Source: a bacterium
GTDB lineage: Bacteria; UBA8248
Length of the DNA: 64,000 nucleotides
Assembly (NCBI GenBank): GCA_963692865.2
Contig: OY843592.1
Span: 192,001-256,000, forward strand
Reading direction: 5' to 3'
Part shown: positions 1 through 64,000 of the stretch, in pieces
How positions within the stretch are numbered: the stretch's first letter is position 1
Layout of the letters: the number at the start of each line of letters is the position of its first letter
The notes under the pieces: model-generated
Database searches by the model: none
What the model was told of the DNA's origin: nothing
The model's input: only the letters and a program-made list of their open reading frames with translations
Made by a program: the position numbers and the translations under genes

Positions 1-2225
1 ACGCCCTGCAAATCCCGCCACGCGGCCGCAGCCTGCGCCAGCGGCTCGGCGCCGGCCGCTTCGAACACCGCCGCAGCGCTCGGCGCCGGGTCGTCGAGGC
101 AGCTTCCGCCGCGCGACAACTGCAGGTAGCGCGCGGCCTTCTCGACGTCGTTCAGCCCGCCGCGCATCCGGGCGTACGCGGACACGTCCGCTTCGGCGGG
201 GTCTTCCGTCCGCTCGCTCAAGCGGGCGAGCAAGGACTCGTTCGCGCCGCATTCGGCCAGTATCTCGCGCCGCGCCTCCTCGAAGCGGCCGGCGATATCG
301 GAACCTTCATACTCGAACGCGCAGCGCGCCCTGGTGAGGAGGGGGACTTCGCCCGGAGCCGGATTTCCGAAACGCCCGGCCAGTTCTGAAAGCGGCAAAG
401 CCTGAATGGAATTCGAGCCGGGCGGGACCGGGGAGAACAGCAGACTGTCCTTTGCCAGGTCGGCCAGGGCCTCCTGGAAACTCAAGCACATTTGCTCATT
501 CTTGCCGGACTGCCGGCCGTCGTGGAGGATCAGCATTTCAATTCCAACGCCGGGATATGCTTCTCTACTTGCCAGATCGCCCAGCAAAACGGCGGCGACG
601 CCACCCACGCTCAGCATCCCGAAGCGGTCGACGTAATCCGCGACCACGGAGGCGAGCACGGTCGAAATCGATGCTTCGGCGAGATTCGAGAGCGCCGTTC
701 TCGCTTCCGCCGGTAGCAGGTTCCCGCGCACCACGTGCATACTGATCTGAAACGCCTTGTCGTTCGACCAGTTTCGCACGATTTCGGCGGTTTCCCTCGA
801 ATCGGCCACCGGCAATTCGGCGACAAGCTCCTTCATTTCCTGAACGCCCATTTCGTACGTCCAGTAAACCCTCGCGAGCCCGCGCCGCGCAATCGATTCG
901 TATTCATCATCCGGGCCGAACCCTTTCGGGAGGTCGAGATCGAGGAATTCCTGATCCTGCAGGTTATCGAGAAGTTCCGGGTTCCGTTCAATACATTTCG
1001 CAAGCCGAGGGGCGGCGCCGAAGATTTCGAGTATCGCGTCGAAGGCGTCGGGCCGCGCCGCGGCGATCGGACTGTCGTAGGGGCTCCAGTCGTCGATCTC
1101 CGGGTAGAAATGCTCGCGCCACTGGTCCACCAGCGGGTCCATCTTCTCGAACCAGCGCTTGGGCCGCAGCACGATGTTCATCATATCGGCGTAGGTTCCC
1201 GGCAGTTCCGGCGACTCGTCGAGGCCGCTGACCTGCAGCAGGGGATACTGGCGGGAAGCCACCGCGTGATGATCCGCATGACGCTGCATGTTGAAAAACA
1301 TCCAGTTGCTGAACTTCCAGTCGGCGCTCCAGGAATGGCGCGGCATCGCCTTCTCCCAGCGGCCGTTGTCCAGGCGGACCCGGCGCAGGCCGTAGTGCTG
1401 AAAGTAGTTGCTCATCTTCATCGAAAAGACGCAGGACAGGCCGAGGAAGACGAAGACCGGAACGGCCCAGATCCCGCCCATCCAGAAAACCAGTCCGCAC
1501 CAGAACGCGACGCCTACCGCGTAGCGCCAGAACGGATTGTCGTAATGCCACACGGGCAGACGGCGCCGCGTCAGGCGTTCTATGGCGACTTCCCAGGAAT
1601 GGACGAGGTTGCTGGCAACTTCCTTCGGGAAATATTTCCAGAAACTCTCCCCCTTCGGAGCGGACCCCACGTCATACGGCGTGCCGACCAGGGCATGGTG
1701 AATATAGACGTGTTCCGTGGCGTACTGCGGATAGGAGACGGAGGCGAGCAGGAATTCGCCGACCCGGCGTTCCCAGGTCGTGCGCCGATGAATCATTTCA
1801 TGGCCGACGACGAATACGGCTTGCGCTTCCATCGTCAATATGATCGCCAGGAGCGCGCCTTCCCAGATGGAGAATTGATCCGCCGCCAGGATTTGCCACA
1901 TGCCGAAAACGAGCGTCGGCGGCCACAGAAACGACCACGACCAGACCGGCAGGTTGTGCCAGAAGAGGCGGTGTTCCGGCGTATTCGAAGGGTCCATGTT
2001 TTGTCCGTCCCGACCCAGCGCCCGATCAAGATACCCCGCCAAACTCATGAAGACGAGCGGCGGCAACAACCACCAGCCTCCATAGAGCGCGCCGAGAAGA
2101 ATCAACGGAAAAACGGCCAACGGCAGATAATGCGGAAGAGCGGTCAGAATGGACGGCTCGATACGCCGAGTGGCCTCAGCGCCGCCTGGGCCGGAGCCAC
2201 CACTTGCAACCGGACTCTGTGGCAT
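1..2225 (-). CDS. AlkB-like membrane di-iron monooxygenase/desaturase fused to a degenerate GlnE-like (adenylyltransferase) C-terminal domain; 3' end runs off the window
   Basis: Translated by hand from ATG at 2225 (RBS GAGGAG); open to position 1. Hydrophobic N-terminus with His boxes HEMIH, EHVYIHH, NYFQHYG, MQRHADHHA. C-terminal part has VAAVLLGDLASRE..IEMLILHDG, LTRAR and RGGLNDVEKAARYLQL, resembling GlnE. Confidence 0.85.
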   Translation of the reverse strand, partial: MPQSPVASGGSGPGGAEATRRIEPSILTALPHYLPLAVFPLILLGALYGGWWLLPPLVFMSLAGYLDRALGRDGQNMDPSNTPEHRLFWHNLPVWSWSFLWPPTLVFGMWQILAADQFSIWEGALLAIILTMEAQAVFVVGHEMIHRRTTWERRVGEFLLASVSYPQYATEHVYIHHALVGTPYDVGSAPKGESFWKYFPKEVASNLVHSWEVAIERLTRRRLPVWHYDNPFWRYAVGVAFWCGLVFWMGGIWAVPVFVFLGLSCVFSMKMSNYFQHYGLRRVRLDNGRWEKAMPRHSWSADWKFSNWMFFNMQRHADHHAVASRQYPLLQVSGLDESPELPGTYADMMNIVLRPKRWFEKMDPLVDQWREHFYPEIDDWSPYDSPIAAARPDAFDAILEIFGAAPRLAKCIERNPELLDNLQDQEFLDLDLPKGFGPDDEYESIARRGLARVYWTYEMGVQEMKELVAELPVADSRETAEIVRNWSNDKAFQISMHVVRGNLLPAEARTALSNLAEASISTVLASVVADYVDRFGMLSVGGVAAVLLGDLASREAYPGVGIEMLILHDGRQSGKNEQMCLSFQEALADLAKDSLLFSPVPPGSNSIQALPLSELAGRFGNPAPGEVPLLTRARCAFEYEGSDIAGRFEEARREILAECGANESLLARLSERTEDPAEADVSAYARMRGGLNDVEKAARYLQLSRGGSCLDDPAPSAAAVFEAAGAEPLAQAAAAWRDLQG

Positions 2226-2305
2226 GTCAGCTCCTCAACGGTAAGCAGAATTGAACCCTTGGGCCGGGGCTATTTTATCCCCGAATTCCTTGACCTGCAA
2301 GGATT

Positions 2306-3619
2306 TCAGGACTGCAAGACGGCGAGGAGACGCACGAGGGCTTCGATACAAAACGCAGTGGTCACGGATTCGGAGCCATGTCCTATCTGTCCGAATGCGC
2401 CCCACTTCAGCGTTTGATCTCCGAACGCGAGAAGTTCCGGCCAGCTGCCGTCCTCGTGCTGCGAACCCGTGAACCTTTCCACCCGGCGTTTCGCGTCGAC
2501 CCCGTCGAGGCGCCCGGCAAGATGAAGCGCCGAGACGGCCTGAGCCGTTTGAAGGATGTTGCCGAACCCCCCCTCGTCGTCCTGTAAGTCCAGGATGCGA
2601 GCCGCAAATACCGGGCGCAGCCGGTCGAGGGCGGGCCGCGCGCGGACCATGGCGCGGGCGGTTGCATAGCAGATCGCGGCCTCGTCGGGATACCATTTGG
2701 AGGAGCCCTCGAGTTTGCCTTCGGTTATCAAGGCTTCCAGCCATCGTTGGGCATCCCTGGTTTCAGGATGGTCGCCGAGATAGGCGATGACGTTCGCATT
2801 GACTACGGGGTCGGCCTCGATGCGAAAGCGCGACACGACGTCGGGTTCGTCGTCCTCCAGAACCCAGGTCATGAAACGGCCTTCCTCGTCGCGGTTCGCC
2901 AGTATCCGCGGAACGTTCCTCCCCAGCAGAATCCAGGGGTGAGTCCCGATCACGAGTGAACACAGCGCGGTGCTGTCGAGATCCCGGGGCAGGTGCCGGT
3001 AGTAGCGCCACAATCCGGGATATTCGATGGTGTCGACGAGATACGCCCTGGTCGCGGCGCAGATGGCCCTGGCGCGCGCTTCCCCGCAGCATTCCAGGGC
3101 AAGGGCGCAGAAAGCCGATATGAAGGGAGGTTTTTCGAAATGCCGTGGTATGTCCGGATTGCCTACGTTGAACCGGATGCAGCGCCAGGCGCCGTTCTCG
3201 TCTATGGTGGATTCCAGGAAATCGAGACCGCGGCGGATGCTTTCTCTCCCCGCATTTACGAATGCTTCCGTGGCGGCGTTCTTCGGGACTCTCTCCCCTC
3301 GAGGCGCGGGCGGACGAAGGGGCGGCGCCGGAGCGTGCATGGTCTTGCGAAGAAACTCGATAGATTCCGCACCGGTTTTCGCCTCCTCCCGTTCCGCCCT
3401 GGTGAATTTGCTGCGAGGCGGAAGGACGACGTGCGTCGATTCATAGGTTTCTTCGTGGACGTGAATCTCATGGCCTTCGGCCATCGTCACGCCGAATTCC
3501 TCTTCGATGGTCTCTTCGGGTTTGGCGAGAAGACGTTCGCGAAAGTCGTGGTCGTCGCCGGCTCGCGATACGAGGAAATCGGCCAGGCCAAAGGGTTTCT
3601 TCATCGATGTCCGCTCCAT
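2306..3619 (-). CDS. NHLP (nitrile hydratase-like) leader domain fused to a class II terpene cyclase beta/prenyltransferase-like alpha-barrel domain
   Basis: N-terminus LVSRAGDDHDFRERLLAKPEETIEEEFG...IHVHEET...HVVLPP matches an NHLP leader. C-terminus has PRDLDSTAL, DPVVNANV, QHEDGSW (QW-like) and GSESVTTAFCIEAL. Confidence 0.8.
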   Translation of the reverse strand: MERTSMKKPFGLADFLVSRAGDDHDFRERLLAKPEETIEEEFGVTMAEGHEIHVHEETYESTHVVLPPRSKFTRAEREEAKTGAESIEFLRKTMHAPAPPLRPPAPRGERVPKNAATEAFVNAGRESIRRGLDFLESTIDENGAWRCIRFNVGNPDIPRHFEKPPFISAFCALALECCGEARARAICAATRAYLVDTIEYPGLWRYYRHLPRDLDSTALCSLVIGTHPWILLGRNVPRILANRDEEGRFMTWVLEDDEPDVVSRFRIEADPVVNANVIAYLGDHPETRDAQRWLEALITEGKLEGSSKWYPDEAAICYATARAMVRARPALDRLRPVFAARILDLQDDEGGFGNILQTAQAVSALHLAGRLDGVDAKRRVERFTGSQHEDGSWPELLAFGDQTLKWGAFGQIGHGSESVTTAFCIEALVRLLAVLQS

Positions 3620-3621
3620 TT

Positions 3622-4036
3622 GGGGCTGTTGAAAAACCCGCCCCGCTCGTCATTCCACCGCCCTGAAAACCACCCCCCCCTACCCCCCCTTGTCAGGGGT
3701 CAAAACCGACCGAAGAGGGAGGTTTTGCAAGACGATGTGTTTCTCGTCAATGGCTTATGCAAACGCTCGTTCATCGGGGTTGTTGAAAAACCTGTCCCTC
3801 TCGGATCAACCACGTTTTACCCGTAGGGGCCGCATATCATGCGGCCCGGCCTTTTCGCCTTCACAATACGGGTCGCATGATATGCGACCCCTACAATAGA
3901 AACGACTATGACGGCAGTGGTCAATCCGAACGGGGAGGGGTTTTTCAACAACCCCTCCTCACTCGCGTTTGACCCCTGGCAAGGGGGGGTAGGGGGGGGT
4001 TGCCTTTACCCTCTCAGGGGCTTTTTCAACAACCCC
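3622..4036. repeat. Nested MITE-like element with GGGG(C/T)TGTTGAAAAA terminal inverted repeats and an internal GTAG-type REP doublet
   Basis: Left ends at 3622 and 3776; inverted right ends TTTTTCAACAACCCC at 3941 and 4022. REP pair GTAGGGGCCGCATATCATGCGGCCC...GGGTCGCATGATATGCGACCCCTAC at 3823-3894. Confidence 0.75.
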
Positions 4037-4100
4037 CATTTTCGCGTGTCCCGGCCGAACGCGCACTTTCCGCCGCCAGGTTGCCGTCTGCATGTTCGGA

Positions 4101-7040
4101 TCAGGCGATTTGCCTTTTGATCAATTCCTTGAATACCCCGTCGACCTCTTTCAATTCCTCGAAGGAACCGCTTTGTACGACTTTACCGGCTTGCAGCACG
4201 TAGATGCGGTCGGCCTGTTCCAGCGTGGACAGGCGGTGGGCGATGACGAGGCGGGTGGAAGTCAGGGCGGCAAGATTCCGCATTACCCTGGCCTGGCTTT
4301 CGTTATCCAGCCAGTTCGTCGCCTCGTCCAACAGCATGATTCGCGGGCTGCCAATCACCGAGCGGGCAATCGTGATGCGCTGACTCTCGCCGCCCGAGAG
4401 GACGGACCCGCTGGCGCCCACCATGGTCATCATGCCCATGGGCATGTCCTTGATTTGGGCTTCGACTTCGGCGGTCCGGGCCGCCGACCATACTTCCTCA
4501 ACCTCCACCGCGTCATGGTGACTGACCAGATTGTCCCAGAGATCATGCGGATGGAGTCCGACTGATTGCGGCACCGCGCCGATTTTCCGGCGCACCTGTT
4601 TCAGATTCAGGTGCCTCAGGTCGCGTCCGTCGTAATACACCGCACCGGCGGTCGGCCAGTCGATACCGAGCGCGAGCCGGAACAGGGTGCTCTTGCCAGC
4701 GCCGGACTCACCGGCAATCGCGACGAATTCGCCGGGACGGGCTTGAATCGTGACGTCGTCGAGAATCAACGGACCGTCGGGATCGTAGCGGAAGGAAATG
4801 CGGTCGAACAGTATTTCACCGCCCAGGTATTCAACCGGCTCTCCTTCCGTCACGGTTTCAGGAACGGCGGAGAGCAGCGGGCGCAACTGCCCGAACGCCG
4901 GCCGCATGGCGGCAACGGCGCCGAAGGACTCGCCGAGCCGGGCGACGGCGGACTGAAAAACGATAAAGACCGTGTAAACGACGAGAAAATCGCCGACCGG
5001 AAGGTTTCGGTCTCCCGCCACCGCGAAAAGCAGTACCCCGCCGGCAAGAAAGGGAAGCGCGGCGCCGAATGCCCGCGAATGCCCCTCGAGCGCGCCCAGT
5101 TCGAGCTCCGCGCGTTTCTGCTCGCGATAATCTCTCGCCCAGATGGCGTAAGCCGACCCTTCCGCATTATCCATCCGCAGCTTGGGGATGCCTCCCACGA
5201 TCTGGAACAGTCGACCGGCTACGCGGCGCGCTGCGCCGATCATCCGTCCATAAGGTGAAACTTGGCGCAACCCGAGGACGATGGCGACCAGTAGCGAAGC
5301 CAGGCTGAAGACGAGGGTGATGAGGCCGAGGGTGGCGTCATAGAAAAAAATGACGCCAAAAACCGGAAGCAGAAATATGATCGACACGAAGCTGTTGGCG
5401 ATGACTCCCCGCAAGCCGTCGCGAAGATTCTGGAACGTCATTCCCGACATCGCCAGATCGCCGGCTGGATGGCGGTGCAGAATGCCTGGCGGAAGGCGCA
5501 TGAGACGATCCCAGAAGGCGGCTTCGACCCGGGATGCCGAGCGCCCCTCGAGCCGCATCATCGCCGTGCTTTGAAGCATGTGCAGCAGTGCGCCGAGCAG
5601 GCCGAACGCCGCTACCGCCACGGCAACGGCATAGAGCGCTCCTGCGCTTCCGCCCGCCGATATTTCATTCGCAACGAACCCGAGCGCGAGCGCCGGCAGC
5701 AGTTTGATCATACCGCCGAGAAGCCCGGCGATGACCAGCCGCGCCAAATCCGCGGCCGACCCGTGCAGGGCGATTTTCAGCAGATCCGCCGGTTCCACTT
5801 CCCTGGACGGCAACGGCCGATAAAACACCCATGCTTCCCCCCCCAGCGCGCCCGCGCGTTCCGCCGTAACCCGGAGGCTGCGCTTGCTGACCGGATCGAC
5901 TTCCCGGTACCGCCCGAACTTTCCCGGCAGCAGCGCCACGGGCCTGCCGTCCTCGGCGCGGAATGCCAGCATCGCGTTGCTGTCGCCGCGCCACCAGTCG
6001 CCCTCGGCCTTGAATCGCACGCGCCGGGCGCGCAAGTCTGACGCATCGAGAATGTCGAGGAGGCTGACCGGCGTATCGGAAAGTCCCGAGCGCGCCGGTA
6101 TTTTGAAATCGATTCCTTCACGGCGGCCGATGAGTTGCAGGGCATCCGCCAGCGCCGTCTCCTCGATACCGGCGTCCCGGTCAACCGGAAGGTCATAGAT
6201 GTTGAAGAGACGCTGCCGCGCGGCTTTTTCGGCCTTGCGGCGACTGGTTGTCTGCGCGCGTTCGAGATTGACGTCATCGACCACGACCAGTCGGCGGTTC
6301 AGGCGCTCCAGGGAGAAAGCAAGCGCGTGAAAAGAGGCGAGCGCCGGCAGCAGCATGCCTTGCTCGGCCAGGGCTTCGGTAGATTCGCCCGTCAGCGTCG
6401 CCTCGTCGAACAAGCTGAGCCAGCTTGTGCGCGTCAGCGGAATCACGGCTTCGCGCGGGTCGCCCGCCTCCTCAAGTTCCGCCGGGTCGATAATGCCCAT
6501 GAACAGGCTTGCGCCGAGCGGCGGTTCGGATATCCACACCACGCCGCGCCGTACGGATAGCGTAGAAGGGGCCAGAGTCTGCGTCAGACCGGGTTCGGCC
6601 AGCGCGGTCGGACGTGGAAGGGGGTTTGCGAAACGCGACAGTGTTTCCGTAATGGCTGTCAGCCAGGTATCGGTCTGTTCCGCCAGTTCCGCCGGATGAA
6701 CCCGGGACAACAGGGAAGCCGGCAGACGTTTCAAAATGGCGCCCTGCAGTCCTTTGGCGATAATACTGAGCGTATTGCCTTCGTCGTCGTCTCGTTGGTC
6801 CGGCGCGACACCCGGAAGCAACCAGCCCGACTCCCGGCGCAGCAGATGCTGCGGCGCCGCCTGCTCCACCCCGTCCTTGAATTCGACCAGGAACAGGTTG
6901 ACGGCGCCCTGATCGATGAACCAGACGCTATCCGGATCATCGAGCCTGACCGGCAGGTTGCCGGCGCAGGGCACGGACTCGCCGAAGCGGTCGGCGAGTT
7001 CGGCTATGGACGCGTATTCCGGCTTTGTATGCCGCATCAT
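4101..7040 (-). CDS. NHLP bacteriocin-system ABC transporter, permease/ATP-binding subunit with N-terminal cNMP-binding-like domain
   Basis: Walker A GESGAGKS, signature LSGGESQR, LLDEAT, six-TM region, degenerate C39-like segment GDWWRGD...PVALLP; overlaps the upstream ABC gene (ATGA). Confidence 0.9.
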   Translation of the reverse strand: MMRHTKPEYASIAELADRFGESVPCAGNLPVRLDDPDSVWFIDQGAVNLFLVEFKDGVEQAAPQHLLRRESGWLLPGVAPDQRDDDEGNTLSIIAKGLQGAILKRLPASLLSRVHPAELAEQTDTWLTAITETLSRFANPLPRPTALAEPGLTQTLAPSTLSVRRGVVWISEPPLGASLFMGIIDPAELEEAGDPREAVIPLTRTSWLSLFDEATLTGESTEALAEQGMLLPALASFHALAFSLERLNRRLVVVDDVNLERAQTTSRRKAEKAARQRLFNIYDLPVDRDAGIEETALADALQLIGRREGIDFKIPARSGLSDTPVSLLDILDASDLRARRVRFKAEGDWWRGDSNAMLAFRAEDGRPVALLPGKFGRYREVDPVSKRSLRVTAERAGALGGEAWVFYRPLPSREVEPADLLKIALHGSAADLARLVIAGLLGGMIKLLPALALGFVANEISAGGSAGALYAVAVAVAAFGLLGALLHMLQSTAMMRLEGRSASRVEAAFWDRLMRLPPGILHRHPAGDLAMSGMTFQNLRDGLRGVIANSFVSIIFLLPVFGVIFFYDATLGLITLVFSLASLLVAIVLGLRQVSPYGRMIGAARRVAGRLFQIVGGIPKLRMDNAEGSAYAIWARDYREQKRAELELGALEGHSRAFGAALPFLAGGVLLFAVAGDRNLPVGDFLVVYTVFIVFQSAVARLGESFGAVAAMRPAFGQLRPLLSAVPETVTEGEPVEYLGGEILFDRISFRYDPDGPLILDDVTIQARPGEFVAIAGESGAGKSTLFRLALGIDWPTAGAVYYDGRDLRHLNLKQVRRKIGAVPQSVGLHPHDLWDNLVSHHDAVEVEEVWSAARTAEVEAQIKDMPMGMMTMVGASGSVLSGGESQRITIARSVIGSPRIMLLDEATNWLDNESQARVMRNLAALTSTRLVIAHRLSTLEQADRIYVLQAGKVVQSGSFEELKEVDGVFKELIKRQIA

Positions 7041-9247
7041 CCCGACTCGACCAGCTTGTAATACGCGCCGTCCCGATCCGCGATCAACTCCTCGTGCGCG
7101 CCGCGCTGCACCGTGACGCCTTTGTCGAGCACGATGATTTCATCACAGTCCCGCACGGTGCTCAGCCTGTGCGCGACGAGCAGGCAGGTGACGCCGCGAC
7201 GCCGCAGGGCGTCATCGACATCTTCTTCCGTCACGGCATCGAGTGCGCTGGTGGCCTCGTCCAGGATGAGGACTGTCGGATTGCCCACCAACGCCCGAGC
7301 GATTTCCAGGCGTTGCCGCTGGCCCCCGCTGAAATTCGCCCCGCCCTCTTCGACGAGGGTCGAATATCCCTGTGATCTGAGCAGGATTTCGTCATGGATC
7401 CGGGCGTCTCGCGCCGCGGCGAAGAGGACTTCATCCGGAATGGCCGGGTTCCAAAGCGTGACATTGTCGCGCACGGACGCGGTAAAGAGCACGATCTCCT
7501 GATCCACCATGGAGATGGACTGCCGCAGCACTTCTTCCGGGATATGATTCCGCAGATGGCCGTCAAACAGGATTTCGCCCTCCCAGGGCTGATAGACACC
7601 CGCAACCAGACGCGCCAGGGTCGACTTGCCGGAACCGCTGGGACCGACCACGGCAACGCGCTGCCCCGGCTTGATCACGAGGTTGAAGTCCTTTATCAAA
7701 GGCGGCCGGCTCTTGTTGAAACCGAAGGTGACGTTTCGCAGTTCGAGTTGGCCTGCGAGTTGGAGCCGGCCGTTGAACGTGGGGATTGACTCCGATTCCG
7801 GACTTCTGCGCCTGAAGGCGGGGTCTTCATCGGTTGTGGAGATGTCATCGAGTCGCTGCAAATCGGTTTTCAGCGCCTGACGGTTTTCGGCGAACTCCAA
7901 AAAGCGCTTGACGGGCGCCAGAAACATCTCCGCCAGGATGTAGAACCCGACCAGCGTCCCCAGGGTCATTTCTCCCGTCAAGACGAAACCGCCTCCGACC
8001 CCGAGAATCGCCGCACTTCGGAGCGCTTCAACCAGCCCCGGAAGCGAGGCATTGACGGATCCCAGTTCGAAATAGAGTTGGCGCGCGCGCAGTTCACGCG
8101 CCTGTTGACCACTCCAGCGCGAAAAAAACCGGTCGTCCGCTCCCGTCATACGCAGATTGCCCGCATGACTCAACATCTGCATGCCGAGGCCAATCAGCAA
8201 TCCCTGCTCGCGCCTCATCGCCTGGCTTCGAACAGCCCGATGGGCGTTGAGAAACTGGGCCAATATCCCGTGCAGAAAGGCCAGCAAAAGCACAATCAGC
8301 GTGAGCAGGACATCGTAGGCGAACATCGCAATGAGCAGCACCATGCTCATCGCCATTTCGATAACGAGCACCAGAAACTGATCCGCCAGATTCCTGGCGA
8401 CTCTGTCGATGGACGAGACCCGATCGGTCAGGTCGCCCGCCAGCCTGTGTTCAAAAAACTCCACCGGCAACCGCAGCAGCCGGGAAATGCCGCGACTGTA
8501 GCCAATCACCGATACCCGTACTGCGAGCCGCTTGAGGAACCGGTGCTTGAGCAGGGAGAGGACGTATACCAGGGCGCCGCCGCCAAGCAGGGCGGTCACC
8601 AATCCGCCCCAGGATCCGTGTTTTTCCATGGCATCGTCGACGAAAACACCGAGAGACGCGGGAATAATCAACGTCAACAACGTCAACATGAGTCCGCAGG
8701 CAATCACCCCGGCAAGCAGATTCCATGACCCGTCGAGCAAGGCGCCCAATTGCCGGAACAAGTCGGGCTGTTCGCCCCCGGGCCTGAAATCGGCGCCGCG
8801 CTCGAAGCGAAGCGCAATGCCGCTGTAGCCCTTGATGAACTCTTCGGCGGAAATCCTCCGCCGCCCCGTGGAAGGATCGTTGAGATAAAAATGACGGCCG
8901 TCAAATCCATCGAGGACGACGAAATGGCTGAATTGCCAGAACAAAATCAAAGGCAGTTGCAGCTTTTTCAGTTGATCGGCGCGTACGCTGAGACCGCTGC
9001 ATTCGAGACCATAGTGCCTGGAGGCGCGCAGGATGCTTGCGGCGCTGCTGCCGTCCCGGCTCACCTCGCATTTTTCGCGCAATTCGGCAAGCGGCGCCCA
9101 TCGCCCGAAGTAGGCCAGTACGATGCCGAGGCAGGCGGCGCCGCATTCCGACGCATGCATCTGCAACACAACCGGCGTGGTTATCTTCCGTTTCGATATT
9201 TCCGAAGAGTCCTTATCCCGGCCACCTTCGGGGGCGCGCGGCGGCAT
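7037..9247 (-). CDS. NHLP bacteriocin export ABC transporter with C39 peptidase
   Basis: QMHASECGAACL (catalytic Cys), HFVV, DP; GPSGSGKS, FSGGQRQR, LDEAT. Confidence 0.93.
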   Translation of the reverse strand: MPPRAPEGGRDKDSSEISKRKITTPVVLQMHASECGAACLGIVLAYFGRWAPLAELREKCEVSRDGSSAASILRASRHYGLECSGLSVRADQLKKLQLPLILFWQFSHFVVLDGFDGRHFYLNDPSTGRRRISAEEFIKGYSGIALRFERGADFRPGGEQPDLFRQLGALLDGSWNLLAGVIACGLMLTLLTLIIPASLGVFVDDAMEKHGSWGGLVTALLGGGALVYVLSLLKHRFLKRLAVRVSVIGYSRGISRLLRLPVEFFEHRLAGDLTDRVSSIDRVARNLADQFLVLVIEMAMSMVLLIAMFAYDVLLTLIVLLLAFLHGILAQFLNAHRAVRSQAMRREQGLLIGLGMQMLSHAGNLRMTGADDRFFSRWSGQQARELRARQLYFELGSVNASLPGLVEALRSAAILGVGGGFVLTGEMTLGTLVGFYILAEMFLAPVKRFLEFAENRQALKTDLQRLDDISTTDEDPAFRRRSPESESIPTFNGRLQLAGQLELRNVTFGFNKSRPPLIKDFNLVIKPGQRVAVVGPSGSGKSTLARLVAGVYQPWEGEILFDGHLRNHIPEEVLRQSISMVDQEIVLFTASVRDNVTLWNPAIPDEVLFAAARDARIHDEILLRSQGYSTLVEEGGANFSGGQRQRLEIARALVGNPTVLILDEATSALDAVTEEDVDDALRRRGVTCLLVAHRLSTVRDCDEIIVLDKGVTVQRGAHEELIADRDGAYYKLVESG

Positions 9248-9248
9248 C

Positions 9249-9800
9249 TTATGACCGCCTCATTCGAAACAGCGCAATCGGGGATTGTCTGCCGAGCTCG
9301 ATGACAATTCGGCATTTCCTGCCCGCAAGGGTATTCAAATCAACGCTTTCTTCGAGCGCGATATCGACGCGGCGCAAGGACACCGGCGCCGCGGACTCAA
9401 ACGCCGCCGCCCCCCCGGAAAAGGGCACGGCGGAAATCGCCCTGACTTCTCCACGGAGCGCGACTGTTTCTCCATCCCCCGCATCCGACTCAATCACCAC
9501 CGGCATCCCGGCCTCGATACGTGGAGCAATACCGCTCTCGACCCAGACGAGGGCCTGCGCAGTCCGGCCGCCCTCTGGCGGGTTTTCGCGCTTCTCGACC
9601 AGTACGCCGTCCACCGCGAGGCTGCGGGCCACGCCGCCGAAGAAAAGCCAGGCCGAGAGGATGCACAGCAAAAGAGCGATTGCGGCGACAAGCAGACGCT
9701 CCCGAGGCGTGGAAACCGTCAGCAGCCGGTCGAGTTGTTCGCGTTCTTCCTTTGCTTCGGCGACAGTATCATGAAATGAGCCAAACGGATTGTTGAACAC
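9249..9800 (-). CDS. Short NHLP-system secretion protein (HlyD-like, lacking the coiled coil)
   Basis: EQLDRLLTVSTPRE followed by a TM helix, typical of the NHLP HlyD N-terminus; C-terminal QSPIALF; only 183 aa. Confidence 0.75.
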   Translation of the reverse strand: MFNNPFGSFHDTVAEAKEEREQLDRLLTVSTPRERLLVAAIALLLCILSAWLFFGGVARSLAVDGVLVEKRENPPEGGRTAQALVWVESGIAPRIEAGMPVVIESDAGDGETVALRGEVRAISAVPFSGGAAAFESAAPVSLRRVDIALEESVDLNTLAGRKCRIVIELGRQSPIALFRMRRS

Positions 9801-9867
9801 GATTTGAGAGTAGCCTCATCATGGTATTCGGGCGAGACCAAATAATTATACAAAATCACAGGCCGGA

Positions 9868-10234
9868 GACTTTTTCAACAGCCTTGGATGAAAACCCCAC
9901 GCAGCAGACGGACGATCTCGGGGCTGTTGAGAAAGTCCTTATTTCGAGATTCGGCGTATGAAAACAGCCGGAGAGGGGGTGCGTAGCGGACAGGCCCTTT
10001 GGCCTGTCCGAGGTCGCGACTTGTCCCTACGGAGTGGAACGGTTTTGTTCGTCACTCCAGCGAAAGCCGGAATGACGGAGGCGGTCAATTCCGAGCAGGG
10101 GGGAGTGATTTTATAAACCGAGGGGGAGGGGCAAATCAGGGGGTAGAGGGGGTTGCCTTTATCCCCTGACAAGGCGGACAGGGCAGGTTGCTCCTATGGG
10201 GTTTTCCCGTAAATGGGGTTTTTTCAACAACCCC
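9868..10234. repeat. MITE/REP composite repeat of the same family as 3622-4036
   Basis: GACTTTTTCAACAGCC (9868), GGGCTGTTGAGAAAGTC (9921), TTTTTCAACAACCCC (ends 10234); shares the CCTTGTCAGGGG motif (reverse strand, about 10163). Confidence 0.65.
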
Positions 10235-10347
10235 GTCTTCTCCGGCTTGCAGGCCTTACTCGTCATTCCCGGCGCTTCTCGTTTCCAAACCCGGGGGTAA
10301 CCCAATGGCGCAGCATCAACCGATGTTGAAATTTTCAAAAACTGATT

Positions 10348-11625
10348 CTAACAGCCCAGCCCCTGGGACATCTGGCAATAACTGGAGAGAGGAAAGAACG
10401 CCAACGTCCGATGCCAGTCGGCTTTGTCGATGAGCGACTGGTTCATCAGTTCGATCATTTCCTCGAATTTGCGGAGCGCGTCGCAACCCACCGCTTCGGG
10501 GTCCGCCACCTTTCGATGCTGCGGCCAGGCGTGGTCGCGAGCGTATCGCCAGAATCCGCTGTCGTACTTCGAACCGCAGGAATAATGCCAACCGACGAAC
10601 AAGCCGAAGCAGAGCATGGTATTGGTGAGGTATCGATTGACCACAGGAGCGTCGCGCTCGAGGTGTTCTACCGGACGATTAAGGCGCGTATGGAGAGCCA
10701 TCCCGACCTCCACCTGTACGGATACGATCGCCGTTGCCTCGAGGGGTTCCATGAAGGCGGCTGCGTTGCCGATGCGGGCCACCGCGCCATCGTACATGTG
10801 ACGATGGATAAAATTGGGGAACGGAATGACGGCGCGTTGCTCGAACTCCGGGACGCCGTCGGTTTCAAGCACCGCGTCAAAATCCGATTCGACCTCGGCG
10901 AGGCCGGATACGTCGCGGTTGAAGACGTACCCGTAGGTTGTGTGTGTTGCAAGCGGAATAACGACTATCCAACCATGCGGACGCGCAACCGCCCGGGTAT
11001 AGGTAGGTTGCAGAACCAGCCCATCCCGCTCTTCTTTGACGATCGCCGGGCAGCGGCGGATGACGGCCGTATTGGTGGGGATGAAAGAGAGGTCGATGTG
11101 CCGGTCGGGATCCAGTTCTCCGGGAAACCCTTTGGCGTCGAAGACCAGGTCGTAGCGTTCCGGCGGCAGCCCCTCGAACTCCACTCGAGCGCCGCCCTCC
11201 ACCCTGGTGATATCGAGCACTTTCGCGTCGATGTGGCGCGCGCGCGTGCTTTCGTGCAGCAGGTCCGCCATCAAGTCGACGGACAGGTGATAGGCGTAGG
11301 ACACCTGTTGCGGCGTGAAATAGTGGGTGAAGTCCTGATTGCGCCGACCCCATCCCTCGAACACCACGCCGTACTTGCGAGTTCCATTCAAGCGCTGCTG
11401 GACGGTTTCATGGGGAAGATTCGTAAGTTGACACAATTCCTGAACAAGGCTCGGCCAACAGCCTTCGCCCACTCCGAGGGCCGGGATGCGCGAGTCATAT
11501 ATGTGGTGCAGTTCGTGGTCGCTCTCGGATAGAAGACGAGTGACGTGGGCGGCCGCAAGGGACCCTGCGGTTCCCCGCCCGACAACCGCGATCTTCCGTA
11601 AAGATTCAGCGCCCGGCCGTATCAT
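10348..11625 (-). CDS. Flavin-dependent halogenase, tryptophan halogenase family (candidate peptidyl halogenase)
   Basis: GRGTAG FAD motif, GVGEG, catalytic Lys in GTRKYGVVFEGW, GWIVVIPL (WxWxIP variant), FMEPLEAT. Confidence 0.88.
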   Translation of the reverse strand: MIRPGAESLRKIAVVGRGTAGSLAAAHVTRLLSESDHELHHIYDSRIPALGVGEGCWPSLVQELCQLTNLPHETVQQRLNGTRKYGVVFEGWGRRNQDFTHYFTPQQVSYAYHLSVDLMADLLHESTRARHIDAKVLDITRVEGGARVEFEGLPPERYDLVFDAKGFPGELDPDRHIDLSFIPTNTAVIRRCPAIVKEERDGLVLQPTYTRAVARPHGWIVVIPLATHTTYGYVFNRDVSGLAEVESDFDAVLETDGVPEFEQRAVIPFPNFIHRHMYDGAVARIGNAAAFMEPLEATAIVSVQVEVGMALHTRLNRPVEHLERDAPVVNRYLTNTMLCFGLFVGWHYSCGSKYDSGFWRYARDHAWPQHRKVADPEAVGCDALRKFEEMIELMNQSLIDKADWHRTLAFFPLSSYCQMSQGLGC

Positions 11626-11923
11626 CTCGCATCACTTTCGTAAGTATCGCTCCATACGCCTTCACTAACCATAGATGAAATTGCGGATATGAGCCAGTAT
11701 TAAATCCGGCGTATGGACGTTCATGGACGCCCGCCGGAATACAGGCGCGCCTTCGAACGATTCGGGGTTCGCGGCCGGGCGCAGTCGCATGCAAGACCTC
11801 TCGCTTGCGGCGTTTCATTCGGAAATGACGCACTCGAGTCGACGACTTCTTCTTGCGTGTCAACTCATACCTCCCCTCCAAAATACTCCCCCATGCCCGG
11901 TTTATTTTCACTCCCCCCTTCCG

Positions 11924-12225
11924 GGGACTGTTGAATAACTCCCATATGCAATCCCTACAAACCGCCGACGCCTCTTTCCTCACCCAGAATAGCCGCCGGA
12001 GGTCAAACGCGACTGAGAAGGGGTTGTTGAAAAAGCTTCATCAATCGGAATCGGCGCGTAGGGGCGAACCTGTGTGTCCGCCCGTATGGCCCGAAAAAAC
12101 GAGGGCGGAGTGTAGGAGCCGCATACATGCGGCCCATGACGGGCGGCGAAAAAAGGCCGGGACGCATATATGCGTCCCCTACACCCTCTCCTCAGAAGGA
12201 CTTTTTCAACAGCCCCTGTCAGGGG
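11924..12225. repeat. MITE/REP composite repeat
   Basis: GGGGTTGTTGAAAAA (12020)...TTTTTCAACAGCCCC (12202-12216) enclosing GTAG palindromes (about 12058, 12112 and 12159-12182). Confidence 0.7.
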
Positions 12226-12784
12226 AGCTTTCTCAAGAACCCTGAATGCGCCGCCCGCTTCCATTCAGCCCGTACGCCGGCGCCGGTCGCAACTCGCTCA
12301 TTCGTCACCTTTGGGTTTGAGCCGGTATTTTTGAACTGTCGTTACACGGCGCCGAAGCATGGCCATAACCGAGCAGTATCGAACCGGATTCTTGAGATGA
12401 GCGCGAACCGGCCCCACCTGCACGCGGAGAAGTCATTTTGAACCCGCTTGCGGTTTGACCACGGATTTTGAAAGGCCGGTTTCCAATCGATTCCAGGGAA
12501 CGAGTGTATGAAAACAACATCCACATGTGCGGGGAATTTCACAATGGAAAGAACGGACTCGCGTTTCTGAATTCCTGAACAATTCGATAAATCATTGTCA
12601 TGAACCCCGTGGCCGCGCAATAGTGCGATTGGCCACGCATATATAAGATAACTTATTGTTTATAATACCATATTTCTGTTATTCTCTACTCCGATTCCCC
12701 TTGCGTTTTCGTCATACATATGCTTGAATACCCTCCAGTTTGATGCCGTATATATGCGATTTGATTACAGACTTAGGAGGGAAG

Positions 12785-13963
12785 ATGCCGAAGCGAAGCG
12801 ATCTGAAACTCACCAAGCGCACCGTCGACGCGCTGGAGGTCGGCGGGAAGGACGCGGTTTTCTGGGACCGGGAGCTGGCGGGCTTCGGGCTGCGCGTCCA
12901 CGCTACGGGACGGAAGACCTACGTTGTGCAATCAAGAGGGCCATCGGGGCCGAAGCGCGTGACGCTCGGCCGCCACGGGGAGATGGCCGTCGATGAAGCC
13001 AGGAAAGGGGCCGCCCTCGTTATCGACCGCATCAAGCGCGGCGAGGATTTGAGCGCTGCGGCGCCTAAGGCGGAGACCACCGTGGCGGGACTCGCCGGGC
13101 GCTTCATGCGCACCCACGTGGAGAAACACCTGAAACCCGCCAGCGTCGCCGCGTACCGCACGGTGCTCGACAGACACGTCCTGCCCGCCCTGGGCGGTAT
13201 GGGACTGGAAGAAGTGGGCGGGGCGCAAGTCACGGAACTTCATCACGGCCTTCGCGATACGCCGGTCCTGGCGAACCGTGCGGTGCACCTGCTCTCGCGG
13301 ATGTACACCCTCGCGGAAGCGTGGGAACTTGTCCCGCCCGGGCGGAACCCCTGCAGTGCGGTGCGCCGCTTCAGGACGCGCAAGCGCGAGCGGTTCCTGG
13401 CGCCTGAGGAATACCGGCGCCTGGGCCGTGCACTCAAACAGGCCGAGGCCGAAGACGAAATATGGCCGCCCGCGGTCGCGGCGGTCCGGCTGCTCGTCCT
13501 GACCGGGTGCCGCAGGGGCGAGATACTCAACCTCAGGTGGGACGACGTGGACCGCACGGCGGGCGATCTGAGGCTTCGGGACGCCAAGGCGGGTCCCCGG
13601 ATGGTCCCCCTGACGAGGCCCGTGCTCGGGGTGCTCGACGCCATCCCCCGTACTGAAGACAACCCCTGGGTGATCGCGGGCCAGAGGGCCGGGAGGCCCC
13701 TCACGGGCCTGCACCACTACTGGCGGCCTGTCCGGGAGCGGGCGGGGCTCGCGGACGTAAGGCTTCACGACTTGAGGCACTCCTACGCATCGAGGGCGCT
13801 TGCGCTGGGCGAGAGCCTCTACACCATCGGCAAATTGCTCGGCCACGCGAGCGTGGCGACGAGCGCGCGCTACGCGCACCTGATGCGAAAGGCCGAGAGG
13901 GAGGCGGCGGTGAGGGTGGGCGGGAGCATCGGCGCCCACGTCGCGAACGGGAGGATTGTGTAA
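12785..13963 (+). CDS. Tyrosine recombinase/integrase with arm-type DNA-binding N-terminus (copy 1)
   Basis: AGGAGG RBS before ATG 12785; FWDRELAGFGLRV arm domain; GCRRGE, HDLRH, LLGH, RY catalytic motifs. Confidence 0.93.
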   Translation: MPKRSDLKLTKRTVDALEVGGKDAVFWDRELAGFGLRVHATGRKTYVVQSRGPSGPKRVTLGRHGEMAVDEARKGAALVIDRIKRGEDLSAAAPKAETTVAGLAGRFMRTHVEKHLKPASVAAYRTVLDRHVLPALGGMGLEEVGGAQVTELHHGLRDTPVLANRAVHLLSRMYTLAEAWELVPPGRNPCSAVRRFRTRKRERFLAPEEYRRLGRALKQAEAEDEIWPPAVAAVRLLVLTGCRRGEILNLRWDDVDRTAGDLRLRDAKAGPRMVPLTRPVLGVLDAIPRTEDNPWVIAGQRAGRPLTGLHHYWRPVRERAGLADVRLHDLRHSYASRALALGESLYTIGKLLGHASVATSARYAHLMRKAEREAAVRVGGSIGAHVANGRIV

Positions 13964-13965
13964 GG

Positions 13966-15135
13966 ATGGCGAAACCTGAACACGGGACACTGTCGAACCG
14001 AGCGGTCGGGAAGCTCGCGGTGGAGAAAGACACGGTGTACTGGGACCGGGAACTCACGGGCTTCGGCGTGAGGGTGTATCCCACCGGCTCGAAAGTCTAC
14101 GTCGCCCAGGCCCGGGGTCCCGAGGGTCCCAGGAGGGTGGCGGTGGGCCGCCACGGGGTGATCAACGCGGATGAGGCGAGGAAGCGCGCCGCCCACATCA
14201 TCGCGAGGATCAAGGCGGGCGAGGAGGCTATCCCCAAGCCGATGAAGCCAGTGGGAGGCCCCACGGTGACCGAACTCTGCGCGCGCTATCTTGCCGAATA
14301 CGTCTCGGTGCGGTGCAAGCCGGGCACAGCCACGCTCTACCGCTCGGTGATCGACCGCCACCTCCTGCCCGCCCTGGGCAGGACGCCGCTGGCCGCGCTT
14401 TCCCGCGCGCGGGTGGCGGAATTCCATGAAAGCCTGTACGAGACGCCCGCGGTGGCAAACACGGCGCTCCGCGTCCTGTCCGCGATGTACGAGCAGGCCC
14501 GGGGCTGGGGACTGCTGCCCGAAGGAACATCAAATCCCTGCCGAGCCCAGGTGAAATACCCCGAGCGCAGGCGCGAGCGGTTCCTGACGGATTCGGAGTT
14601 CATCCGCCTGGGAGAGGTCCTCGACGAGGCTGAGGCCCGGGGCGGCGCCTCCGCATCCGCGGTGGCGGCTATCCGGCTGCTCGCGCTGACGGGGTGCCGC
14701 AGGAGCGAGATACTCAAACTGCGCCGGGAAGACGTGGCGCTCGAAGCGGGCGAGCTGAGACTCCCCGATTCCAAGACGGGCGCGCGGGCCGTCGCGCTGC
14801 CGCCGCAGGCGGTCGAGCTCCTCGGAAGCCTCCTTGACGCCCACGACGGCCCCTGGGTCATCCCGGGCAGGAAGCCGGGGACGCGCCTTGCGAACGTCGA
14901 CGAGGCCTGGCGGGCGATCAGGAAGCGCGCGGGCCTCGAAGGCGTGAGGTTGCACGACCTGCGCCATTCCTACGCCTCGCGCGCCCTGGCGCTCGGTGAG
15001 CCGCTGCCCGTCATCGGGAAACTCCTGGGCCACAGCCGGCTGGAAACGACGGCGCGTTACGCGCACCTCGCGCGCGATACGGCGCAGGAGGCGGCCGAGC
15101 GGGTCGCGGAGAGCATCGCTGCGGATATACTTTAA
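13966..15135 (+). CDS. Tyrosine recombinase/integrase with arm-type DNA-binding N-terminus (copy 2)
   Basis: YWDRELTGFGVRV; GCRRSE, HDLRH, LLGH, RY; starts 2 bp after copy 1. Confidence 0.93.
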   Translation: MAKPEHGTLSNRAVGKLAVEKDTVYWDRELTGFGVRVYPTGSKVYVAQARGPEGPRRVAVGRHGVINADEARKRAAHIIARIKAGEEAIPKPMKPVGGPTVTELCARYLAEYVSVRCKPGTATLYRSVIDRHLLPALGRTPLAALSRARVAEFHESLYETPAVANTALRVLSAMYEQARGWGLLPEGTSNPCRAQVKYPERRRERFLTDSEFIRLGEVLDEAEARGGASASAVAAIRLLALTGCRRSEILKLRREDVALEAGELRLPDSKTGARAVALPPQAVELLGSLLDAHDGPWVIPGRKPGTRLANVDEAWRAIRKRAGLEGVRLHDLRHSYASRALALGEPLPVIGKLLGHSRLETTARYAHLARDTAQEAAERVAESIAADIL

Positions 15136-15560
15136 AGCTATCGGGAAGTGTCCCTGCAAGCTCGTGTCAAACGGCGAACGGGGCCGGGGGCGCACACCGA
15201 CCCCCGGGGACTCTTGATGAACATTTTCAAACTGCTGACTCCTTGTGAAAATCCAAACCTGAAAACGATTGATTTGGACCGAGAACGGGCGGCCCGCCGC
15301 CACTGATGAGAGCGGCTTGGCACGGAGGAAAACAGCACCACTGCGCGGGTTGTGCCAATGGGGCGTATGGAAGGCCTTGTAGAATTCTGAGTAACTGGCA
15401 ACTCGTCTTGTTAGCTTCTAATCCAGGTTTGTGTTAGAGGGTGTATGCTTTATAGTCATCTAGGCACGACTGCTGATATCTTTCGGGCAGCTATCCATCA
15501 AAAGAAAATGGTCACCGCCTGCATATCATTGAGGTTTTTCGGTACAGCACTATTCTCAAG

Positions 15561-16760
15561 GTGAGGAAATACATGCATTTCACCGTTAGTCCCGCAGAGT
15601 TGGAATGCATCGTAAATAGCCTGAAATCTCAAACCAGACAAAGCGAACCCCAGATTGTGGAGTCATGCTTCACGAAGGCAGTTGAAAATGGATTCGCCGA
15701 TTATCCAGACATTCAAGACATTTTATGTTACTCGGATGCCCGGATAGAATCAATTTATCATGGGATATCTGTAGAGCGATGGTGCGAAATATTTTCAGTT
15801 CACAGGCGATATTTCTACCCAACACCACGCCGCAAACAATCGTCTGTTGATGGAGATTGCGGTGTCTCTGCAGAAGACTTGGCTGATTTATTGATATATT
15901 TAGAACGTACCGGTTACTCGATCGAGCCGCTTTCGCTTGTGACCAAGCTGTCATCCGAGCTGGCTGATCATGCGTTCGTTTCCCATGCAGGGCTTCATGT
16001 TCTCTGGTACGAGAAAACGAGACACAAAACCCCTCCTATTTTCTTCATGGTTGAATCAGACGAGGTGGGTCAGGGACGACGCGAAGAGAAATTCAAGACT
16101 GCAACAGGATACAAAGTCGAAGTTACCTGGAACAATGATTCCAGACCAATTGAACTTGTTGTCAAGGCTCCGAAATTTCGTTCGAGACCTGCTCAAGACC
16201 TCCTCAAAATTGGCTAAGTGCGAGGTCTGCGGCCTAGAGTGGTATCGTGGAGCCCCAGATTCCAGCGCCGAACACCGCAAAGAACACAAAAAACGTCTGA
16301 AGTACTTAGATCCAAAACCGAATCCTCGCTTCGGCAAGAAATACCAAGCTGAAGATGGTCTTTTACATATCATAGCCAATTCCCCGAAGTGGATGCATCG
16401 CGAGATTTATTTGCGCGCCTTGGCCTTCAAAGAGAACTTGGATACGACCTCGTCCAGTGGGGTGTTCCGAATAGTGATACAGATCCCAATGCCCGCGGAT
16501 ACCTGTTCATAAATCCCGAAAATATCGCCGCTGGCACCTGCGCGTTTAGATGGCGTGAATACGAAGACAAATCCTTCTGGTGCTTGCAATGGATATGGAC
16601 TACCTCCAAATATCGCCGAACAGGCGTGTTGAGTAAACACTGGAAAGCCCTTCGGCAACTTCATGGTGATTTTCTTGTTGAAGGTCCCGTTTCAGACGCA
16701 ATGCTTGCATTTATTGACAAGAAAGGTGACCAAGACCTCTTGAAAATCCCAAAGATATGA
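15561..16760 (+). pseudogene. Frameshifted protein with C2H2 Zn finger plus GNAT acetyltransferase (Eco1/ESCO-like architecture)
   Basis: Three reading-frame pieces joined by single-A indels at about 16206-16209 and 16429-16431; CEVCGLEW..DSSAEHRKEH, then WIWTTSKYRRTG..VEGPVS. Confidence 0.6.
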
Positions 16761-16953
16761 AAAAAGGAACAACTCCTTTCCAATTAGTATTGGAATATCC
16801 AAGGGGTAGCGTTATTCCGATCACAGGGCAAGAAGACGACAACACCCATCACTCCCGAAACATGCGCGCCCTGACACTGGGCAGCATCTCTGAAGGAGAG
16901 CGGCGCGGCCCCGCCCGGGGAATCGGAGAGGAAAGAACCACCGTCCAAGAGCC

Positions 16954-17060
16954 GTGAAGCTCATCGCCCGGGCGCTCGAGGACGCGGACGGCTGGATGAA
17001 CCTGGGCAGCGTCGATAGCCGCATTCTCGGGGCGCCGCCGTCTTCTCGATTCGGCCCGTA
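16954..17060 (+). pseudogene. Fragment resembling an OST-HTH/LOTUS domain
   Basis: VKLIARALEDADGWMNLGSVDSRI; no complete ORF. Confidence 0.3.
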
Positions 17061-17094
17061 GGGCGGTTCCAGGCGCAACTCCCCTGCGGTTTTC

Positions 17095-19932
17095 CTACAG
17101 TTCCATGCCCCGATCCGATCGGGTCTTCTCAATCACCGGCGTCCGCCTCTCCATTGCCTGCGTCGCCTCGTTCGGCTTCTCCGCCCCGATGCTCTCCGCC
17201 TTGCCCGCTCCTATCGCCTCGAGCGCCGCGACCCGCTCGCCCGTCGCGGCCTCCAATCGCTCACGCAGCGCCTTCGCGTCGTCGGTCACGAGTTCCGCCT
17301 TATCCCGGGCGCGGCTGATCTCGACGTAGAGCGTCTTCTGGTTGGTGAGGTCGGGGTGGTTGGCCTCCATGGCGGCGATGACGGTATCGACCGTCCGGCC
17401 CTGGAAGGCGTGGACGGTCGAGGCCCATGCGCGGTCGATATGGCGAAGCTGCGGAACGCCGGCGGCCATGACGATCGTGCGCCCGTCCTCGATGCGGAAG
17501 GTGACGCGGCCTTTCCTGATGCCCGTCACCTCGGCGGCCTGGCTGTTGACCAGGCCGAGTTCCCTGTCGTTCCGGGTCCAGCGGACTCTGTCGCCTGCGC
17601 GCAGCTCTATCCGCTCGACCTTGTAGACCTCGACACCTCCGGTACGCGCCGCGAGGCGGCCCGGCTCCCAGCGAACCTCCCCTCCATGCATGCCCTGCAG
17701 GATGACCGCGCCCTTCGCGTGATCCACGCCCTTCACGCGCAGCTCGTCTCCCTTCTCGACGCCCAGGCGCTTGTAGCGGCGTTCGAAGGCGACGACGTCG
17801 CCGGGCGAATAGTTCGCGGCGAGCGATTTCTCGGGGTTCGTGTAGCCGCGCGAGACGAGGCGATTCGTGCGGAAGGCCGGGCCGCAGACGGCGCCCTCCC
17901 GGACCAGGCGCTCGCGGACGATGGCGTTGATCTTCTCGCGGATCGCGTGGCTCGGCGCCATGAGCCCCGCCCGTTCGCGCGCCTCGGGCGGGAGCGCGAG
18001 CCAGCGCGCGGCGGCGGCGCCCGCGAGGTTGTCGGCCTTCACTTCGGCCACGTTGGAACCGAGCTTCTCGAAGGCGCGCCTTACGTCGCCCGCGAGGGTG
18101 GCCTCGACGGCGGCTTTCAGGTCCGGTTCGCGCTGGCGCATGATCTCGCTCATGGTGACCGTCTTCATGCCCGCGGCCTGCAGCTGCGCGAAGGGTTTCC
18201 CGGCGTCGACGGCGTCGAGCTGTTTCTCATCGCCCACCAGAACGACCCGCGGCATGCGCAGTACCTCCGAGATGCGGAGCAGTTCGCGCATCTCGCGCGT
18301 GGAAGCCAGGGATCCCTCGTCCACGACGAGAGCGGTCCTGCGCCAGGCGGAGCGCATCTTCTTCTCGCCCCCTCTCGTGAGGCGGCCTTGGGCTACCCCT
18401 GCGTTTCGCGCGAGGAAGCGCTGGAGCGTCTCGCTCTCGATCCCCGCTTCCGCTTCGAGCGTCCTTGCGGCGGAGGCCGAAGGCGCCAGGCCCCGGACCT
18501 CGTAGCCGCGTTTCTCGAACAGGGCGCGGGCGCGCTTGAGCATCTTCGTCTTGCCGGTGCCCGCATAGCCCTGCACGCCCACCACGCGATCAGGGTCCGC
18601 GAGGATCAGCTTGACCGCCTCTCTTTGGCCCTGCGTCAGCGGTCCCCTGTGCAGATGCCGATCCACCATCCAGCCCCGCATGGCGGGCGCGCCCCGTCCG
18701 CGGCCGGCCTCCACGAGGGCGATGGTCTCTCGCTCCGCCGCCGCGGCCTTCTCCGTCGTGAGCATGTCCTTCATTCCCGGCAGGTCCGCCGCGTGCAGGA
18801 CGCCCGATTTTTCGAGTCTCGCCACTTCTCGTTCGGCGCCCGCCATCGACACCGCGCCGGGCCGCCAGGCGAGCGCGCCCGCGAGCAGGGCCGCGCGGTC
18901 GAAGACCGCCTCTCGTTCCGCGAGGTGCGCCACGGCCCAGTCCACGGCCTCCCGGGCGGGTTCGACTTCCGCCGCGCTCAGACCTGCGTCGCGGGACATG
19001 GCGCGCCTCTCCATCGCCTGCGCCTTGAGGGCGGCGGCGTCGAAGCCCAGCTCCTTCGCCTGCTTCTCCCATACGGCCATGAGCGCCGACTTGTCGGCTT
19101 CCCGCTTGGGGTCCCTCGTCATGAGCGTCACCCGCTGGGCCGCGCGCTGGTTCCCGGCCGTCTTGCCGAGTCCGCGTTCTTCCATCGCCTTCTCGATCTC
19201 CGCCCGCCTGCTCGAGAACGCCTCGATCACCTCGCGCGATACGCCCTCGATCTCGAAGCGCCCGTCCGCGTGGGTCTTCTCGACCCGGTAGCCGAACCCC
19301 TCGAGGCCGCGGGCGAGTTCGGTCCGGTATATCGCGCCGATCAGCATCTTCTGGGCGTAGAGCTTCTCGTTGGACATCGTGCGCCACTTGCCATCGGCGC
19401 CACGCACCATGTTGGCGATGACCGCGTGCGTGTGGAGCAGGGGGTCCATGTTGCGCGAGGTGTTGTGCCTGAAAGTCGCGACGACGCTCTTCTGGTCGCC
19501 GACACGGATCATGCGCCCGGTCCCGGGCTCGCTCATCCTGGTCTCTGCGGCGTTGCGCTCCACCCAGTCCAGGGTGCCCGACACGGCCACCTCGTGGGCC
19601 CACATCGCGCGCCCGTCGCCCCCGAGGTAGGTCAGCAGCGAGACGGACTTGGGCGCCGAGAGGGTGAGGTCGCGGCCGGGACGGTGGTGGATGACGCCGT
19701 CCTTGCCCCTCTTCCCGAGCCTTTGTCCCGAGCCGTCCGGCACCACGCCCTCGAGCACGGAGCGCAAGACTTCCGGATCCACCGGACCCGACAGCCCCAG
19801 GTCCTCGGCGCCCCTGCCGCGCCAGGTGCTCGACTCCCGGTGGTGCGGGGAGTCCTTCGCGTAGTAGTCGTCGCGCTCGAAGTAGGCGACGCACTGCGCC
19901 GGCGCGGCGACGGCGCCGATCGATGCGACCAT
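17095..19932 (-). CDS. MOBF (TrwC/TraI-like) conjugative relaxase-helicase
   Basis: YFERDDYY N-terminal tyrosines, DLTLSAPKSVS, HNTSR..DPLLHTH (HUH), helicase GYAGTGKT, VVDE, TVHAFQG. Confidence 0.93.
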   Translation of the reverse strand: MVASIGAVAAPAQCVAYFERDDYYAKDSPHHRESSTWRGRGAEDLGLSGPVDPEVLRSVLEGVVPDGSGQRLGKRGKDGVIHHRPGRDLTLSAPKSVSLLTYLGGDGRAMWAHEVAVSGTLDWVERNAAETRMSEPGTGRMIRVGDQKSVVATFRHNTSRNMDPLLHTHAVIANMVRGADGKWRTMSNEKLYAQKMLIGAIYRTELARGLEGFGYRVEKTHADGRFEIEGVSREVIEAFSSRRAEIEKAMEERGLGKTAGNQRAAQRVTLMTRDPKREADKSALMAVWEKQAKELGFDAAALKAQAMERRAMSRDAGLSAAEVEPAREAVDWAVAHLAEREAVFDRAALLAGALAWRPGAVSMAGAEREVARLEKSGVLHAADLPGMKDMLTTEKAAAAERETIALVEAGRGRGAPAMRGWMVDRHLHRGPLTQGQREAVKLILADPDRVVGVQGYAGTGKTKMLKRARALFEKRGYEVRGLAPSASAARTLEAEAGIESETLQRFLARNAGVAQGRLTRGGEKKMRSAWRRTALVVDEGSLASTREMRELLRISEVLRMPRVVLVGDEKQLDAVDAGKPFAQLQAAGMKTVTMSEIMRQREPDLKAAVEATLAGDVRRAFEKLGSNVAEVKADNLAGAAAARWLALPPEARERAGLMAPSHAIREKINAIVRERLVREGAVCGPAFRTNRLVSRGYTNPEKSLAANYSPGDVVAFERRYKRLGVEKGDELRVKGVDHAKGAVILQGMHGGEVRWEPGRLAARTGGVEVYKVERIELRAGDRVRWTRNDRELGLVNSQAAEVTGIRKGRVTFRIEDGRTIVMAAGVPQLRHIDRAWASTVHAFQGRTVDTVIAAMEANHPDLTNQKTLYVEISRARDKAELVTDDAKALRERLEAATGERVAALEAIGAGKAESIGAEKPNEATQAMERRTPVIEKTRSDRGMEL

Positions 19933-20293
19933 ATCAGTGATTCCCCAGGTAATTACAGCCGTTCCCGTTCATATGCCCCTCTCCTTCGCGTTCGAACCCC
20001 TCGCCCCGAGCCTCCGGCGTCATGCGGACGGGGGCCCGCATCGCCCGCAGGCAGGACAAAATAAGGCAAAAAAAACCGTTGGCAAGGGTTTTTTCTAGCT
20101 GGTTGCCTGCGCTTTTTCCGCATACGCGCCCTCAAGTACCACCGGCTGCGCGGGGGCATGATCTTTTTTTTTCGCAGCGCCCCGCCCCGCGCCGGCGAGA
20201 GGCCGAGGCGGGCCGTGAGGGGGTGCGGGTCCGGGCCGGAGAGGCCGGGCGGCGCCCGCGATCCCCTCACCCGCTAACCCGGAGGCGCGACCC

Positions 20294-20638
20294 ATGAGCG
20301 ACAAGAATCCATCCCCGTACGCCCGGGCCCTCGTCCTGGCGGGACCTGGCCTCGCACTCCTCGCCACAATTCTCTCCCTCGCGTCCGGGAGCGGTCTCCG
20401 CCTCCTGTGGGCCGTCTGGTTCTGTGCGGCTCTCTGGTGCCTTCTCACGGCCCTTCCATGCGTCCTGTGGCGGGGGTTCCGGGGCGGGGACTGGACCGCC
20501 TTCACCCGCTACCGGCTCCCCGGCGGGCGCGGCGAGCGTTTCGACTGGTCGACACGGACAGGCCGCTACGCCTGGCGCCGGGAGATCGAAGACCAGGAGC
20601 TTCACGCCCACGATCCGGACGCACCCTTCCCGCCGTAA
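20294..20638 (+). CDS. Small membrane hypothetical protein
   Basis: GGAGG RBS, two hydrophobic segments, element-like codon usage. Confidence 0.6.
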   Translation: MSDKNPSPYARALVLAGPGLALLATILSLASGSGLRLLWAVWFCAALWCLLTALPCVLWRGFRGGDWTAFTRYRLPGGRGERFDWSTRTGRYAWRREIEDQELHAHDPDAPFPP

Positions 20639-20758
20639 AAGGCCTCCGGCCCGCTCCGCGCCGGCGAGAGGCGGAGCCTGGCCGGGAGGAGGCGCGGCCG
20701 GGCGTCCGGGAGAGGGCGTTCTTCGCCGCCATCATCCACCCACCCAAGGAGGCGCGCG

Positions 20759-21055
20759 ATGCGGAAACCAAAACCACAGGCGAACACTTTCCTCACCCAT
20801 CTCCTCAGCCAGGGCCTGGCGGACGAGCGATACGAGGTACGGCGCTACAAATCGACCGGGGGTGAAGTCCGTCCCGTGCCCGCAGGCGAGAAGGGCGGGC
20901 GCAGGAGGAAGCGCGTGACGGCATCGCGCCGTGCGGTCCGCGAGATGCGGCCTGCGCGGGACGAGCTCATCGTCTGCACGGGGCTCAAGGTCCCCGGCAG
21001 CGGGCTGCAACTCTGGGGCGAGCATCTCGTGTGGGGCAAGATGCTGTGCCGGTGA
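20759..21055 (+). CDS. Small basic hypothetical protein
   Basis: AAGGAGG RBS; GC3-rich ORF. Confidence 0.5.
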   Translation: MRKPKPQANTFLTHLLSQGLADERYEVRRYKSTGGEVRPVPAGEKGGRRRKRVTASRRAVREMRPARDELIVCTGLKVPGSGLQLWGEHLVWGKMLCR

Positions 21056-21142
21056 GGAAGTCCCCCTGGGGAGGGCTTCCACCCGCAAGACGTCTTGCCG
21101 GCCCGGCGCCGGCCGCCGGACTTCCAACACACGGAGGAAACC

Positions 21143-21955
21143 ATGCCCCACAAGAACCTGGATAGAAGACGCGCTTTCGAGCGCGAACGCCACAGGCGGC
21201 GGACGGCCGAACGCAAGGAGATGGGCCTTTGTCCAAAATGCGGCAGGAGAAACCCTGCGCCCGGGCGAAGTCTCTGCGAGGTCTGCCTCGAAAAAGGACG
21301 CAAGTCCGAGCAAGCCCGTTACGTCAGAGCCAGGGCAGAGGGCGCTCGATACGGCGGGCGCGATCCAGAGAGCCGCCGCCGCATGGCGCGGGAGCGGAAC
21401 AAAAGACGCAGGAGCGAACGCAGGGAGGCGGGACTCTGCACCGGTTGCGGAAAAGTTCCTCCCGTCGATGGAGGCGCCGTCTGCGAGACCTGCCGCGAAG
21501 AACGCCGGGCGGCCGAGAGAAAGCTCTACGCCGAAAGGCGCGCGCGGGGGCGCTGCGGCCGGTGCGGGGCGGAAGTCATCGGCAACGCCTCGACGTGCGC
21601 CTCGTGCGCCGCAAGGGACATGAAACGCCGTCCGCGCAAGAACGCCGCGAGCCGGGCGCGATATCATGCAAGGCGCGCCCTCGGGGCGTGTGTTGACTGC
21701 GGCGCCGATGCGGACGCAGGGGTGAGATGCGCGAGCTGCGCTCGCCGCTCGTATCTCTCCTCGGGCGAGCACAAGGGACTTCCCCTCTACCCGCCGCGCT
21801 ACACCGTCGTCGAGCTCGCCACGGGCGTCGAGCACGGCCCCCTCGACTCCTGGGAGGAGGTAGCGATGTGCCTCGCCTTCGCGAAGCTCTCGCGGGAGGA
21901 AGTCGAGATCGTTTCCGACGTGCCCCTCATGCCCACCATCGCTGCCTGGGAGTGA
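21143..21955 (+). CDS. Arg-rich protein with four CxxC-x(7-11)-CxxC zinc-ribbon repeats
   Basis: GGAGG RBS before ATG 21143; CPKC/CEVC, CTGC/CETC, CGRC/CASC, CVDC/CASC separated by Arg-rich helices. Confidence 0.8.
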   Translation: MPHKNLDRRRAFERERHRRRTAERKEMGLCPKCGRRNPAPGRSLCEVCLEKGRKSEQARYVRARAEGARYGGRDPESRRRMARERNKRRRSERREAGLCTGCGKVPPVDGGAVCETCREERRAAERKLYAERRARGRCGRCGAEVIGNASTCASCAARDMKRRPRKNAASRARYHARRALGACVDCGADADAGVRCASCARRSYLSSGEHKGLPLYPPRYTVVELATGVEHGPLDSWEEVAMCLAFAKLSREEVEIVSDVPLMPTIAAWE

Positions 21956-22608
21956 GCGCGGGCGGCCGCGCCTGCACGTGCCGCCGTCCGCCCGCCGGCG
22001 GGGGGCAGGCCCGACCAGGAAGGAAGGGTTCGGCGCCGTCCTGCTGCGCTGCCGGCCCGCCGTCGAGGGTACGTATCGCCGACTTGTCGGCCGCGGGGGG
22101 TGCCAGCCGGACTCGGGGCTGCCGCGCGAGCCGTCGCCGTCGCTCCGGACCGGGGGGCCGCGCCCGCCCGTACGGTCGGCCAGTCGAACTCGCCACCGGC
22201 GACGAAGGCGCCGGGCGCAATCCCGGCCCGCCAGGCGGCACGGAGCCAACCCGGTTTCCATCGTCTCCGGCATCCCGTCGCCGGCAGCGCCGACGACCAA
22301 CCCCACCGGCGGTGACAAGAACACCGCTGCCCGAATCCCGCGCCTCCCGATGCGTCTCCCTATTCCCACACCTCGTCCAACCAAAACCCGGACCGGGGGC
22401 GCGCCCGCCTGGCGCCCGGTCCCATCCATTTCCGGTTCGACCCGGCGGGAGACGGAGGCCGTTCACGCTCCGTGGGCAGTCCCTCACCGGATGAGTACCT
22501 CCCCGGGAGAGTGAGAGCGAAGCGGGGAGCCGGGCAAAGGCCCGGCAGGGGAGAGGGAGACGGTCTCCCGGTCCCGCCGCCGGCGACAACCCCGAGAGGA
22601 GGCTGGCC

Positions 22609-22743
22609 ATGTACGAGAACGACTACGACGTCGACGTTCCCACCCCGGACGAACTGCTCGCGGAACTAGGGCTCGACGCGTACACGATCAGGAAGATCCG
22701 CGACGAGGCGCAAGGCGAGGCGGAGGAGTTCTGCAGCGTCTAG
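22609..22743 (+). CDS. Small acidic 44-aa protein (not in ORF track)
   Basis: GAGGAGG RBS, then MYENDYDVDVPTPDELLAELGLDAYTIRKIRDEAQGEAEEFCSV*. Confidence 0.55.
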   Translation: MYENDYDVDVPTPDELLAELGLDAYTIRKIRDEAQGEAEEFCSV

Positions 22744-22819
22744 GGCGAACCGGGGGGGTGGAGAAAGGCTCTCTCCCTCCCTTCAGTTTTTCACACTCAC
22801 ACCACGAAGGAGAATTAAA

Positions 22820-23266
22820 ATGGCATTCGGACTCAACAGGGCGGAACTGATCGGGCGTCTCGGCGCCGACGTCACCATCAACCACCTCGCGAGCGGGGGA
22901 CGCGTCGCCAACCTCTCGATCGCCACGGACGAGGGCTACGTCGACAAGCAGAGCGGCGACCGGGTGGAGAAGACCGAGTGGCACCGGATCGTGACCTTCC
23001 AGCCGGGCCTGGTGGATATGTTCGAAAAGCACGCGAAGAAGGGCCGCCTGGTCTACGTCGCGGGCAAGCTCCAGACCCGCCGCTGGAAGAAGGACGAGGA
23101 GGACTCCGATCGGTTCTCGACCGAGATCCTCATCGCGCCGGGCGGACGAGTCCAGTTCCTGGACAAGGTGAACGGGAACGGCAATGGCAACGGTAACGGC
23201 GCGCACGCCGAGACGGCTGACGTGGTGGCCACCGCGGAGGTAGCCGGGCAAGACATTCCATTCTGA
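22820..23266 (+). CDS. ssb: Single-stranded DNA-binding protein
   Basis: LNRAELIGRLGAD, TEWHRIV, KGRLVYVAGKLQTRRW, C-terminal DIPF. Confidence 0.95.
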   Translation: MAFGLNRAELIGRLGADVTINHLASGGRVANLSIATDEGYVDKQSGDRVEKTEWHRIVTFQPGLVDMFEKHAKKGRLVYVAGKLQTRRWKKDEEDSDRFSTEILIAPGGRVQFLDKVNGNGNGNGNGAHAETADVVATAEVAGQDIPF

Positions 23267-23272
23267 TCACTC

Positions 23273-23304
23273 GGGGGGTCGGCGCCATGCGCTGGCCCCC
23301 TTTC
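23273..23304 (+). terminator. Probable intrinsic terminator after ssb
   Basis: GGGGGTCGGCGC-CAT-GCGCTGGCCCCC followed by TTT. Confidence 0.55.
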
Positions 23305-23855
23305 ATTATGCTCCGGATCCCGAGGAAGTCCGCCACGCCCCGAACACCCTCTCCCGCCTTGTCGACCCCCCTTATCTACAGGGAACTCCCGGTAAATCTC
23401 CGGTTCCGCGAACGATGAACCGTGTTCCCGGAAAATCGGCAGGCGCCTGCGATCATCCCATATTCAGGAGAGTGGCTCGATCTACCCCCCGCTGCGGGAA
23501 TTCCGGGCCGGAAAAGACGGCCCGAAATGACCCTCTCCGCAGCATGAGAGACTGTTTCCCGATGAGCTTCGCCTTCATCGTGAAACCCAAAGGCTCCTGT
23601 GTCCCGGTGGCGACACTACCCTCTCTCTCTTAGCGTCCCCATTTTAGCACGCACAGCGCGGGGTCAAGGGTGCTTTTGCAAAAGACGCAAAAGCATCTTT
23701 TTTTCAGAAAAAATCGGTGAAGCGTGGATTTTTTCCGCTGCGCGCCCTCCGGGTGAAAAAAAGACTGAAAACCGCCCCGGACGCCCGCGCCTAACACGTG
23801 CTGAAAATGGGGCGCCAAGAAGCGCATCCGTTAACTCTCTGGAAAGGAGAAAGGC

Positions 23856-24230
23856 ATGGATACCACCGTGGTGAATTTGAACGAATATGTTGCACCGCAG
23901 TTCGGAGGTGGCTTGCTGGTCAGGATCGACCGCAGGACCAAGTGGGGAAACCCCTTCCGGGTCGGCACAGACGGCGACCGTGACGCCGTGATCGAAAAAT
24001 ACCGGCGATGGCTGTGGGAAAAAATCCAGAACGAGGAGGTGGATCTCTACCAACTCGCCGACCTCCACGGCTGCGAGCTCGGCTGCCACTGCCATCCCCT
24101 CCCGTGCCACGGCGACGTCCTCGCCCGCGCCGCTGAGTGGGCGGCCAAATACCTCGACGAAATGCCCAGGGAAGTGGGGCGCAACGAGCGCGGCTACGCG
24201 CTGCCCGAATTCAACCATCCCCTCGCTTGA
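23856..24230 (+). CDS. DUF4326-like protein
   Basis: RIDRRTKWGNPF...LGCHCHPLPCHGDVL. Confidence 0.85.
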   Translation: MDTTVVNLNEYVAPQFGGGLLVRIDRRTKWGNPFRVGTDGDRDAVIEKYRRWLWEKIQNEEVDLYQLADLHGCELGCHCHPLPCHGDVLARAAEWAAKYLDEMPREVGRNERGYALPEFNHPLA

Positions 24231-24280
24231 GGACAACCGAACCACTGGCTGAAAAACCCAATCACTGAAAGGAGTGAACG

Positions 24281-25234
24281 ATGACTGCCACACACGACCG
24301 CAAGGAGATGATCATGAACGAGCACACGGAACACGAAGCGCAGAACGAATCCTTCACCGCCATGGTCTGCGAGCAGGCCGCCCTGTTCGGCGCGACGCCG
24401 GGGCCCGACGAGTTCGACAACCGCCCCGTATGGGACGAGGCCGAGGCCACCGACGCCGTCATCAGAGCCTTCCACCTGGTGGCCGAGGCAGCGCCCGACG
24501 GAACACAGCTTGCGGATGAGCGGGCGAGCCTCCTCTGGGGCTTCGTCAACACCCTCGACGCGCAGACACAGCGCCTCGACCGCGCCGCCGACAGGCTCAT
24601 CCCCGGCATCCGCGAACTCCAGCGCGAGCAGGACGGCTCCGAGATCAGGTCCCGTGAACTCGAACTCGCGACCGACAGGGCCAACAACCTCACGGAACGC
24701 AGGGACGCCTTCGAGCAACTCAGGGACGCCGCCGCAGAGGCCTACCGCGCCGAGACCGGCGAGGTATGGCGGCCGAGGCGCGGCTCGCACGTCAGCCAGA
24801 CCGGCAAGCTCACCTCCGCCGTCATCGAGGCGCGCGACTTCCAACGGGCGAGAAAGGACCGCGCGAACACCGCGCACCTCCCCCAGGGAACCCTCGTCGC
24901 CGTCGCGGGAGGAAAGGAGTCGACCGATGCGGGAAAAATCATCGCGCATCTCGACAAGGTCAAGGCCAAGTACGCCGACGTCGTTCTCGTCCACGGCGGC
25001 GGTCCCGGCGCGGAGAAGATTGCGGCGGGATGGGCCGAGCGGAACGGCGTCCACCAGATCGTCTGCAAGCCCGACTGGGACGCCCATGGCCGGGCCGCTC
25101 CCTTCCGCAGGAACGATGAGCTGCTCAACCTCCTGCCCAAGGGCGTGATCGCGTTCCCGGGTTCTGGCATCACCGACAACCTCGTCGACAAGGCGAAAAC
25201 CCTCGGCATTCCCGTCCAGAAAATCGCCGCATGA
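24281..25234 (+). CDS. DUF2493-like (SLOG fold) plasmid/ICE protein
   Basis: VAVAGG, VLVHGGGPGAE, AAPFRRN..L, IAFPGSG in the C-terminal domain. Confidence 0.8.
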   Translation: MTATHDRKEMIMNEHTEHEAQNESFTAMVCEQAALFGATPGPDEFDNRPVWDEAEATDAVIRAFHLVAEAAPDGTQLADERASLLWGFVNTLDAQTQRLDRAADRLIPGIRELQREQDGSEIRSRELELATDRANNLTERRDAFEQLRDAAAEAYRAETGEVWRPRRGSHVSQTGKLTSAVIEARDFQRARKDRANTAHLPQGTLVAVAGGKESTDAGKIIAHLDKVKAKYADVVLVHGGGPGAEKIAAGWAERNGVHQIVCKPDWDAHGRAAPFRRNDELLNLLPKGVIAFPGSGITDNLVDKAKTLGIPVQKIAA

Positions 25235-25897
25235 TGCGGGCGCTCAACGGGTCGCGTCGCAGCACCTTAACTGCGGCGCGGCCCGTTCTTGTCTTCCTCC
25301 GCTTGTGAATTGAAGCGCAAGCCACGACGCCTCGAATGCCCTCCGCTTGTGAATCCAGGCGCAAGTTCCGGCGCTCTCACTCTCCGTTGCCCTGCGCCTC
25401 CTCTCGCTCAATCGCCGCGACGGCTCCCGTTCGCCATTCTCGCCGGCAAGAATCCCCCAGTCGTTCGTTCCCGAAAATCCCTCCACCTGACGCCCTGCGG
25501 CGGCTCGTTCAGTACACCGGAACGCAGCGGGCTGCAAGGGGTCCGGCATGCGACGGCCGGGCTGCTGTTTCGTACCCTGGCGACGACACGGGACGCCCAG
25601 GGGCATAGCGGATCGAGCGTATTTCATAGAGCATACGGACTTCTTCTTATCCCTGCGGGCGCATGGCTGCGCATGTCGCGCACGGATACCGGGTGCGTCG
25701 CAAAATGGTGGCGCACCGTAACACGATGTGTTACGGAGTGTATTCCGATCGGAATACGGACGGACCTGCGCTGCGCCATGACGGCCACCAGTCTGGTATC
25801 TCATGAATCAGGGCATTTTGAGGATGAATGCGCTCGAAATATAGCGACCCGATACAAGGAAACGCGATTTTTCCGGCCCATTTTACGAGCGAGCAGG

Positions 25898-26277
25898 GTG
25901 AAAATCCTCACGAAAGAAGCGGCAAAACCGATTACCCGGACGATACAAAAGAACACCAGAGTGAAGTCGGAGCAGTGGAGGCACTTCGAAAAAGAGGCGG
26001 AAAAGCACGACAAATCACCCAATCAGTTCGTGGTCGAACTCGTCATAGAAGCCTTGGAACGGCGGGAATGACCCCGAACGGAGGCGGGAATCCACTGTTG
26101 CGATCATCCATGTTCACCACGCAGGCCATCATTCGCTATATTGAAAGGAACGGACGCGAGGATGAAATCAGGCAAATCAGCAGGAACATTTCCGAAGTCG
26201 CGCCGGAATTGCAGGGGAAATCAGCGAATGGCGCGCGGGATTTGACGGATTTGACAAGTGGGGATATGCATGAATAA
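25898..26277 (+). pseudogene. Disrupted ribbon-helix-helix-like (relaxosome accessory/CopG-type) protein
   Basis: KNTRVKSEQW...SPNQFVVELVIEAL, then TGA at 26069 and a frameshift into LLRSSMFTTQAI...APELQ. Confidence 0.4.
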
Positions 26278-26364
26278 AGTCGCTGATATCGGGAAGGACA
26301 AAGTAGCTGATGTATCTCGTAGTCTTGCGTTTACTCCCGAACCGTTCGATCAAAGTAACAATTG

Positions 26365-28650
26365 TCAGGCTGGTTCTATAGCTGCTTTTCGTTTTCGGGC
26401 AATACATATGGCTTCATAAGGCACTTCCCAATTGTCGATGCACCTCCCGAAGACACAGCACTCTTCTGATAGTGATTGCTCCAGAGCTTCGGATGCTAGT
26501 TGTTCCATAATTGTTCTATGGGTAGGACGCAATTCGTCTGGATACAAATAGAAGATCAACCGCGCTTTCCGATCCTTCTTCGGCTGGATTTGTAAGGAAT
26601 TTAGATGTGTTGGGTCGTGATAGTTTTTCCGGACCATCCCCTTCAGTTTGGCGAGGGCTTTTTCCAACTCCCGTTGTTCGGCATAGTCGGCTAAGTTGAG
26701 AAGATGCAAGCTAGCTATGGTCCACCCTTCTGGGCGTTTTTTAGATAGTCGCTCGATTATAGTGTTGAAAAGTGGTCGAAGCTTGATTCTGGGTTTGGGT
26801 AATTTCACACCAGCATCGCGTGAATTGTAATAGTGATCAATCGGTTCCGACAGTCCTGTGGCTACGAAAGCATCATTGTTCTTATCGAGCTCTGCCAGAT
26901 TGAAACCTGTTTCCAGGTAAAGTCCAAGAAAATCCATTTCATCGCCGATGATGTCGAATGACTTTTGCAAGAACCTCCTCTCACTCAGATAGTGGAGAAC
27001 GAAGACCGGATTATCGAGAATATCAACGAGGCATATGAAGTCTGCGATAGAAATCGTAGGCGCAAGGTCGTGATCGACGGGAATCCATCCAATCCGCTTG
27101 AATTCACCTTCTGCCGAGCTAAGAATCGAAAGATCATCAAGAGTAACCGATAGTCTGATGACGCGATCAACCTTGAATGGGTCAATGCCTAATTCTCTCA
27201 CGGTCGTTCTTGCTTTTTCATCACCGTTTTGCGCATCAACGATGAGTTTTTCCAGACGGCTTGACTGCACCGAGGGTTCCAGGACTAGTTCTTGGATATG
27301 CCTCTTCACGCGGTCAGGCGCACCTCTCAACCCCTCAGGAGTCAACCGACTCGATTTCGCTTCGGCAATGACAACCATCCTGTCAATTATTGCAAGGGAA
27401 TCATTTTCAAATTCCTGATTATCCCACCGCCATTTCAAGTTAGTGCTGATAGTGGCGCCAGGCAACGCGGTCTTAAGGACCTCACCGAGTTTTGACTCTA
27501 AAAAACGTGCGCGTGCCCTCTCAAGCTCTTTTTGCAAACCTGCTGTCTCACCCAGTTTGGCTATTATTGGATGTATATGACTGAAAAATGCTTGCGGCAT
27601 AGGGATGAAAAAGCTCTCTCCGAGATCGATACTTGGTGCGACCCATACCGGATTATTGAGAAACAGATACTCGGGTTTGGTATCCACGAGGCTTTCCAGC
27701 GGCAATGAAATTGCCCTTAAGATTGTTTCCACCATTTCTGGGGCGTGCCCTGTCAGCGTAGCGACCTCATCACTGTGATAGGTCGAACATTCATGAAGGC
27801 GAATATCCAGATGAGCCATCAAGAAGCCAAGCATGCCTTTCCGCTTAATCCCAGGTGGTAGCGCCGCGATCATTTCTTCAGGATTACCGATGAGATCCGG
27901 CACGTTCTTGTAGTAAAGCCTGGCCATTTGGCGAATATTTTTGCCGCGTTGAATTTTCTGTAAAATACGGAAATGTTCGTTAACTCGACGTTTGTATTCG
28001 GCAAAGACGGACTCCATCAATCGTACAAGGTCACTGATACTGAATCCATGGTGGGCCGAGAAATCTTCATCGAGTGCTCCATATAGCTCGGTTGTGATCT
28101 TAACAACTTCGCTGAAATAACCCCAATTGCGGACTGCATGTGTGTGAAACCGGATGCGCTCTTGAAGATATAGAATAGCTATTTTCTCTTCATCTTTAAC
28201 CTTCTGCCCCGCAAGGACACGCTGGAAGAAAAACGTCTCTGACAACTTTGGTGCGATGTCGAATACTGTCTGCATAACATCAGGGGTCAAAGGCTCCTTG
28301 CCCCACTCCTCTAACGGAATGGTCAGCAACACCGCTTGGAGTAACTCGGCATGATATTGTTCAATGTTTGGAAGAGCTTTTTGGTGATTACCATTATTGG
28401 TGACATTTTTCAGGAGACCATAAGTGGCGAACGATGCCATAATACCCAAGGGGTGACTTTGCCGAAATTGCTTTCTCACGCTCTCAAGCATTTCAGGAAA
28501 TTCGGCAACGCTATTCGCTGCAGTCTCTAGAATCGCGGTTTTAAACTTCTCAGGATCGCTCGGAGGATTAACGGTAGAAAACTTGATTGTGGGATCTTTC
28601 GGTCTGCGCACACGAGTTCGTTGTCGACGTTTTTTGTTCTTCTTTTTCAT
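26365..28650 (-). CDS. Large protein with internal PD-(D/E)XK/NERD-like nuclease motif; candidate defence protein
   Basis: RARFLE...EFENDSLAIIDRMVVIAEAKS; AT-rich, 761 aa. Confidence 0.7.
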   Translation of the reverse strand: MKKKNKKRRQRTRVRRPKDPTIKFSTVNPPSDPEKFKTAILETAANSVAEFPEMLESVRKQFRQSHPLGIMASFATYGLLKNVTNNGNHQKALPNIEQYHAELLQAVLLTIPLEEWGKEPLTPDVMQTVFDIAPKLSETFFFQRVLAGQKVKDEEKIAILYLQERIRFHTHAVRNWGYFSEVVKITTELYGALDEDFSAHHGFSISDLVRLMESVFAEYKRRVNEHFRILQKIQRGKNIRQMARLYYKNVPDLIGNPEEMIAALPPGIKRKGMLGFLMAHLDIRLHECSTYHSDEVATLTGHAPEMVETILRAISLPLESLVDTKPEYLFLNNPVWVAPSIDLGESFFIPMPQAFFSHIHPIIAKLGETAGLQKELERARARFLESKLGEVLKTALPGATISTNLKWRWDNQEFENDSLAIIDRMVVIAEAKSSRLTPEGLRGAPDRVKRHIQELVLEPSVQSSRLEKLIVDAQNGDEKARTTVRELGIDPFKVDRVIRLSVTLDDLSILSSAEGEFKRIGWIPVDHDLAPTISIADFICLVDILDNPVFVLHYLSERRFLQKSFDIIGDEMDFLGLYLETGFNLAELDKNNDAFVATGLSEPIDHYYNSRDAGVKLPKPRIKLRPLFNTIIERLSKKRPEGWTIASLHLLNLADYAEQRELEKALAKLKGMVRKNYHDPTHLNSLQIQPKKDRKARLIFYLYPDELRPTHRTIMEQLASEALEQSLSEECCVFGRCIDNWEVPYEAICIARKRKAAIEPA

Positions 28651-29087
28651 GTCAGTATTTCACCATGTAGGTTTTAACGTGTTCGCACAATGCAGAAATT
28701 GGCAATTCTGACATTGTCAACGCTGAGCCATTGCAATCATTCCCCGCTTCCATAAATTAGTTCCACCAAATCTAAAACGCGGGCCGTCGTAAGTCACGGA
28801 TATACTCGATTCACGAGTGTTCTGGAAGGACAGTTTTCCGCAGATTGTAAACGTGCGGGTATTAGGAAGCCACGCTCCGCTTGTCACCGTCGACCAGCAC
28901 TAATAGTGATTCCGACTTCGAGGCAGACAATATGACGTTACGGCCTGACCGGCGGTAAACACAGATGACCTCGTCGGGTCAGAGGTTTGAACAGAGCCGT
29001 TTTGGGAACACTTTCAGGCTATAAGCCGGACATTCAGGCAGTCTGCCTTAGATAACGGTCCGCTCCGCAATCGCCACTGCACAATCT

Positions 29088-30131
29088 CTAAACCAACAAT
29101 GCTCGACTACATGACGTCATTACATCAATCAGTTTCGCGGCCGTTTCATTAACCTCCTGCCTATCCTCTGAGAATCCTAACAGTCGCACGGGTGAATCAT
29201 TCATCTCCCGAGGTGGCATTTGAGGCATTAGGGGTGGCATTTGAGGCATTAGGCTTCCGAGAAGCTTGGCAGCTCGTTGATTGTCATTGAACTGCGCCCT
29301 TAAAGTTCGTCGCAAACCCGAGGCTAATAAATCAGCTATTTGAACACCTTGACTCTGCAACGAGTCAACAAATTCTATATCCTCTCCGATCAATTTTCCG
29401 ATGTTTAATTTGTCAGAGTCTCCGGTATCTATGCCATAAGAGGTCTTGAGATAGGTGGGAGCTCCGCCCTTTGGATATTCAAACCGCTTAAAAGCACTAT
29501 AGTCTTCTTTCTCCAGAATTATCATGGGGTTTCTCAGGGAAAAACTTTGCAAAAACGCAGGCGTTAGTATCTCAAATGCTTTTTCATACTTGGTTTTAGT
29601 TGAGTTTTTCTGATCTATTCGCCACCGGAATTTTCCAAGTTCATTCGGAAACCGTTGCACAAAATAGAAAACTCCATAACGTATAATTGTCTCGATCAAG
29701 ATGACTTGGCATTGTAATTGAATATACAACTGCGGTGAGAGATTCCGAACTTGATCGGAGAGGTCCCTCAATGCTTGTCGGCCGGATTCATATCGCATTC
29801 CATTTACATATCTGACAATTCTTTCTGCCTGGATGTTTCTATGCTTCTTTATTTGAGAAGTACTATTTAAACCCGCGTCGGTTGCTACAGAAAAAAGAAC
29901 ACCGTGCAATTGGCCAAGATGATTAAGGAAGTCGAAATAATTTCCTTCATTCAGATCCCTGAGTTTGATTTCATCTGAATGGCAAGTACCTGCATTTTTT
30001 TGCAGGTCAACCAAGGCTTGCTGAACTCGACTCCAATCGCATTCCGGCATCATGTAACTAACGATGACGTTCCAAGAATCCCGTTTCCGCGCGTTCACAA
30101 ACGATCCTGATTCGTCAATAAAAACATACAT
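29088..30131 (-). CDS. DUF3800 family (RNase H-like fold) protein
   Basis: MYVFIDESGS at the N-terminus; DS...VQIADLLA near the C-terminus. Confidence 0.8.
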   Translation of the reverse strand: MYVFIDESGSFVNARKRDSWNVIVSYMMPECDWSRVQQALVDLQKNAGTCHSDEIKLRDLNEGNYFDFLNHLGQLHGVLFSVATDAGLNSTSQIKKHRNIQAERIVRYVNGMRYESGRQALRDLSDQVRNLSPQLYIQLQCQVILIETIIRYGVFYFVQRFPNELGKFRWRIDQKNSTKTKYEKAFEILTPAFLQSFSLRNPMIILEKEDYSAFKRFEYPKGGAPTYLKTSYGIDTGDSDKLNIGKLIGEDIEFVDSLQSQGVQIADLLASGLRRTLRAQFNDNQRAAKLLGSLMPQMPPLMPQMPPREMNDSPVRLLGFSEDRQEVNETAAKLIDVMTSCSRALLV

Positions 30132-30292
30132 GAATGACACCTCACGCCCTTGATGAGAACATTGAACTACCGTCTAGCTGAGGTAGAACTGGCTCTAGAA
30201 CTAAATTCCAGAAATACTTCAATTGTGTTGTATTAAGCCTGCGATTTATATTCGCCTTAAATCTTACAAGCAGACCTAGCACAGGATTCTTT

Positions 30293-31198
30293 GAGTTACT
30301 CTCAGATCTGGTGTATGGGCGGAATTGAAGAAAGCGGTGCATTCCTACTGAAACGGGGTTTTTGGAATCCCGGTCATTCAGCAAATAGGAGATGCACCAC
30401 CATGCACAAAGATACGACGATTCCCTTTACGAATCCAGCCTTTCGGGACGAACTGAGCGAATTGGTGCGCGAGGGCAGCAACGAATCATCCGTCATGCCG
30501 TGGAAGCGGAGTTGGGGGCCTTCTCGGAGGAGCATTCGGGCGAGCGTGACGCGCGGGGCCGTCGCGCGCTCGGGCGCAACAGTTATCTGCCTTCGCGGGA
30601 GGTGTTGACGGGAAGCGGCCCGGTGTTTCCGCTCGGAGCTGTTGCCGCCGTATTTGAAGACGGTGTTCCCGCGCACCACGGTCCAAGCCTGCATCGTTCA
30701 TCTGATTCGCAATTCGATGTCGTTCGTCGCCTGGAAGGACCACCGGAAGGTCATGCCCGATCTCAAGGCCGGTCTGCCGGGCCGAAACGCTCAAGGCCGC
30801 GGCGGCTAGGCTCGATGAGTTCGAAGCCTGCTGGGGGGAGCGCTACCCGGCGGTGGCCCCCGCTTGGAGGCGCGCCTGGGAACACGTCGTGCCGATATTC
30901 GCCTTTCCGCTGGCCATCTGGAAGATAATCTATACGACCAACGCCTTGGAGAGCCTGCACCGCTCTTTGCGCAAGATTATCAAGACCCAGGGAATTTTTC
31001 CCAGTGACGAGGTGGTGGCCAAATTGCTGTTCTTGGCGATAGGTAACACCGGGATTCGCTGGTACCACCCTGTTGACTGGACCGCTGCGAAGGGACAGTT
31101 TGCCATTCTGTTCGAGGGTCGCTTTACTGGCTCAGCTAGCTGAGCCAGTAAGCCCAAAGGCTCGAGACCGTTGCTTACACAGAAAATCAGACATACCC
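30293..31198 (+). mobile_element. Degenerate, chimeric IS256-family remnants
   Basis: Left TIR GAGTTACTCTCAGATCTGGTGTATGG; frameshifted transposase pieces (ELVREG..RNSYLP; TVQACIVHLIRNS; IYTTNALES); right end TTACACAGAAAATCAGACATACCC. Confidence 0.85.
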
Positions 31199-31509
31199 GG
31201 CGACCACAGACCTACTCATTTCTATGCGTCCAACGGCGTAAATGAAATTCTGGTGGGCATCGAAACCCTCTCAGTGCTGGAGGCAGCCTTGCCCCGCAGC
31301 CTGCGGTCTAGTAATCGAGAGGGCTTTTATTTACCAAGACGAACTACGCGAAGCCTGTAGCCGAGCGAACAGCTTTGAACTACCCGGTAAGATCGCTCCT
31401 CTGGAGTAAGCCACGACACAAAAGGAACACGCGCTTCACGAAGCGCCACTACAGGTAGGAATTGCAACAATAGACAACCGATGCTTTTTGGATTTCTAAA
31501 CTTCAGCGT

Positions 31510-32679
31510 TCAATCAGTATTACGTTCAATCAGTATTAACTGAGAATTGAATTTCACGCCTGCGACTTCACAGGCCGTTTGGATATGGTGTCGGATTCGC
31601 GACGTACTAAGACTTGTCCCCATCCACCATCCATTCTCCAAATTCAGAGATGCTTTTTCCACAAACTTGGGGTCGGCGTAAAGGTCGTTGCGGTTTTGCG
31701 CCACTAACTGATTTTTCGTCCCCTTTGTTCTTTCTGCAAGGCGAGCTATAAATTCGGGATTGCGGTTTTGAAACTCTTTTAGTATTTCAGCCAGAGTTTC
31801 TCTGGCAGATTTTTTATTAAACTCCTCACCATCAAGGAAAAACCCGATAATCGTAGACTTTAGCTTGCTTGTCGATTGTGAAGAAGTGGCAGCTGATTTT
31901 TTCGGCTGGGATGGCGACGGAGAAGTTGATCTCTTAAACTTCGAGCGAGAGGGTGTCGATATGGTATTAAAATGTAGACCCTTCAAAAATGAATCCACAT
32001 CATTCATCTCTGGTTTAGTTCCACATCGCCTCTTCACCTCTCTAGCAAGAAAATTATAAAGAGTAGTATTCGAGGTCTCTACCAGTTTTTGCCATACGAT
32101 CGGTATATTCTCACGTGCCTCCTTGATACTTATGTTCTTGTTATATTGTTTCTTTGCGTTATTTTCAGCAGTTTTTTTAGTAACGATACGATCCTTCCGA
32201 AGATATGCGCTTAGGTTAGAGGCATATTCTTTGATTTTCTCCCTTTCATTGTTCTCCAGTTTCATCTGACTGAGCAGCCGATCAGTATGAGTATCTTTTC
32301 GCCTGCCTATTTTGTCGCCAGCATAAAATGTCCACGTTTCTCCATCCGTCAAAACAAGGAACAGAACTTTTTCATTCGCGGCATACTCAAACAATTGCTC
32401 TTCTGCCTTTTGGTCGGCTTTGCCAATTTTTTTGGCTTCGATGAAAACTTCCGCAGCTTGGTAGCTACTTTTCAGCGCGTAGTCCACGCTGGGATTCTTC
32501 CCCTGCTTTTCTGTATTGCGTTTCGCGACGTACTCCTTTTCTACGTCATTCTTATTGTGAATATCCCAACCTAACTTGCTCAAAATCGATTCTATAATCT
32601 GTTTGCTGTCTTCTTCGTCTTTCAAATTGTTTTCGCGGATACGATTGACCGCCGTTGTCAAGACCTCTTCCAGACTCAT
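31510..32679 (-). CDS. HsdR-N-like PD-(D/E)XK nuclease with C-terminal SeqA-like/modified-DNA reader-like domain
   Basis: VDYAL...FIEAKK, QLFEYA, LTDGETW; Ser/Pro linker; C-terminal LENGWWMGTSLS...ACEVAG. Confidence 0.7.
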   Translation of the reverse strand: MSLEEVLTTAVNRIRENNLKDEEDSKQIIESILSKLGWDIHNKNDVEKEYVAKRNTEKQGKNPSVDYALKSSYQAAEVFIEAKKIGKADQKAEEQLFEYAANEKVLFLVLTDGETWTFYAGDKIGRRKDTHTDRLLSQMKLENNEREKIKEYASNLSAYLRKDRIVTKKTAENNAKKQYNKNISIKEARENIPIVWQKLVETSNTTLYNFLAREVKRRCGTKPEMNDVDSFLKGLHFNTISTPSRSKFKRSTSPSPSQPKKSAATSSQSTSKLKSTIIGFFLDGEEFNKKSARETLAEILKEFQNRNPEFIARLAERTKGTKNQLVAQNRNDLYADPKFVEKASLNLENGWWMGTSLSTSRIRHHIQTACEVAGVKFNSQLILIERNTD

Positions 32680-33041
32680 TCTGCCAGACGCCTCCTCAAC
32701 AAAAAATCGTGTCTATCTCAATACAAGTAAGGGACGCATGTATGTCAGTCGCAACCCCGGAGAAGAGTCGCCACCTACCAATGACACTTTTGCTCTACTT
32801 GCTAGTTCCTACTCGTCTTGGTACTGCTGGCAACTCTGATTGTAGCAAGTCAAGAGGTGGCCGCAAACCACAACTGAGGGTGACAAGGTAAACATCACGC
32901 AGGGATTGTTGCTGATCGATCCCTACGCGCAATCTACTACGGTAACTTTCGGGTTAATGTTACAACTGGACTAAATGTTGTGCCCCCCCCCCGACAACTC
33001 GGAAATTCTGTTGCAAATAGCGAAAAGCAGAAATGTGTTGG

Positions 33042-33653
33042 TTATGGCGCGACTCCCACAAGCACCAGGGGAACCGCGGGAACACCGCGTCCTTGCCGCA
33101 AAACGTTCAGCAAATCACGCTCGTAGTAAGCGACGCCGGAGGACATCTCACGCTCCAGTTCCTTCATGGGGAGAATTTCTATTCCTACGTCAATGATGTC
33201 GGAAACAAAAAAACTGAGATGCTTCACGAAAAGGTCGTGCGCGACGAAGGCGTACTTGCCGAACTGAACCTCCACCGCAACGCGCTCTTTCACGAAATCC
33301 GTCTGGTTGTAAGACATGATAGGATCGTATCCCGCCTTTTCAATCGCGCGTTTTTGCTCATTTTCCGACAGTCCGTATATGCCGCGCATGAGCTTCTCAT
33401 CCGCCGTTAGCCAGAAAGTGCTTCGGCGCTCGCTCCAGCCCCGCGCTGTGAGGCCATCCTTGAATGCTCGGTTCATGTCGGCGGGCGAGAACAACATCTT
33501 CCCGGGCATGGTCTTTTCTCTGGAAATCTTGGTCCGGCAAGCCATCGCGTCAACTTCCGCGATGACATCCTTTACTTCATCCCACAACTGTTTGCGATGG
33601 ACGAGCAGGTATTCCTCGCCGTTCAGATGTGAATATTTGGCTTCAATGCGCAC
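33042..33653 (-). CDS. Type II restriction endonuclease, BglII/BstYI family (probably RGATCY)
   Basis: 203 aa; YSHLNG, SYNQTDFVKERVAVEVQFGKY, SSGVAYYE, RQGRGVPAVPLVLVGVAP closely resemble BstYI as recalled. Confidence 0.9.
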   Translation of the reverse strand: MRIEAKYSHLNGEEYLLVHRKQLWDEVKDVIAEVDAMACRTKISREKTMPGKMLFSPADMNRAFKDGLTARGWSERRSTFWLTADEKLMRGIYGLSENEQKRAIEKAGYDPIMSYNQTDFVKERVAVEVQFGKYAFVAHDLFVKHLSFFVSDIIDVGIEILPMKELEREMSSGVAYYERDLLNVLRQGRGVPAVPLVLVGVAP

Positions 33654-34567
33654 TAATGCCCACCATTGGGTTTCGCTGGATCGTAGATAGGCTTTCCCAT
33701 TGGGCGCGTTTTAAGGGTTCCCGCATAAAAGCGACGCACTCGGTCCAGCGCGATGTCCACGTATTCGGAAACAACGTCACAGCCATAGGCCGTTCTCCCG
33801 TGCATGAGCGCTGCGATGACGGAGGAACCAACTCCCATATAAGGGTCGAAAACGGCGTCGCCCTCGTCCGTCATGGAGAGAACGAGGCGTTCCACGAGTT
33901 CAACGGGGAACTGGCAGGGATGAATCGTTTTTTCCGGATGATTGCTCTTCACGTTCGGGAATACCCACACGTCGCTCGGGTTCTTTCCCTTTGGATTCCC
34001 CGAGAGTTTGCCGATGTTCGGCCCCTTGAAATGTTTTTTGCCGGGATATTTCGCTGGAACCCGTATTGGGTCGAGGTGCCAGGTGTAATCATCACCCTTT
34101 GTCCACCAGTTGATGGTTTCGTATCTGCCCGAGAGCCGCTTGGTGCAGTGAAGCCCGTGGCCGAAACTCCAAACGATTCGGTTGCGTAGTTTAAGACCCT
34201 GTTCCCGAAAGAGAGGATAGAGAATTGCGTCTAGCGGAATAATCTCTCCATTTTCCACATAATTACCAACCTGCCAGCAGATGGAGCCATTGGGATGCAG
34301 GAGCCGCATACACTCGCGTATCACACTTTCCTGCGCTTCGACGTAATCATCGAGCGGGGTTCTCGATTCGTATTCCTTGCCTAGGTTATAAGGAGGCGAG
34401 GTAACGATGAGCTTCATGCTCTCATCGGGAAGCTCGCTCATGAAATCGAGGTTGTCAGCGCAAGCGAGAATGGATTGACTTTTTGGTTTTTCCTGCTCCA
34501 ATCGAGGGAGCAATATCTGCGCCGGTTGCCGCGATGCGCCATCAAGATACGAAGCGGCGTTGTTCAT
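33653..34567 (-). CDS. Amino-methyltransferase, beta class (likely N4-cytosine), cognate of the REase
   Basis: TSPPYN motif IV, HPCQFP, DPYMGVGS motif I; stop/start coupled to the REase. Confidence 0.92.
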   Translation of the reverse strand: MNNAASYLDGASRQPAQILLPRLEQEKPKSQSILACADNLDFMSELPDESMKLIVTSPPYNLGKEYESRTPLDDYVEAQESVIRECMRLLHPNGSICWQVGNYVENGEIIPLDAILYPLFREQGLKLRNRIVWSFGHGLHCTKRLSGRYETINWWTKGDDYTWHLDPIRVPAKYPGKKHFKGPNIGKLSGNPKGKNPSDVWVFPNVKSNHPEKTIHPCQFPVELVERLVLSMTDEGDAVFDPYMGVGSSVIAALMHGRTAYGCDVVSEYVDIALDRVRRFYAGTLKTRPMGKPIYDPAKPNGGH

Positions 34568-34616
34568 CCAGTTTCCTCAAAGGGCGGAAAAACACCAACC
34601 GGCTGGGAAACTCAAT

Positions 34617-35040
34617 TTATAACTTACCTTGGTTAGCCAAAGCAACAAAGTTTTCCAAGTCCATTAGCGTGACTAAATTTGCATGTACTATATGACGATT
34701 CAGGCCACCTCCTAAATAATAATCACGCAAACTCCACCCAGCACCACCAAGGACAAGGTAAGCCTTTATACCTGCTTCATTTTGTATTGCTTCGGCGAGA
34801 CATATCATCTCATAAGGAACCTTTTGTTCGGCTGTGCCGGAAACCTGTTGCCATTTGAGAGAGATCAGATATTTATTGCCACTATCATCTTTCGCCAACA
34901 CATCCAGGCGGTGGCGTTTTCCATTCGGTCTTTCGCCAATAAACACCTGTGTTTCATAATTGGTATCCTCCATTCGCCAGCGCAGGTAGGACCATCGCCT
35001 CCAAAACCCCACCCGTTCGCGTATCACGCACAGCACTCAC
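34617..35040 (-). pseudogene. PD-(D/E)XK nuclease, frameshifted
   Basis: GTG start with GGAG RBS gives RDTRTGGVLEAMVLPALANGGYQ; one extra base near 34958 precedes YETQVFIG..RLDVL..ISLKWQQVSGTAEQK. Confidence 0.65.
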
Positions 35041-35264
35041 GTCTCCATTCCTTTCACTGCTAAAACCTCTCGCGCCGGGGAGCGGTCACCAGTGCAGCTG
35101 ATCCGGCGCGGCCCCATGATTAGGATGTATCATTGATAGACTGCAGTTTTCATGCTATCAACGGCGAGTTGGATACAGAAAAATATGTTGTAAGGATGAA
35201 CTGCGTTACGCTATAGAAATTTGGTGGCGTCGAAAATTTGTATGGCCAGTATTTTGTATAAGAT

Positions 35265-35325
35265 AGCTAACCAGTCACTCCAGCCGACGCTGCTGACGCG
35301 GCGCGGCTGAGCTTGGTCGTTAACC
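35265..35325 (+). other. Integron attC recombination site
   Basis: R'' AGCTAAC, L'' CTC(C)AGCCG with an extrahelical base, L' CGGCTGAG, R' GTTAACC; 61 bp. Confidence 0.75.
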
Positions 35326-35340
35326 GCTCGGGAAACTACC

Positions 35341-35889
35341 ATGAAGCCATTACCCACTAACTACAAAGACTGCACCTTCCGTTCCAGGACTGAGGCTAGA
35401 TGGGCTGTCTTCTTCACTCACATGGACTGGAAGTGGAAGTACGAGGACCAAGGGTATGAGTTGGAGTCTGGTGGATATTACCTACCGGATTTCGAGATTC
35501 TTCTGCCCAATCTAGAGGAGTGGTACGTAGAAGTTAAGCCAGACAACTTCGACAAGTTCGATGAAGATGAGTATATGGCCAAACTGCAACGCTTCACATC
35601 TGAGGCCGAGAAGGATCTCTTAATTCTGGATGGCAATCCCTCGTGCAAACCTTTTGACATCGTCTGTCATCGATTAGAGGGACAATCCCTAGGATTGGCA
35701 TTTCTGCAAGACTACGAGCCATATGTCAGGTGGATTGATGAATATTGGATGGGGTACATCAGTCTTGACGAGAGAACGGGTAGACACTTCACAGAGCATG
35801 CCGATAACGAGCGTATGCAGAGGAAATCGTTTGGGCGACAGTATGTTGAGTCATTGAAGGCCGCCATGAATGAGAAGTTTGGCATCTGA
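35341..35889 (+). CDS. PD-(D/E)XK nuclease-like protein in a probable gene cassette
   Basis: FRSRTEARWAVFF..YE..YLPDF..VEVKP; starts 16 bp after the attC; followed by a truncated attC start GACTAAC at 35902. Confidence 0.75.
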   Translation: MKPLPTNYKDCTFRSRTEARWAVFFTHMDWKWKYEDQGYELESGGYYLPDFEILLPNLEEWYVEVKPDNFDKFDEDEYMAKLQRFTSEAEKDLLILDGNPSCKPFDIVCHRLEGQSLGLAFLQDYEPYVRWIDEYWMGYISLDERTGRHFTEHADNERMQRKSFGRQYVESLKAAMNEKFGI

Positions 35890-36189
35890 GTACCGCAACC
35901 TGACTAACAAATTGGTGCAGCGCTTAACCGACAGGGACACTCGGGAATGCGCAAGAGTTGTAATCCGCCCGCTTCCGATTTGATTACTTCTTTCAAAAAC
36001 CGAATTCCGATCAAGATCAGGAACCACACATATTTCTCAACAATATCAACACAACTGGGGAAATCCCCGCCTGTCGGAAACAACCTACCGTCTGAAAACG
36101 GGCGGATGATGAGTTTGACGCGTACATATAACCTCCAGACGACCTGGCAGCGCAGATAGAGCCCATCCTGACCGGCTATCCATACAGTT

Positions 36190-36548
36190 CGCCAAAGTAT
36201 GCGAAATACCCTAGGGCCGCCAAGCATCTGGCGAGGGACCACGAAGAATTGCTCGCCTTCTACGACTTCCCGGCGGCGCACTGGGGGAGACTTCGGGCGA
36301 CGAACCCCATCGAGTCGACCTTCGCCACGATCCGGTTTCGAACGATGAAGACCAGGAACTGCCTGAGTGAGAAGACGGTGCTGAGTCTGGTGCACCAACT
36401 CGCCATGAGCGCCGAGAAGCGATGGCGCCGCCTACGGAGCTTCCGTCATCTGGCCGACGTGAGGTTCACCGATTGGGTGGACATAAAAGAAACGAGCGGG
36501 AGGGTCGCTGGATTCGGGACGACCATACACAACATTTGGCCGTAACTC
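36190..36548 (+). mobile_element. IS256-family 3' remnant with right TIR
   Basis: LAFYDFPAAHWGRLRATNPIESTFATIR; end CCATACACAACATTTGGCCGTAACTC. Confidence 0.85.
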
Positions 36549-36792
36549 CGTGGCCATTGGTGCTGGCCAGATCGTGAGCCTCGTCGGCGACGCCTGTGAT
36601 GATGGCGACCACGCATGCCGAGTGTTCGACGCCCTTCTTCATTGCCGCCATGGACCTGTTGGCCATCTTGGTATCCAACCACACCGTATACCCTTGCTCT
36701 CTGAGGGACCTATACAACGCCTCCGCCATCGTTGCGCCCTGCGAACTGCGGTGCGTATAGCTCAAGAAGACATCCCACCCGAGAGAGATCAT
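36549..36792 (-). pseudogene. TIR domain protein truncated by IS256
   Basis: WDVFLSYTH..LYRSLREQGYTVWLD..MKKGVEHSACVVAIIT; frame runs into the IS end. Confidence 0.7.
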
Positions 36793-36881
36793 GCTCGTCT
36801 CCTTTGAGTACCACGTATTTATGCTAATGCAGTCAGTCCCTTACTAGCGCAACAACAGCATCCTCTGTGCTATCATAGAAA

Positions 36882-38594
36882 CTAATCACTCTCGCGTTTC
36901 TGTTTCAGGCGCTGATCAGGAACGGAACAACCATTTCGGATATTAAAGTCTTTAAGAAAGTCCAACACCTCTCTATAATGCACGGCGATCCCGATACCTT
37001 CCAGCGCCCTCGGTCCACTAGGCGTCAACAACTCCCATGGTGAGAAGGTGTTGACACCAATCACTTCACCACTCTCCAGAATCAATGGGCCACCGGAATT
37101 GCCTAGATTGAGTGCCGCATCCGTTTGAATCGCGAGTACTTGCCTGGCGCGCCCGAATTCCTGTCCGAATTTCTTTTTCCCGCTTGAGCGAATACCCCTT
37201 GTAATAGAATATATGCCCACACTACTTACGAGACCTCCCGCAACACTGTACGAAAAATAAGGCCCCGGGTGCCCTATCGCAAGAACTGGCATCCCCAGGG
37301 CTAAGGTGCCACAAAATAATGAGCGTGGCTTTATTCCTACTGGCCCTCCCACCACTCGTATCAAGGCCAAATCACGTCGTTTATCGGAACCAACCACTAA
37401 GCCCCGATGAGGAGGCGATGAACGCAAGTGAGGTTTCAAAGGGTTCCACATGCATTGGATAAACCTACTAATGGTGCCTGCATTTTCACACCGAGCTCCC
37501 GGCATGGATATATTGACAAACGCTTCCGTATTGTCTCCTCCCTTCCCACATTTTTTATCGCGCTCCCTGAGATCCTGAACGACGTGCCAATTAGTCAATA
37601 CGTGCGTTTTGTCAACAAAAAATCCGGTCCCCGTCCCGCAAGAACTTGTGACCCGCACTACGCCTTCGATAATGGAGCGCTCTATGTCGCCCTTATCCCC
37701 CTGAAAGTCAGACATCCAAAGATCACCTGCGGCAGCGAGTAACTTGGTCGCGAATTTCATCTCCGCTACGTAATCAGCATACTCGCCAAAAGTCTTAAAA
37801 GTCTTCTTTTCCTTTATGCCAGTGCCGCTCAGAATGGATTTCAATAAATCGACTCTTCTCAGATAAATTTCCTTAGGATTAGAATTTTTCCCAAAAGATA
37901 TGCAATTGCTCTTGCTATCGATTGGGTACTTGCCCTCAAGGTATGAGAAGGTCCTGAAATCGAGAATTGTATAAATTACGTTCACTTCCTGGCGAATTCT
38001 ATATTTGGCCGATCTCTCGTCCACTAAACCCTTCCCACAAATACGACGCTTTACCCGAGCTGAAGCTATATCCAACAGAACAACGACATCATGAGCACCC
38101 TTCAGTTTTTCTATGCGTTCGACGAAACGATTTATCCACTTATTGTAATTATTACGCGCAAGTATCCTATCCAGAGGTTCTGAAAAGAATTTATCTTCAC
38201 TAGATTCATCTGATGGGTGTCCCTCGACGCCCACAGGAAATTCTCCCTGCCTGAGAAAATCTTTCGACACAATAATCTTCAGGAATCTGTCGTGTATTCT
38301 CCCGAAACGCTCTATGCCTGATAAAGCGGCGCCTAATCTCGCCTCAGTTTGATTTTTCCCATCTTTCAGGAGTTGACGTTCGGTGACCTTGAAATACAAG
38401 CGACGTAAATCTTGACGGCTGGCGGGCGGAAGCGAATCCCAATGGAGAGCGATTATTTTCTCCAGGCGCTTCAGCGACACTTGCGACGGATTGGAAGAAA
38501 GGACGCCTTGGATATCCGGGCTGATGCAACCGGACATCACAGTGGCTGCCGCAAAGGCGAGCAGAACGAGTTTACGGGCATGCAAACGCATCAT
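36882..38594 (-). CDS. Lipoprotein with C-terminal trypsin-like (S1C/HtrA-type, no PDZ) serine protease domain
   Basis: GGAGG RBS, signal MMRLHARKLVLLAFAAATVMSGC; TNWHVV, DLAL, GNSGGP triad. Confidence 0.8.
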   Translation of the reverse strand: MMRLHARKLVLLAFAAATVMSGCISPDIQGVLSSNPSQVSLKRLEKIIALHWDSLPPASRQDLRRLYFKVTERQLLKDGKNQTEARLGAALSGIERFGRIHDRFLKIIVSKDFLRQGEFPVGVEGHPSDESSEDKFFSEPLDRILARNNYNKWINRFVERIEKLKGAHDVVVLLDIASARVKRRICGKGLVDERSAKYRIRQEVNVIYTILDFRTFSYLEGKYPIDSKSNCISFGKNSNPKEIYLRRVDLLKSILSGTGIKEKKTFKTFGEYADYVAEMKFATKLLAAAGDLWMSDFQGDKGDIERSIIEGVVRVTSSCGTGTGFFVDKTHVLTNWHVVQDLRERDKKCGKGGDNTEAFVNISMPGARCENAGTISRFIQCMWNPLKPHLRSSPPHRGLVVGSDKRRDLALIRVVGGPVGIKPRSLFCGTLALGMPVLAIGHPGPYFSYSVAGGLVSSVGIYSITRGIRSSGKKKFGQEFGRARQVLAIQTDAALNLGNSGGPLILESGEVIGVNTFSPWELLTPSGPRALEGIGIAVHYREVLDFLKDFNIRNGCSVPDQRLKQKRESD

Positions 38595-38988
38595 CTCGAC
38601 ATCCTCCGAGGTTTTTTGGTTTTCGTTGTAATTGACAAAACTGCTTTTCCGGATATCGCACTCATTTGATTCTCTTATTTGAAATTTGTTATTCCTCACA
38701 GAAATCGACGCACGATTTCAAAATAACGCAACAACACTTCCTATCGGACGCTACCGAAAACTGCGGTCAGATCGTGGCGTTCTAAAATTCCGAGTGCGCC
38801 TTGGTGCTGGTCGTCGATGAATTTCCCGGAAACGTATTCGGCATCTATTGCAATGGTATAGTCTAGATTACTGTCCCCCCAAGTTGCGCCGGTTCCCCGA
38901 GTACCTGGGGCCGCACCGGCGCCCCAGTGCTCAAGATCGGTGAAACTGGCAGTCCTCCTTCCGGGCCGTGCAGAAAGTTCTATCGCGT

Positions 38989-40776
38989 TCAGAAGCGCAG
39001 GGAGTATCCGGCGAAGATGTTTGATTCACTCTCACCCGCCGCCGGGAAACGGGCGCCCGCCGAGATGCTCACGGTCGCGTTCTCATCCACCGCAATGTCG
39101 GAGGATACGGACACGCGGTGGTCCCAGCCTCCTTTGGAAAGATCGACCTTGCCGAAGGGGATGCTGGCTTCCCCGCCGAGAAAACGATCGCCGCGGACGG
39201 CGGCGGAGAGGAATACCTTTTCGGTCAGGTCAAACCCCTTGCGGACCGTGAACCCCAAGGATTCACCCTCCGCATCCCGGACACCTGTTCCCCCGTTTGA
39301 GATCTGCTTTTCAAAACGAAGGAACGCATTCTTGTGTCCGGCGGAGAGCTCCGCATTGAGGACTTCTCCGTGTCCTTTGGAGAAACCGAAAAAGTCAGAC
39401 CTTTCCCCAACGGCGGCAAGCGCGAAGAAATCTCCCGCTTTCTGCAGACCGACCAAGGATAGCGATCCTGAATTGTTCGGCACGGCGTTTAAAGAAAAGC
39501 CGTTATCACTGCCGGTAAAGCCGGTTAGTTTGATGCGGGCGGACGCGGTTTCGTCATCTTTCTCAAACTGCGCGTATGCCACACTTGACAAACCCGGCAT
39601 GCCGAAAGGTGTTGCCTGACCCGCAGTTCCGCTGCTCACTTCGCGGGTGATGTATCCTGCGACACTTCCCCCGGAAGGAAGCGACACACTTCTTCCACCG
39701 ACAGTAACGGTCTGTCCGTTCACAATAACCGTCGTTGTTCCGCCTGTCGGAAGATTGGTCAGTGAACCGACCACGCTTCCCATGCAGGTGAAGTCGGCGA
39801 CACCGACGCCGCCTGACCTTGCAAGCAGTGTTTCAATCCCATTACCCGACTTTCTGGCGCACGCCTTGCCAAAACGAGCAAGATCCCGGTGATCCGTTTC
39901 CGGAAACACCGCAAGGACGGATGCCAGAGCCGAGGCAACCTGCGGAGTACTAAGACTTGTACCTGATCCGATACCGGGGAAGTCAAATTGCGCCCAGAGG
40001 CAGCCCTCACTCACTCCCGGCTCTCTACAGTGCCTAGATTGAGCGTGACGGACATAGTTGCCATTGACATCCTTATCCCACCCCGCAACGAGCAACAGAT
40101 TGTTCGCGGCAATTCCACGCTTAACCCTCTCATTCACATTCAAAACCAAATGAGTGTCAGAAAGGACTCCATAGTCTTGCCCGATACCCTGATTCCCAGC
40201 ACCTTGTACAACCAAGTACGACGGCAAGGTGCCCTTATCAACAACTCTCCCGCCGGTTATTGAATTAGAAACTGAGACGATCTTCAGGTTCGGCATAGCG
40301 TCAAGCTGATCATCTCCCCAATTCACCGAGGTGTGTGTGAAGAAGTGGTCCGTAATACTTGTGTATGGAGCTGAACCGATTGAGGTCGTTACCGCTCCGT
40401 ATTCGTTTCGATGTTTCCCATAGTAGGATTCAGGATTGTCGCATTGAATGGTGTAGGAATTGCAGGCAACCCGACGGACTATTTGCGTATGCCGGCTGTT
40501 TTCAACATTAGTCCTCTCCTCTATGGCGAACATATCCTTCATCCGGCTGTTTGAAACCTTGATCTGGTTAAGCGGAATCTGGTTGATGCCGGGGATTGCC
40601 GATCTGCCGCGAGCGGGACCCGGCGGAGGTTTTGGTGTCGGTGGTGGAATTACTGCGGGCGGGTTTGATCCGCCTCCACCTCCGCCTCCGCCACCACCGC
40701 ATGCGGTCAGGATCATCATCGCCGCCAGCGCGAGGGCGGGCGCCGCTCGCCGGGTCAGTCTCTTCATGCTCTTCAT
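38989..40776 (-). CDS. Lipoprotein subtilase-like autotransporter
   Basis: LTAC lipobox, poly-Gly/Pro linker, GAGN oxyanion motif, GTSLSTPQVA catalytic Ser, beta-barrel C-terminus ending GYSLRF. Confidence 0.7.
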   Translation of the reverse strand: MKSMKRLTRRAAPALALAAMMILTACGGGGGGGGGGSNPPAVIPPPTPKPPPGPARGRSAIPGINQIPLNQIKVSNSRMKDMFAIEERTNVENSRHTQIVRRVACNSYTIQCDNPESYYGKHRNEYGAVTTSIGSAPYTSITDHFFTHTSVNWGDDQLDAMPNLKIVSVSNSITGGRVVDKGTLPSYLVVQGAGNQGIGQDYGVLSDTHLVLNVNERVKRGIAANNLLLVAGWDKDVNGNYVRHAQSRHCREPGVSEGCLWAQFDFPGIGSGTSLSTPQVASALASVLAVFPETDHRDLARFGKACARKSGNGIETLLARSGGVGVADFTCMGSVVGSLTNLPTGGTTTVIVNGQTVTVGGRSVSLPSGGSVAGYITREVSSGTAGQATPFGMPGLSSVAYAQFEKDDETASARIKLTGFTGSDNGFSLNAVPNNSGSLSLVGLQKAGDFFALAAVGERSDFFGFSKGHGEVLNAELSAGHKNAFLRFEKQISNGGTGVRDAEGESLGFTVRKGFDLTEKVFLSAAVRGDRFLGGEASIPFGKVDLSKGGWDHRVSVSSDIAVDENATVSISAGARFPAAGESESNIFAGYSLRF

Positions 40777-41138
40777 GGGGATGCCTCCCTTTCAGCGGTC
40801 CGCCGTGAAGGCGGGCGTGTCCCTTCCCCTCGGCGGTCGGATCACGGAACCGGAGGGGGTTTTGCGGCGCGCTTCTTCACGGGCTCGAGTCCTCTCCGCC
40901 GTCGCGTCCCGCCACGCGGACCCGGGGCCTTTCCCGGTCCGTTCCGGGTGAGACTGCATTTTATTTTACCCGAAGCTGCCCGGACAACGGGCTTTTATGA
41001 TTTCAGGGTGATTTTCAGGGCAGATACGGTGTTTATTTCGTGACTTCTGTGATATTCTTGCCGAATACCCTGCGCCGGTACCGGAACCGGCGCGCAACGC
41101 CACCCGCATATCCCCCCGGAGGGGGGGAGGACGCGACA

Positions 41139-43487
41139 GTGACCGAATTCGATAACGCCAGGCGCGAGGCGGCCCTGCACGAGCGCTTCTCGCGGCTGTG
41201 CGCGGCCCTGGGGCGCATCGCCTCGAGCCTCGACCCGGGGACCGTGCTCCGCGAAGTCCTCGAGAGCGCCCGCGGGCTGAGCGGCGCGCGCCACGGCGTC
41301 GTCGTGACCCTCGACGAGTCGGGCGGGCCCGACGGCTTCAGGAGTTCGGGCATCGCCCCCGGGGAGCACCGGGGGCTGGTGGATTGGCCCGAGGGGCCGC
41401 GGTTTCTGGAACACTTCCGCGATCTGGCGGAACCGCTGCGCCTGGCGGACCTGCGCGCCCACGCGCAGGCGCTCGGCTTCTCCCCGGACCGCTTGCCGTG
41501 GCGGACGTTCCTGTGCGCGCCGATGCGCCATCGCGGCACGCGCGTCGGCAGCCTTTTCCTGGCCGGGAAGGAAGGCGGCGGGGCGTTCACCGGCGAAGAC
41601 GGGGAGGTGCTGGGGTTTCTCGCGAGCCAGGCCGCGGCCGCGCTCGCCAACGCGCGGGCGCACCGCGCCGAGCGGCGCGCGCGGGCCGACCTCGAGGCCC
41701 TGGTCGAGACCTCGCCGGTCGGCGTGGCGCTGTTCGACGCACAAACCGGCGCCCCGGTGTCGATCAACCGGGAGATGAGGCGGATCGGGGAGAAGCTGCG
41801 CACCGCGGGCCGCCCCGTGGAGGCGCTGCTCGAGGTGCTGATGTGCCGCTTCGCCGACGGGCGCGAGGTCGCGCTCGACGAGCTGCCCTTCGCGGCCGTG
41901 CTGAGCGGCGCCGAGACGGTGCGCGCCGAGGAGGTCGTGCTCTCGGTGCCCGACGGGCGCAGCGTCACGGCGCTGATCAACGCGACGCCGATCCACGGCG
42001 AGGACGGCGCGGTGGTGTCGACGGTCGTCACCATGCAGGACATGGCGCCGCTCCAGGAGCTCGAGCGGATGCGCGTGGAGTTCCTGGGCATGGTCAGCCA
42101 CGAGCTGCGCGCGCCGCTGACCTCGATCAAGGGCTCGACCGCCGCGGTGCTCGGCGCCGGGCGGGTCTTCGGTCCGGTCGAGATGCGCGAGTTCTTCCGC
42201 CTCATCGACGGGCAGGCCGATCACATGATCGGCCTGGTCGCCGACCTGCTGGACACGGGGCTCATCGACGCGGGCAGGCTGTCGGTCTCTCCCGAGCCCA
42301 CCGACGCGGGCGTCCTGGTGGAGCGGGCGAGGAACGCGTTCGTCTCGGGCGGCGGGCGCAACGCCGTGCTGATCGACCTCCCGCCGGACCTGCCCCGGGT
42401 GATGGCCGACCGCCAGCGCATCGAGCAGGTGCTGAACAACCTTTTGCGCAACGCCGCCCGGCACTCTCCCGGGACGTCGCCCGTCCGGGTGTCGGCGGAG
42501 CGCGACGGCGTGCACGTGGCGCTCTCGGTCTCCGACGAGGGCCGGGGGCTTGCGGCCGGGCAGCTGCCGCGTCTTTTCCGGAAGTATGCCGGTTTCGGCG
42601 GCGATGAGGGGGAGCGCGGAGCCGGCGGGGGATACGGCCTGGGCCTGTTCATCTGCAAGGGGCTGGTGGAGGCGCACGGGGGGCGCATCCGGGCGGAGAG
42701 CGCGGGCATCGGCCGGGGCGCGACTTTCACCTTCACGCTCCCCGCGGCCGAAGAGGCCGCCGATCCGTCCGCCTCCGCCCCGGGGCTTTCCCGTCCCCCC
42801 CGCGGGGAGAGCGAATCCATGACCGTACTCGCGGTGGACGACGACCCCGAGACGCTCCGCTACCTCCGCGACGCCCTCGCCGGGGCGGGCTACGCCCCGG
42901 TCGTGACCGCCGACCACCGGGAGCTCTCCCGGATCATCGCGGCCGAGAGGCCCCGCCTGGTCCTGCTCGACCTGATGCTCCCGGGGACCGACGGGATCGA
43001 ACTGATGGAAACCGTCCCCGGACTGGCCGACCTGCCGGTCATCTTCATCTCCGCCTACGATCGCGACGAGACGGTCGCCAGGGCGCTCGAGAGCGGCGCC
43101 GCCGACTACATCGTCAAGCCCTTCTCGCCGACGGAGCTCGTGGCGCGGATCCGGGCCGCGCTCCGCAGGCGGGCCGGACCCGAACCCTTCGTGCTCGGGG
43201 AGCTGGCCATCCGCCACGAGCAGCGCCTCGTGACCCTGGCCGGACGCGAGGTCCGGCTCACGGCCACCGAGTACGACCTGCTGCGCGCGCTCTCCTCGGC
43301 CGCCGGGCGGGTCCTGACCTACGATACGCTGCTGCGCCGGGTCTGGGGCGAGAGCCGCACCGGCCGTACGGAGCGGCTGCGCACCGTCGTCAAGAAGCTG
43401 CGCCGCAAGCTCGGCGACGACCCCGCCGCGCCCTCGTACATCCTCAACGTGCGCGGGGTCGGCTACCGCATGGCCGCGCCGGAGTGA
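41139..43487 (+). CDS. Cytoplasmic hybrid sensor kinase/response regulator: GAF-PAS-HisKA-HATPase-REC-OmpR wHTH
   Basis: SHELRAPL, NLLRNA, DEGRG, GLGL; AVDDD, LLDLMLP, KPF; LTATEYDLL...VRGVGYR. Confidence 0.92.
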   Translation: MTEFDNARREAALHERFSRLCAALGRIASSLDPGTVLREVLESARGLSGARHGVVVTLDESGGPDGFRSSGIAPGEHRGLVDWPEGPRFLEHFRDLAEPLRLADLRAHAQALGFSPDRLPWRTFLCAPMRHRGTRVGSLFLAGKEGGGAFTGEDGEVLGFLASQAAAALANARAHRAERRARADLEALVETSPVGVALFDAQTGAPVSINREMRRIGEKLRTAGRPVEALLEVLMCRFADGREVALDELPFAAVLSGAETVRAEEVVLSVPDGRSVTALINATPIHGEDGAVVSTVVTMQDMAPLQELERMRVEFLGMVSHELRAPLTSIKGSTAAVLGAGRVFGPVEMREFFRLIDGQADHMIGLVADLLDTGLIDAGRLSVSPEPTDAGVLVERARNAFVSGGGRNAVLIDLPPDLPRVMADRQRIEQVLNNLLRNAARHSPGTSPVRVSAERDGVHVALSVSDEGRGLAAGQLPRLFRKYAGFGGDEGERGAGGGYGLGLFICKGLVEAHGGRIRAESAGIGRGATFTFTLPAAEEAADPSASAPGLSRPPRGESESMTVLAVDDDPETLRYLRDALAGAGYAPVVTADHRELSRIIAAERPRLVLLDLMLPGTDGIELMETVPGLADLPVIFISAYDRDETVARALESGAADYIVKPFSPTELVARIRAALRRRAGPEPFVLGELAIRHEQRLVTLAGREVRLTATEYDLLRALSSAAGRVLTYDTLLRRVWGESRTGRTERLRTVVKKLRRKLGDDPAAPSYILNVRGVGYRMAAPE

Positions 43488-43753
43488 CGCCGGGCGGCCG
43501 TTTCCCTCATGTCCCCGTTCCGCACGTCGCCCCGCCGCAAGCCCGCATTTTTTTGCTGATTTAGGCCAAGTTTTATCATATTCACATCATAATACGAGAT
43601 AATCACACGAATACTTAACACAAGATCGCATGCGACGGTGTATAATAAAATAAAAGGTAAAAGCATGAGGCGGCGCGGTCCGCCCGGATCGACGCCGTCT
43701 CGGAACTCCGGGAAAGGAAAGGTGAACAAGAAAAACGTAAGGGAGGCGATGAC

Positions 43754-46700
43754 ATGACCAGGTGGACAGCCCCGGCGGTATCTGCCAGATTAGGGAAGAG
43801 CCGAACTCCGAACTCCGAACTCCGAACTCCGAACTCCGAACTCCGAACTCCGAACTCCGAACTCCGAACTCCGAACTCCGAACTCCGAACTCCGAACTCC
43901 GAACTCCGAACTCCGAACTCCGAACTCCGAACTCCGAACTCCGATTAGATAGCCCGGCCCGACGCCTCGCGGGAAGCGCCCGCCGGGCCGCCGGCCTCCT
44001 CGTCATCGCCCTGCTGGCGTCCCTCGCCCTGCTGCCGCCCGCCCCGGCGCAGGCGCAAGCGGTCAGCGTCAGCAATATTTCGGAGACTGCCGCTGGTAAT
44101 TTGCTCGTTGAAAGCGCAGGCGCCCAAGTTTACGCCAATAAGTTCACCACCGGGGGCACCAGCACCGACCGCTACACGCTGAACTCTGTCATTATCGATG
44201 TTGCTAATTCTGGATCAGGAGCGCTGGAGGTCTCGATCCACGTCGGCAGTGGCACCAATCCGGGAAACAAAATCGGCAGCAACCTGACCGGCACTATCGG
44301 CTCCAGCGGCGGCAACACGACCTATACAGCGAGCGGCATCACCCTGAACGGCGGCACCACCTATTTCGTGCAAGTCCGCAAAACGACCGCGGGGAGCCGC
44401 AGTATAGGTACAACCAATAGCAATACGGAGACCGCCAGCACCGGGTGGAGTGCAACTATCGCGGACGACGCTCGCTTTGACACCATTGCCTCTAATTGGG
44501 ACAACCTTGGAAGAGCTCTCCGCTTCACCGTCAACGCGACGACCCAGTCGACGACCCCCACCCCCCCGACGCTGACCACCTCCTCGGTGTCTTCCGTGTC
44601 TTACACCACTTTAGTCAACATTCCTTCTGGTAGCGACCCATGGAACCCGAGTTGGTCTTTCTTGAGGAATGCCCCTTTGAGAGGAGTGGCCAGACCGGGC
44701 GCCACCCCCTGCGCCACCGGCACGACACTGGAGATCGGCTGGTACAAGAGCACCGCGCTGACCACTCTGTTGGGAAACATCACTATCAGCAGCGGCCTCT
44801 ACACTTTGACCGCCACCCCCACGACCGCCGGCGAGTACCGAGCGCTGGCCTACTGCAAGAGGGGCACGACCTACTCGACCCCGGTGAACCTGATGCGGGG
44901 CGGCGGGGTGACGCTGACGGCTGGCCCGGCCCTCACCGCCAATCCTATCAGGGCGACGAGTGCACGTCTGACGATCACGAATCACACGTCCGCGTGGTGG
45001 TACAAGCGGACCGCCCCGATCGCCGGGACCTGCACCTCGGTCGCCGCGGGCACGACGCATGCGGACCTGAGCTCGCTGACCGCGGGCACGTCCTACACCT
45101 ACAAGGCGTATTCGGCGACGGGCTGCAACACGGCGAACGAGATCGCGAGCGTGACCTTTCAGACGGCCAGCGTCTCGACGCCCGTCAACCTGCGCGCGGA
45201 GCCGGGCAACGGGCAGATGACCCTGCGCTGGACCACGGTTACCGGAGCGCGGGGCTACCAGTACCGTGCGCTGGAGGGCAGCCGCATCGTCAGGCAGGAC
45301 TGGTTCCCGGGCAGCTACGGCGGCGACACCAGCGGCGTCGTGACCGGCCTGACCAACGGCACCGCCTACCAATTCCAGGTGCGGGCCATGCGGCGGGGCC
45401 CCGCCACGAGGTACATCGAGTGGGTGCCCGGTCCGTGGTCGAACGCGATCTCCGCCGCGCCGGTGGGGCCGCCGCCGGCCGTGTGCAGCGGGCGCCTGAC
45501 CGGGGACGGCAGCGTGACCGGACGCTGGACCGGGGACTACGGCTTCGGGACCCGGGGCTGGGCGCCGGACTGCGCGTCGGCCAAGCGCGCCGGCCACGCC
45601 ACGCGCTACTGGCGCTTCACGCTGGCCGGGCGGTCGACGGTGACCATCGACCTCCGGTCCGGCGACGCCGATCCCTGGCTCTACCTCTGGTCGGGCGTCG
45701 ACCGGATGGACGGCACGCCGCTCGCCTGGAACGACGACGCGGGGGGCAGCCGGAACTCGCGGATCGTCCGCACGCTCGCGGCGGGGACCTACACCGTCGA
45801 GACGACGACCTATCGCCGCCTGGACGAGGGTCGGTTCACCCTGACGGTGAGCGGCCTGGGCAGGACCGCGCCGGCGCCGGCGCAGCCGACCGGCTTCGGG
45901 GCCGAGGCGGGCGACCGGCAGGTGACGCTTCGCTGGGACGCGATGGACGGCGTGACCGGGTGGCAGGTCGAGCGTGACGGCGTGTGGACCGACGCCGGCG
46001 ACGGCCTGGCCACCGGCCACACGGTGACGGGCCTCGCCAACGGCAGGACCTACCGCTTCCGGGTGCGCGCGGTGAACGACGCCGGGCGGGGGCGGCCCTC
46101 GGCGCCGGTGTCGGTGACGCTCGATGCCGCCTCGGGTCCGGGGCAGGCGCCGTCGGAGTCCCGGTGCACGCAGCGCCTCGCCGGGGACGGCAGCGTGACC
46201 GGCCGCTGGGCGGCCGGATGCGACTCGATCGACCGCAGAGGCCGCCACGCGCGCTGGTACGAGCTCACGCTGGCGGAGCGCCGGGAGATGACCATCTATC
46301 TCGGTTCCCGCACCGACGCGTTCCTCTACCTCCGCTCCGGCGCCCAGCAGCGCAGCGGCAGGGCGCTCGAGTACGACGACGACGGCGGGCGGGGGTACGA
46401 TTCTCGCATCAGGCGCACGCTCGACGCGGGGACGTACACCATCGAGGCGACGACCTTCGACCCCGGGACGGGAGACTTCACGCTGACCGTCTTCGGAGGG
46501 GGCGGCGCCGCGACGCAGCAACCGGAGGAGGAGACTGAGACGACGACGCCCTCGCCGCCGGCGGCCGAGCCGGCGCTCCGCGTGTCGGACGCCCAGGCGG
46601 ACGAGGGCCACCCCTACGCCTCGGGCGAGATGCACTTCACGGTGACGCTGTCGCCGGCGGCGGCGCACCCGGTGAGCGTGAGCTACACGACGCGCGACGG

Positions 46701-48354
46701 AACGGCGCGGGGCGATTTGTACGGTCTCCACGGAGACTACGAGACAGAGTACGGCAGGATGTCGTTCGCTCCGGGGGAGACGCGGAAGACGGTGACGGTC
46801 GACCTGATCGGCGACTGGCACGACGAGGGGCCGGAGACCTTCTACCTGGTGCTCTCCGACGCACGGGGGGCGACCATCGCCGACGGGGAAGGCGTCGGCA
46901 CCATCGTCAACGACGACCCGATCCCGGCGGCGTGGACGGCGCGCTTCGGGCGCACGGTGGCGGACCAGGTGGTCGGCGCGGTGGGCGAGCGCCTTCGGGG
47001 CGCTTCCGCGCCCGGCGTGAGGCTGGGCGGCCATCGCCTCTCCGCGGAGGGGAAGGGTTTTCCCGCGGGGGGTCCGGATGCCCGTCCCGGTGCGGGGGAT
47101 TCGTTCCTTGCGGGCGCGGGGAAGTTCGCCCGCGCCCTGAACGCGCGGACGGGGGAGGATGAGGAGCAGCACTGGCGCGAGCTCGACATGGGCGCCCTGC
47201 TTCTGGCCAGTTCGTTCCACCTCGCCTCCGCGGGGGACGTGAAGGCGGGCCCGCGCTGGTCGGTCTGGGGCCGGGGGGCGCACTCGGGCTTCGACGGCGC
47301 GGAAGATGCGCTCACCCTCGAGGGCGAGGTGACGACGGCGACGCTGGGAGCGGACTTCGAGCGCGGCCGCTGGCTCGTGGGCGCGGCGCTCTCGCGAAGC
47401 TCCGGCGAGGGGAGCTACGCGACGCAAGGCGCCTGCGACGCGGGCTGTTCGGGCGAGGTGGAGAGCGCCCTCACCGGCTTCTACCCCTATGCGCGCTACC
47501 GGGTGAGCGATGTGTTCACGCTGTGGGGCGTCGTCGGCCACGGACAGGGCGACCTGACGCTCACGCCCGCGGACGGGGTCTCGCACGAGACCGATCTCGA
47601 CGCGAGCATGGCGGCCGCGGGCGCGCGGGGCGTCCTGCTGCCCGCCCGCGAACCGGGCGGGTTCGAACTGGCCCTGCGCGCGGACCTGCTCGTGACGCGG
47701 ACGCGTTCGGACGCCGCGCCGGATCTGGCGGCGGCCGAGGCGGAGACGAGCCGGGTGCGGCTCCTGCTCGAGGGCTCGCGCATCATCCCTCTGGCCGGCG
47801 GCGCGGTGCTGACGCCCTCGGTGGAGCTCGGGCTCCGCCACGAGGGGGGCGACGCGGAGACGGGCGGCGGCCTGGAGCTGGGCGGTTCGCTCCGCTACGC
47901 CTCGGGCGGCCTCTCGGTGGAGATGAGCGCGCGGGGGCTCGTAGCGCACTCCGAGAGCGACTACGGGGAATGGGGCGTGAGCGGCTCGGTGCGCTACGCG
48001 CCGGGCAAGGACGGGCGCGGGCTGTCGCTCAGGGCCGGCTCCTCCTGGGGGGCGGCCGCGGGCGGCGCGGAACATCTGTGGTCGGGAGCCCTCCGGAACT
48101 TCCCGCCGGGAGGAGGCTTCGAGCCCGGAACGGGTTTCGAGGCCGAGGCGGCCTGGGGGCTCGACGCCTGGCGCGGCCTGCTGACGCCCTATACGGGCGT
48201 GGCGCTCATCGGGAGCGGTGAAACCTGGCGCACCGGGGCGCGCTGGAAGTCCGGCGCGGATACCGAGGTGAGCCTCGAGGCCAGCCTCACCGAACCCGGC
48301 GGCGGGACGGGGACCGAAGGCGGCGTGTACCTGAGCGGCTCGAAGCGGTGGTGA
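43754..48354 (+). CDS. Autotransporter adhesin (FN3, duplicated PPC-like, Calx-beta, beta-barrel); probably phase-variable and out of frame from the RBS-linked ATG
   Basis: Signal peptide ending AQA; FN3 repeats, DDDxG..SRI..TL.AGTY modules, Calx-beta (FAPGETRKTVTV..DEGPETF), barrel ending W. Long ORF from GTG 43762; ATG 43754 is in another frame. Confidence 0.88.
43801..43944 (+). repeat. Heptanucleotide simple sequence repeat (CCGAACT)x20 plus CCGA
   Basis: Perfect 7-bp tandem array, counted directly. Confidence 0.98.
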
Positions 48355-48381
48355 GCCGCGCCAGCGGCGAATGAGGCGGGA

Positions 48382-48416
48382 GGCGCCGCGGGAGCGATCC
48401 CGCGGCGCCCTTTTTT
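48382..48416 (+). terminator. Intrinsic terminator
   Basis: GGCGCCGCGGGA-GCGA-TCCCGCGGCGCC followed by TTTTTT. Confidence 0.85.
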
Positions 48417-48809
48417 GTCACGGATGCGTAGGGATGTCCGGCCGACCCGGATGGCGGCGGCGCGGCCCGCCCGGACTTTTCGGTCCGTTGCCGCGACCCG
48501 GCCGCGACAGGGTGCGCAGGGGTCGTAACCAACCCGCTTGCGTCTTGATTACATTTGTTCTCGTGGACTCCCAACCGGATTGAAAACAACGACTTGGTTT
48601 TCATATGCTGGATATATCGATAAAATAAGACAAATTCAGATAAATTCACGGGGTTTTTCGATAAATTGACGATGTTTTTCCGGAAATGAAATCGACGAAA
48701 AAAACGCGGCCCGGCGGGGGTTATCCCCGCGGCGCGATGATGTATATTAGGCGCATAGACGACCGCATGAAACCGGGAAATGCGACGAAACGAGAGGAGA
48801 TGCGAGCAA

Positions 48810-49529
48810 ATGCCTGAAATCATCGACCTATGCATGCCCGTCCACATGTGGATGGAGCGCTACCCGGGCACGCCGCAGCCCGTCATCCAGCTGATCGAGA
48901 CGACGTATGAGTCCGCCAGGCGCATCGGCACCGACAAGATGGGCTTTCCCGAACTCTTCGCCCACAGCGTGTGCATCTTCAGCGAGCATTGCGGCACCCA
49001 CATCGACGCGAGAAGCCACGGCGGCATGAACGACTCGTGGTCCGAGGATATCCCGCTGGAGAAGTGCTACGGACCGGGCCTGAGACTCGACATGCGGGGC
49101 AAGAAACCCGGCGAGGCCATTCAAATCAGCGACTTAGAAAAAGCCCTCGCCAAAGAGGATTATACGATACAAGGCGGGGAAATCGTCTTTCTCTGGACGG
49201 GGGCGGCCGCCTACAACGACGAGCCGCGCTACCTGACGGATCATCCCGGCATGGTGGGCGAGAGCGCGGAGTGGCTCATCGACCAGGGCGTGTGCGTCAT
49301 GGGCATCGACGCGCCGGGCTTCGATCTGCCCATCAAAGAGATGCTCGAGCGGCGCGACCCCTGGCCGTGCCACCGCCTCTTCCAGACGCGCGAATACTGG
49401 CACATCGAGAACCTCTGCAACCTGGACGCCATCCCCGCCGCGCACGGGTTCACGGCGAGCGTCCTGCCGCTTCACTGGCGAGGCGCCACGGGAACGCACA
49501 TCCGCGCCGTCGCCATCGTGAACGGGTAG
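48810..49529 (+). CDS. Cyclase family metal-dependent hydrolase (kynurenine formamidase-like)
   Basis: EHCGTHIDA motif, MGID, HIENLCNL. Confidence 0.88.
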   Translation: MPEIIDLCMPVHMWMERYPGTPQPVIQLIETTYESARRIGTDKMGFPELFAHSVCIFSEHCGTHIDARSHGGMNDSWSEDIPLEKCYGPGLRLDMRGKKPGEAIQISDLEKALAKEDYTIQGGEIVFLWTGAAAYNDEPRYLTDHPGMVGESAEWLIDQGVCVMGIDAPGFDLPIKEMLERRDPWPCHRLFQTREYWHIENLCNLDAIPAAHGFTASVLPLHWRGATGTHIRAVAIVNG

Positions 49530-49535
49530 ACGAAA

Positions 49536-50594
49536 GTGGCTTTCATGGGCCGGGAGGACGCCGTCCGGGCCGGGAATCGGGCGCTCCGCCTCATCGTTTT
49601 CTCGCTCTCGCTACTCGTCACTTCGTTCCTGACGGCGGGAACCGGCGATGCCGCGAAAGCGTCCAACTCACTGAAATCGAACGCGAAAAAAAACCAGCGG
49701 CGTGAGATGCGCATCAAACTGTATAAGCGTACGCTCCGGAGCCATCTCGCATCCGACCCCTATCCGTTGATCGATCTGGAAATCTCGCTCGATCGCTGGA
49801 AGAGCACAGCACTACTTATCGAGGGCATGAACCGCGCGGGCGTCGCGCTCGGAGCGGTCACTTCGGCAAATGAGAAGGCCATCAAAAAGGCGGTCGAGCG
49901 CTATCCCGGGCGGTTGATTCCGCTCACCACCTCGGCAGTTCAAAAAGGCTGGGCGCAGACCGAGGGAGACTACTTATCGAGTATCAAACGGCAACTTGAG
50001 GGCGGCGCGTTCGGGATCGGAGGGATTACGTGGCGGCCTGTATCTTCCAACAAGACCCAAAAGGAGCAAATCAAAGAAGCATTAGGAGCGATCATCCGGC
50101 TGGCGATGGAAAGGCGGAGCCTCCTCCTATTCGACATGCCGCCCGATGACGGCGGTCTGGAACTGATCGAGCGGCTATCGAGGGCGGCGCCCGAGGCGAG
50201 AATCATCTGGACGCAAGCCGGCAGGATATTGAATTTGAACGCCTTGCCCGGCTACGGACACGGCCTCCTGCGGGCGCTGAGTCTCAGGCACCCAGGCCTC
50301 CTCTTCACGCTGACCCAGGATCCGCCTGCCGCCGCCGATTCACCCCCTCCAAGAACAAACCATCTGTATGACCCGGGCGGGGCCTTCTCCCGTGAATGGC
50401 GGGCGCTGCTCGAAGCGCGCGTGGGGCATTTCACGGTCGGGAACGATTCCTCCCCGGCCGACCCAGTGATATATACGAGAAGAACTCTCTTCTTTCGTGA
50501 AAATGTCCTTGGAAAGCTCAGCCCGGCTGCCAGAAAGCTGATCACCTACCGAAACGCATGGCGTCTGCTGACAAACCGCAACTGGAATCCTTGA
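49536..50594 (+). CDS. Exported amidohydrolase-fold-like protein
   Basis: N-terminal signal/TM; YPGRLIP, GIGG, IIWTQAG, VGND, ITYRNAWRL pattern of amidohydrolase_2. Confidence 0.55.
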   Translation: MAFMGREDAVRAGNRALRLIVFSLSLLVTSFLTAGTGDAAKASNSLKSNAKKNQRREMRIKLYKRTLRSHLASDPYPLIDLEISLDRWKSTALLIEGMNRAGVALGAVTSANEKAIKKAVERYPGRLIPLTTSAVQKGWAQTEGDYLSSIKRQLEGGAFGIGGITWRPVSSNKTQKEQIKEALGAIIRLAMERRSLLLFDMPPDDGGLELIERLSRAAPEARIIWTQAGRILNLNALPGYGHGLLRALSLRHPGLLFTLTQDPPAAADSPPPRTNHLYDPGGAFSREWRALLEARVGHFTVGNDSSPADPVIYTRRTLFFRENVLGKLSPAARKLITYRNAWRLLTNRNWNP

Positions 50595-50723
50595 TTCGAG
50601 AAATTCCCCCCGAATCCGTTGCATCAGGCCCTGCGCACGGGGATAATGCCGTCTCTCGGGACTGGAAGCGTCCTGAACAAATGATTTTCCGATAATTGAG
50701 CTTACGCGCAAGGAGTTCGCCTC

Positions 50724-51872
50724 ATGTACAGCATACGCCACCCGAAACGAACCTGGTTCGGCTTGGGAACCATAGCGAAAATCAAGGATGAAGCGGCGTT
50801 TCTGGGCGCCCGCAACGCGCTTTTCTTGACAGACAAGGGCGTGAGAGGCGCAGGCGTAGCGGACATGGCGCTGGCCCCTCTCGAGGAGGCAGGCGTCGAA
50901 GTCACGATATACGATGAATGCCCGCCCGAACCCGCCATCGGCGACCTCGAAAATGCCTTTGCGGAGTTCCAAAACGCCTCTTTCGACCTCGTCGTCGGGG
51001 TCGGAGGCGGCAGTTCGATGGACATGGCGAAATCCATTGGCGTATTGCTGGGGAATGACGGCGCGCCCAGGGATTATCTGGGGGTAGAACTCGTGCCGAA
51101 ACCGGGCCTCTCCACCATTTTGGCACCCACCACGAGCGGAACCGGCGCCGAAGCCACGCCCAACGCCATCTTCTCGGTGCCGGAAGAACAGGTGAAACTG
51201 GCCATCGTGAGTACGCACGTCATCCCGTTCGCCGCCATCGTCGACCCGAAACTCACGCTTTCCGCCCCGCCGAAAGTCACCTCCGCCGCCGGTGTGGACG
51301 CCTTCACGCATTGCTTGGAAACCTACGTGGCCAGAAACGCCACGCCATTGAGCGAGACGTACAGTCTGGAGGGTATGAAACTCATCGCCCGCTCCTTGAG
51401 GCGCGTATGCGCCGATGGAAGCGACATCGAAGCCAGAACCGATATGGCCCTGGGCTCATACTACGGCGGGGTTGCGCTCGCAGGAGCCGGGGCGGGCGCC
51501 ATCCACGCCCTGGCGTATCCGCTCGGCTCGCGGTTTCACATCCCGCACGGGGTCAGCAACTCGCTGATGTTCTCCCACGTCATGAAGGAAAACCACGCGG
51601 CGGCGCCGGAGAAGTTCGCTCGCATCGCCCAAATACTGGGCGAATCCATCGATAAGATGTCCACGGCTGAAGCTGCCGAGCTTTCCGTCGGCGCGGTCGA
51701 GAAACTTTGTCGCGATTGCGGGGTGCCCACCCGGCTCGACGAAGTCGATGTCCCCGCACACGCGATACCGGAGTTGGCCGAAGCCGCCTTCAAGCTCGAA
51801 CGTCTTTTGAATTGCAATCCCAAAGAACTTACGCTCGAGGACATCGAGAGAATCTATCGCGCCGCGGCTTGA
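50724..51872 (+). CDS. Iron-containing alcohol dehydrogenase
   Basis: GGGSSMD, PTTSGTGAE, DAFTH, HALAY, HG..N. Confidence 0.93.
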   Translation: MYSIRHPKRTWFGLGTIAKIKDEAAFLGARNALFLTDKGVRGAGVADMALAPLEEAGVEVTIYDECPPEPAIGDLENAFAEFQNASFDLVVGVGGGSSMDMAKSIGVLLGNDGAPRDYLGVELVPKPGLSTILAPTTSGTGAEATPNAIFSVPEEQVKLAIVSTHVIPFAAIVDPKLTLSAPPKVTSAAGVDAFTHCLETYVARNATPLSETYSLEGMKLIARSLRRVCADGSDIEARTDMALGSYYGGVALAGAGAGAIHALAYPLGSRFHIPHGVSNSLMFSHVMKENHAAAPEKFARIAQILGESIDKMSTAEAAELSVGAVEKLCRDCGVPTRLDEVDVPAHAIPELAEAAFKLERLLNCNPKELTLEDIERIYRAAA

Positions 51873-51874
51873 AA

Positions 51875-52660
51875 ATGCCCACAGAATTATCTTCTTCACG
51901 AAAATTGCGCTCTCTGATGGACATCTCTCCCGGCGATATGGTCTGCGTCATGGGCGCCGGCGGCAAGGCCACGCTCATGAAACGACTCATCCGGGAGATG
52001 CTCGATGAGCCCTTTCCCGTCATCATCACCAGTACGACGAACCTCCACGCACTGGGCGGCGAAGACACACCACCCGTTCTGATGAGCGAGGAGGGTCGCG
52101 CAGAGCTGCAATCCGTCGCCCAAGACTGGTCGGGGCGCGGCGCCGTCGTCTGGGTGGAGAAAAAACTGCCCCAGAATATGTTTCGCGGCCTCGATGCGAG
52201 CCAGGTGGAAGCGCTGCACGCTTCGGGTTTTGACGGCGTGATGGTCGTGAAAACCGACGGCGCCAGGAAACGGCTCATCAAGGCCCCGGGAGCAGGTGAG
52301 CCGGTTATTCCCGAAGGGGCGACGCACTGCGTACTCGTGTTGGGACTGACCGCAATTGGACGAAAAGCGGATGAGCGCATCGTCCATCGCATGGAAAGGG
52401 TTCGTGCCATTGCTGATTTGAAGCCTGGAGAGTCCATCAAAGCGCACCATTTAACTATGTTGGCGAGTCACCCGGAGAGTTATCCTGGTCGGATTCCAAA
52501 AAGCGCAAAGCGGATACTCTACCTGAGCCATTGCACTTCCCCAAAAGCCCTTCAGGACGCACAAACGATATTCGAGGCTGCCCCGGACGGCATTTACGAT
52601 TACCTCCTCACGGGAGATTCTATTGCGGGAAATTTTTACAGCAGGGGGCAAGACCAATGA
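51875..52660 (+). CDS. yqeC: Selenium-dependent molybdenum hydroxylase accessory protein YqeC
   Basis: GAGGK, ITSTT, DGARKRLIKAP..EPVIP. Confidence 0.8.
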   Translation: MPTELSSSRKLRSLMDISPGDMVCVMGAGGKATLMKRLIREMLDEPFPVIITSTTNLHALGGEDTPPVLMSEEGRAELQSVAQDWSGRGAVVWVEKKLPQNMFRGLDASQVEALHASGFDGVMVVKTDGARKRLIKAPGAGEPVIPEGATHCVLVLGLTAIGRKADERIVHRMERVRAIADLKPGESIKAHHLTMLASHPESYPGRIPKSAKRILYLSHCTSPKALQDAQTIFEAAPDGIYDYLLTGDSIAGNFYSRGQDQ

Positions 52661-53814
52661 TCGGCGCGGCCACCATCAGAAAAGCGCTTGAAGCCAGACA
52701 AGAGGAAATCATCGAGCAAATCGCCCACGTGGTAAGCATCGATTCTCCGACGTTTCCCAGTACTGGAACGAACGCCGTCTCCTCCCATTTCGCTGAAAAA
52801 TATCGCGCCATGGGAGCTGACGTAGAGATGATACCCGGCACGCACGAAACGGGAGATCATCTTTTGGCGACGTTCCATGGCGCAAGAAAAGATGGGCCCA
52901 AAATTTTTTTAATCGGACATTGCGACACCGTTTTTCCGGAAGGAACCGCCACCCAAAGGCCGTTCACCATCAGGGACGGGATTGCCTACGGCCCCGGGGT
53001 GGCCGACATGAAGGGGTGTCTGGTGGTATGTCTATCCGCGATGGAAGCGCTACTGGCCGCAGGATTCGAGGATTTCGGGAAAATTCAGATTTTATACGAC
53101 ACCGATGAGGAACGTGGGAATCCTTCCTCCAGAGAAGTGATAGAGCAAATTGGAAAAGACGCCTCCGCCGCGTTGGTCATCGAGTCTGGGCGCGCAAACG
53201 GCTCCATCGTATCTTCGAGAAAAGGAAGTTGCTACGGAAAATTGACTGTCAATGGCGTCTCGGCCCATGCAGGGGTAGATCCTCAAAAAGGGAGAAGCGC
53301 CGTGCATGAACTCGCCCATAAAATACTAGCCATTCAAAACCTGGAGCAAATTGGCGGAACCATCAATATCACCGGTTTATCGGGTGGAGACAGGCCGCAT
53401 ATTGTGGCGGATGAGGCTACCTGCCACGTAGAGATGCGTGCAGAGCGGCAGCCAACCCTCGACTCCATGACGGATGAACTGCGCCGCATTATTTCCGATT
53501 CGCACATCGACGGGACACGTTCAAGATTTGAAAAAATCAGCGGGAGGCCAGCCATGGAATGCAACCATGCGACGGAAAAGCTTTTGTCTACTGCTGCGGA
53601 AATCGCCCATGATGCGGGCGTCAAACTTCAGCATGGCCCTACCGGCGGGGGTTCGGATGGGAATTATCTCTCTCCGCTTGGAGTTGCGGTTCTCGATGGG
53701 CTGGGCCCTGTAGGTGGAAATCTGCATACAGAGGAGGAATACTTGGAACTCGACTCCATAGTTCCTCGAGGCGCGCTGCTTGGCGGGTTGGTCGAGCGCT
53801 TATCTTCTGAATAA
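52657..53814 (+). CDS. M20 metallopeptidase (glutamate carboxypeptidase G2-like)
   Basis: GHCDTVF, GPGVADMKG, DEERG, GGSD, LHT.EEY. Confidence 0.92.
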   Translation: MIGAATIRKALEARQEEIIEQIAHVVSIDSPTFPSTGTNAVSSHFAEKYRAMGADVEMIPGTHETGDHLLATFHGARKDGPKIFLIGHCDTVFPEGTATQRPFTIRDGIAYGPGVADMKGCLVVCLSAMEALLAAGFEDFGKIQILYDTDEERGNPSSREVIEQIGKDASAALVIESGRANGSIVSSRKGSCYGKLTVNGVSAHAGVDPQKGRSAVHELAHKILAIQNLEQIGGTINITGLSGGDRPHIVADEATCHVEMRAERQPTLDSMTDELRRIISDSHIDGTRSRFEKISGRPAMECNHATEKLLSTAAEIAHDAGVKLQHGPTGGGSDGNYLSPLGVAVLDGLGPVGGNLHTEEEYLELDSIVPRGALLGGLVERLSSE

Positions 53815-53831
53815 GGCCGACTCGGGATTTC

Positions 53832-55097
53832 CTACCCTTCCAAGGGAATTCCGACTTCGGAACGGGGTTTGGGTCCCGCAACCACCCCAGCATCAAGCAA
53901 GTTATCTATCTTCTCGTCGCTGAATCCCAGGAAACCTGACAAAATCTCGCGGGTATGCTCGCCGTGCAAAGGGGCCGGTCCTTGCACCTTGCCCGGATGC
54001 TCGGAAAATTTGGGGGGAACACCGGTAGTGTTCATTTTACCCAGAAGCGTATGGTTCGTTTCCACCACCATCTCTCTGTGACGAACCTGCTCATCTTCGA
54101 GCGCTTCGCCGACATCATAAACCGGGCCGCAGGGAATCCCTTTTTCCTCCAGTAATTTCAGCCACTCATCCCCGTTTCGTCTGCAGAGATACCGCTCCAA
54201 TATGGGGATGAGCTGATCGCGATTTTTCGCGCGGTTCGGGATGTCGACAAATCTCGGATCATTCGCCAGTTCAGGGGCCTCAATGATATCACAGAAATAA
54301 CCCCAGAACCGATCGCTCGTCACCCCGATGATGATTTCCTTATCCTTGGCCTTGAGCGCCTGATAGGGAACGATTTGAAAATGGGCCGAACCCCACCTCT
54401 CGCTCATGCTGCCATCCATGAAATAGCAGCCGCTCAGGTTGGTGAGCAGAGACACGCTGCTGTCGAGAAGAGACAGATCGATGTATTGCCCCCTGCCCGT
54501 CTTCTCCCTGGCGAACAATGCGCTGCTTACGCTATAAGCCGCCCACATGCCCGCCGTGAGGTCGCTGAGCGGAACCCCGGCCTTGCAAGGTCCGCCGTCG
54601 GGTTCGCCCGTTGCGCTCATGATGCCGCTCATCGCCTGGCCGACGATGTCAAAACCCGCGCGTTCCCGATAAGGGCCCGTCTGTCCGAAGCCGGAGACGG
54701 ACACGTATATCAATCTAGGATTCAAGGCGGATAGCGTCTCATACCCGACGCCCAGGCGCTCCACGACGCCGGGGCGAAAATTCTCGACAACCACGTCCGC
54801 CTTTTTTGCTATGGCGCGGGCAATCTCGAGGCCTTCGCTTTTTTTGAGATCGACCACGATACTCTTCTTGCCGTGGTTCACACCCAAGAAATAGGCGCTT
54901 TCTCCTTTCTTGAAAGGAGGGCCCCAGGTGCGGGTTTCATCGCCGTTTCCGGGAGATTCGAGCTTGATGATTTCCGCACCCAGATCCGAGAGCATCGTAG
55001 TGCAAAATGGCCCGGCGAGGATTCGGGACAAGTCCAACACGCGAATTCCCTTCAATGGTCCCTGTGCGTTCATCACCCCATCCTGAGTAACAAGCAA
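53832..55097 (-). CDS. CoA-transferase family III (CaiB/BaiF)
   Basis: RVLDLSRILAGPF, ENFRPG, SGFGQTGP. Confidence 0.93.
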   Translation of the reverse strand: MLVTQDGVMNAQGPLKGIRVLDLSRILAGPFCTTMLSDLGAEIIKLESPGNGDETRTWGPPFKKGESAYFLGVNHGKKSIVVDLKKSEGLEIARAIAKKADVVVENFRPGVVERLGVGYETLSALNPRLIYVSVSGFGQTGPYRERAGFDIVGQAMSGIMSATGEPDGGPCKAGVPLSDLTAGMWAAYSVSSALFAREKTGRGQYIDLSLLDSSVSLLTNLSGCYFMDGSMSERWGSAHFQIVPYQALKAKDKEIIIGVTSDRFWGYFCDIIEAPELANDPRFVDIPNRAKNRDQLIPILERYLCRRNGDEWLKLLEEKGIPCGPVYDVGEALEDEQVRHREMVVETNHTLLGKMNTTGVPPKFSEHPGKVQGPAPLHGEHTREILSGFLGFSDEKIDNLLDAGVVAGPKPRSEVGIPLEG

Positions 55098-55334
55098 GAA
55101 GATTTTTGCGAATGTATAGAATGTGCAAAGACGCGGGGCAGTCTGTCAAGGAATCTTGATGAAATTCAGCGTGCATTTCCCGGCATCTGGATGTCGTCAA
55201 AAAAGCCTCTGCGAATTCGCGCAGACGCGTAGGACGAGAAGCGCAAACTCCAAGACCCGGTTCGAAAAAAGGACCAGCTCTCAACAAGGGAGCGCTTGGC
55301 TCATGCGGTGCGCCACCCATTCATGACGAAAATT

Positions 55335-56363
55335 TCAGGCAGAAAAATGCTCCCAGGCGAGATTTTCCAGCGCGAAAATCCCATCTGCGCGTTTGAGGGA
55401 AATCCCTTCAGGAGCCGGTACTATTTCTCCGATGGGGGTGAGCGGCGCCCCTCTCGATTGTCGGACGACTTCCTGAAGCGTTCCTACGGATTCAGCGGGC
55501 GTCGTGACGAGAAGTTCGTAGTCTTCTCCGCCGTGCAGCGCCCACTCGCTGGGCTTTTTCTCGGCGACAGAGGCTACTTCGAGCAAGGTGCTGGAAACGG
55601 GTAATTCCGATTCCCAAAGGATAGCTCCCGTCCCGCTTGCCTCGCACAAGTGACGGATATCGCCCGCCAGCCCATCGCTGATGTCCATCATGGCGTTGGC
55701 CAGCCCCGATTCCGCGATAGCTACCCCCTCCGCAACACGGGGCCGCGGCTCAAACTGCGCGCGGGTGAGCGAGGCGCGCAAGTCTTCTCGGAATTGGATG
55801 TGCGGTGCGGAGGACAAGTGAAGCCCCGCTGCGGCATCGCCCAAATACCCTGTCACCAAAATCCTGTCTCCCACGTGAGCACCGCTTCGGAGAAGAACTT
55901 TCTCCTCCATCATTCCGCCGACGAGGAACACGTCGACGAACAAAGGACCACTCGTTCGCGTGACGTTTCCGCCCAATATCAAAATGTCGTACTGCTCCGA
56001 GAGCGCGCGGACCCCACCATACACGTCGTCAAGAAACGAAACGGGCGTCTCTTCGGGTATCCCCAATGAGATGAGAGCAAAACGCGGCTTTCCCCCCATT
56101 GCCGCCACGTCGCTCATGTTCACCGCCAGCGACTTGTAGCCCACGGCGAAACCGGAAACATCCCATGTGGACGGGAAATGCACGCCGCCGACCTGCGCAT
56201 CGCACGTCACAACCCAGCACTTCCCCTCTGCCGCCTTGATGACGGCCGCATCATCCCCGTTCCCGACGATGACGTCCGCATCGTTTCCGATCGAGCCGAG
56301 TTTGTTTCTCAGGCGTTCTATAAGGGCGAACTCGCCAATATCTCTCGCCGATCCTCCGCTCAT
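55335..56363 (-). CDS. thiL: Thiamine-monophosphate kinase
   Basis: GEFALI, GDDAA, NMSDVAAMG, DISDGL, GGEDYEL. Confidence 0.95.
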   Translation of the reverse strand: MSGGSARDIGEFALIERLRNKLGSIGNDADVIVGNGDDAAVIKAAEGKCWVVTCDAQVGGVHFPSTWDVSGFAVGYKSLAVNMSDVAAMGGKPRFALISLGIPEETPVSFLDDVYGGVRALSEQYDILILGGNVTRTSGPLFVDVFLVGGMMEEKVLLRSGAHVGDRILVTGYLGDAAAGLHLSSAPHIQFREDLRASLTRAQFEPRPRVAEGVAIAESGLANAMMDISDGLAGDIRHLCEASGTGAILWESELPVSSTLLEVASVAEKKPSEWALHGGEDYELLVTTPAESVGTLQEVVRQSRGAPLTPIGEIVPAPEGISLKRADGIFALENLAWEHFSA

Positions 56364-57004
56364 CTCCCCGCCCTCTCGATGCGCTTGCGCAACTCCCTGG
56401 TCGCGGCTTCAGGGTCGGACGCTCCCATCACCGCGCCGATAACGGCGACGCCCGAGGCGCCGGCTTCGATGACGGGTTCCACGTTCTCGGCGCCGATTCC
56501 CCCGATGGCGACGGCAGGCATGCCGGGGGCATGTTCGATTATCCGCCGGAATCCTTCCGGCCCGATCGGCGCCCTCGCATCGGCCTTGCTCCCCGTCGCA
56601 TATACAGGGCCTACACCGATATAATCCGCATTCTCGGCGGCGGCCCGCGATGCCCATTCGGGTTTTCCGGCTGTAACGCCATAAAACAACGTATCTCCCG
56701 CCATCGCCCTGGCCCTCGAAATCGGAAAATCCTCCTGCCCCAGATGCACCCCGTCCGCGCCACAGGCCATGGCAACGTCCACCCGATCGTTCACCGTAAA
56801 AGCGCAGCCGGTTCCTTCCAGAACCTCCCGCAGTTCATCCCCCAGGCGAATCATCTCTAAGCCGCTTAAGTTTTTCTCTCGAAGCTGTACCATGCCGGCC
56901 CCGTTCGTCGCGGCTGCCCGAACCGCGTCTTTCAGCTTCCATCCGGAAGCCTGTGACAATATCTCCCGGTCGGTGATGACTATCAGCGACAGGTCGAATT
57001 TCAT
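56360..57004 (-). CDS. thiE: Thiamine-phosphate synthase
   Basis: QLREK, NDRVD, GVHLGQED, VAIGGI. Confidence 0.95.
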   Translation of the reverse strand: MKFDLSLIVITDREILSQASGWKLKDAVRAAATNGAGMVQLREKNLSGLEMIRLGDELREVLEGTGCAFTVNDRVDVAMACGADGVHLGQEDFPISRARAMAGDTLFYGVTAGKPEWASRAAAENADYIGVGPVYATGSKADARAPIGPEGFRRIIEHAPGMPAVAIGGIGAENVEPVIEAGASGVAVIGAVMGASDPEAATRELRKRIERAGR

Positions 57005-57194
57005 GGCGTCCTCCGAGAAAGCAAAAGCAAATCTACCACGTTGATAATGAAATACGACTACTATGACAAGCAAGACAATCCATGTTGAGGCATGCGTTCA
57101 TTTGTGAAGGAGACATCCAAAGATACCGAACGTATCTCTTGCACATTTCTTCTATGCTTGAGAACCTCCTCCCCTATCATCAGAGGAGGACGCC

Positions 57195-57794
57195 ATGAAC
57201 TGGATTCAACCCATTTCCCCGGATGACGCGGAGGGGGCCACAAAAGAAATCATCGATGACCTGCGCAAGACGGGAAAACCCATTCCCAGGATGTTTCTCG
57301 AGATGGGCTGGAGACCCGATATTCTGGCCGGGCGCGAAACGCTCCGCCGCGCCGTTCATGGCGGCTCGAGTCTCGGCACGAGGCGGGCGGAGTTGCTCGC
57401 TTTCTACGTGGCGGCCCACGGGGGGTGATACGGCTGAGCGATGAACCACGGGCAGTTGTTCCGTGACGAATGCGATGACGCCTCCACCGCCGAAGTGGCC
57501 GAGGTGCTGGACGACCCGAAGCGAGCGGGAATCCTCGACCCGGCGGACCGCGCCATGCTCGCCTATGCGGAGAAGTTCACCCACGCACCCCACCAAATGG
57601 AAAAAGCGGACATCGAGCGGCTCAGGGGCGCCGGCTTCAGTGAGGAGAACATCGTGGACATCATCGCGGCCGCGGCCTACAGAAACTTCGCCAATTCGAT
57701 CAACTACGCCTTTGGGCACGTGGAGCAAAATCCCGAAGGACCCGAAGAGTTGCAGACCACCATCCAGAGGTTGAAAAAGAAAATTCGTGGCTAA
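57195..57794 (+). CDS. AhpD/CMD-like peroxidase-related protein with two in-frame TGA (predicted UxxU selenoprotein, 199 aa)
   Basis: The track ORFs 57195-57428 and 57441-57794 are in one frame, separated by TGA TAC GGC TGA at the family CxxC position, followed by H. Confidence 0.8.
57447..57465 (+). promoter_or_regulatory. Candidate bacterial SECIS hairpin
   Basis: CACGGGC-AGTT-GTTCCGTG; loop has G in second position and starts 16 nt after the second TGA, 25 nt after the first. Confidence 0.5.
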
Positions 57795-58530
57795 CAAATC
57801 ATGCGCCCTTTCATCCATATCGTATGTGGGTCTGTTCATATCCGGCGCTTGCGCGCTGGCCGCCATGGCGTCCGGGCTGGGCCATCGCTGGGAATTGTGG
57901 CATTTCAGCACGGGATTCCAGATTTTCAAGTCCGCATCCGTCATCGCGCTGCTCTCCGTTGTCGTATCCATGGCTGGAGGCCTGTTCGCCTTGCGCGACG
58001 CTTCCAGGCTCAAGACGTTGGCCGCCGCCCTTGGCATCGCATTGGGTTTCACCGTAGCGGGCTTCCTTCACGCGCACATGCAGATCGCGAGACGGGTGCC
58101 CAAGATCCACGACATCACGACGGACACCCAAAACCCTCCCGCTTTTCAAGCCGTCATTCCACTACGAAAAAATGCAAAAAACCCGCTCGTTTACGAAGGA
58201 ACACGCATCGCCCGGCTTCAGAAAAAAGCGTATCCGGACATCAAGTCACTTCCTTTCCAAATTTCAAAAGAAGAAGTTTTCAAACGCGCCCTGGACGCCG
58301 CGCACGCCATGGGTTGGCATGTGGTGTCATCCAAACCGACAGCAGGACGCATCGAGGCCTATGACACGACTTTCTGGTACGGCTTCATTGACGACATCGT
58401 CATACGGGTTACGTCGAGCAGTGGAACGACGCGCCTCGACATTCGCTCGAAATCCCGCGTGGGCGTAGGCGACATCGGTGCGAATGCCAGGCGAATTCGT
58501 GGATTTTTCGAGAAACTGAAAGTAAGATAG
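57787..58530 (+). CDS. DUF1499 membrane protein
   Basis: IHDITTD, AYPDI, GFIDDIVIRV, DIRSKSRVGVGDIGANARRI. Confidence 0.88.
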   Translation: MANKSCALSSISYVGLFISGACALAAMASGLGHRWELWHFSTGFQIFKSASVIALLSVVVSMAGGLFALRDASRLKTLAAALGIALGFTVAGFLHAHMQIARRVPKIHDITTDTQNPPAFQAVIPLRKNAKNPLVYEGTRIARLQKKAYPDIKSLPFQISKEEVFKRALDAAHAMGWHVVSSKPTAGRIEAYDTTFWYGFIDDIVIRVTSSSGTTRLDIRSKSRVGVGDIGANARRIRGFFEKLKVR

Positions 58531-58603
58531 ACTCAAAGTCGCAACTTCTGTCGGCGGGGATTCGTCGTGGAATAATGCCTTGCAAAGCGCGATGAGGGGT
58601 CAC

Positions 58604-60931
58604 ATGCCCGACTATGAGGTTCTAGGCAAGTCCATACCGAGGCTCGACTCTGCAGAGAAAGTTTCCGGATTCGCCGATTTCGGCGATGATTTGAGGAGGC
58701 CCGGCTGCCTCACCGCGAAATTGCTCCTGAGTCCCCACCCCCACGCCGAAATCAATAAAATCGACACCACCGATGCCTTGAAGATTCCCGGCGTGCGCGC
58801 CGTCGTCACGGCGGACGATTTTTCCGGCATCCGCCACGGCAGGCTCGTTCGCGATGAACCGCTGCTCGCCGTCGACAAGGTGCTTTACGTCGGCGAGCGC
58901 GTGGCCGCCGTGGCCGCCGAAACCCCCGAAGCCGCGCAAGCAGCACTCGCGAAAATTCATGTCGATTACAAGGTGCTCCCCTCCGTGTTCACGACGGACG
59001 ACGCCATGAAGGAAAACGCCCCGCTTCTGCACGACTCACTGGATGATTACGCATCGTTTCCGGGTATCGTCCGCTACGGAAACGTGGCCGCCGATATTCT
59101 CATCCGCTCCGGCGAACCCATAGAAACCGCGCTCGCGCGCGCGGATTTCGTATTCGAGGACGAATACGAAACGCCCCGCGTTCACCAGAACTATCTCGAA
59201 CCCCGCGCCATGCTTGCCGAGCCCGGACCCGAGGACAGCACGATAGTCTATTCGCCCACCCAGGCGGCTTTCGTGGTGCGCGCCATCGCCTCGGAGATAC
59301 TCGAACTTCCGATGAACAAACTGCGCGTCATAAGCACCCACGTGGGAGGCGCTTTTGGCGGCAAATCCCAACATTTGATGGAAGCCCTGGCTGTTCTTTT
59401 GAGTAGAAAGTCGAATAGGCCCGTTCAATTGACTCTCAATCGCGAGGAGGAAACCATCACCGGAAACCCGAGGCACGCTTACCGCATGCGCTATCGCACG
59501 GGCGTGACGCGGGAAGGGAAAATCATCGCGCGCCACGTGCAAATCACATCGAACAACGGCGCATATTGCATGACGGGACCCATGGTGTTGGGAAAATCCT
59601 GCTACACCAGCGCGGGGCCATACAAAATCCCGAACGTCAGGGTCGATGGTCTGCTCGTGTATACGAATCTTCCGCCCAGCGGCTCCTACCGGGGATTGGG
59701 CGTGGCGCAGGTCGCTTTCGCTTGCGAGCGCCATATCGACCGCATCGCTTCGGAACTGGAAATGGACCCGCTCGCCTTTCGAATCCTCAACGGGATGGAT
59801 GAAAACGACGAGGACCCCGCGGGCACGATTCTACAAAGCGTAAGCATCAAGGAAACGCTCGAGCGCGCGGGCAAGAAGGCGGGCTGGGGAAAGCAGAAAA
59901 AGGAAAACCAGAATGGCAGAATCAGGCGCGGGATGGGCATCGGCTGCGCTCGCTATCCCACGGGCGGGGGAGCGTCGGGAGCCGTGGTGAAAGTGAACGA
60001 GGACGGGGGCCTGGCCGTGCTGGCCGGGTGCGCCGATCTGGGTACGGGTGCGGCTACCGTGATGGCGCAGGTGGCGGCGGAAGTTCTTGGAGCCGAGATC
60101 CAAAAGGTGAGCGTCCGCATCGCCGACACCGAAACCACGCCCTTCGACGCCATCTCCGCGGGCAGCCGCACCACGTTCAACATGGCGCACGCCGTGCGCA
60201 TGGCGGCGGAAGACGCCCGCGAGCAAATGCTTCGCCAGGCGGCGCGCATACTCGAGTCCTCCCCCGAAGACCTGGACATCGGCGAAGAAAGCATATTCGT
60301 ACGGGCGGCGCCATCGCGCGCCATCGCGTTCGCCGAGGTGGCGTATTCGGCCGTATGGAAAGGCGACGGCCCCGTAACCGGCCGCGGCTCCTACCGCGGA
60401 GAGAATCCACCCCATCGCACGGACAACGTACGCGGACACCCGGAGCCCTCGAGGCCCGGGCCCGAATTCGCGACCCAAATCGCCGAAGTCGAAGTCGATA
60501 CCGAGACGGGAGAAACCAGAGTCCTGAGAATCACCAGCGCGCAGGATGTCGGCTTCGCCATGAACCCCCTCACCCTGAACGGACAGATAGAGGGCGGCAT
60601 CGCTCAGGGACTTGGCTGGGCTCTCGCAGAGCAGATACACGACGAAGAGGGTATCATCGAACATGCGGATTTTGAGAGCCAACTCAATCCCACCAGTCTG
60701 GACGTCTCGGAAATCGAAAGCGTGATCGTGGAATCACCCGACGTGGAAGGCCCCTACGGGGCCAAAGGGGCTGGTGAGATGCCGCTCATTCCGGCGGCGC
60801 CCGCAATTGCGAACGCGATCGCCGACGCCATCGGGGACCCGGCCAACCCGAACCTCAACAGGCTGCCGATTGCGCCGGAGGACGTCGTTCGCGCGGTTCG
60901 TGAAAAAAACACCGCCGAATCGTTTTCCTAG
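58604..60931 (+). CDS. Xanthine dehydrogenase family molybdopterin-binding subunit
   Basis: GGAFGGK, YRGLG, AGSR, QIEGG, GAKGAGE. Confidence 0.93.
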   Translation: MPDYEVLGKSIPRLDSAEKVSGFADFGDDLRRPGCLTAKLLLSPHPHAEINKIDTTDALKIPGVRAVVTADDFSGIRHGRLVRDEPLLAVDKVLYVGERVAAVAAETPEAAQAALAKIHVDYKVLPSVFTTDDAMKENAPLLHDSLDDYASFPGIVRYGNVAADILIRSGEPIETALARADFVFEDEYETPRVHQNYLEPRAMLAEPGPEDSTIVYSPTQAAFVVRAIASEILELPMNKLRVISTHVGGAFGGKSQHLMEALAVLLSRKSNRPVQLTLNREEETITGNPRHAYRMRYRTGVTREGKIIARHVQITSNNGAYCMTGPMVLGKSCYTSAGPYKIPNVRVDGLLVYTNLPPSGSYRGLGVAQVAFACERHIDRIASELEMDPLAFRILNGMDENDEDPAGTILQSVSIKETLERAGKKAGWGKQKKENQNGRIRRGMGIGCARYPTGGGASGAVVKVNEDGGLAVLAGCADLGTGAATVMAQVAAEVLGAEIQKVSVRIADTETTPFDAISAGSRTTFNMAHAVRMAAEDAREQMLRQAARILESSPEDLDIGEESIFVRAAPSRAIAFAEVAYSAVWKGDGPVTGRGSYRGENPPHRTDNVRGHPEPSRPGPEFATQIAEVEVDTETGETRVLRITSAQDVGFAMNPLTLNGQIEGGIAQGLGWALAEQIHDEEGIIEHADFESQLNPTSLDVSEIESVIVESPDVEGPYGAKGAGEMPLIPAAPAIANAIADAIGDPANPNLNRLPIAPEDVVRAVREKNTAESFS

Positions 60932-62206
60932 TTTTTCAGTTCGAATTTCTCATCATAAATGTCAAAATTCGATGAAGCCGCGATGTTCCGGGCCTGCGTG
61001 ATGAGCTTGCGCGACAGATTCGAGATGTCGGGATTTTTGAGAAATTCAATGAAGAAATCGTAATAAAAAGCATCGGGCCGCACTTGGACACGCACCCTTA
61101 GCCTCGCCGCATCCTCTCTTCGTCCCCTCTTGTACCGAAACGTGATGGATTTTGGGGGAGGAATGCGCGTGTCATGGATTTCACGGCTGAAATCGGACGA
61201 GAGTTTCCGCTTTATCAAGTTGATTTGCCTCGAACCCGGAATGGTTCGCCCGTATTTATCCTCAAGTTCGGTGATCACATCCACGGAAGGCGTGATGCAG
61301 GTAGGAAAATAGTGGCCTGCTCCTGAATTCGTGAGCTCAATCTCGGCCGTCCCGATTTCCCCGTGCGCTTCCGCTCCCACCTTGACGTCTATCCGCACGG
61401 CGCCCTGGGTCATATCCTTGCCATGTATGCTCCGCCACAGATGCGCCCGCCCGGGCATGTGGCAATTCTGGCAGGCGACCCCTTCCTTGCCCCAAAGCGA
61501 GTTTTTCCATTCGTAATAGGCATTCTGAATCGATTTCCCGTTCGGCCCGGGAAACGCGTGCTGGTGACAACCCATGCAAAATTCAGAGCGGCTGAAAAAA
61601 AGCGTGCGCTCCACACCGGCATGCGGGCCATCGCTTGTTGTATCGTCTACGCCTTCGGGGGTCTCTTTCCTCCGGGATCATGTACGCGCCAATCACGTAC
61701 ATGGCATGCGGCGCAGGCCAGCCCGTGCATCTCCAGTTTCGGGTCGTGGACCGGGTTTTTCCGCCATCTCGAAAAAGAGTCCGCATCCAGCTTCGCGCGC
61801 TTTTGCTGTTCCGCCAAGGGCGCATGGCACTCGTTGCAGCTTTGTGCTTTCCCGGGATTCGTTTTCCACATATCGACGAACTGTCCATATATGCCCGGAC
61901 TCATCGCCCTGGCGTGAGGCGTGGTCCTCCATTACTTGTACCGCTCGGGATGACAACTCCCGCAACGCTCCGGCGAAAGAGAGCGTTCAGCGCCTTCGTA
62001 TGATTTCGGCGCCTCGCCTATGGGAGGCAACGGATAGCGGAAGTAATCGTTCACGAATTCCCGCCAATGCTTCCAGTTACCGGAAATCCTTTTTTTTCCG
62101 AAACTTGAACAGAGGGAAAGAAGAGGCTTTTTGACATCTTCCGGGAAAACGCCGGGAGAGTGAGAAAGAATATGGAAGCGATGAAGATCGCGAGTTTCAA
62201 GCGCAT
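60928..62206 (-). pseudogene. Multiheme c-type cytochrome pseudogene (five CxxCH)
   Basis: Signal peptide from ATG 62206; CGSCH, CNECH, CAACH, CMGCH, CQNCH split by a frameshift near the A8 run (about 62090), an in-frame TAA (about 61933) and a frameshift near 61650-61680. Confidence 0.8.
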
Positions 62207-62488
62207 TCCATGCTTCCTGCTCCGGCGGCTCGCCTGCTTGACCAGTTGCATTCCACCTGACGACACTCGTGCGGGCAAGTTCCTGAAAAAACCCGAGAAA
62301 TCGCAGCGCTGCCCCACGCCCAAATCTATTGTGGGCTTAAAGCCTTTTTTTCTCAACAGGCGCGTTGCCACATAAGGTTCATGGCTCACATCTCGGGAAA
62401 TGATATCACCCGGTATAGGTTTTACTTGCTTAATCGAATTGGATAGGGTCTGTCAGAACAATCGAACCAGACCCTACAATTCGGAGGC

Positions 62489-62944
62489 ATGATGAATCTC
62501 ACCATACGCCCCGCCACCATTGAGGACGCAGAAACGATCGTCCAGTTCAACATCGAGATGGCCCTGGAGAGTGAAAATCTGAGCCTGGAGCCCGAGAAAG
62601 TCCGCCGGGGCGTGGAAAAACCCCTCGCCGACCCTTCGCTGGGACGATATTACCTCGCGCACCGGGACGATGAGATTTTAGGGCAAATTCAGGTGACTCT
62701 GGAGTGGAGCGACTGGAACGACGCCGAGTATTGGTGGATTCAGAACGTCTATGTCGTTCCATCGGCGAGAAGACAGGGCATCTACAGGGCCTTGCACCAC
62801 CACGTCAAGAATCTCGCGGAAGCGGCGGGAGCTTGCCGCCTGCAGCTATACGTCGACGCGGAAAACGCGGCGGCCCAGGCGGTATACAAGAAGCTGAACA
62901 TGGAGCAAAGCAATTATCTGATTTTCGAGCAAATGGAAGATTAA
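62489..62944 (+). CDS. GNAT family N-acetyltransferase
   Basis: IRPATIED, VYVVPSARRQGI, N..AQAVYKKL. Confidence 0.92.
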   Translation: MMNLTIRPATIEDAETIVQFNIEMALESENLSLEPEKVRRGVEKPLADPSLGRYYLAHRDDEILGQIQVTLEWSDWNDAEYWWIQNVYVVPSARRQGIYRALHHHVKNLAEAAGACRLQLYVDAENAAAQAVYKKLNMEQSNYLIFEQMED

Positions 62945-62983
62945 CCGGAAAGGTGAAAAAACTCTCTTGAGCGTGCCCGGAGA

Positions 62984-63463
62984 TCAGCGGCCCTCTTGAT
63001 TTCTCTTGAGCGGGATGACATCCGCGGGTTTTTGCGAATCCTCCCGGCGGCGTCCCCGCCAGGAGGAAGGCCAAACATACCGTACGCGCCACAGGGTTCT
63101 GGCCGCTCCTCCCACCGCCCAAGCGAGCGTGCTGCCCGCGTCCCGCGTTCTTTTTCCCAGCGAGCGAAACGCTTTCTTGCCGCCTTCTTCTCCGATCGAG
63201 ACGAGGCGCGAGGTCGCCTCCTTCGCCGCGCCGATGGGCCGGAGGGCTTGCGCGATCGCCTGGCGCAAAACCCACTTCATCATCAGGCAAAACACGATGG
63301 ACAGAGCGAAAAAGACGCCCAGCACCTTGAGTCCCCGGGCGGGCTCATCCACAATCATCACGCTCATCTGGGCAATGCCGTAAAACGCCAGGGCCATGAT
63401 GCCCAGACAGACGGCCACGGCCCCTCCCGAACGCACTATCAACCGCAAAATGCCAAACATCAT
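62984..63463 (-). CDS. Hypothetical membrane protein
   Basis: Two TM segments then a basic tail; GGAG RBS. Confidence 0.55.
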   Translation of the reverse strand: MMFGILRLIVRSGGAVAVCLGIMALAFYGIAQMSVMIVDEPARGLKVLGVFFALSIVFCLMMKWVLRQAIAQALRPIGAAKEATSRLVSIGEEGGKKAFRSLGKRTRDAGSTLAWAVGGAARTLWRVRYVWPSSWRGRRREDSQKPADVIPLKRNQEGR

Positions 63464-63639
63464 CGTCTCCGAAAGTCCACCGGCGCGTGAAATGCTCCTG
63501 GTTCATCGAGAATACCGCAATTGCGAAACCAAAATCCAGCGCGGGCGTTTCAACTCCCAGGAGATGTTTCCGTTGACGCGCGCAACCTCTCGTTTTATGT
63601 TCACTACCCCGTAAGGAAACATCATGGAGGAGCGGCAAA

Positions 63640-64000
63640 TTGTTCGACATTCGCCTCATCAGAAACGACCCCGAAGCGGTGGCGCGCGCGCTCGCGCGAA
63701 GGGGCGGCGACTGGAACCTCTCAGGCTTACTGGAAATCGACGCCCGGAGGCGGGATTTGACCCACCGGGTCGAAAGCCGGGTGGCTGACGTGAGAAGGCG
63801 CAGCAAGAAAATCGGTGAACTCAAGCGCAACAAGGCGTCCGATGAGGAGGTGCAGGCGTTTCTGGCCGAAAACCAGCGCTTGACGGCCGAGGCCAAATCC
63901 ATGGAGGGTGAACTCGGAGAACTCGAACAACGACAAAACGATTTCCTCCTGGAACTACCCAACACGCCGCATGAGACCACCCCTGACGGCCAAAGCGCGG
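63640..64000 (+). CDS. serS: Seryl-tRNA synthetase, 5' part
   Basis: TTG start after GGAGG; (M)FDIRLIRNDPEAV..RRG...coiled coil...LPNTPHETTPDG. Confidence 0.9.
   Translation, partial: MFDIRLIRNDPEAVARALARRGGDWNLSGLLEIDARRRDLTHRVESRVADVRRRSKKIGELKRNKASDEEVQAFLAENQRLTAEAKSMEGELGELEQRQNDFLLELPNTPHETTPDGQSA

Follow-up and report, generated by a model that had tools for sequence, protein, structure and literature searches.

Genes at the locus

The window, that is the whole 64,000-nt stretch of DNA that was analysed, opens within a gene on the minus strand (3..2225), here called F0, which encodes an AlkB-like domain fused to a GlnE-like domain. Its frame is single, starts with an ATG that has GAGGAG 5 nt on its 5′ side, and continues for 741 codons without a stop up to the window edge, in agreement with the initial annotation, in which one open frame of more than 740 codons had been described. 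Since the window edge cuts the gene, the copy in the window is short of about 57 C-terminal residues, the full-length relatives being about 798 aa long. Long ORFs on the opposite strand over F0, for example 735..2417 (+), were rejected as high-GC artefacts; a GC3-based caller chooses the minus frame. The junction between the two domains falls near nt 1106 (aa 373/374), inside the interval of about 1050–1120 previously proposed for it, and no stop separates them: the frame is unbroken here, and the tblastn match of F0 spans both domains in 77 of the 80 related loci. This match stops at residue 684 in the loci L073 and L074 and at residue 646 in L077. In public records F0 is named only 'fatty acid desaturase' or 'hypothetical protein'.

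The genes upstream are also on the minus strand. Directly upstream of F0, after a gap of 80 nt, there is a gene for a 437-aa protein (2306..3619) with an NHLP-type leader and a terpene-cyclase/prenyltransferase-like toroid domain, as indicated by Pfam, by a PDB profile and by NCBIfam on its homolog in the locus L005; the repeats of this protein (squalene-cyclase/prenyltransferase-beta) are weak. Further upstream we found the 979-aa permease/ATPase subunit of an NHLP bacteriocin export ABC transporter (4101..7040; Pfam, and TIGR03797 on the L005 homolog) and a 736-aa NHLP export ABC transporter with a C39 peptidase domain (7037..9247; Pfam, and TIGR03796 on the L005 homolog), followed by a 183-aa protein (9249..9800) whose only match, a weak one, is to the N-terminal part of the HlyD secretion protein of NHLP systems (TIGR03794). 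The region at 10348..11625 encodes a homolog of flavin-dependent Trp halogenases (Pfam Trp_halogenase, E = 1.5e-43), of a family conserved in the related loci, which is the counterpart of SrpI from the srp cluster. A Trp halogenase together with NHLP ABC exporters, one of the features of an srp cluster, is present within the window. Neither the SrpE precursor nor the YcaO gene was found in the window by tblastn, and they would lie outside it because the window ends inside the F0 gene.

The AlkB-type di-iron domain

The N-terminal part of F0 (aa 25–373; 1107..2153, minus strand) is an AlkB-type membrane di-iron domain. Pfam FA_desaturase, which had been suggested as a check, matches aa 121–329 with E = 4e-26, and a profile built on 30 relatives of F0 matches the AlkB structures 8f6t (E = 1.4e-52) and 8sbb (E = 2.4e-43). 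With 30 aligned rows AF2 gave a poor model (mean pLDDT 52), and with 77 rows a confident full-length one (pLDDT 87.8, pTM 0.85). The latter has the AlkB fold with six transmembrane helices and superposes on 8f6t with a TM score of 0.72 (rmsd 3.2 Å) and on 8sbb with a TM score of 0.75, at 28–29% identity over about 357 columns. Hydrophobic stretches of F0 are at aa 25–60, 112–142 and 235–272.

We counted motifs and residues of F0 in 81 srp-type sequences. The His boxes, reported as intact in the initial annotation, are so in the whole family: all 81 sequences have H142, H146, H172, H176, H177, H277, H316, H319 and H320, distributed, as in AlkB, in four motifs (HExxHK-like, EHxxxHH, xHYG and QRHxDHH). 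In the window, and with verified coordinates, the boxes HEMIHRR, EHVYIHH and QRHADHH are at 1782–1802, 1695–1715 and 1266–1286, respectively (minus strand). Since the nine ligands are invariant, they imply a working metal site.

The remaining motif, NYFQHYGL (1386..1409, minus strand), has Gln276 in the place of the Fe2-ligating Glu of AlkB. The reading NYFQHYG for NYxEHYG had already been reported, and we found Gln at this position in all the 81 srp-type sequences, as opposed to Glu in both solved AlkB sequences (8f6t and 8sbb). In 12 more divergent fusions, Gln was found in nine and Glu was kept in three, hence a fusion of this kind does not require Gln. What the initial annotation overlooked is the role of the replaced residue: in FtAlkB, Glu271 is an Fe2 ligand placed 3.2 Å away from the methyl group of the substrate, and it has been proposed to donate the proton (PMC10113152, open passages), so that by analogy the change is not cosmetic. 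In the desaturase SCD1 a water is reported at the equivalent place (PMC10110569, open passages). The change from Glu to Gln might also have crippled the activity of F0 rather than retuned it.

As for the electron donor, we mapped by hand on F0 the rubredoxin-docking Arg positions of FtAlkB, using the profile alignment and the description in the open part of PMC10113152. Five of the six positions align with basic residues (R148, R153, R220, R289 and K292), and the sixth is Y174. Pfam finds no rubredoxin, ferredoxin or reductase domain in the F0 protein itself. A rubredoxin-like regular expression, a crude pattern that would miss ferredoxins, gave 0 matches over the 1.64 Mb that the loci add up to, and the neighbours scanned include neither a ferredoxin nor a reductase; the donor may sit elsewhere in the genome.

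The GlnE-like module

The C-terminal part of F0 (3..1106, minus strand; aa 374–741 here and aa 374–798 in full-length relatives) is a cytoplasmic GlnE-adenylyltransferase-like module, for which the similarity initially noticed was recovered in both sequence and structure. Pfam GlnE matches aa 398–536 with E = 1.9e-5, its 24.6 bits being barely over the 24-bit cutoff, and the NCBIfam GlnE models match weakly (equivalog at 44.9 bits against a cutoff of 724). The profile of 30 relatives matches the GlnE adenylylation domain 3k7d (E = 6.8e-7), true GlnE proteins are recovered from the module at E values of about 1e-16 to 1e-11, mainly via the GlnE C-terminal half, and the assignment also has protein-atlas support. 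The F0 model gives TM scores of 0.65 with GlnE 1v4a and 0.54 with 3k7d, and the fold of the module also matches the GlnE-fold AMPylase DrrA. The module has, then, the fold and the sequence homology of a GlnE-type nucleotidyltransferase (NTase); it is single, of about 425 aa, and not made of the two tandem NTase halves of GlnE, removase and transferase (about 950 aa).

The nucleotidyltransferase motif, LGDLASREAYPGVGIEM (534..584, minus strand), is degenerate, with the glycine-rich loop kept and the DxD dyad reading G-I-E. This erosion, originally noticed in one sequence, extends to the whole family: an acidic residue is found at the first Asp position in 5/81 F0 sequences and at the second in 63/81, at least 17/81 having N, R, H or K at the second, whereas SDLDL is kept in 7/7 aligned true GlnE proteins and in the GlnE fragment P0158. 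Since the metal-binding Asp dyad is lost, we consider the module likely to be non-catalytic. The constraint is also displaced from the NTase core, which is the least constrained region of F0 besides the C-terminal helices: mean pairwise identity is 0.79 for aa 374–535 and 0.59 for the core, and 43 of the 50 invariant residues of the C-terminal half are within aa 374–535. The loop itself, G-D-L-A-S-R-E, is strongly conserved and follows a pattern common to the module and true GlnE (G-x-L-[AG]-[SG]-R-E), and an acidic pair [DE]-x-[DE] is kept in 5/12 divergent fusions, hence the module may still bind nucleotides, or even have some residual catalysis.

A degenerate GlnE-like module is also found at the cytoplasmic C-terminus of the RND transporters P0174 and P0185 (about 1520 aa), which are unnamed or annotated as 'efflux RND transporter permease subunit'. 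This second fusion argues for a portable accessory role of the module on membrane proteins. Apparent stand-alone halves also occur, all on long contigs (P0122 and P0124, about 455 aa; P0297 and P0298, 347 aa).

The srp cluster in related loci

The srp cluster was reported by Nguyen et al. 2021, as cited in PMC10858898, PMC10286304, PMC9426513 and bioRxiv 10.1101/2023.06.09.544420. According to the open passages of PMC10858898 and PMC10286304, the core of SrpE is LCCCW, SrpC is a YcaO that forms thiazolines and SrpI brominates the C-terminal Trp; these papers characterise only SrpE, SrpC and SrpI, and the passages seen of the srp literature describe the final product as unknown or cryptic. The F0 gene is not described in the open passages of this literature outside the founding 2021 paper, which may already give it a name or a role. 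The srp passages mention no desaturase, alkane or oxygenase in connection with srp, 'desaturase' occurring in the open part of PMC9426513 only within its section on ether lipids, and no prenylation. The part available of the supplementary text of PMC10858898 showed no cluster map or gene table, and no mention of srp was found in the accessible parts of the review PMC12426817 (2025) and of one 2026 preprint. The names SrpA to SrpI led only to papers on SrpI, SrpE and SrpC, and among the matches listed for papers on RiPP, YcaO and NHLP none contained 'fatty acid desaturase'. The context of F0 in the srp cluster is the new point of this analysis, one that the initial annotation had overlooked.

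The F0-bearing cluster is found in many sponge-associated bacteria, and it recurs at 61–91% identity in MAGs bearing at least 8 phylum-level labels. F0 is followed by 4 kb or more of sequence in 74 loci and preceded by 8.5 kb or more in 64, and our counts refer to these two sets. YcaO is directly downstream in 74/74 of the former, so that F0 sits between the NHLP-leader/toroid gene and the YcaO cyclodehydratase gene. This YcaO, the counterpart in these loci of the fused leader-binding/YcaO cyclodehydratase SrpC, matches Pfam YcaO (E = 5e-92) and both TIGR03882 and TIGR03604. A 373-aa protein, F4, is also present in 74/74 loci, and an SrpE-like precursor in 73/74, with a tail ending in AGLCCCW in 66 of the 73. 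Upstream, the NHLP/toroid protein is present in 63/64 loci, the halogenase in 51/64 and both NHLP ABC exporters in 57/64, so the recurrence of the fusion next to NHLP exporters, which had been left as a point to check, is observed. The F0 stop and the YcaO start overlap by 4 nt in 39/68 loci and the YcaO-to-F4 gap is 9 nt in 61/68; F0 is in this way translationally coupled to the YcaO gene. Very probably F0 belongs to the core of the srp cluster, the proteusin RiPP cluster already published from sponge microbiomes, and is part of the srp pathway; by gene order it could be 'SrpB'.

F0 is retained in five Nitrospirales-labelled loci and in L064 with no NHLP ABC exporter in the sequence covered; the Nitrospirales-labelled loci have RND systems nearby. 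Rampant recent transfer of F0 was considered and rejected: the clades of the F0 tree largely track the phylum labels, which is better explained by transfers of an older date and vertical inheritance since then.

For F4, no sequence match was found in Pfam, NCBIfam or the PDB. Its nearest named atlas clusters are the Trp_DMAT and PTase_Orf2 (ABBA) prenyltransferases (score 0.91), to be taken as a lead only. A UbiA prenyltransferase is present in L074, and its gene family in 3 loci. Among the neighbour families scanned, whether conserved or only recurrent, none gave a nitroreductase/SagB-type match.

Proposed function

F0 is a fixed part of the srp cluster, hence it probably carries out an oxidation step on the srp peptide. 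That F0 is an active oxidase we predict with good confidence, and that its substrate is a peptide derived from SrpE we consider slightly better supported than its contrary. For the complete picture suggested by the context, in which F0 tailors the srp peptide as an O2-dependent oxidase of the membrane and its cytoplasmic module is a non-catalytic scaffold or docking platform, our confidence stays somewhat below even.

In this picture the complete F0 protein, about 798 aa long, would sit with its two domains at the inner membrane and be a core srp enzyme. The YcaO would turn the three Cys of the SrpE core LCCCW into thiazolines, and the brominase would modify the C-terminal Trp. The very hydrophobic tail of SrpE would then move into the membrane and enter the AlkB-type lateral substrate tunnel, whereas the acidic and soluble NHLP leader would remain cytoplasmic, in contact with or close to the GlnE-like module and the basic face of the oxidase. 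The di-iron site would carry out the O2-dependent oxidation just before export through the neighbouring NHLP ABC transporters, with electrons supplied by a small acidic carrier whose gene would lie elsewhere in the genome. Against this picture, AlkB-family enzymes are not known to act on peptides, and no electron donor was found in the loci scanned.

Because the catalytic Glu is missing and no FMN azoline dehydrogenase was found among the cluster genes scanned, we favour a desaturase-type dehydrogenation over an AlkB-type hydroxylation. The conversion of thiazoline to thiazole is the leading candidate reaction, and taken as the specific chemistry of F0 it is still an unlikely one. The most far-reaching form of the proposal, which we consider less likely than not, is that F0 acts directly on the ribosomal peptide, the thiazoline-rich and brominated tail of SrpE being oxidised in the lateral tunnel and the dead GlnE-type module docking the leader or a partner. 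The candidate reactions would be the dehydrogenation of thiazoline to thiazole and an oxidation at the C-terminal residue. The idea that the module recruits a peptide substrate, advanced in the initial annotation, fits, as a hypothesis, with the place of F0 in a RiPP cluster; the complex prediction of the module (374–798) with SrpE, run without controls, gave scores of 0.00 and 0.00 that count neither way. The prenylation leads (F4, the toroid protein and the UbiA of L074) count against a peptide as substrate, a prenyl chain being more AlkB-like.

Alternative explanations

These same leads suggest that the oxidase could act on a prenyl or alkyl appendage attached to the SrpE core by F4 or by another prenyltransferase, whose terminal carbon it would hydroxylate or desaturate from inside the membrane, in the manner of AlkB on alkanes, with the module again non-catalytic. 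In fact, the AlkB fold and its lateral tunnel are made for linear hydrophobic chains (PMC10113152, open passages), AlkB-type enzymes are reported to be used in a pathway from isoprenyl acetate (abstract of PMC12171333), and the atlas lead of F4 (0.91), the weak squalene-cyclase/prenyltransferase-beta repeats of the upstream NHLP/toroid protein and the UbiA family (in L074, and in 3 loci overall) point in the same direction. However, the prenyltransferase idea comes down to a language-model lead, F4 being without Pfam, NCBIfam or PDB match, prenylation is absent from the open srp passages, and the loss of the catalytic Glu speaks against a classical AlkB hydroxylation, so we consider this reading rather unlikely. 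A membrane accessory that is not a tailoring enzyme, and that serves self-protective lipid remodelling or the coupling or gating of export, with the module as a regulatory sensor (e.g. of ATP/ADP) on membrane machines, would agree with the module on RND efflux pumps, with the glycine-rich nucleotide-binding loop kept despite the loss of the dyad, with the exporters adjoining F0 and with the lack of an electron donor in the cluster. Yet F0 lies between the NHLP/toroid and YcaO genes and is coupled to YcaO, not to the exporters, it is kept in the five Nitrospirales-labelled loci and L064, where an NHLP ABC exporter was not seen, and its nine His ligands are invariant, all of which makes such a role improbable.

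Two further explanations concern the module. It could still AMPylate the precursor, the NHLP/toroid protein or the oxidase itself, by means of the second acidic residue (63/81) and of other residues, as the match of the fold to the GlnE halves and to DrrA, the conserved G-x-L-[AG]-[SG]-R-E loop and the [DE]-x-[DE] of some divergent fusions would allow. Against this stand the first Asp, acidic in only 5/81 sequences of the srp clade, the N, R, H or K at the second position in at least 17/81, the two Asp kept in 7/7 aligned true GlnE and the low constraint on the NTase core, lower only in the C-terminal helices; we regard residual AMPylation as very unlikely. The other, proposed initially, is that the module links the oxidase to nitrogen status through glutamine synthetase or PII. 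Homology to GlnE is all that speaks for it, the neighbours scanned, both in the window and in the related loci, include no gene for glutamine synthetase, PII or GlnD, one degenerate NTase module takes the place of the two active ones of GlnE, the consistent context is a RiPP pathway and the module is also carried by RND pumps. We have abandoned this link as extremely improbable.

Significance

F0 is as conserved as the three srp proteins that have been studied (SrpE, SrpC and SrpI). Should F0 be the missing oxidase, the mass shifts to be sought in srp products would follow from it for the chemists, and it may help to explain why reconstitution with YcaO and halogenase alone gave no defined final product. 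The known scope of the AlkB family would, if this is true, be widened by a member that has Gln for Glu at an iron ligand and a substrate linked to a peptide. The module is a clear case of a dead enzyme domain that has become a portable cytoplasmic part of membrane proteins of two unrelated kinds. If F0 acts directly on the peptide, it would represent a new class of RiPP tailoring enzymes and a new use of a pseudo-nucleotidyltransferase, and it would supply the missing chemistry of a widespread cryptic product.

Comparison with known systems

The window shares with the srp cluster the halogenase, both NHLP exporters and the NHLP-leader protein, and the related loci share with it the YcaO and an LCCCW precursor whose core is identical to that of the published SrpE. 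In the related mpr pathway azolines are oxidised by the FMN oxidase MprD (PMC12455567, open passages). For MprD-type FMN azoline dehydrogenases the step (thiazoline to thiazole) is the same as the candidate one of F0, and so is its point in the pathway, after a fused YcaO; they are soluble flavoproteins, whereas F0 is a membrane di-iron enzyme of an unrelated family and with an unrelated cofactor, for which this assignment is hypothetical.

FtAlkB (8f6t and 8sbb) and F0 have the same fold, the nine His ligands in four motifs and a basic cytoplasmic patch. They differ in the Fe2-ligating Glu, which is Gln in F0 (81/81), and, unlike AlkB, F0 is without a fused or neighbouring rubredoxin or reductase, carries the 425-aa GlnE-like module at its C-terminus and is found in a RiPP cluster instead of a context of alkane catabolism.

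As for GlnE (3k7d for the AT half and 1v4a for the N-terminal half), it has in common with the module the sequence homology, the fold and the G-x-L-[AG]-[SG]-R-E loop. GlnE, however, has two such modules and keeps the SDLDL dyad, whereas that of F0 is a single one in which the dyad is lost, and it is attached to a membrane enzyme with no glutamine synthetase or PII gene found nearby. The closest parallel in architecture is given by the RND fusions P0174 and P0185, in which a degenerate GlnE-like module, 24–31% identical and with Pro in the place of the first dyad Asp, likewise forms the C-terminal, cytoplasmic end of a polytopic membrane protein; the membrane partner is in that case an AcrB-type pump and not an oxidase.

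Frame, motifs and domain identity of the fusion gene

The fusion gene (window 3..2225, minus strand) is a single frame of 741 codons that starts with an ATG and runs past the window edge, with a GAGGAG sequence 5 nt 5′ of the ATG and the preceding gene 80 nt away. The minus-strand frame was chosen by codon-position GC over long ORFs on the opposite strand, which are the usual high-GC artefacts. As close relatives are 787-815 aa in length, and mostly 798 aa, we estimated that the window edge cuts off about 57 C-terminal residues. The following motifs, all on the minus strand, were verified at their coordinates in the window: HEMIHRR (1782-1802), EHVYIHH (1695-1715), NYFQHYGL (1386-1409), QRHADHH (1266-1286) and, after a domain junction near nt 1106, the degenerate nucleotidyltransferase motif LGDLASREAYPGVGIEM (534-584).

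Pfam gave FA_desaturase with E=4e-26 and GlnE barely above its cutoff (24.6 bits vs 24 bits); for the NCBIfam GlnE equivalogs the fusion scored far under the cutoff, the match falling in the C-terminal adenylyltransferase half. A profile built from 30 relatives retrieved the AlkB structures 8f6t (E=1.4e-52) and 8sbb (E=2.4e-43), and the GlnE adenylylation domain 3k7d (E=6.8e-7). When the C-terminal 425 residues were searched against 1.84 billion representatives, we obtained 477 matches at E<=1e-3. These included bona fide GlnE proteins (about 1000 aa), whose C-terminal half accounted for most of the match (E of about 1e-16 to 1e-11). The structure model obtained from a 77-row alignment had a pLDDT of 87.8 and a pTM of 0.85 (a shallower alignment gave a pLDDT of 52). 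With Foldseek, the 77-row model matched AlkB (8f6t, TM 0.72, rmsd 3.2 Å; 8sbb, TM 0.75), GlnE (1v4a, TM 0.65; 3k7d, TM 0.54) and the GlnE-fold AMPylase DrrA (TM 0.54). The initial annotation had described an AlkB-like half joined to a GlnE-like half, and both are borne out by Pfam, the profile and module searches and the fold matches on the model.

Gene order and cluster membership

We derived the gene order from crude gene calls and clustering in 80 related loci (the best 80 of 150) plus the window, and found it fixed across them from halogenase to precursor: halogenase, short HlyD-like protein, C39-ABC exporter, second ABC exporter, 434-aa NHLP-leader/toroid protein, fusion, fused leader-binding/YcaO cyclodehydratase, a 373-aa protein without family match (family F4) and, on the opposite strand, an 83-aa NHLP precursor. 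Gene presence was re-counted independently by tblastn, considering as denominators only the loci with enough flank. Of the 74 loci whose downstream flank reached 4 kb or more, all 74 had both YcaO and F4, and 73 had the precursor; among the 64 with at least 8.5 kb upstream, the NHLP/toroid protein was found in 63, both ABC exporters in 57, and the short HlyD-like protein and the halogenase in 51 each. The fusion is tightly operon-coupled to YcaO: its stop overlaps a YcaO start codon by 4 nt in 39/68 loci, and the spacing from YcaO to F4 is 9 nt in 61/68. No YcaO, F4 or precursor was detected in the window, which holds the upstream half of the cluster only.

A mobile and defence island (window 12740-40776) adjoins this half-cluster. 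It carries two tyrosine recombinases (12740-13963 and 13966-15135), a TrwC relaxase/helicase (17095-19932), an SSB (22820-23266), a DUF3800 protein (29088-30140), a BglII-type restriction enzyme with its methylase (33042-34567), a TIR-domain protein (36466-36792), a YspA/SLOG protein and a trypsin-like peptidase. Past roughly 41 kb, the gene content resembles that of a chromosome (hybrid kinase, ThiE, ThiL-like, SerRS), and no tRNA gene was found anywhere in the 64,000 nt.

Published texts on srp define this pathway by the core LCCCW, a YcaO making three thiazolines and a brominase acting on the C-terminal Trp (PMC10858898, PMC10286304), and report that it is conserved among sponge microbiomes, with high transcript levels across phyla (PMC9426513; bioRxiv 10.1101/2023.06.09.544420). 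The tail ...AGLCCCW was present in 66 of the 73 precursors, and the fusion sits inside this already published cluster, whose product is cryptic. With YcaO as SrpC and the precursor as SrpE, the gene order suggests that the fusion may be 'SrpB', a name that we infer. Public records call it 'fatty acid desaturase' or 'hypothetical protein'. In the srp texts searched for such enzymes, no desaturase, alkane hydroxylase or oxygenase is tied to srp; in PMC9426513, 'desaturase' is confined to the section on ether lipids.

A genome scan returned 150 relatives of the fusion, the best 80 of which had 61-91% identity. By their record titles, these best 80 are labelled Nitrospinota, Gemmatimonadota, Latescibacterota, Nitrospirales/Nitrospira, Alpha- and Gammaproteobacteria, Acidobacteria groups, Binatia, Thermodesulfobacteriota, Syntrophobacterales and 'Deltaproteobacteria'. 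The window copy falls with Nitrospinota-labelled and unlabelled MAGs in a FastTree built from the fusion protein, in which Gemmatimonadota and Latescibacterota are interspersed with each other. Because the clades mostly track the labels, the tree is more in line with old transfers and subsequent vertical inheritance than with continuing exchange.

Variant loci

The short 'HlyD' (family F6; window 9249-9800, minus strand) has about 180-195 aa across loci; of the 421 positions in the NHLP secretion-protein model, it matches only about the first 50. A longer form of 292 aa occurs in locus L039. In five Nitrospirales-labelled loci (L013, L015, L028, L030 and L065) no NHLP ABC exporter was found in the sequence fetched. 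There the cluster is bordered by an outer-membrane factor, a membrane-fusion protein and an RND pump, suggesting a swap of the export route. Three loci (L072, L073 and L074) form a divergent Gammaproteobacteria-labelled clade with a shorter fusion, 681 aa by gene calls, and a second precursor with the tail ...MCCCGI.

Other oxygenases were also seen near the cluster. A Rieske-type ring-hydroxylating oxygenase alpha subunit (family F17, 7 loci; L013:16693-17943) is encoded just past the precursor gene in some loci and could likewise be an oxidative tailoring enzyme; near the cluster, no iron-sulfur domain other than its Rieske centre was seen. An MpaB/Lcp-like oxygenase family is present in 3 loci (representative from L072). 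No electron carrier was found among the conserved or recurrent neighbours of the fusion.

State of the GlnE-like module

All 7 full-length true GlnE sequences in the alignment have SDLDL, as does the GlnE fragment P0158. In the srp-type module, considering 81 sequences (the best 80 of 150 relatives plus the window), the first Asp position holds A, G, P, S or R and is acidic in 5/81; the second is D/E in 63/81, and N, R, H or K in at least 17. A nearly invariant loop, G-D-L-A-S-R-E...P-G, corresponds to the G-K-L-G-G-R-E of GlnE. Mean pairwise identity was 0.82 for the AlkB-like domain, 0.79 for the linker and helical part (aa 374-535), 0.59 for the NTase core (aa 536-640) and 0.56 for the C-terminal helices, and 43 of the 50 invariant residues in the C-terminal half fall within aa 374-535. 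In these alignments, the constraint on the module has its centre outside the former active site, and the C-terminal part is probably a GlnE-derived pseudo-enzyme module with a degenerate NTase. What had been observed initially holds, and the interpretation given with it is supported in part.

The module also occurs elsewhere. Divergent AlkB-like/GlnE-like fusions of about 800 aa have 30-49% identity to the query module, and AcrB-type RND transporters (about 1520 aa; for example P0174 and P0185) end in the same degenerate module, with cluster members on contigs of 2.5-6.7 Mb and some named Gammaproteobacteria MAG proteins. Of five RND-fused or RND-fragment sequences, four carry Pro and one Arg in place of the first Asp, and all have D or E at the second position. 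Modules that seem to stand alone (P0122 and P0124, ~455 aa) and apparent unfused AlkB-like halves (P0297 and P0298, 347 aa), all on long contigs, may be either true split genes or frameshifted assemblies.

Possible role in the srp pathway

From genomic context and motif logic, we propose that the fusion could be the O2-dependent membrane oxidase of the srp pathway. The hydrophobic modified tail of SrpE would enter the lateral tunnel, with the acidic leader remaining in the cytoplasm near the GlnE-like module. The reaction may resemble that of a desaturase, the first candidate being conversion of thiazoline to thiazole. For the related mpr pathway, a separate FMN oxidase is reported to be required for this conversion (PMC12455567); no FMN azoline dehydrogenase was found among the conserved or recurrent neighbours of the fusion.

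The main rival is that the substrate of the oxidase is a prenyl or alkyl appendage, with three leads in its favour. The strictly conserved 373-aa F4 protein (L005:14759-15877, 9 nt after YcaO and outside the window) is without Pfam, NCBIfam or PDB sequence match, and its sole lead is a protein-atlas similarity of 0.91 to the Trp_DMAT / PTase_Orf2 clusters of ABBA prenyltransferases. Upstream of the fusion, the NHLP-leader/toroid protein (437 aa in the window; 2306-3619, minus strand) joins a leader to a squalene-cyclase/prenyltransferase-like toroid domain. Finally, a UbiA prenyltransferase family is present in 3 loci (representative from L074). The leader of the 437-aa protein resembles that of the precursor (37% identity over 68 aa), and a leader is unusual on a protein as large as an enzyme. 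This protein may be a substrate of the C39 ABC transporter, for export or cleavage, or a competitor at leader-binding sites.

Comparison with AlkB

The nine His ligands of the oxidase domain are invariant in the 81 sequences (best 80 of 150 loci plus the window), and the residue preceding the HYG histidine is Gln in 81/81 of the same set; among 12 more divergent fusions it is Gln in 9 and Glu in 3. According to PMC10113152, the counterpart of this residue in FtAlkB, Glu271, coordinates Fe2, lies 3.2 Å from the terminal methyl of the substrate and is the proposed proton source for the second oxygen atom. In a second AlkB structure paper this Glu lies close to an iron, and in the desaturase SCD1 its place is taken by a water (PMC10110569). 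Because Glu271 coordinates Fe2, the change from Glu to Gln is one in the first coordination sphere. We mapped the rubredoxin-docking positions of FtAlkB by hand, from the profile alignment and the published description, and 5/6 were basic in the fusion (R148, R153, R220, R289 and K292), Y174 being the exception. Since the defining Glu is absent, we would place the fusion in the AlkB family as a variant: compared with FtAlkB, its nine-His metal site is complete, and a neutral Gln replaces the carboxylate.

Follow-up and report, generated by a model that had tools for sequence, protein, structure and literature searches.

An AhpD-like gene with UGA at both cysteine codons of its CxxC motif, a probable double-selenocysteine (UxxU) selenoprotein gene of a Nitrospinota-labelled lineage

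Within the window (the whole 64,000-nt stretch of DNA that was analysed), a single frame on the plus strand runs from an ATG at position 57195 through 199 codons to a TAA at 57792–57794 and contains two in-frame TGAs, at 57426–57428 (TGA1) and 57435–57437 (TGA2), within GGG TGA TAC GGC TGA GCG ATG AAC CAC. Reading both TGAs through gives a 199-aa product in which predicted U78 and U81 are followed by His85 (CAC, 57447–57449, plus strand), forming the motif UxxUxxxH (U78-Y-G-U81-A-M-N-H85). A Shine-Dalgarno-like GAGGAGG, read from the sequence, lies 5 nt upstream of the ATG (57183–57189, plus strand). Based on a profile match, orthologues and dN/dS, we assigned the interval 57195–57794 as the coding sequence of a putative UxxU AhpD-like (TIGR01926) selenoprotein. 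Translation table 11 splits the frame into a 77-aa ORF and a 117-aa ORF, and the public protein sets hold only the C-terminal piece (117–120 aa), named hypothetical protein, in 25/28 matches.

Directly 3' of this gene and on the same strand, a DUF1499 membrane protein gene (57787–58530; Pfam DUF1499, 83.4 bits) begins with a GTG, its first 8 nt overlapping the end of the AhpD-like gene, and the same arrangement was present in 20/23 orthologue loci. Given this overlap, the two genes are probably co-transcribed; a search for a terminator-like site for the pair found none. Among the public sequencing runs listed as containing the sequence, none was an RNA run, and the four that share at least 97% of its words stem from one study and may be the source of the assembly. 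A divergent thiE-like gene (TMP-TENI; 56360–57073, minus strand) lies upstream, as it also does at most loci of genus g1, and serves as neighbourhood context only. No ahpC, lpd, dlaT or lipoamide gene was found in the neighbourhood.

With cysteine in place of selenocysteine, residues 3–178 of the product matched NCBIfam TIGR01926 at 89.4 bits (cut-off: 81.8), and the product scored 25.5 against Pfam CMD (cut-off: 23). The sibling models stayed far under their cut-offs (TIGR04030: 49.1 vs 233; NF053654: 32.1 vs 310; NF041238: 22 vs 175). The AF2 model of the product comprised 10 helices (pLDDT 93.5, pTM 0.89) and placed U78 at the N-terminus of helix 79–92. The best Foldseek matches were 6K40, 2PRR, 3C1L, 2PFX and 2OYO (TM 0.65–0.77), and every one of the top 10 was an AhpD or peroxidase-related structure (E 2e-7 to 3e-6). 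The motif aligned with the CxxC..H of 6K40, 3C1L and 2OYO, PDB homologues having C..C at both TGA positions, and profile positions 50–101 corresponded to residues 102–151 of 1GU9, with positions 78/81 falling on residues 130/133. In a 34-row alignment with Cys in place of Sec, C78, C81 and H85 were invariant columns. The frame and the alignment confirmed the claim of the initial annotation that TGAs at 57426 and 57435 lie on the AhpD CxxC...H motif and that read-through gives 199 aa. Judged by profile and structural model, the predicted gene product is an AhpD-fold member of the TIGR01926 'peroxidase-related' subfamily.

Orthologues of the UxxU gene were present in three genera and in 24 of the 51 genomes sampled from the phylum (g1: 19/23; g2: 4/5; g3: 1/1). 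No UxxU orthologue was found in the remaining 22 sampled genomes of the phylum, and the UxxU AhpD-like form has been seen so far only in one Nitrospinota-labelled lineage. Two other matches with two TGAs (G025 and G043; 25–31% identity) were rejected as UxxU, since they are CxxU proteins with a TGA terminator. Both TGAs were kept in 24/24 orthologues read (23 aligned plus G065). TGA1 aligned with the first Cys of CxxC and with TGY (Cys) in 9 aligned CxxU relatives, and TGA2 aligned with the second Cys and with the lone Sec of the CxxU relatives, all of which carry TGA there. The His85 codon was CAC in 23/23 orthologues. Orthologue identity was 74–93% within the genus (residues 1–199 covered) and 53–62% outside it, and synonymous divergence among the orthologues reached dS > 1. 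Median dN/dS was 0.138 for residues 1–77 (217/253 pairs usable) and 0.205 for residues 82–199 (242/253 pairs usable). These results show that the AhpD-like gene is under purifying selection on both sides of the TGAs.

The twofold break of the frame under table 11, together with the fact that public sets carry only the C-terminal hypothetical protein, would fit a pseudogene, in which two nonsense mutations had disabled an AhpD-like gene. However, both TGAs lie exactly on the catalytic Cys columns and are kept in every orthologue at dS > 1, dN/dS is low on the two flanks (0.14 and 0.21), the Sec machinery is complete (see below), and the identity ranges show that the orthologues are not assembly copies of one sequence. 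The pseudogene reading is effectively refuted, and we leave it almost no probability. The initial annotation had considered two nonsense mutations at exactly these codons unlikely, and the 24/24 retention on two Cys columns is indeed far above chance; relaxed selection on the flanks, which it had named as evidence that would speak against its reading, was absent.

A further reading takes both TGAs as stops and the 77-aa and 117-aa pieces as two small genes whose products assemble non-covalently. It draws on an ATG at 57441, one codon past TGA2, in the window and in 19/19 genus-g1 sequences, and on gene callers annotating the C-terminal piece. This ATG occurs only in g1, the corresponding codon being GTC, ATT, GTA and GTG in L048–L051, so that a separate C-terminal ORF would have no conserved start. 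No ribosome-binding site was present in the available 6–9 nt, the two codons that separate the TGAs, TAC GGC, are conserved in frame, and a split would strip both catalytic residues from the protein. We regard two separate genes as highly improbable.

The initial annotation had suggested looking for selA, selB, selC and selD, and the genome proved to hold selA, selB, selD and tRNA-Sec, all four over their curated cut-offs. The selB gene (391.7 bits) adjoins selA (567.2 bits), the Sec-type selD (334.6 bits) has its own in-frame TGA, and tRNA-Sec (76.7 bits) shows an 8/5 structure, anticodon UCA and G before CCA. The Sec machinery of the genome is complete. The tRNA-Sec gene occurs in two identical copies with flanks 98.5% identical, and the second copy is probably an assembly duplicate. 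In-frame TGAs in several AhpD-like paralogues and in selD might also point to an alternative code in which TGA is a sense codon genome-wide. Against this, TGA ends 1419/2672 open frames of at least 350 codons and is thus still a stop in the genome, which refutes such a code; moreover, neither selA nor selB is interrupted by a stop, the in-frame TGAs fall only on Cys columns, and the terminator itself is TGA in 6/23 orthologues. The probability left to an alternative code is vanishingly small.

Downstream of the UGAs, the best SECIS candidate was a 19-nt hairpin (hairpin A; 57447–57465, plus strand) with a 7-pair stem, one bulged U and a 4-nt loop, AGUU; its first three bases are the His85 codon. 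The distance from UGA1 to the beginning of its stem is 18 nt, and that from UGA2 is 9 nt. The loop starts at 57454; counted from the final base of each codon, it lies 25 nt downstream of TGA1 and 16 nt downstream of TGA2, in agreement with the G-containing hairpin loop that had been described at these distances. Across 20 distinct orthologue sequences, 98.6% of the hairpin A cells were paired; four pairs never vary, two vary on one side and none co-vary, the lack of compensatory changes being due to columns that barely vary. The loop was AGUU in g1, GGUC in g2 and GUC in g3, with G at loop position 1 or 2. In the relevant passages of PMC13582414, the bSECIS consensus is given as a stem-loop a short distance 3' of the UGA whose first two loop positions include G. 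Hairpin A fits this description by its loops, but without covariation and with an ordinary energy: folded alone it gave −7.6 kcal/mol (z = −1.39), and 16/200 shuffles folded equally well. Thermodynamic folding gave no signal in the 81-nt context (z = +1.0) or for 57438–57485 (z = +0.17), and Rfam gave no match in the window at gathering scores and none for 57400–57520 at E ≤ 10.

Synonymous variation was lowest in the whole gene over codons 79–97 (57429–57485, plus strand). Mean synonymous codon diversity was 0.056 for codons 82–93 and 0.270 for the rest of the gene among 19 genus-g1 sequences (Mann-Whitney p = 1e-4, overstated because the sequences are related). These results show that the coding sequence just 3' of the UGAs is also constrained at the RNA level. 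Three other structures were set aside as the conserved element. Stem-loop D (57450–57483, plus strand; 13 pairs, loop GACGA) is a longer alternative that is mutually exclusive with hairpin A; it is the MFE structure of 57438–57485 and rivals hairpin A in g1, but its pairing (87.7% of cells) did not exceed that of shuffles, and in g2 most of it is disrupted. A fold of ACGGCUG, which contains UGA2, with CAGUUGU was given by RNAfold in several sequences and was dropped because it starts 2 nt after UGA1, where the ribosome would melt it. A lower helix beneath hairpin A (57438–57443 with 57469–57473) was only 79% paired.

We then compared the UxxU gene with its relatives. The sister paralogues are CxxU, and CxxU paralogues of 48% identity occur in the same genomes. 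Of 80 relative loci scanned, 63 were CxxU, from many phyla, and none was UxxC; P0027-29 and the PDB homologues were CxxC. The homologue check proposed initially thus found Cys at both positions, both of them in the CxxC proteins and the first of them in the CxxU paralogues. A whole-genome regex scan for further U..U frames returned 202 candidates, nearly all of them Arg-rich alternative-frame noise. In the CxxU paralogues, a different hairpin (hairpin B) lies 8 nt further downstream than hairpin A, its stem 18 nt from the lone UGA. Hairpin B was 94.8% paired in these paralogues and showed a compensatory change of one pair, G-C to A-U, in 4 distinct sequences, a level reached by 1/500 shuffles; in the UxxU clade it was only 64.2% paired. 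All 15 distinct CxxU sequences can likewise form the 5-pair core of hairpin A, so the assignment of hairpin A to UxxU and of hairpin B to CxxU is only a candidate one. In the ML tree UxxU needed 2 changes, and 36% of bootstrap trees placed it on its own side of a branch; the tree speaks neither for nor against a single origin of UxxU.

Read-through need not insert Sec. Cys could be inserted by a SelB-dependent tRNA of the tRNA-ReC type, or Trp or Cys by a near-cognate tRNA, and UGA1 might then act mainly as a selenium-dependent attenuator. The relevant passages of a 2026 study (PMC13582414) describe an enrichment of tRNA-ReC in genomes that encode UXXU hydrogenases and warn that Cys may then be inserted at one or both of the UGAs. 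With UGA2 at 9 nt and UGA1 at 18 nt from the hairpin, at least one spacing must be non-optimal. However, ARAGORN and Rfam RF01852 found no tRNA-ReC-like gene in the genome, only canonical tRNA-Sec and, as the one other UGA-relevant tRNA, a single ordinary tRNA-Cys(GCA); the remaining RF01852 matches were tRNA-Leu and tRNA-Ser. In addition, were Cys adequate, some of the 24 orthologue lineages should have changed TGA to TGY, and no such change was seen at either site. We consider insertion of a residue other than Sec unlikely.

Taken together, the sequence evidence leads us to consider it quite probable that the locus carries one undisrupted gene, encoding a thiol/selenol oxidoreductase of 199 residues with the AhpD fold, in which both Cys of CxxCxxxH are encoded by UGA and recoded to Sec, giving UxxU. 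Sec is the most likely residue at both UGAs, and the genome's own SelA/SelB/SelD/tRNA-Sec system would recode them into a UxxU centre. The hairpin at 57447–57465 would be the SECIS and would serve both UGAs; a single SECIS for the two is plausible, given that all three genera keep one hairpin. In E. coli, fdhF tolerates little change in the spacing between UGA and SECIS, and one hairpin for UGAs 9 nt apart would be inefficient there. If the enzyme behaves like M. tuberculosis AhpD, the second residue of the motif would attack the oxidised partner or substrate, the first would resolve, and oxidation would yield an intramolecular diselenide in place of the selenenylsulfide of CxxU relatives. Peroxidase activity of the UxxU enzyme would likewise follow by analogy only. 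The protein may work with the probably co-transcribed DUF1499 membrane protein.

A CxxU ancestor may have given rise to the UxxU form through a change of TGY to TGA accompanied by remodelling, in which the SECIS loop would have moved about 8 nt upstream. We tentatively suggest that the recoding signal was rebuilt on this change, hairpin B decaying while hairpin A took over, and that the product would be the first diselenide-cycling enzyme with an AhpD fold, possibly coupled to DUF1499; this fuller scenario is possible and clearly less secure than the recoding itself. The new, tighter hairpin A would have been placed with its stem starting 18 nt after the new UGA1, which equals the distance between hairpin B and the paralogues' only UGA. 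This would have left the old UGA only 9 nt from the hairpin A stem, and SelB would have to be recruited twice within three codons by one small hairpin.

If this reading is true, the annotations show a "hypothetical protein" fragment of 117–120 aa where a probable 199-residue double selenoprotein should stand, and the rare UxxU/diselenide design would extend to the AhpD/CMD fold. The CxxU sister in the same genomes offers a built-in comparison for the effect of the second Sec. The UxxU loci with hairpin A and the CxxU loci with hairpin B bear on whether one bacterial SECIS can serve UGAs 9 nt apart, and would offer, within one cell, a natural comparison for testing how bacterial SECIS and SelB handle tandem UGAs. 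The question of one SECIS for two UGAs is raised, and left unsettled, in the relevant passages of the 2026 hydrogenase study (PMC13582414).

Among proteins of known structure, Deinococcus radiodurans AhpD (6K40) was the best match both in sequence (E 4e-16; profile 2e-34) and in structure (TM 0.72/0.77), and M. tuberculosis AhpD (1KNC/1GU9) was a weak one (E 1e-3, TM 0.45). Both share the all-helical fold and CxxCxxxH with the predicted product, but the pair is two Cys there and UGA-encoded here. In M. tuberculosis AhpD, Cys130, Cys133 and His137 have catalytic roles, the second residue of the pair attacking and the first resolving, and the enzyme works in partnership with AhpC and lipoamide. 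The debrominase Bmp8 (6OHI/6OHJ), a thiol-dependent dehalogenase of the CMD fold, matched residues 19–176 (TM 0.65–0.69, profile E 3.5e-9); it scored below the peroxidase-related group and is a lead only. UxxU selenoproteins named in the parts of PMC13582414, PMC2398784 and PMC13188914 consulted are Prx-like 2/SelL, the NF041115 metal-binding proteins, the TIGR02605 FmdB-type proteins and the large subunits of Group 4 [NiFeSe] hydrogenases. For the hydrogenases, related CXXU and UXXU forms and a single downstream SECIS proposed for both UGAs are described in the passages concerned (PMC13582414). The predicted AhpD-like protein has in common with all of these two Sec three residues apart that replace CxxC, but the named proteins are unrelated to it in fold and chemistry, with a thioredoxin fold, an HMA fold, a zinc ribbon or Ni ligands, and none among them has the CMD/AhpD fold. 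Because its fold is AhpD/CMD and not thioredoxin-like, the likeness to SelL/Prx-like 2 is one of design, not descent. SelL itself was reportedly found by Shchedrina et al. in 2007 to form a diselenide. Within the AhpD-like family, the TIGR01926 members are tabulated as 'CxxU, 1' Sec (PMC13188914; PMC2398784), and the rarity of UxxU beside known one-Sec AhpD-like proteins, noted in the initial annotation, agrees with the review table as far as it lists them (PMC13188914). The Nitrospinota-labelled lineage is itself noted for very large selenoproteomes in the BSepDB passage concerned. The AhpD-like CxxU selenoproteins (TIGR01926/COG2128; 'AhpD-like 1' of the GOS and Sargasso surveys) share with the predicted UxxU protein the family, the fold, the position of the second Sec and the NHG after the motif; they differ in that the first Cys is also UGA here and that the conserved post-UGA hairpin is not that of the CxxU paralogues. 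Within a family known with one selenium, the UxxU AhpD-like protein thus appears to be a variant with two.

The reading frame of the gene under study (window 57195-57794) was re-read directly. The stretch GGG TGA TAC GGC TGA GCG ATG AAC CAC carries TGA at 57426-57428 (UGA1) and 57435-57437 (UGA2), both in frame with ATG 57195, which lies 5 nt downstream of GAGGAGG (57183-57189), and with the closing TAA 57792-57794. Read-through of the TGAs yields 199 residues with the motif U78-Y-G-U81-A-M-N-H85, whereas translation with table 11 splits the frame into ORFs of 77 aa (57195-57428) and 117 aa (57441-57794). The coordinates and motif of the initial annotation, which had proposed a double-selenocysteine AhpD-like peroxidase, were thus correct. 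With Cys substituted for Sec in the profile searches, the product passed the cut-offs of the NCBIfam 'peroxidase-related enzyme' model TIGR01926 (89.4 vs 81.8 bits) and Pfam CMD (25.5 vs 23), and scored far under those of the more specific AhpD-related (seleno)protein models. Among 28 matches in public protein collections, 25 were only a C-terminal fragment of 117-120 residues, called 'hypothetical protein, Nitrospinae bacterium' where named, and the other three were full-length CxxC relatives (36-39% identity); the gene therefore corrects annotation. The fragment could be taken for a separately initiated protein, as gene callers start it at an ATG, but that codon is GTC, ATT, GTA or GTG in the orthologues of genera g3 and g2, which argues against such a product.

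The nearest solved structures by sequence were D. radiodurans AhpD 6K40 (E 4e-16), 3C1L, 2OYO, 2PRR and 2PFX. Their CxxC matched U78 and U81 residue for residue and their His matched H85, bearing out the proposal that the TGAs stand where AhpD-like proteins have cysteines. With a profile of 34 relatives, 6K40 improved to E 2e-34 and M. tuberculosis AhpD (1GU9) was matched as well; its residues 102-151 align with profile positions 50-101, so that positions 78 and 81 correspond to residues 130 and 133, the two catalytic cysteines of that enzyme. The AlphaFold2 model built on the 34-row alignment was all-helical (pLDDT 93.5, pTM 0.89) and placed residue 78 at the N-terminal end of helix 79-92. 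In Foldseek, these same AhpD and peroxidase-related structures ranked first (TM 0.65-0.77), followed by the CMD-fold debrominase Bmp8, with classical MtAhpD much weaker. Bmp8 (PDB 6OHI/6OHJ) resembled the model (m220a028bbb0e) at TM 0.65-0.69 and the profile at E 3.5e-9, a likeness that offers a lead only towards a possible dehalogenase-type activity.

Six-frame searches, first of 61 related genomes and next of the full set of 51 phylum genomes sampled, recovered full-length matches with two internal TGAs in g1, the window's own genus (its own genome and 18/22 others, 74-93% identity), in g3 (1/1 genome, 62%) and in g2 (4/5 genomes, 53-54%); the other 22 of the 51 phylum genomes gave no such match. 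Both TGAs occupied the identical two columns in all 24 extracted orthologues (23 plus that of G065), within GG-U-Y-G-U-A-[MVI]-N-H-G, and neither had become TGY, TAA or TAG in any of these lineages. Two weaker matches that seemed to have two TGAs, in genomes G025 and G043, were rejected: both are CxxU proteins, and their second TGA is simply the stop codon. By the Nei-Gojobori method over 253 orthologue pairs, median dN/dS was 0.138 for residues 1-77 (usable dS in 217 pairs) and 0.205 for residues 82-199 (242 pairs), with dS up to 1.2-1.9 against g2. Both halves have therefore been kept as protein, in one frame, past silent-site saturation, and the relaxed selection named at the outset as a possible refutation was not seen on either side of the TGAs. 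Within g1, genome G010 lacked the UxxU gene and carried two copies of a fragment (C4:127136-127390 and C5:835962-836216) 78% identical to residues 115-199 only, which looks like a truncated remnant; in the complete, smaller genomes G001, G007 and G009 the query found no UxxU match. A third cysteine, Cys93 ('DEC', TGC 57471-57473), lies 12 residues past U81 and was kept in 19/23 orthologues (18/19 in g1, plus the g3 gene; Ser or Thr in locus L031 and g2) with an almost fixed codon (TGC 18, TGT 1); its role may be redox, or it may just belong to the RNA element described below. Sequencing runs holding a small share of the locus's words were labelled mostly 'sponge metagenome', and we claim no habitat.

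The window's genome (4.15 Mb, 8 contigs, 97.4% complete, 6.7% contamination) contained every Sec-decoding gene sought: selB (391.7 bits) with selA adjoining (567.2 bits), selD outside the window (C1:65915-66877, 334.6 bits) and tRNA-Sec (76.7 bits vs a gathering score of 47). One in-frame TGA lies inside selD, so selenophosphate synthetase is probably a selenoprotein too. According to ARAGORN, the tRNA is a 97-nt tRNA-SeC(UCA) whose acceptor and T stems have 8 and 5 bp and whose CCA follows a G; the other RF01852 matches were tRNA-Leu and tRNA-Ser. A second copy (C4:29715-29811 vs C1:1207500-1207596) is identical, its flanks matching at 98.5% over 2.1 kb, and was probably duplicated in assembly. 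Small contigs repeat stretches of the main one, and the CxxU paralogue likewise occurs twice (C3:31039-31611 and C1:3328495-3329067); this suggests that the assembly mixes two close strains or haplotypes and that the copies are not true gene duplicates. Two other decodings of UGA were considered. Use of TGA as a general sense codon was ruled out, since 1419/2672 open frames of 350 codons or longer end in it, as do 6/23 aligned orthologues. Cys insertion by tRNA-ReC is discussed for UXXU hydrogenases in excerpts of PMC13582414; genome-wide ARAGORN found one ordinary tRNA-Cys(GCA) and no tRNA-ReC-like gene. The gene is intact and under selection, encodes an AhpD fold, has UGA at each of the two active-site Cys positions and belongs to an organism that decodes Sec; it is very probably a genuine doubly recoded selenoprotein gene, in overall support of the initial interpretation.

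A paralogue in the same genomes (~48% identity) combines TGY at site 1 with TGA at site 2 (CYGU), as does a 53% identical relative in genome G029. We searched a genome collection of 185,579 species for three conserved peptide patterns and kept 80 loci; the patterns favour close relatives, so these are a sample, not a census. UxxU was found at 13/80 loci (records all titled Nitrospinota, Nitrospinaceae or just 'bacterium'), CxxU at 63/80 (Dehalococcoidia, Binataceae, 'delta proteobacterium', Acidobacteria, Chloroflexota, Gemmatimonadales and others), CxxC at 3/80 and UxxC at 0/80, with 1/80 unreadable. The maximum-likelihood tree, built on 35 rows (23 UxxU, 9 CxxU, 3 CxxC), gathered CxxU in one clade (92/99), and the UxxU rows were the remainder; a single UxxU origin fits all well-supported branches, yet appeared in just 36% of bootstrap trees. 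Because CxxU is the widespread state, we infer by parsimony, rather than from a rooted test, that the change ran from CxxU to UxxU. A distant CMD-family paralogue of the window's genome (L028, C1:3198439-3198942; 26% identity) has an ordinary CxxC, CHFC, and was rejected as a selenoprotein, as its single TGA is the terminator.

Synonymous codon diversity in 19 g1 genes reached its whole-gene minimum between codons 79 and 97, where windows scored 0.014-0.11 against ~0.27 gene-wide; codons 82-93 scored 0.056 vs 0.270 elsewhere (Mann-Whitney p 1e-4, overstated by sequence relatedness). His85 was CAC in 23/23, Phe89 UUC in 23/23 and Arg90 CGU in 22/22, and the next codon, encoding D, V, A or G, always began with G. 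This suppressed variation indicates that some RNA element overlaps codons 79-97. The candidate SECIS, hairpin A (57447-57465; CACGGGC-AGUU-G(U)UCCGUG), is structurally conserved in all three genera: 98.6% of cells were paired across 20 distinct sequences, four pairs never varied, two varied on one side only (G-U/A-U, C-G/U-G), and no double (compensatory) change occurred. Its loop (AGUU in g1, GGUC in g2, GUC on a longer stem in g3) always has G at position 1 or 2, matching the bacterial SECIS consensus quoted in excerpts of PMC13582414. The stem starts 18 and 9 nt, and the loop 25 and 16 nt, past UGA1 and UGA2, the loop distances being exactly those first counted. Its energy was ordinary (-7.6 kcal/mol, z = -1.39), its wider context folded no better than shuffles, and Rfam gave no match to the recoding region. 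A longer rival fold (57450-57483) is the MFE structure in the window, but was rejected, its pairing equalling shuffles and being broken in g2.

The CxxU paralogues carry another conserved, SECIS-like hairpin, B (L026:1729-1800 and 23 related loci, alignment A3; 15 distinct sequences), GCC-AG-GCUUUC-CGUGCU-GAAAGC-GGC. Of its cells 94.8% were paired, and one pair showed a compensatory G-C to A-U change (four distinct sequences, one sublineage), a result reached by 1/500 shuffles. In the UxxU clade 64.2% of cells in its columns paired, no better than a slid control. Every CxxU sequence can also adopt the 5-pair core of hairpin A, which qualifies the contrast. The core stem of B starts 18 nt, and its loop 24 nt, past the paralogue's single UGA, a spacing regarded as equal to that of hairpin A from the new UGA1. 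We read this as a remodelling that shifted the signal ~8 nt upstream as Sec replaced the first Cys. One SECIS plausibly serves both UGAs, as originally proposed. The UxxU gene and CxxU paralogue in the same cell form a clean comparative system for tandem-UGA decoding.

Directly 3' on the same strand, 57787-58530 encodes a DUF1499 protein with membrane helices at its N-terminus. The GTG start of this gene overlaps the selenoprotein stop codon by 8 nt, with no terminator-like site between the two genes. The DUF1499 gene holds this place in 20/23 orthologue loci (all of g1 and g3) and was not found within 1.5 kb in g2; its product is a possible functional partner. Divergent thiE- and thiL-like genes lie upstream and a molybdopterin xanthine-dehydrogenase-family subunit further downstream, and no ahpC or lipoamide-system gene is adjacent. 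Hairpin A would recruit SelB-tRNA-Sec for Sec insertion at both UGAs. In MtAhpD, the second Cys is the nucleophile and the first resolves, with activation by His and water. By analogy, U81 would attack an oxidised partner or hydroperoxide, and U78 would then resolve this adduct, forming a diselenide within the chain that a reductant re-reduces. The suggested diselenide centre is plausible. Diselenides have a lower potential and faster exchange than selenenylsulfides, so that going from CxxU to UxxU should shift redox poise, not create a new reaction.

In the portions available of PMC13188914, UxxU is listed only for a Prx-like oxidoreductase (PF00578), the NF041115 metal-binding protein and a TIGR02605 FmdB-type protein, and passages of a 2022 review (PMC9312934) agree. 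In the GOS survey, as excerpted (PMC2398784), AhpD-like 1 and AhpD-like 2 are CxxU and UxxU occurs only in Prx-like 2; a 2026 paper adds UXXU Group 4 hydrogenases (PMC13582414). This partial AhpD-like/UxxU selenoprotein literature describes no UxxU AhpD-like protein; BSepDB, whose accessible portion gives 48-54 selenoprotein genes in 'Nitrospinota/UBA8248' MAGs, may already include these genes in its tables, as may the supplements of these papers. Set against these systems, the gene represents a double-Sec form, restricted to one lineage, of a family known with a single Sec, and it would extend the UxxU design to a new fold, that of AhpD.
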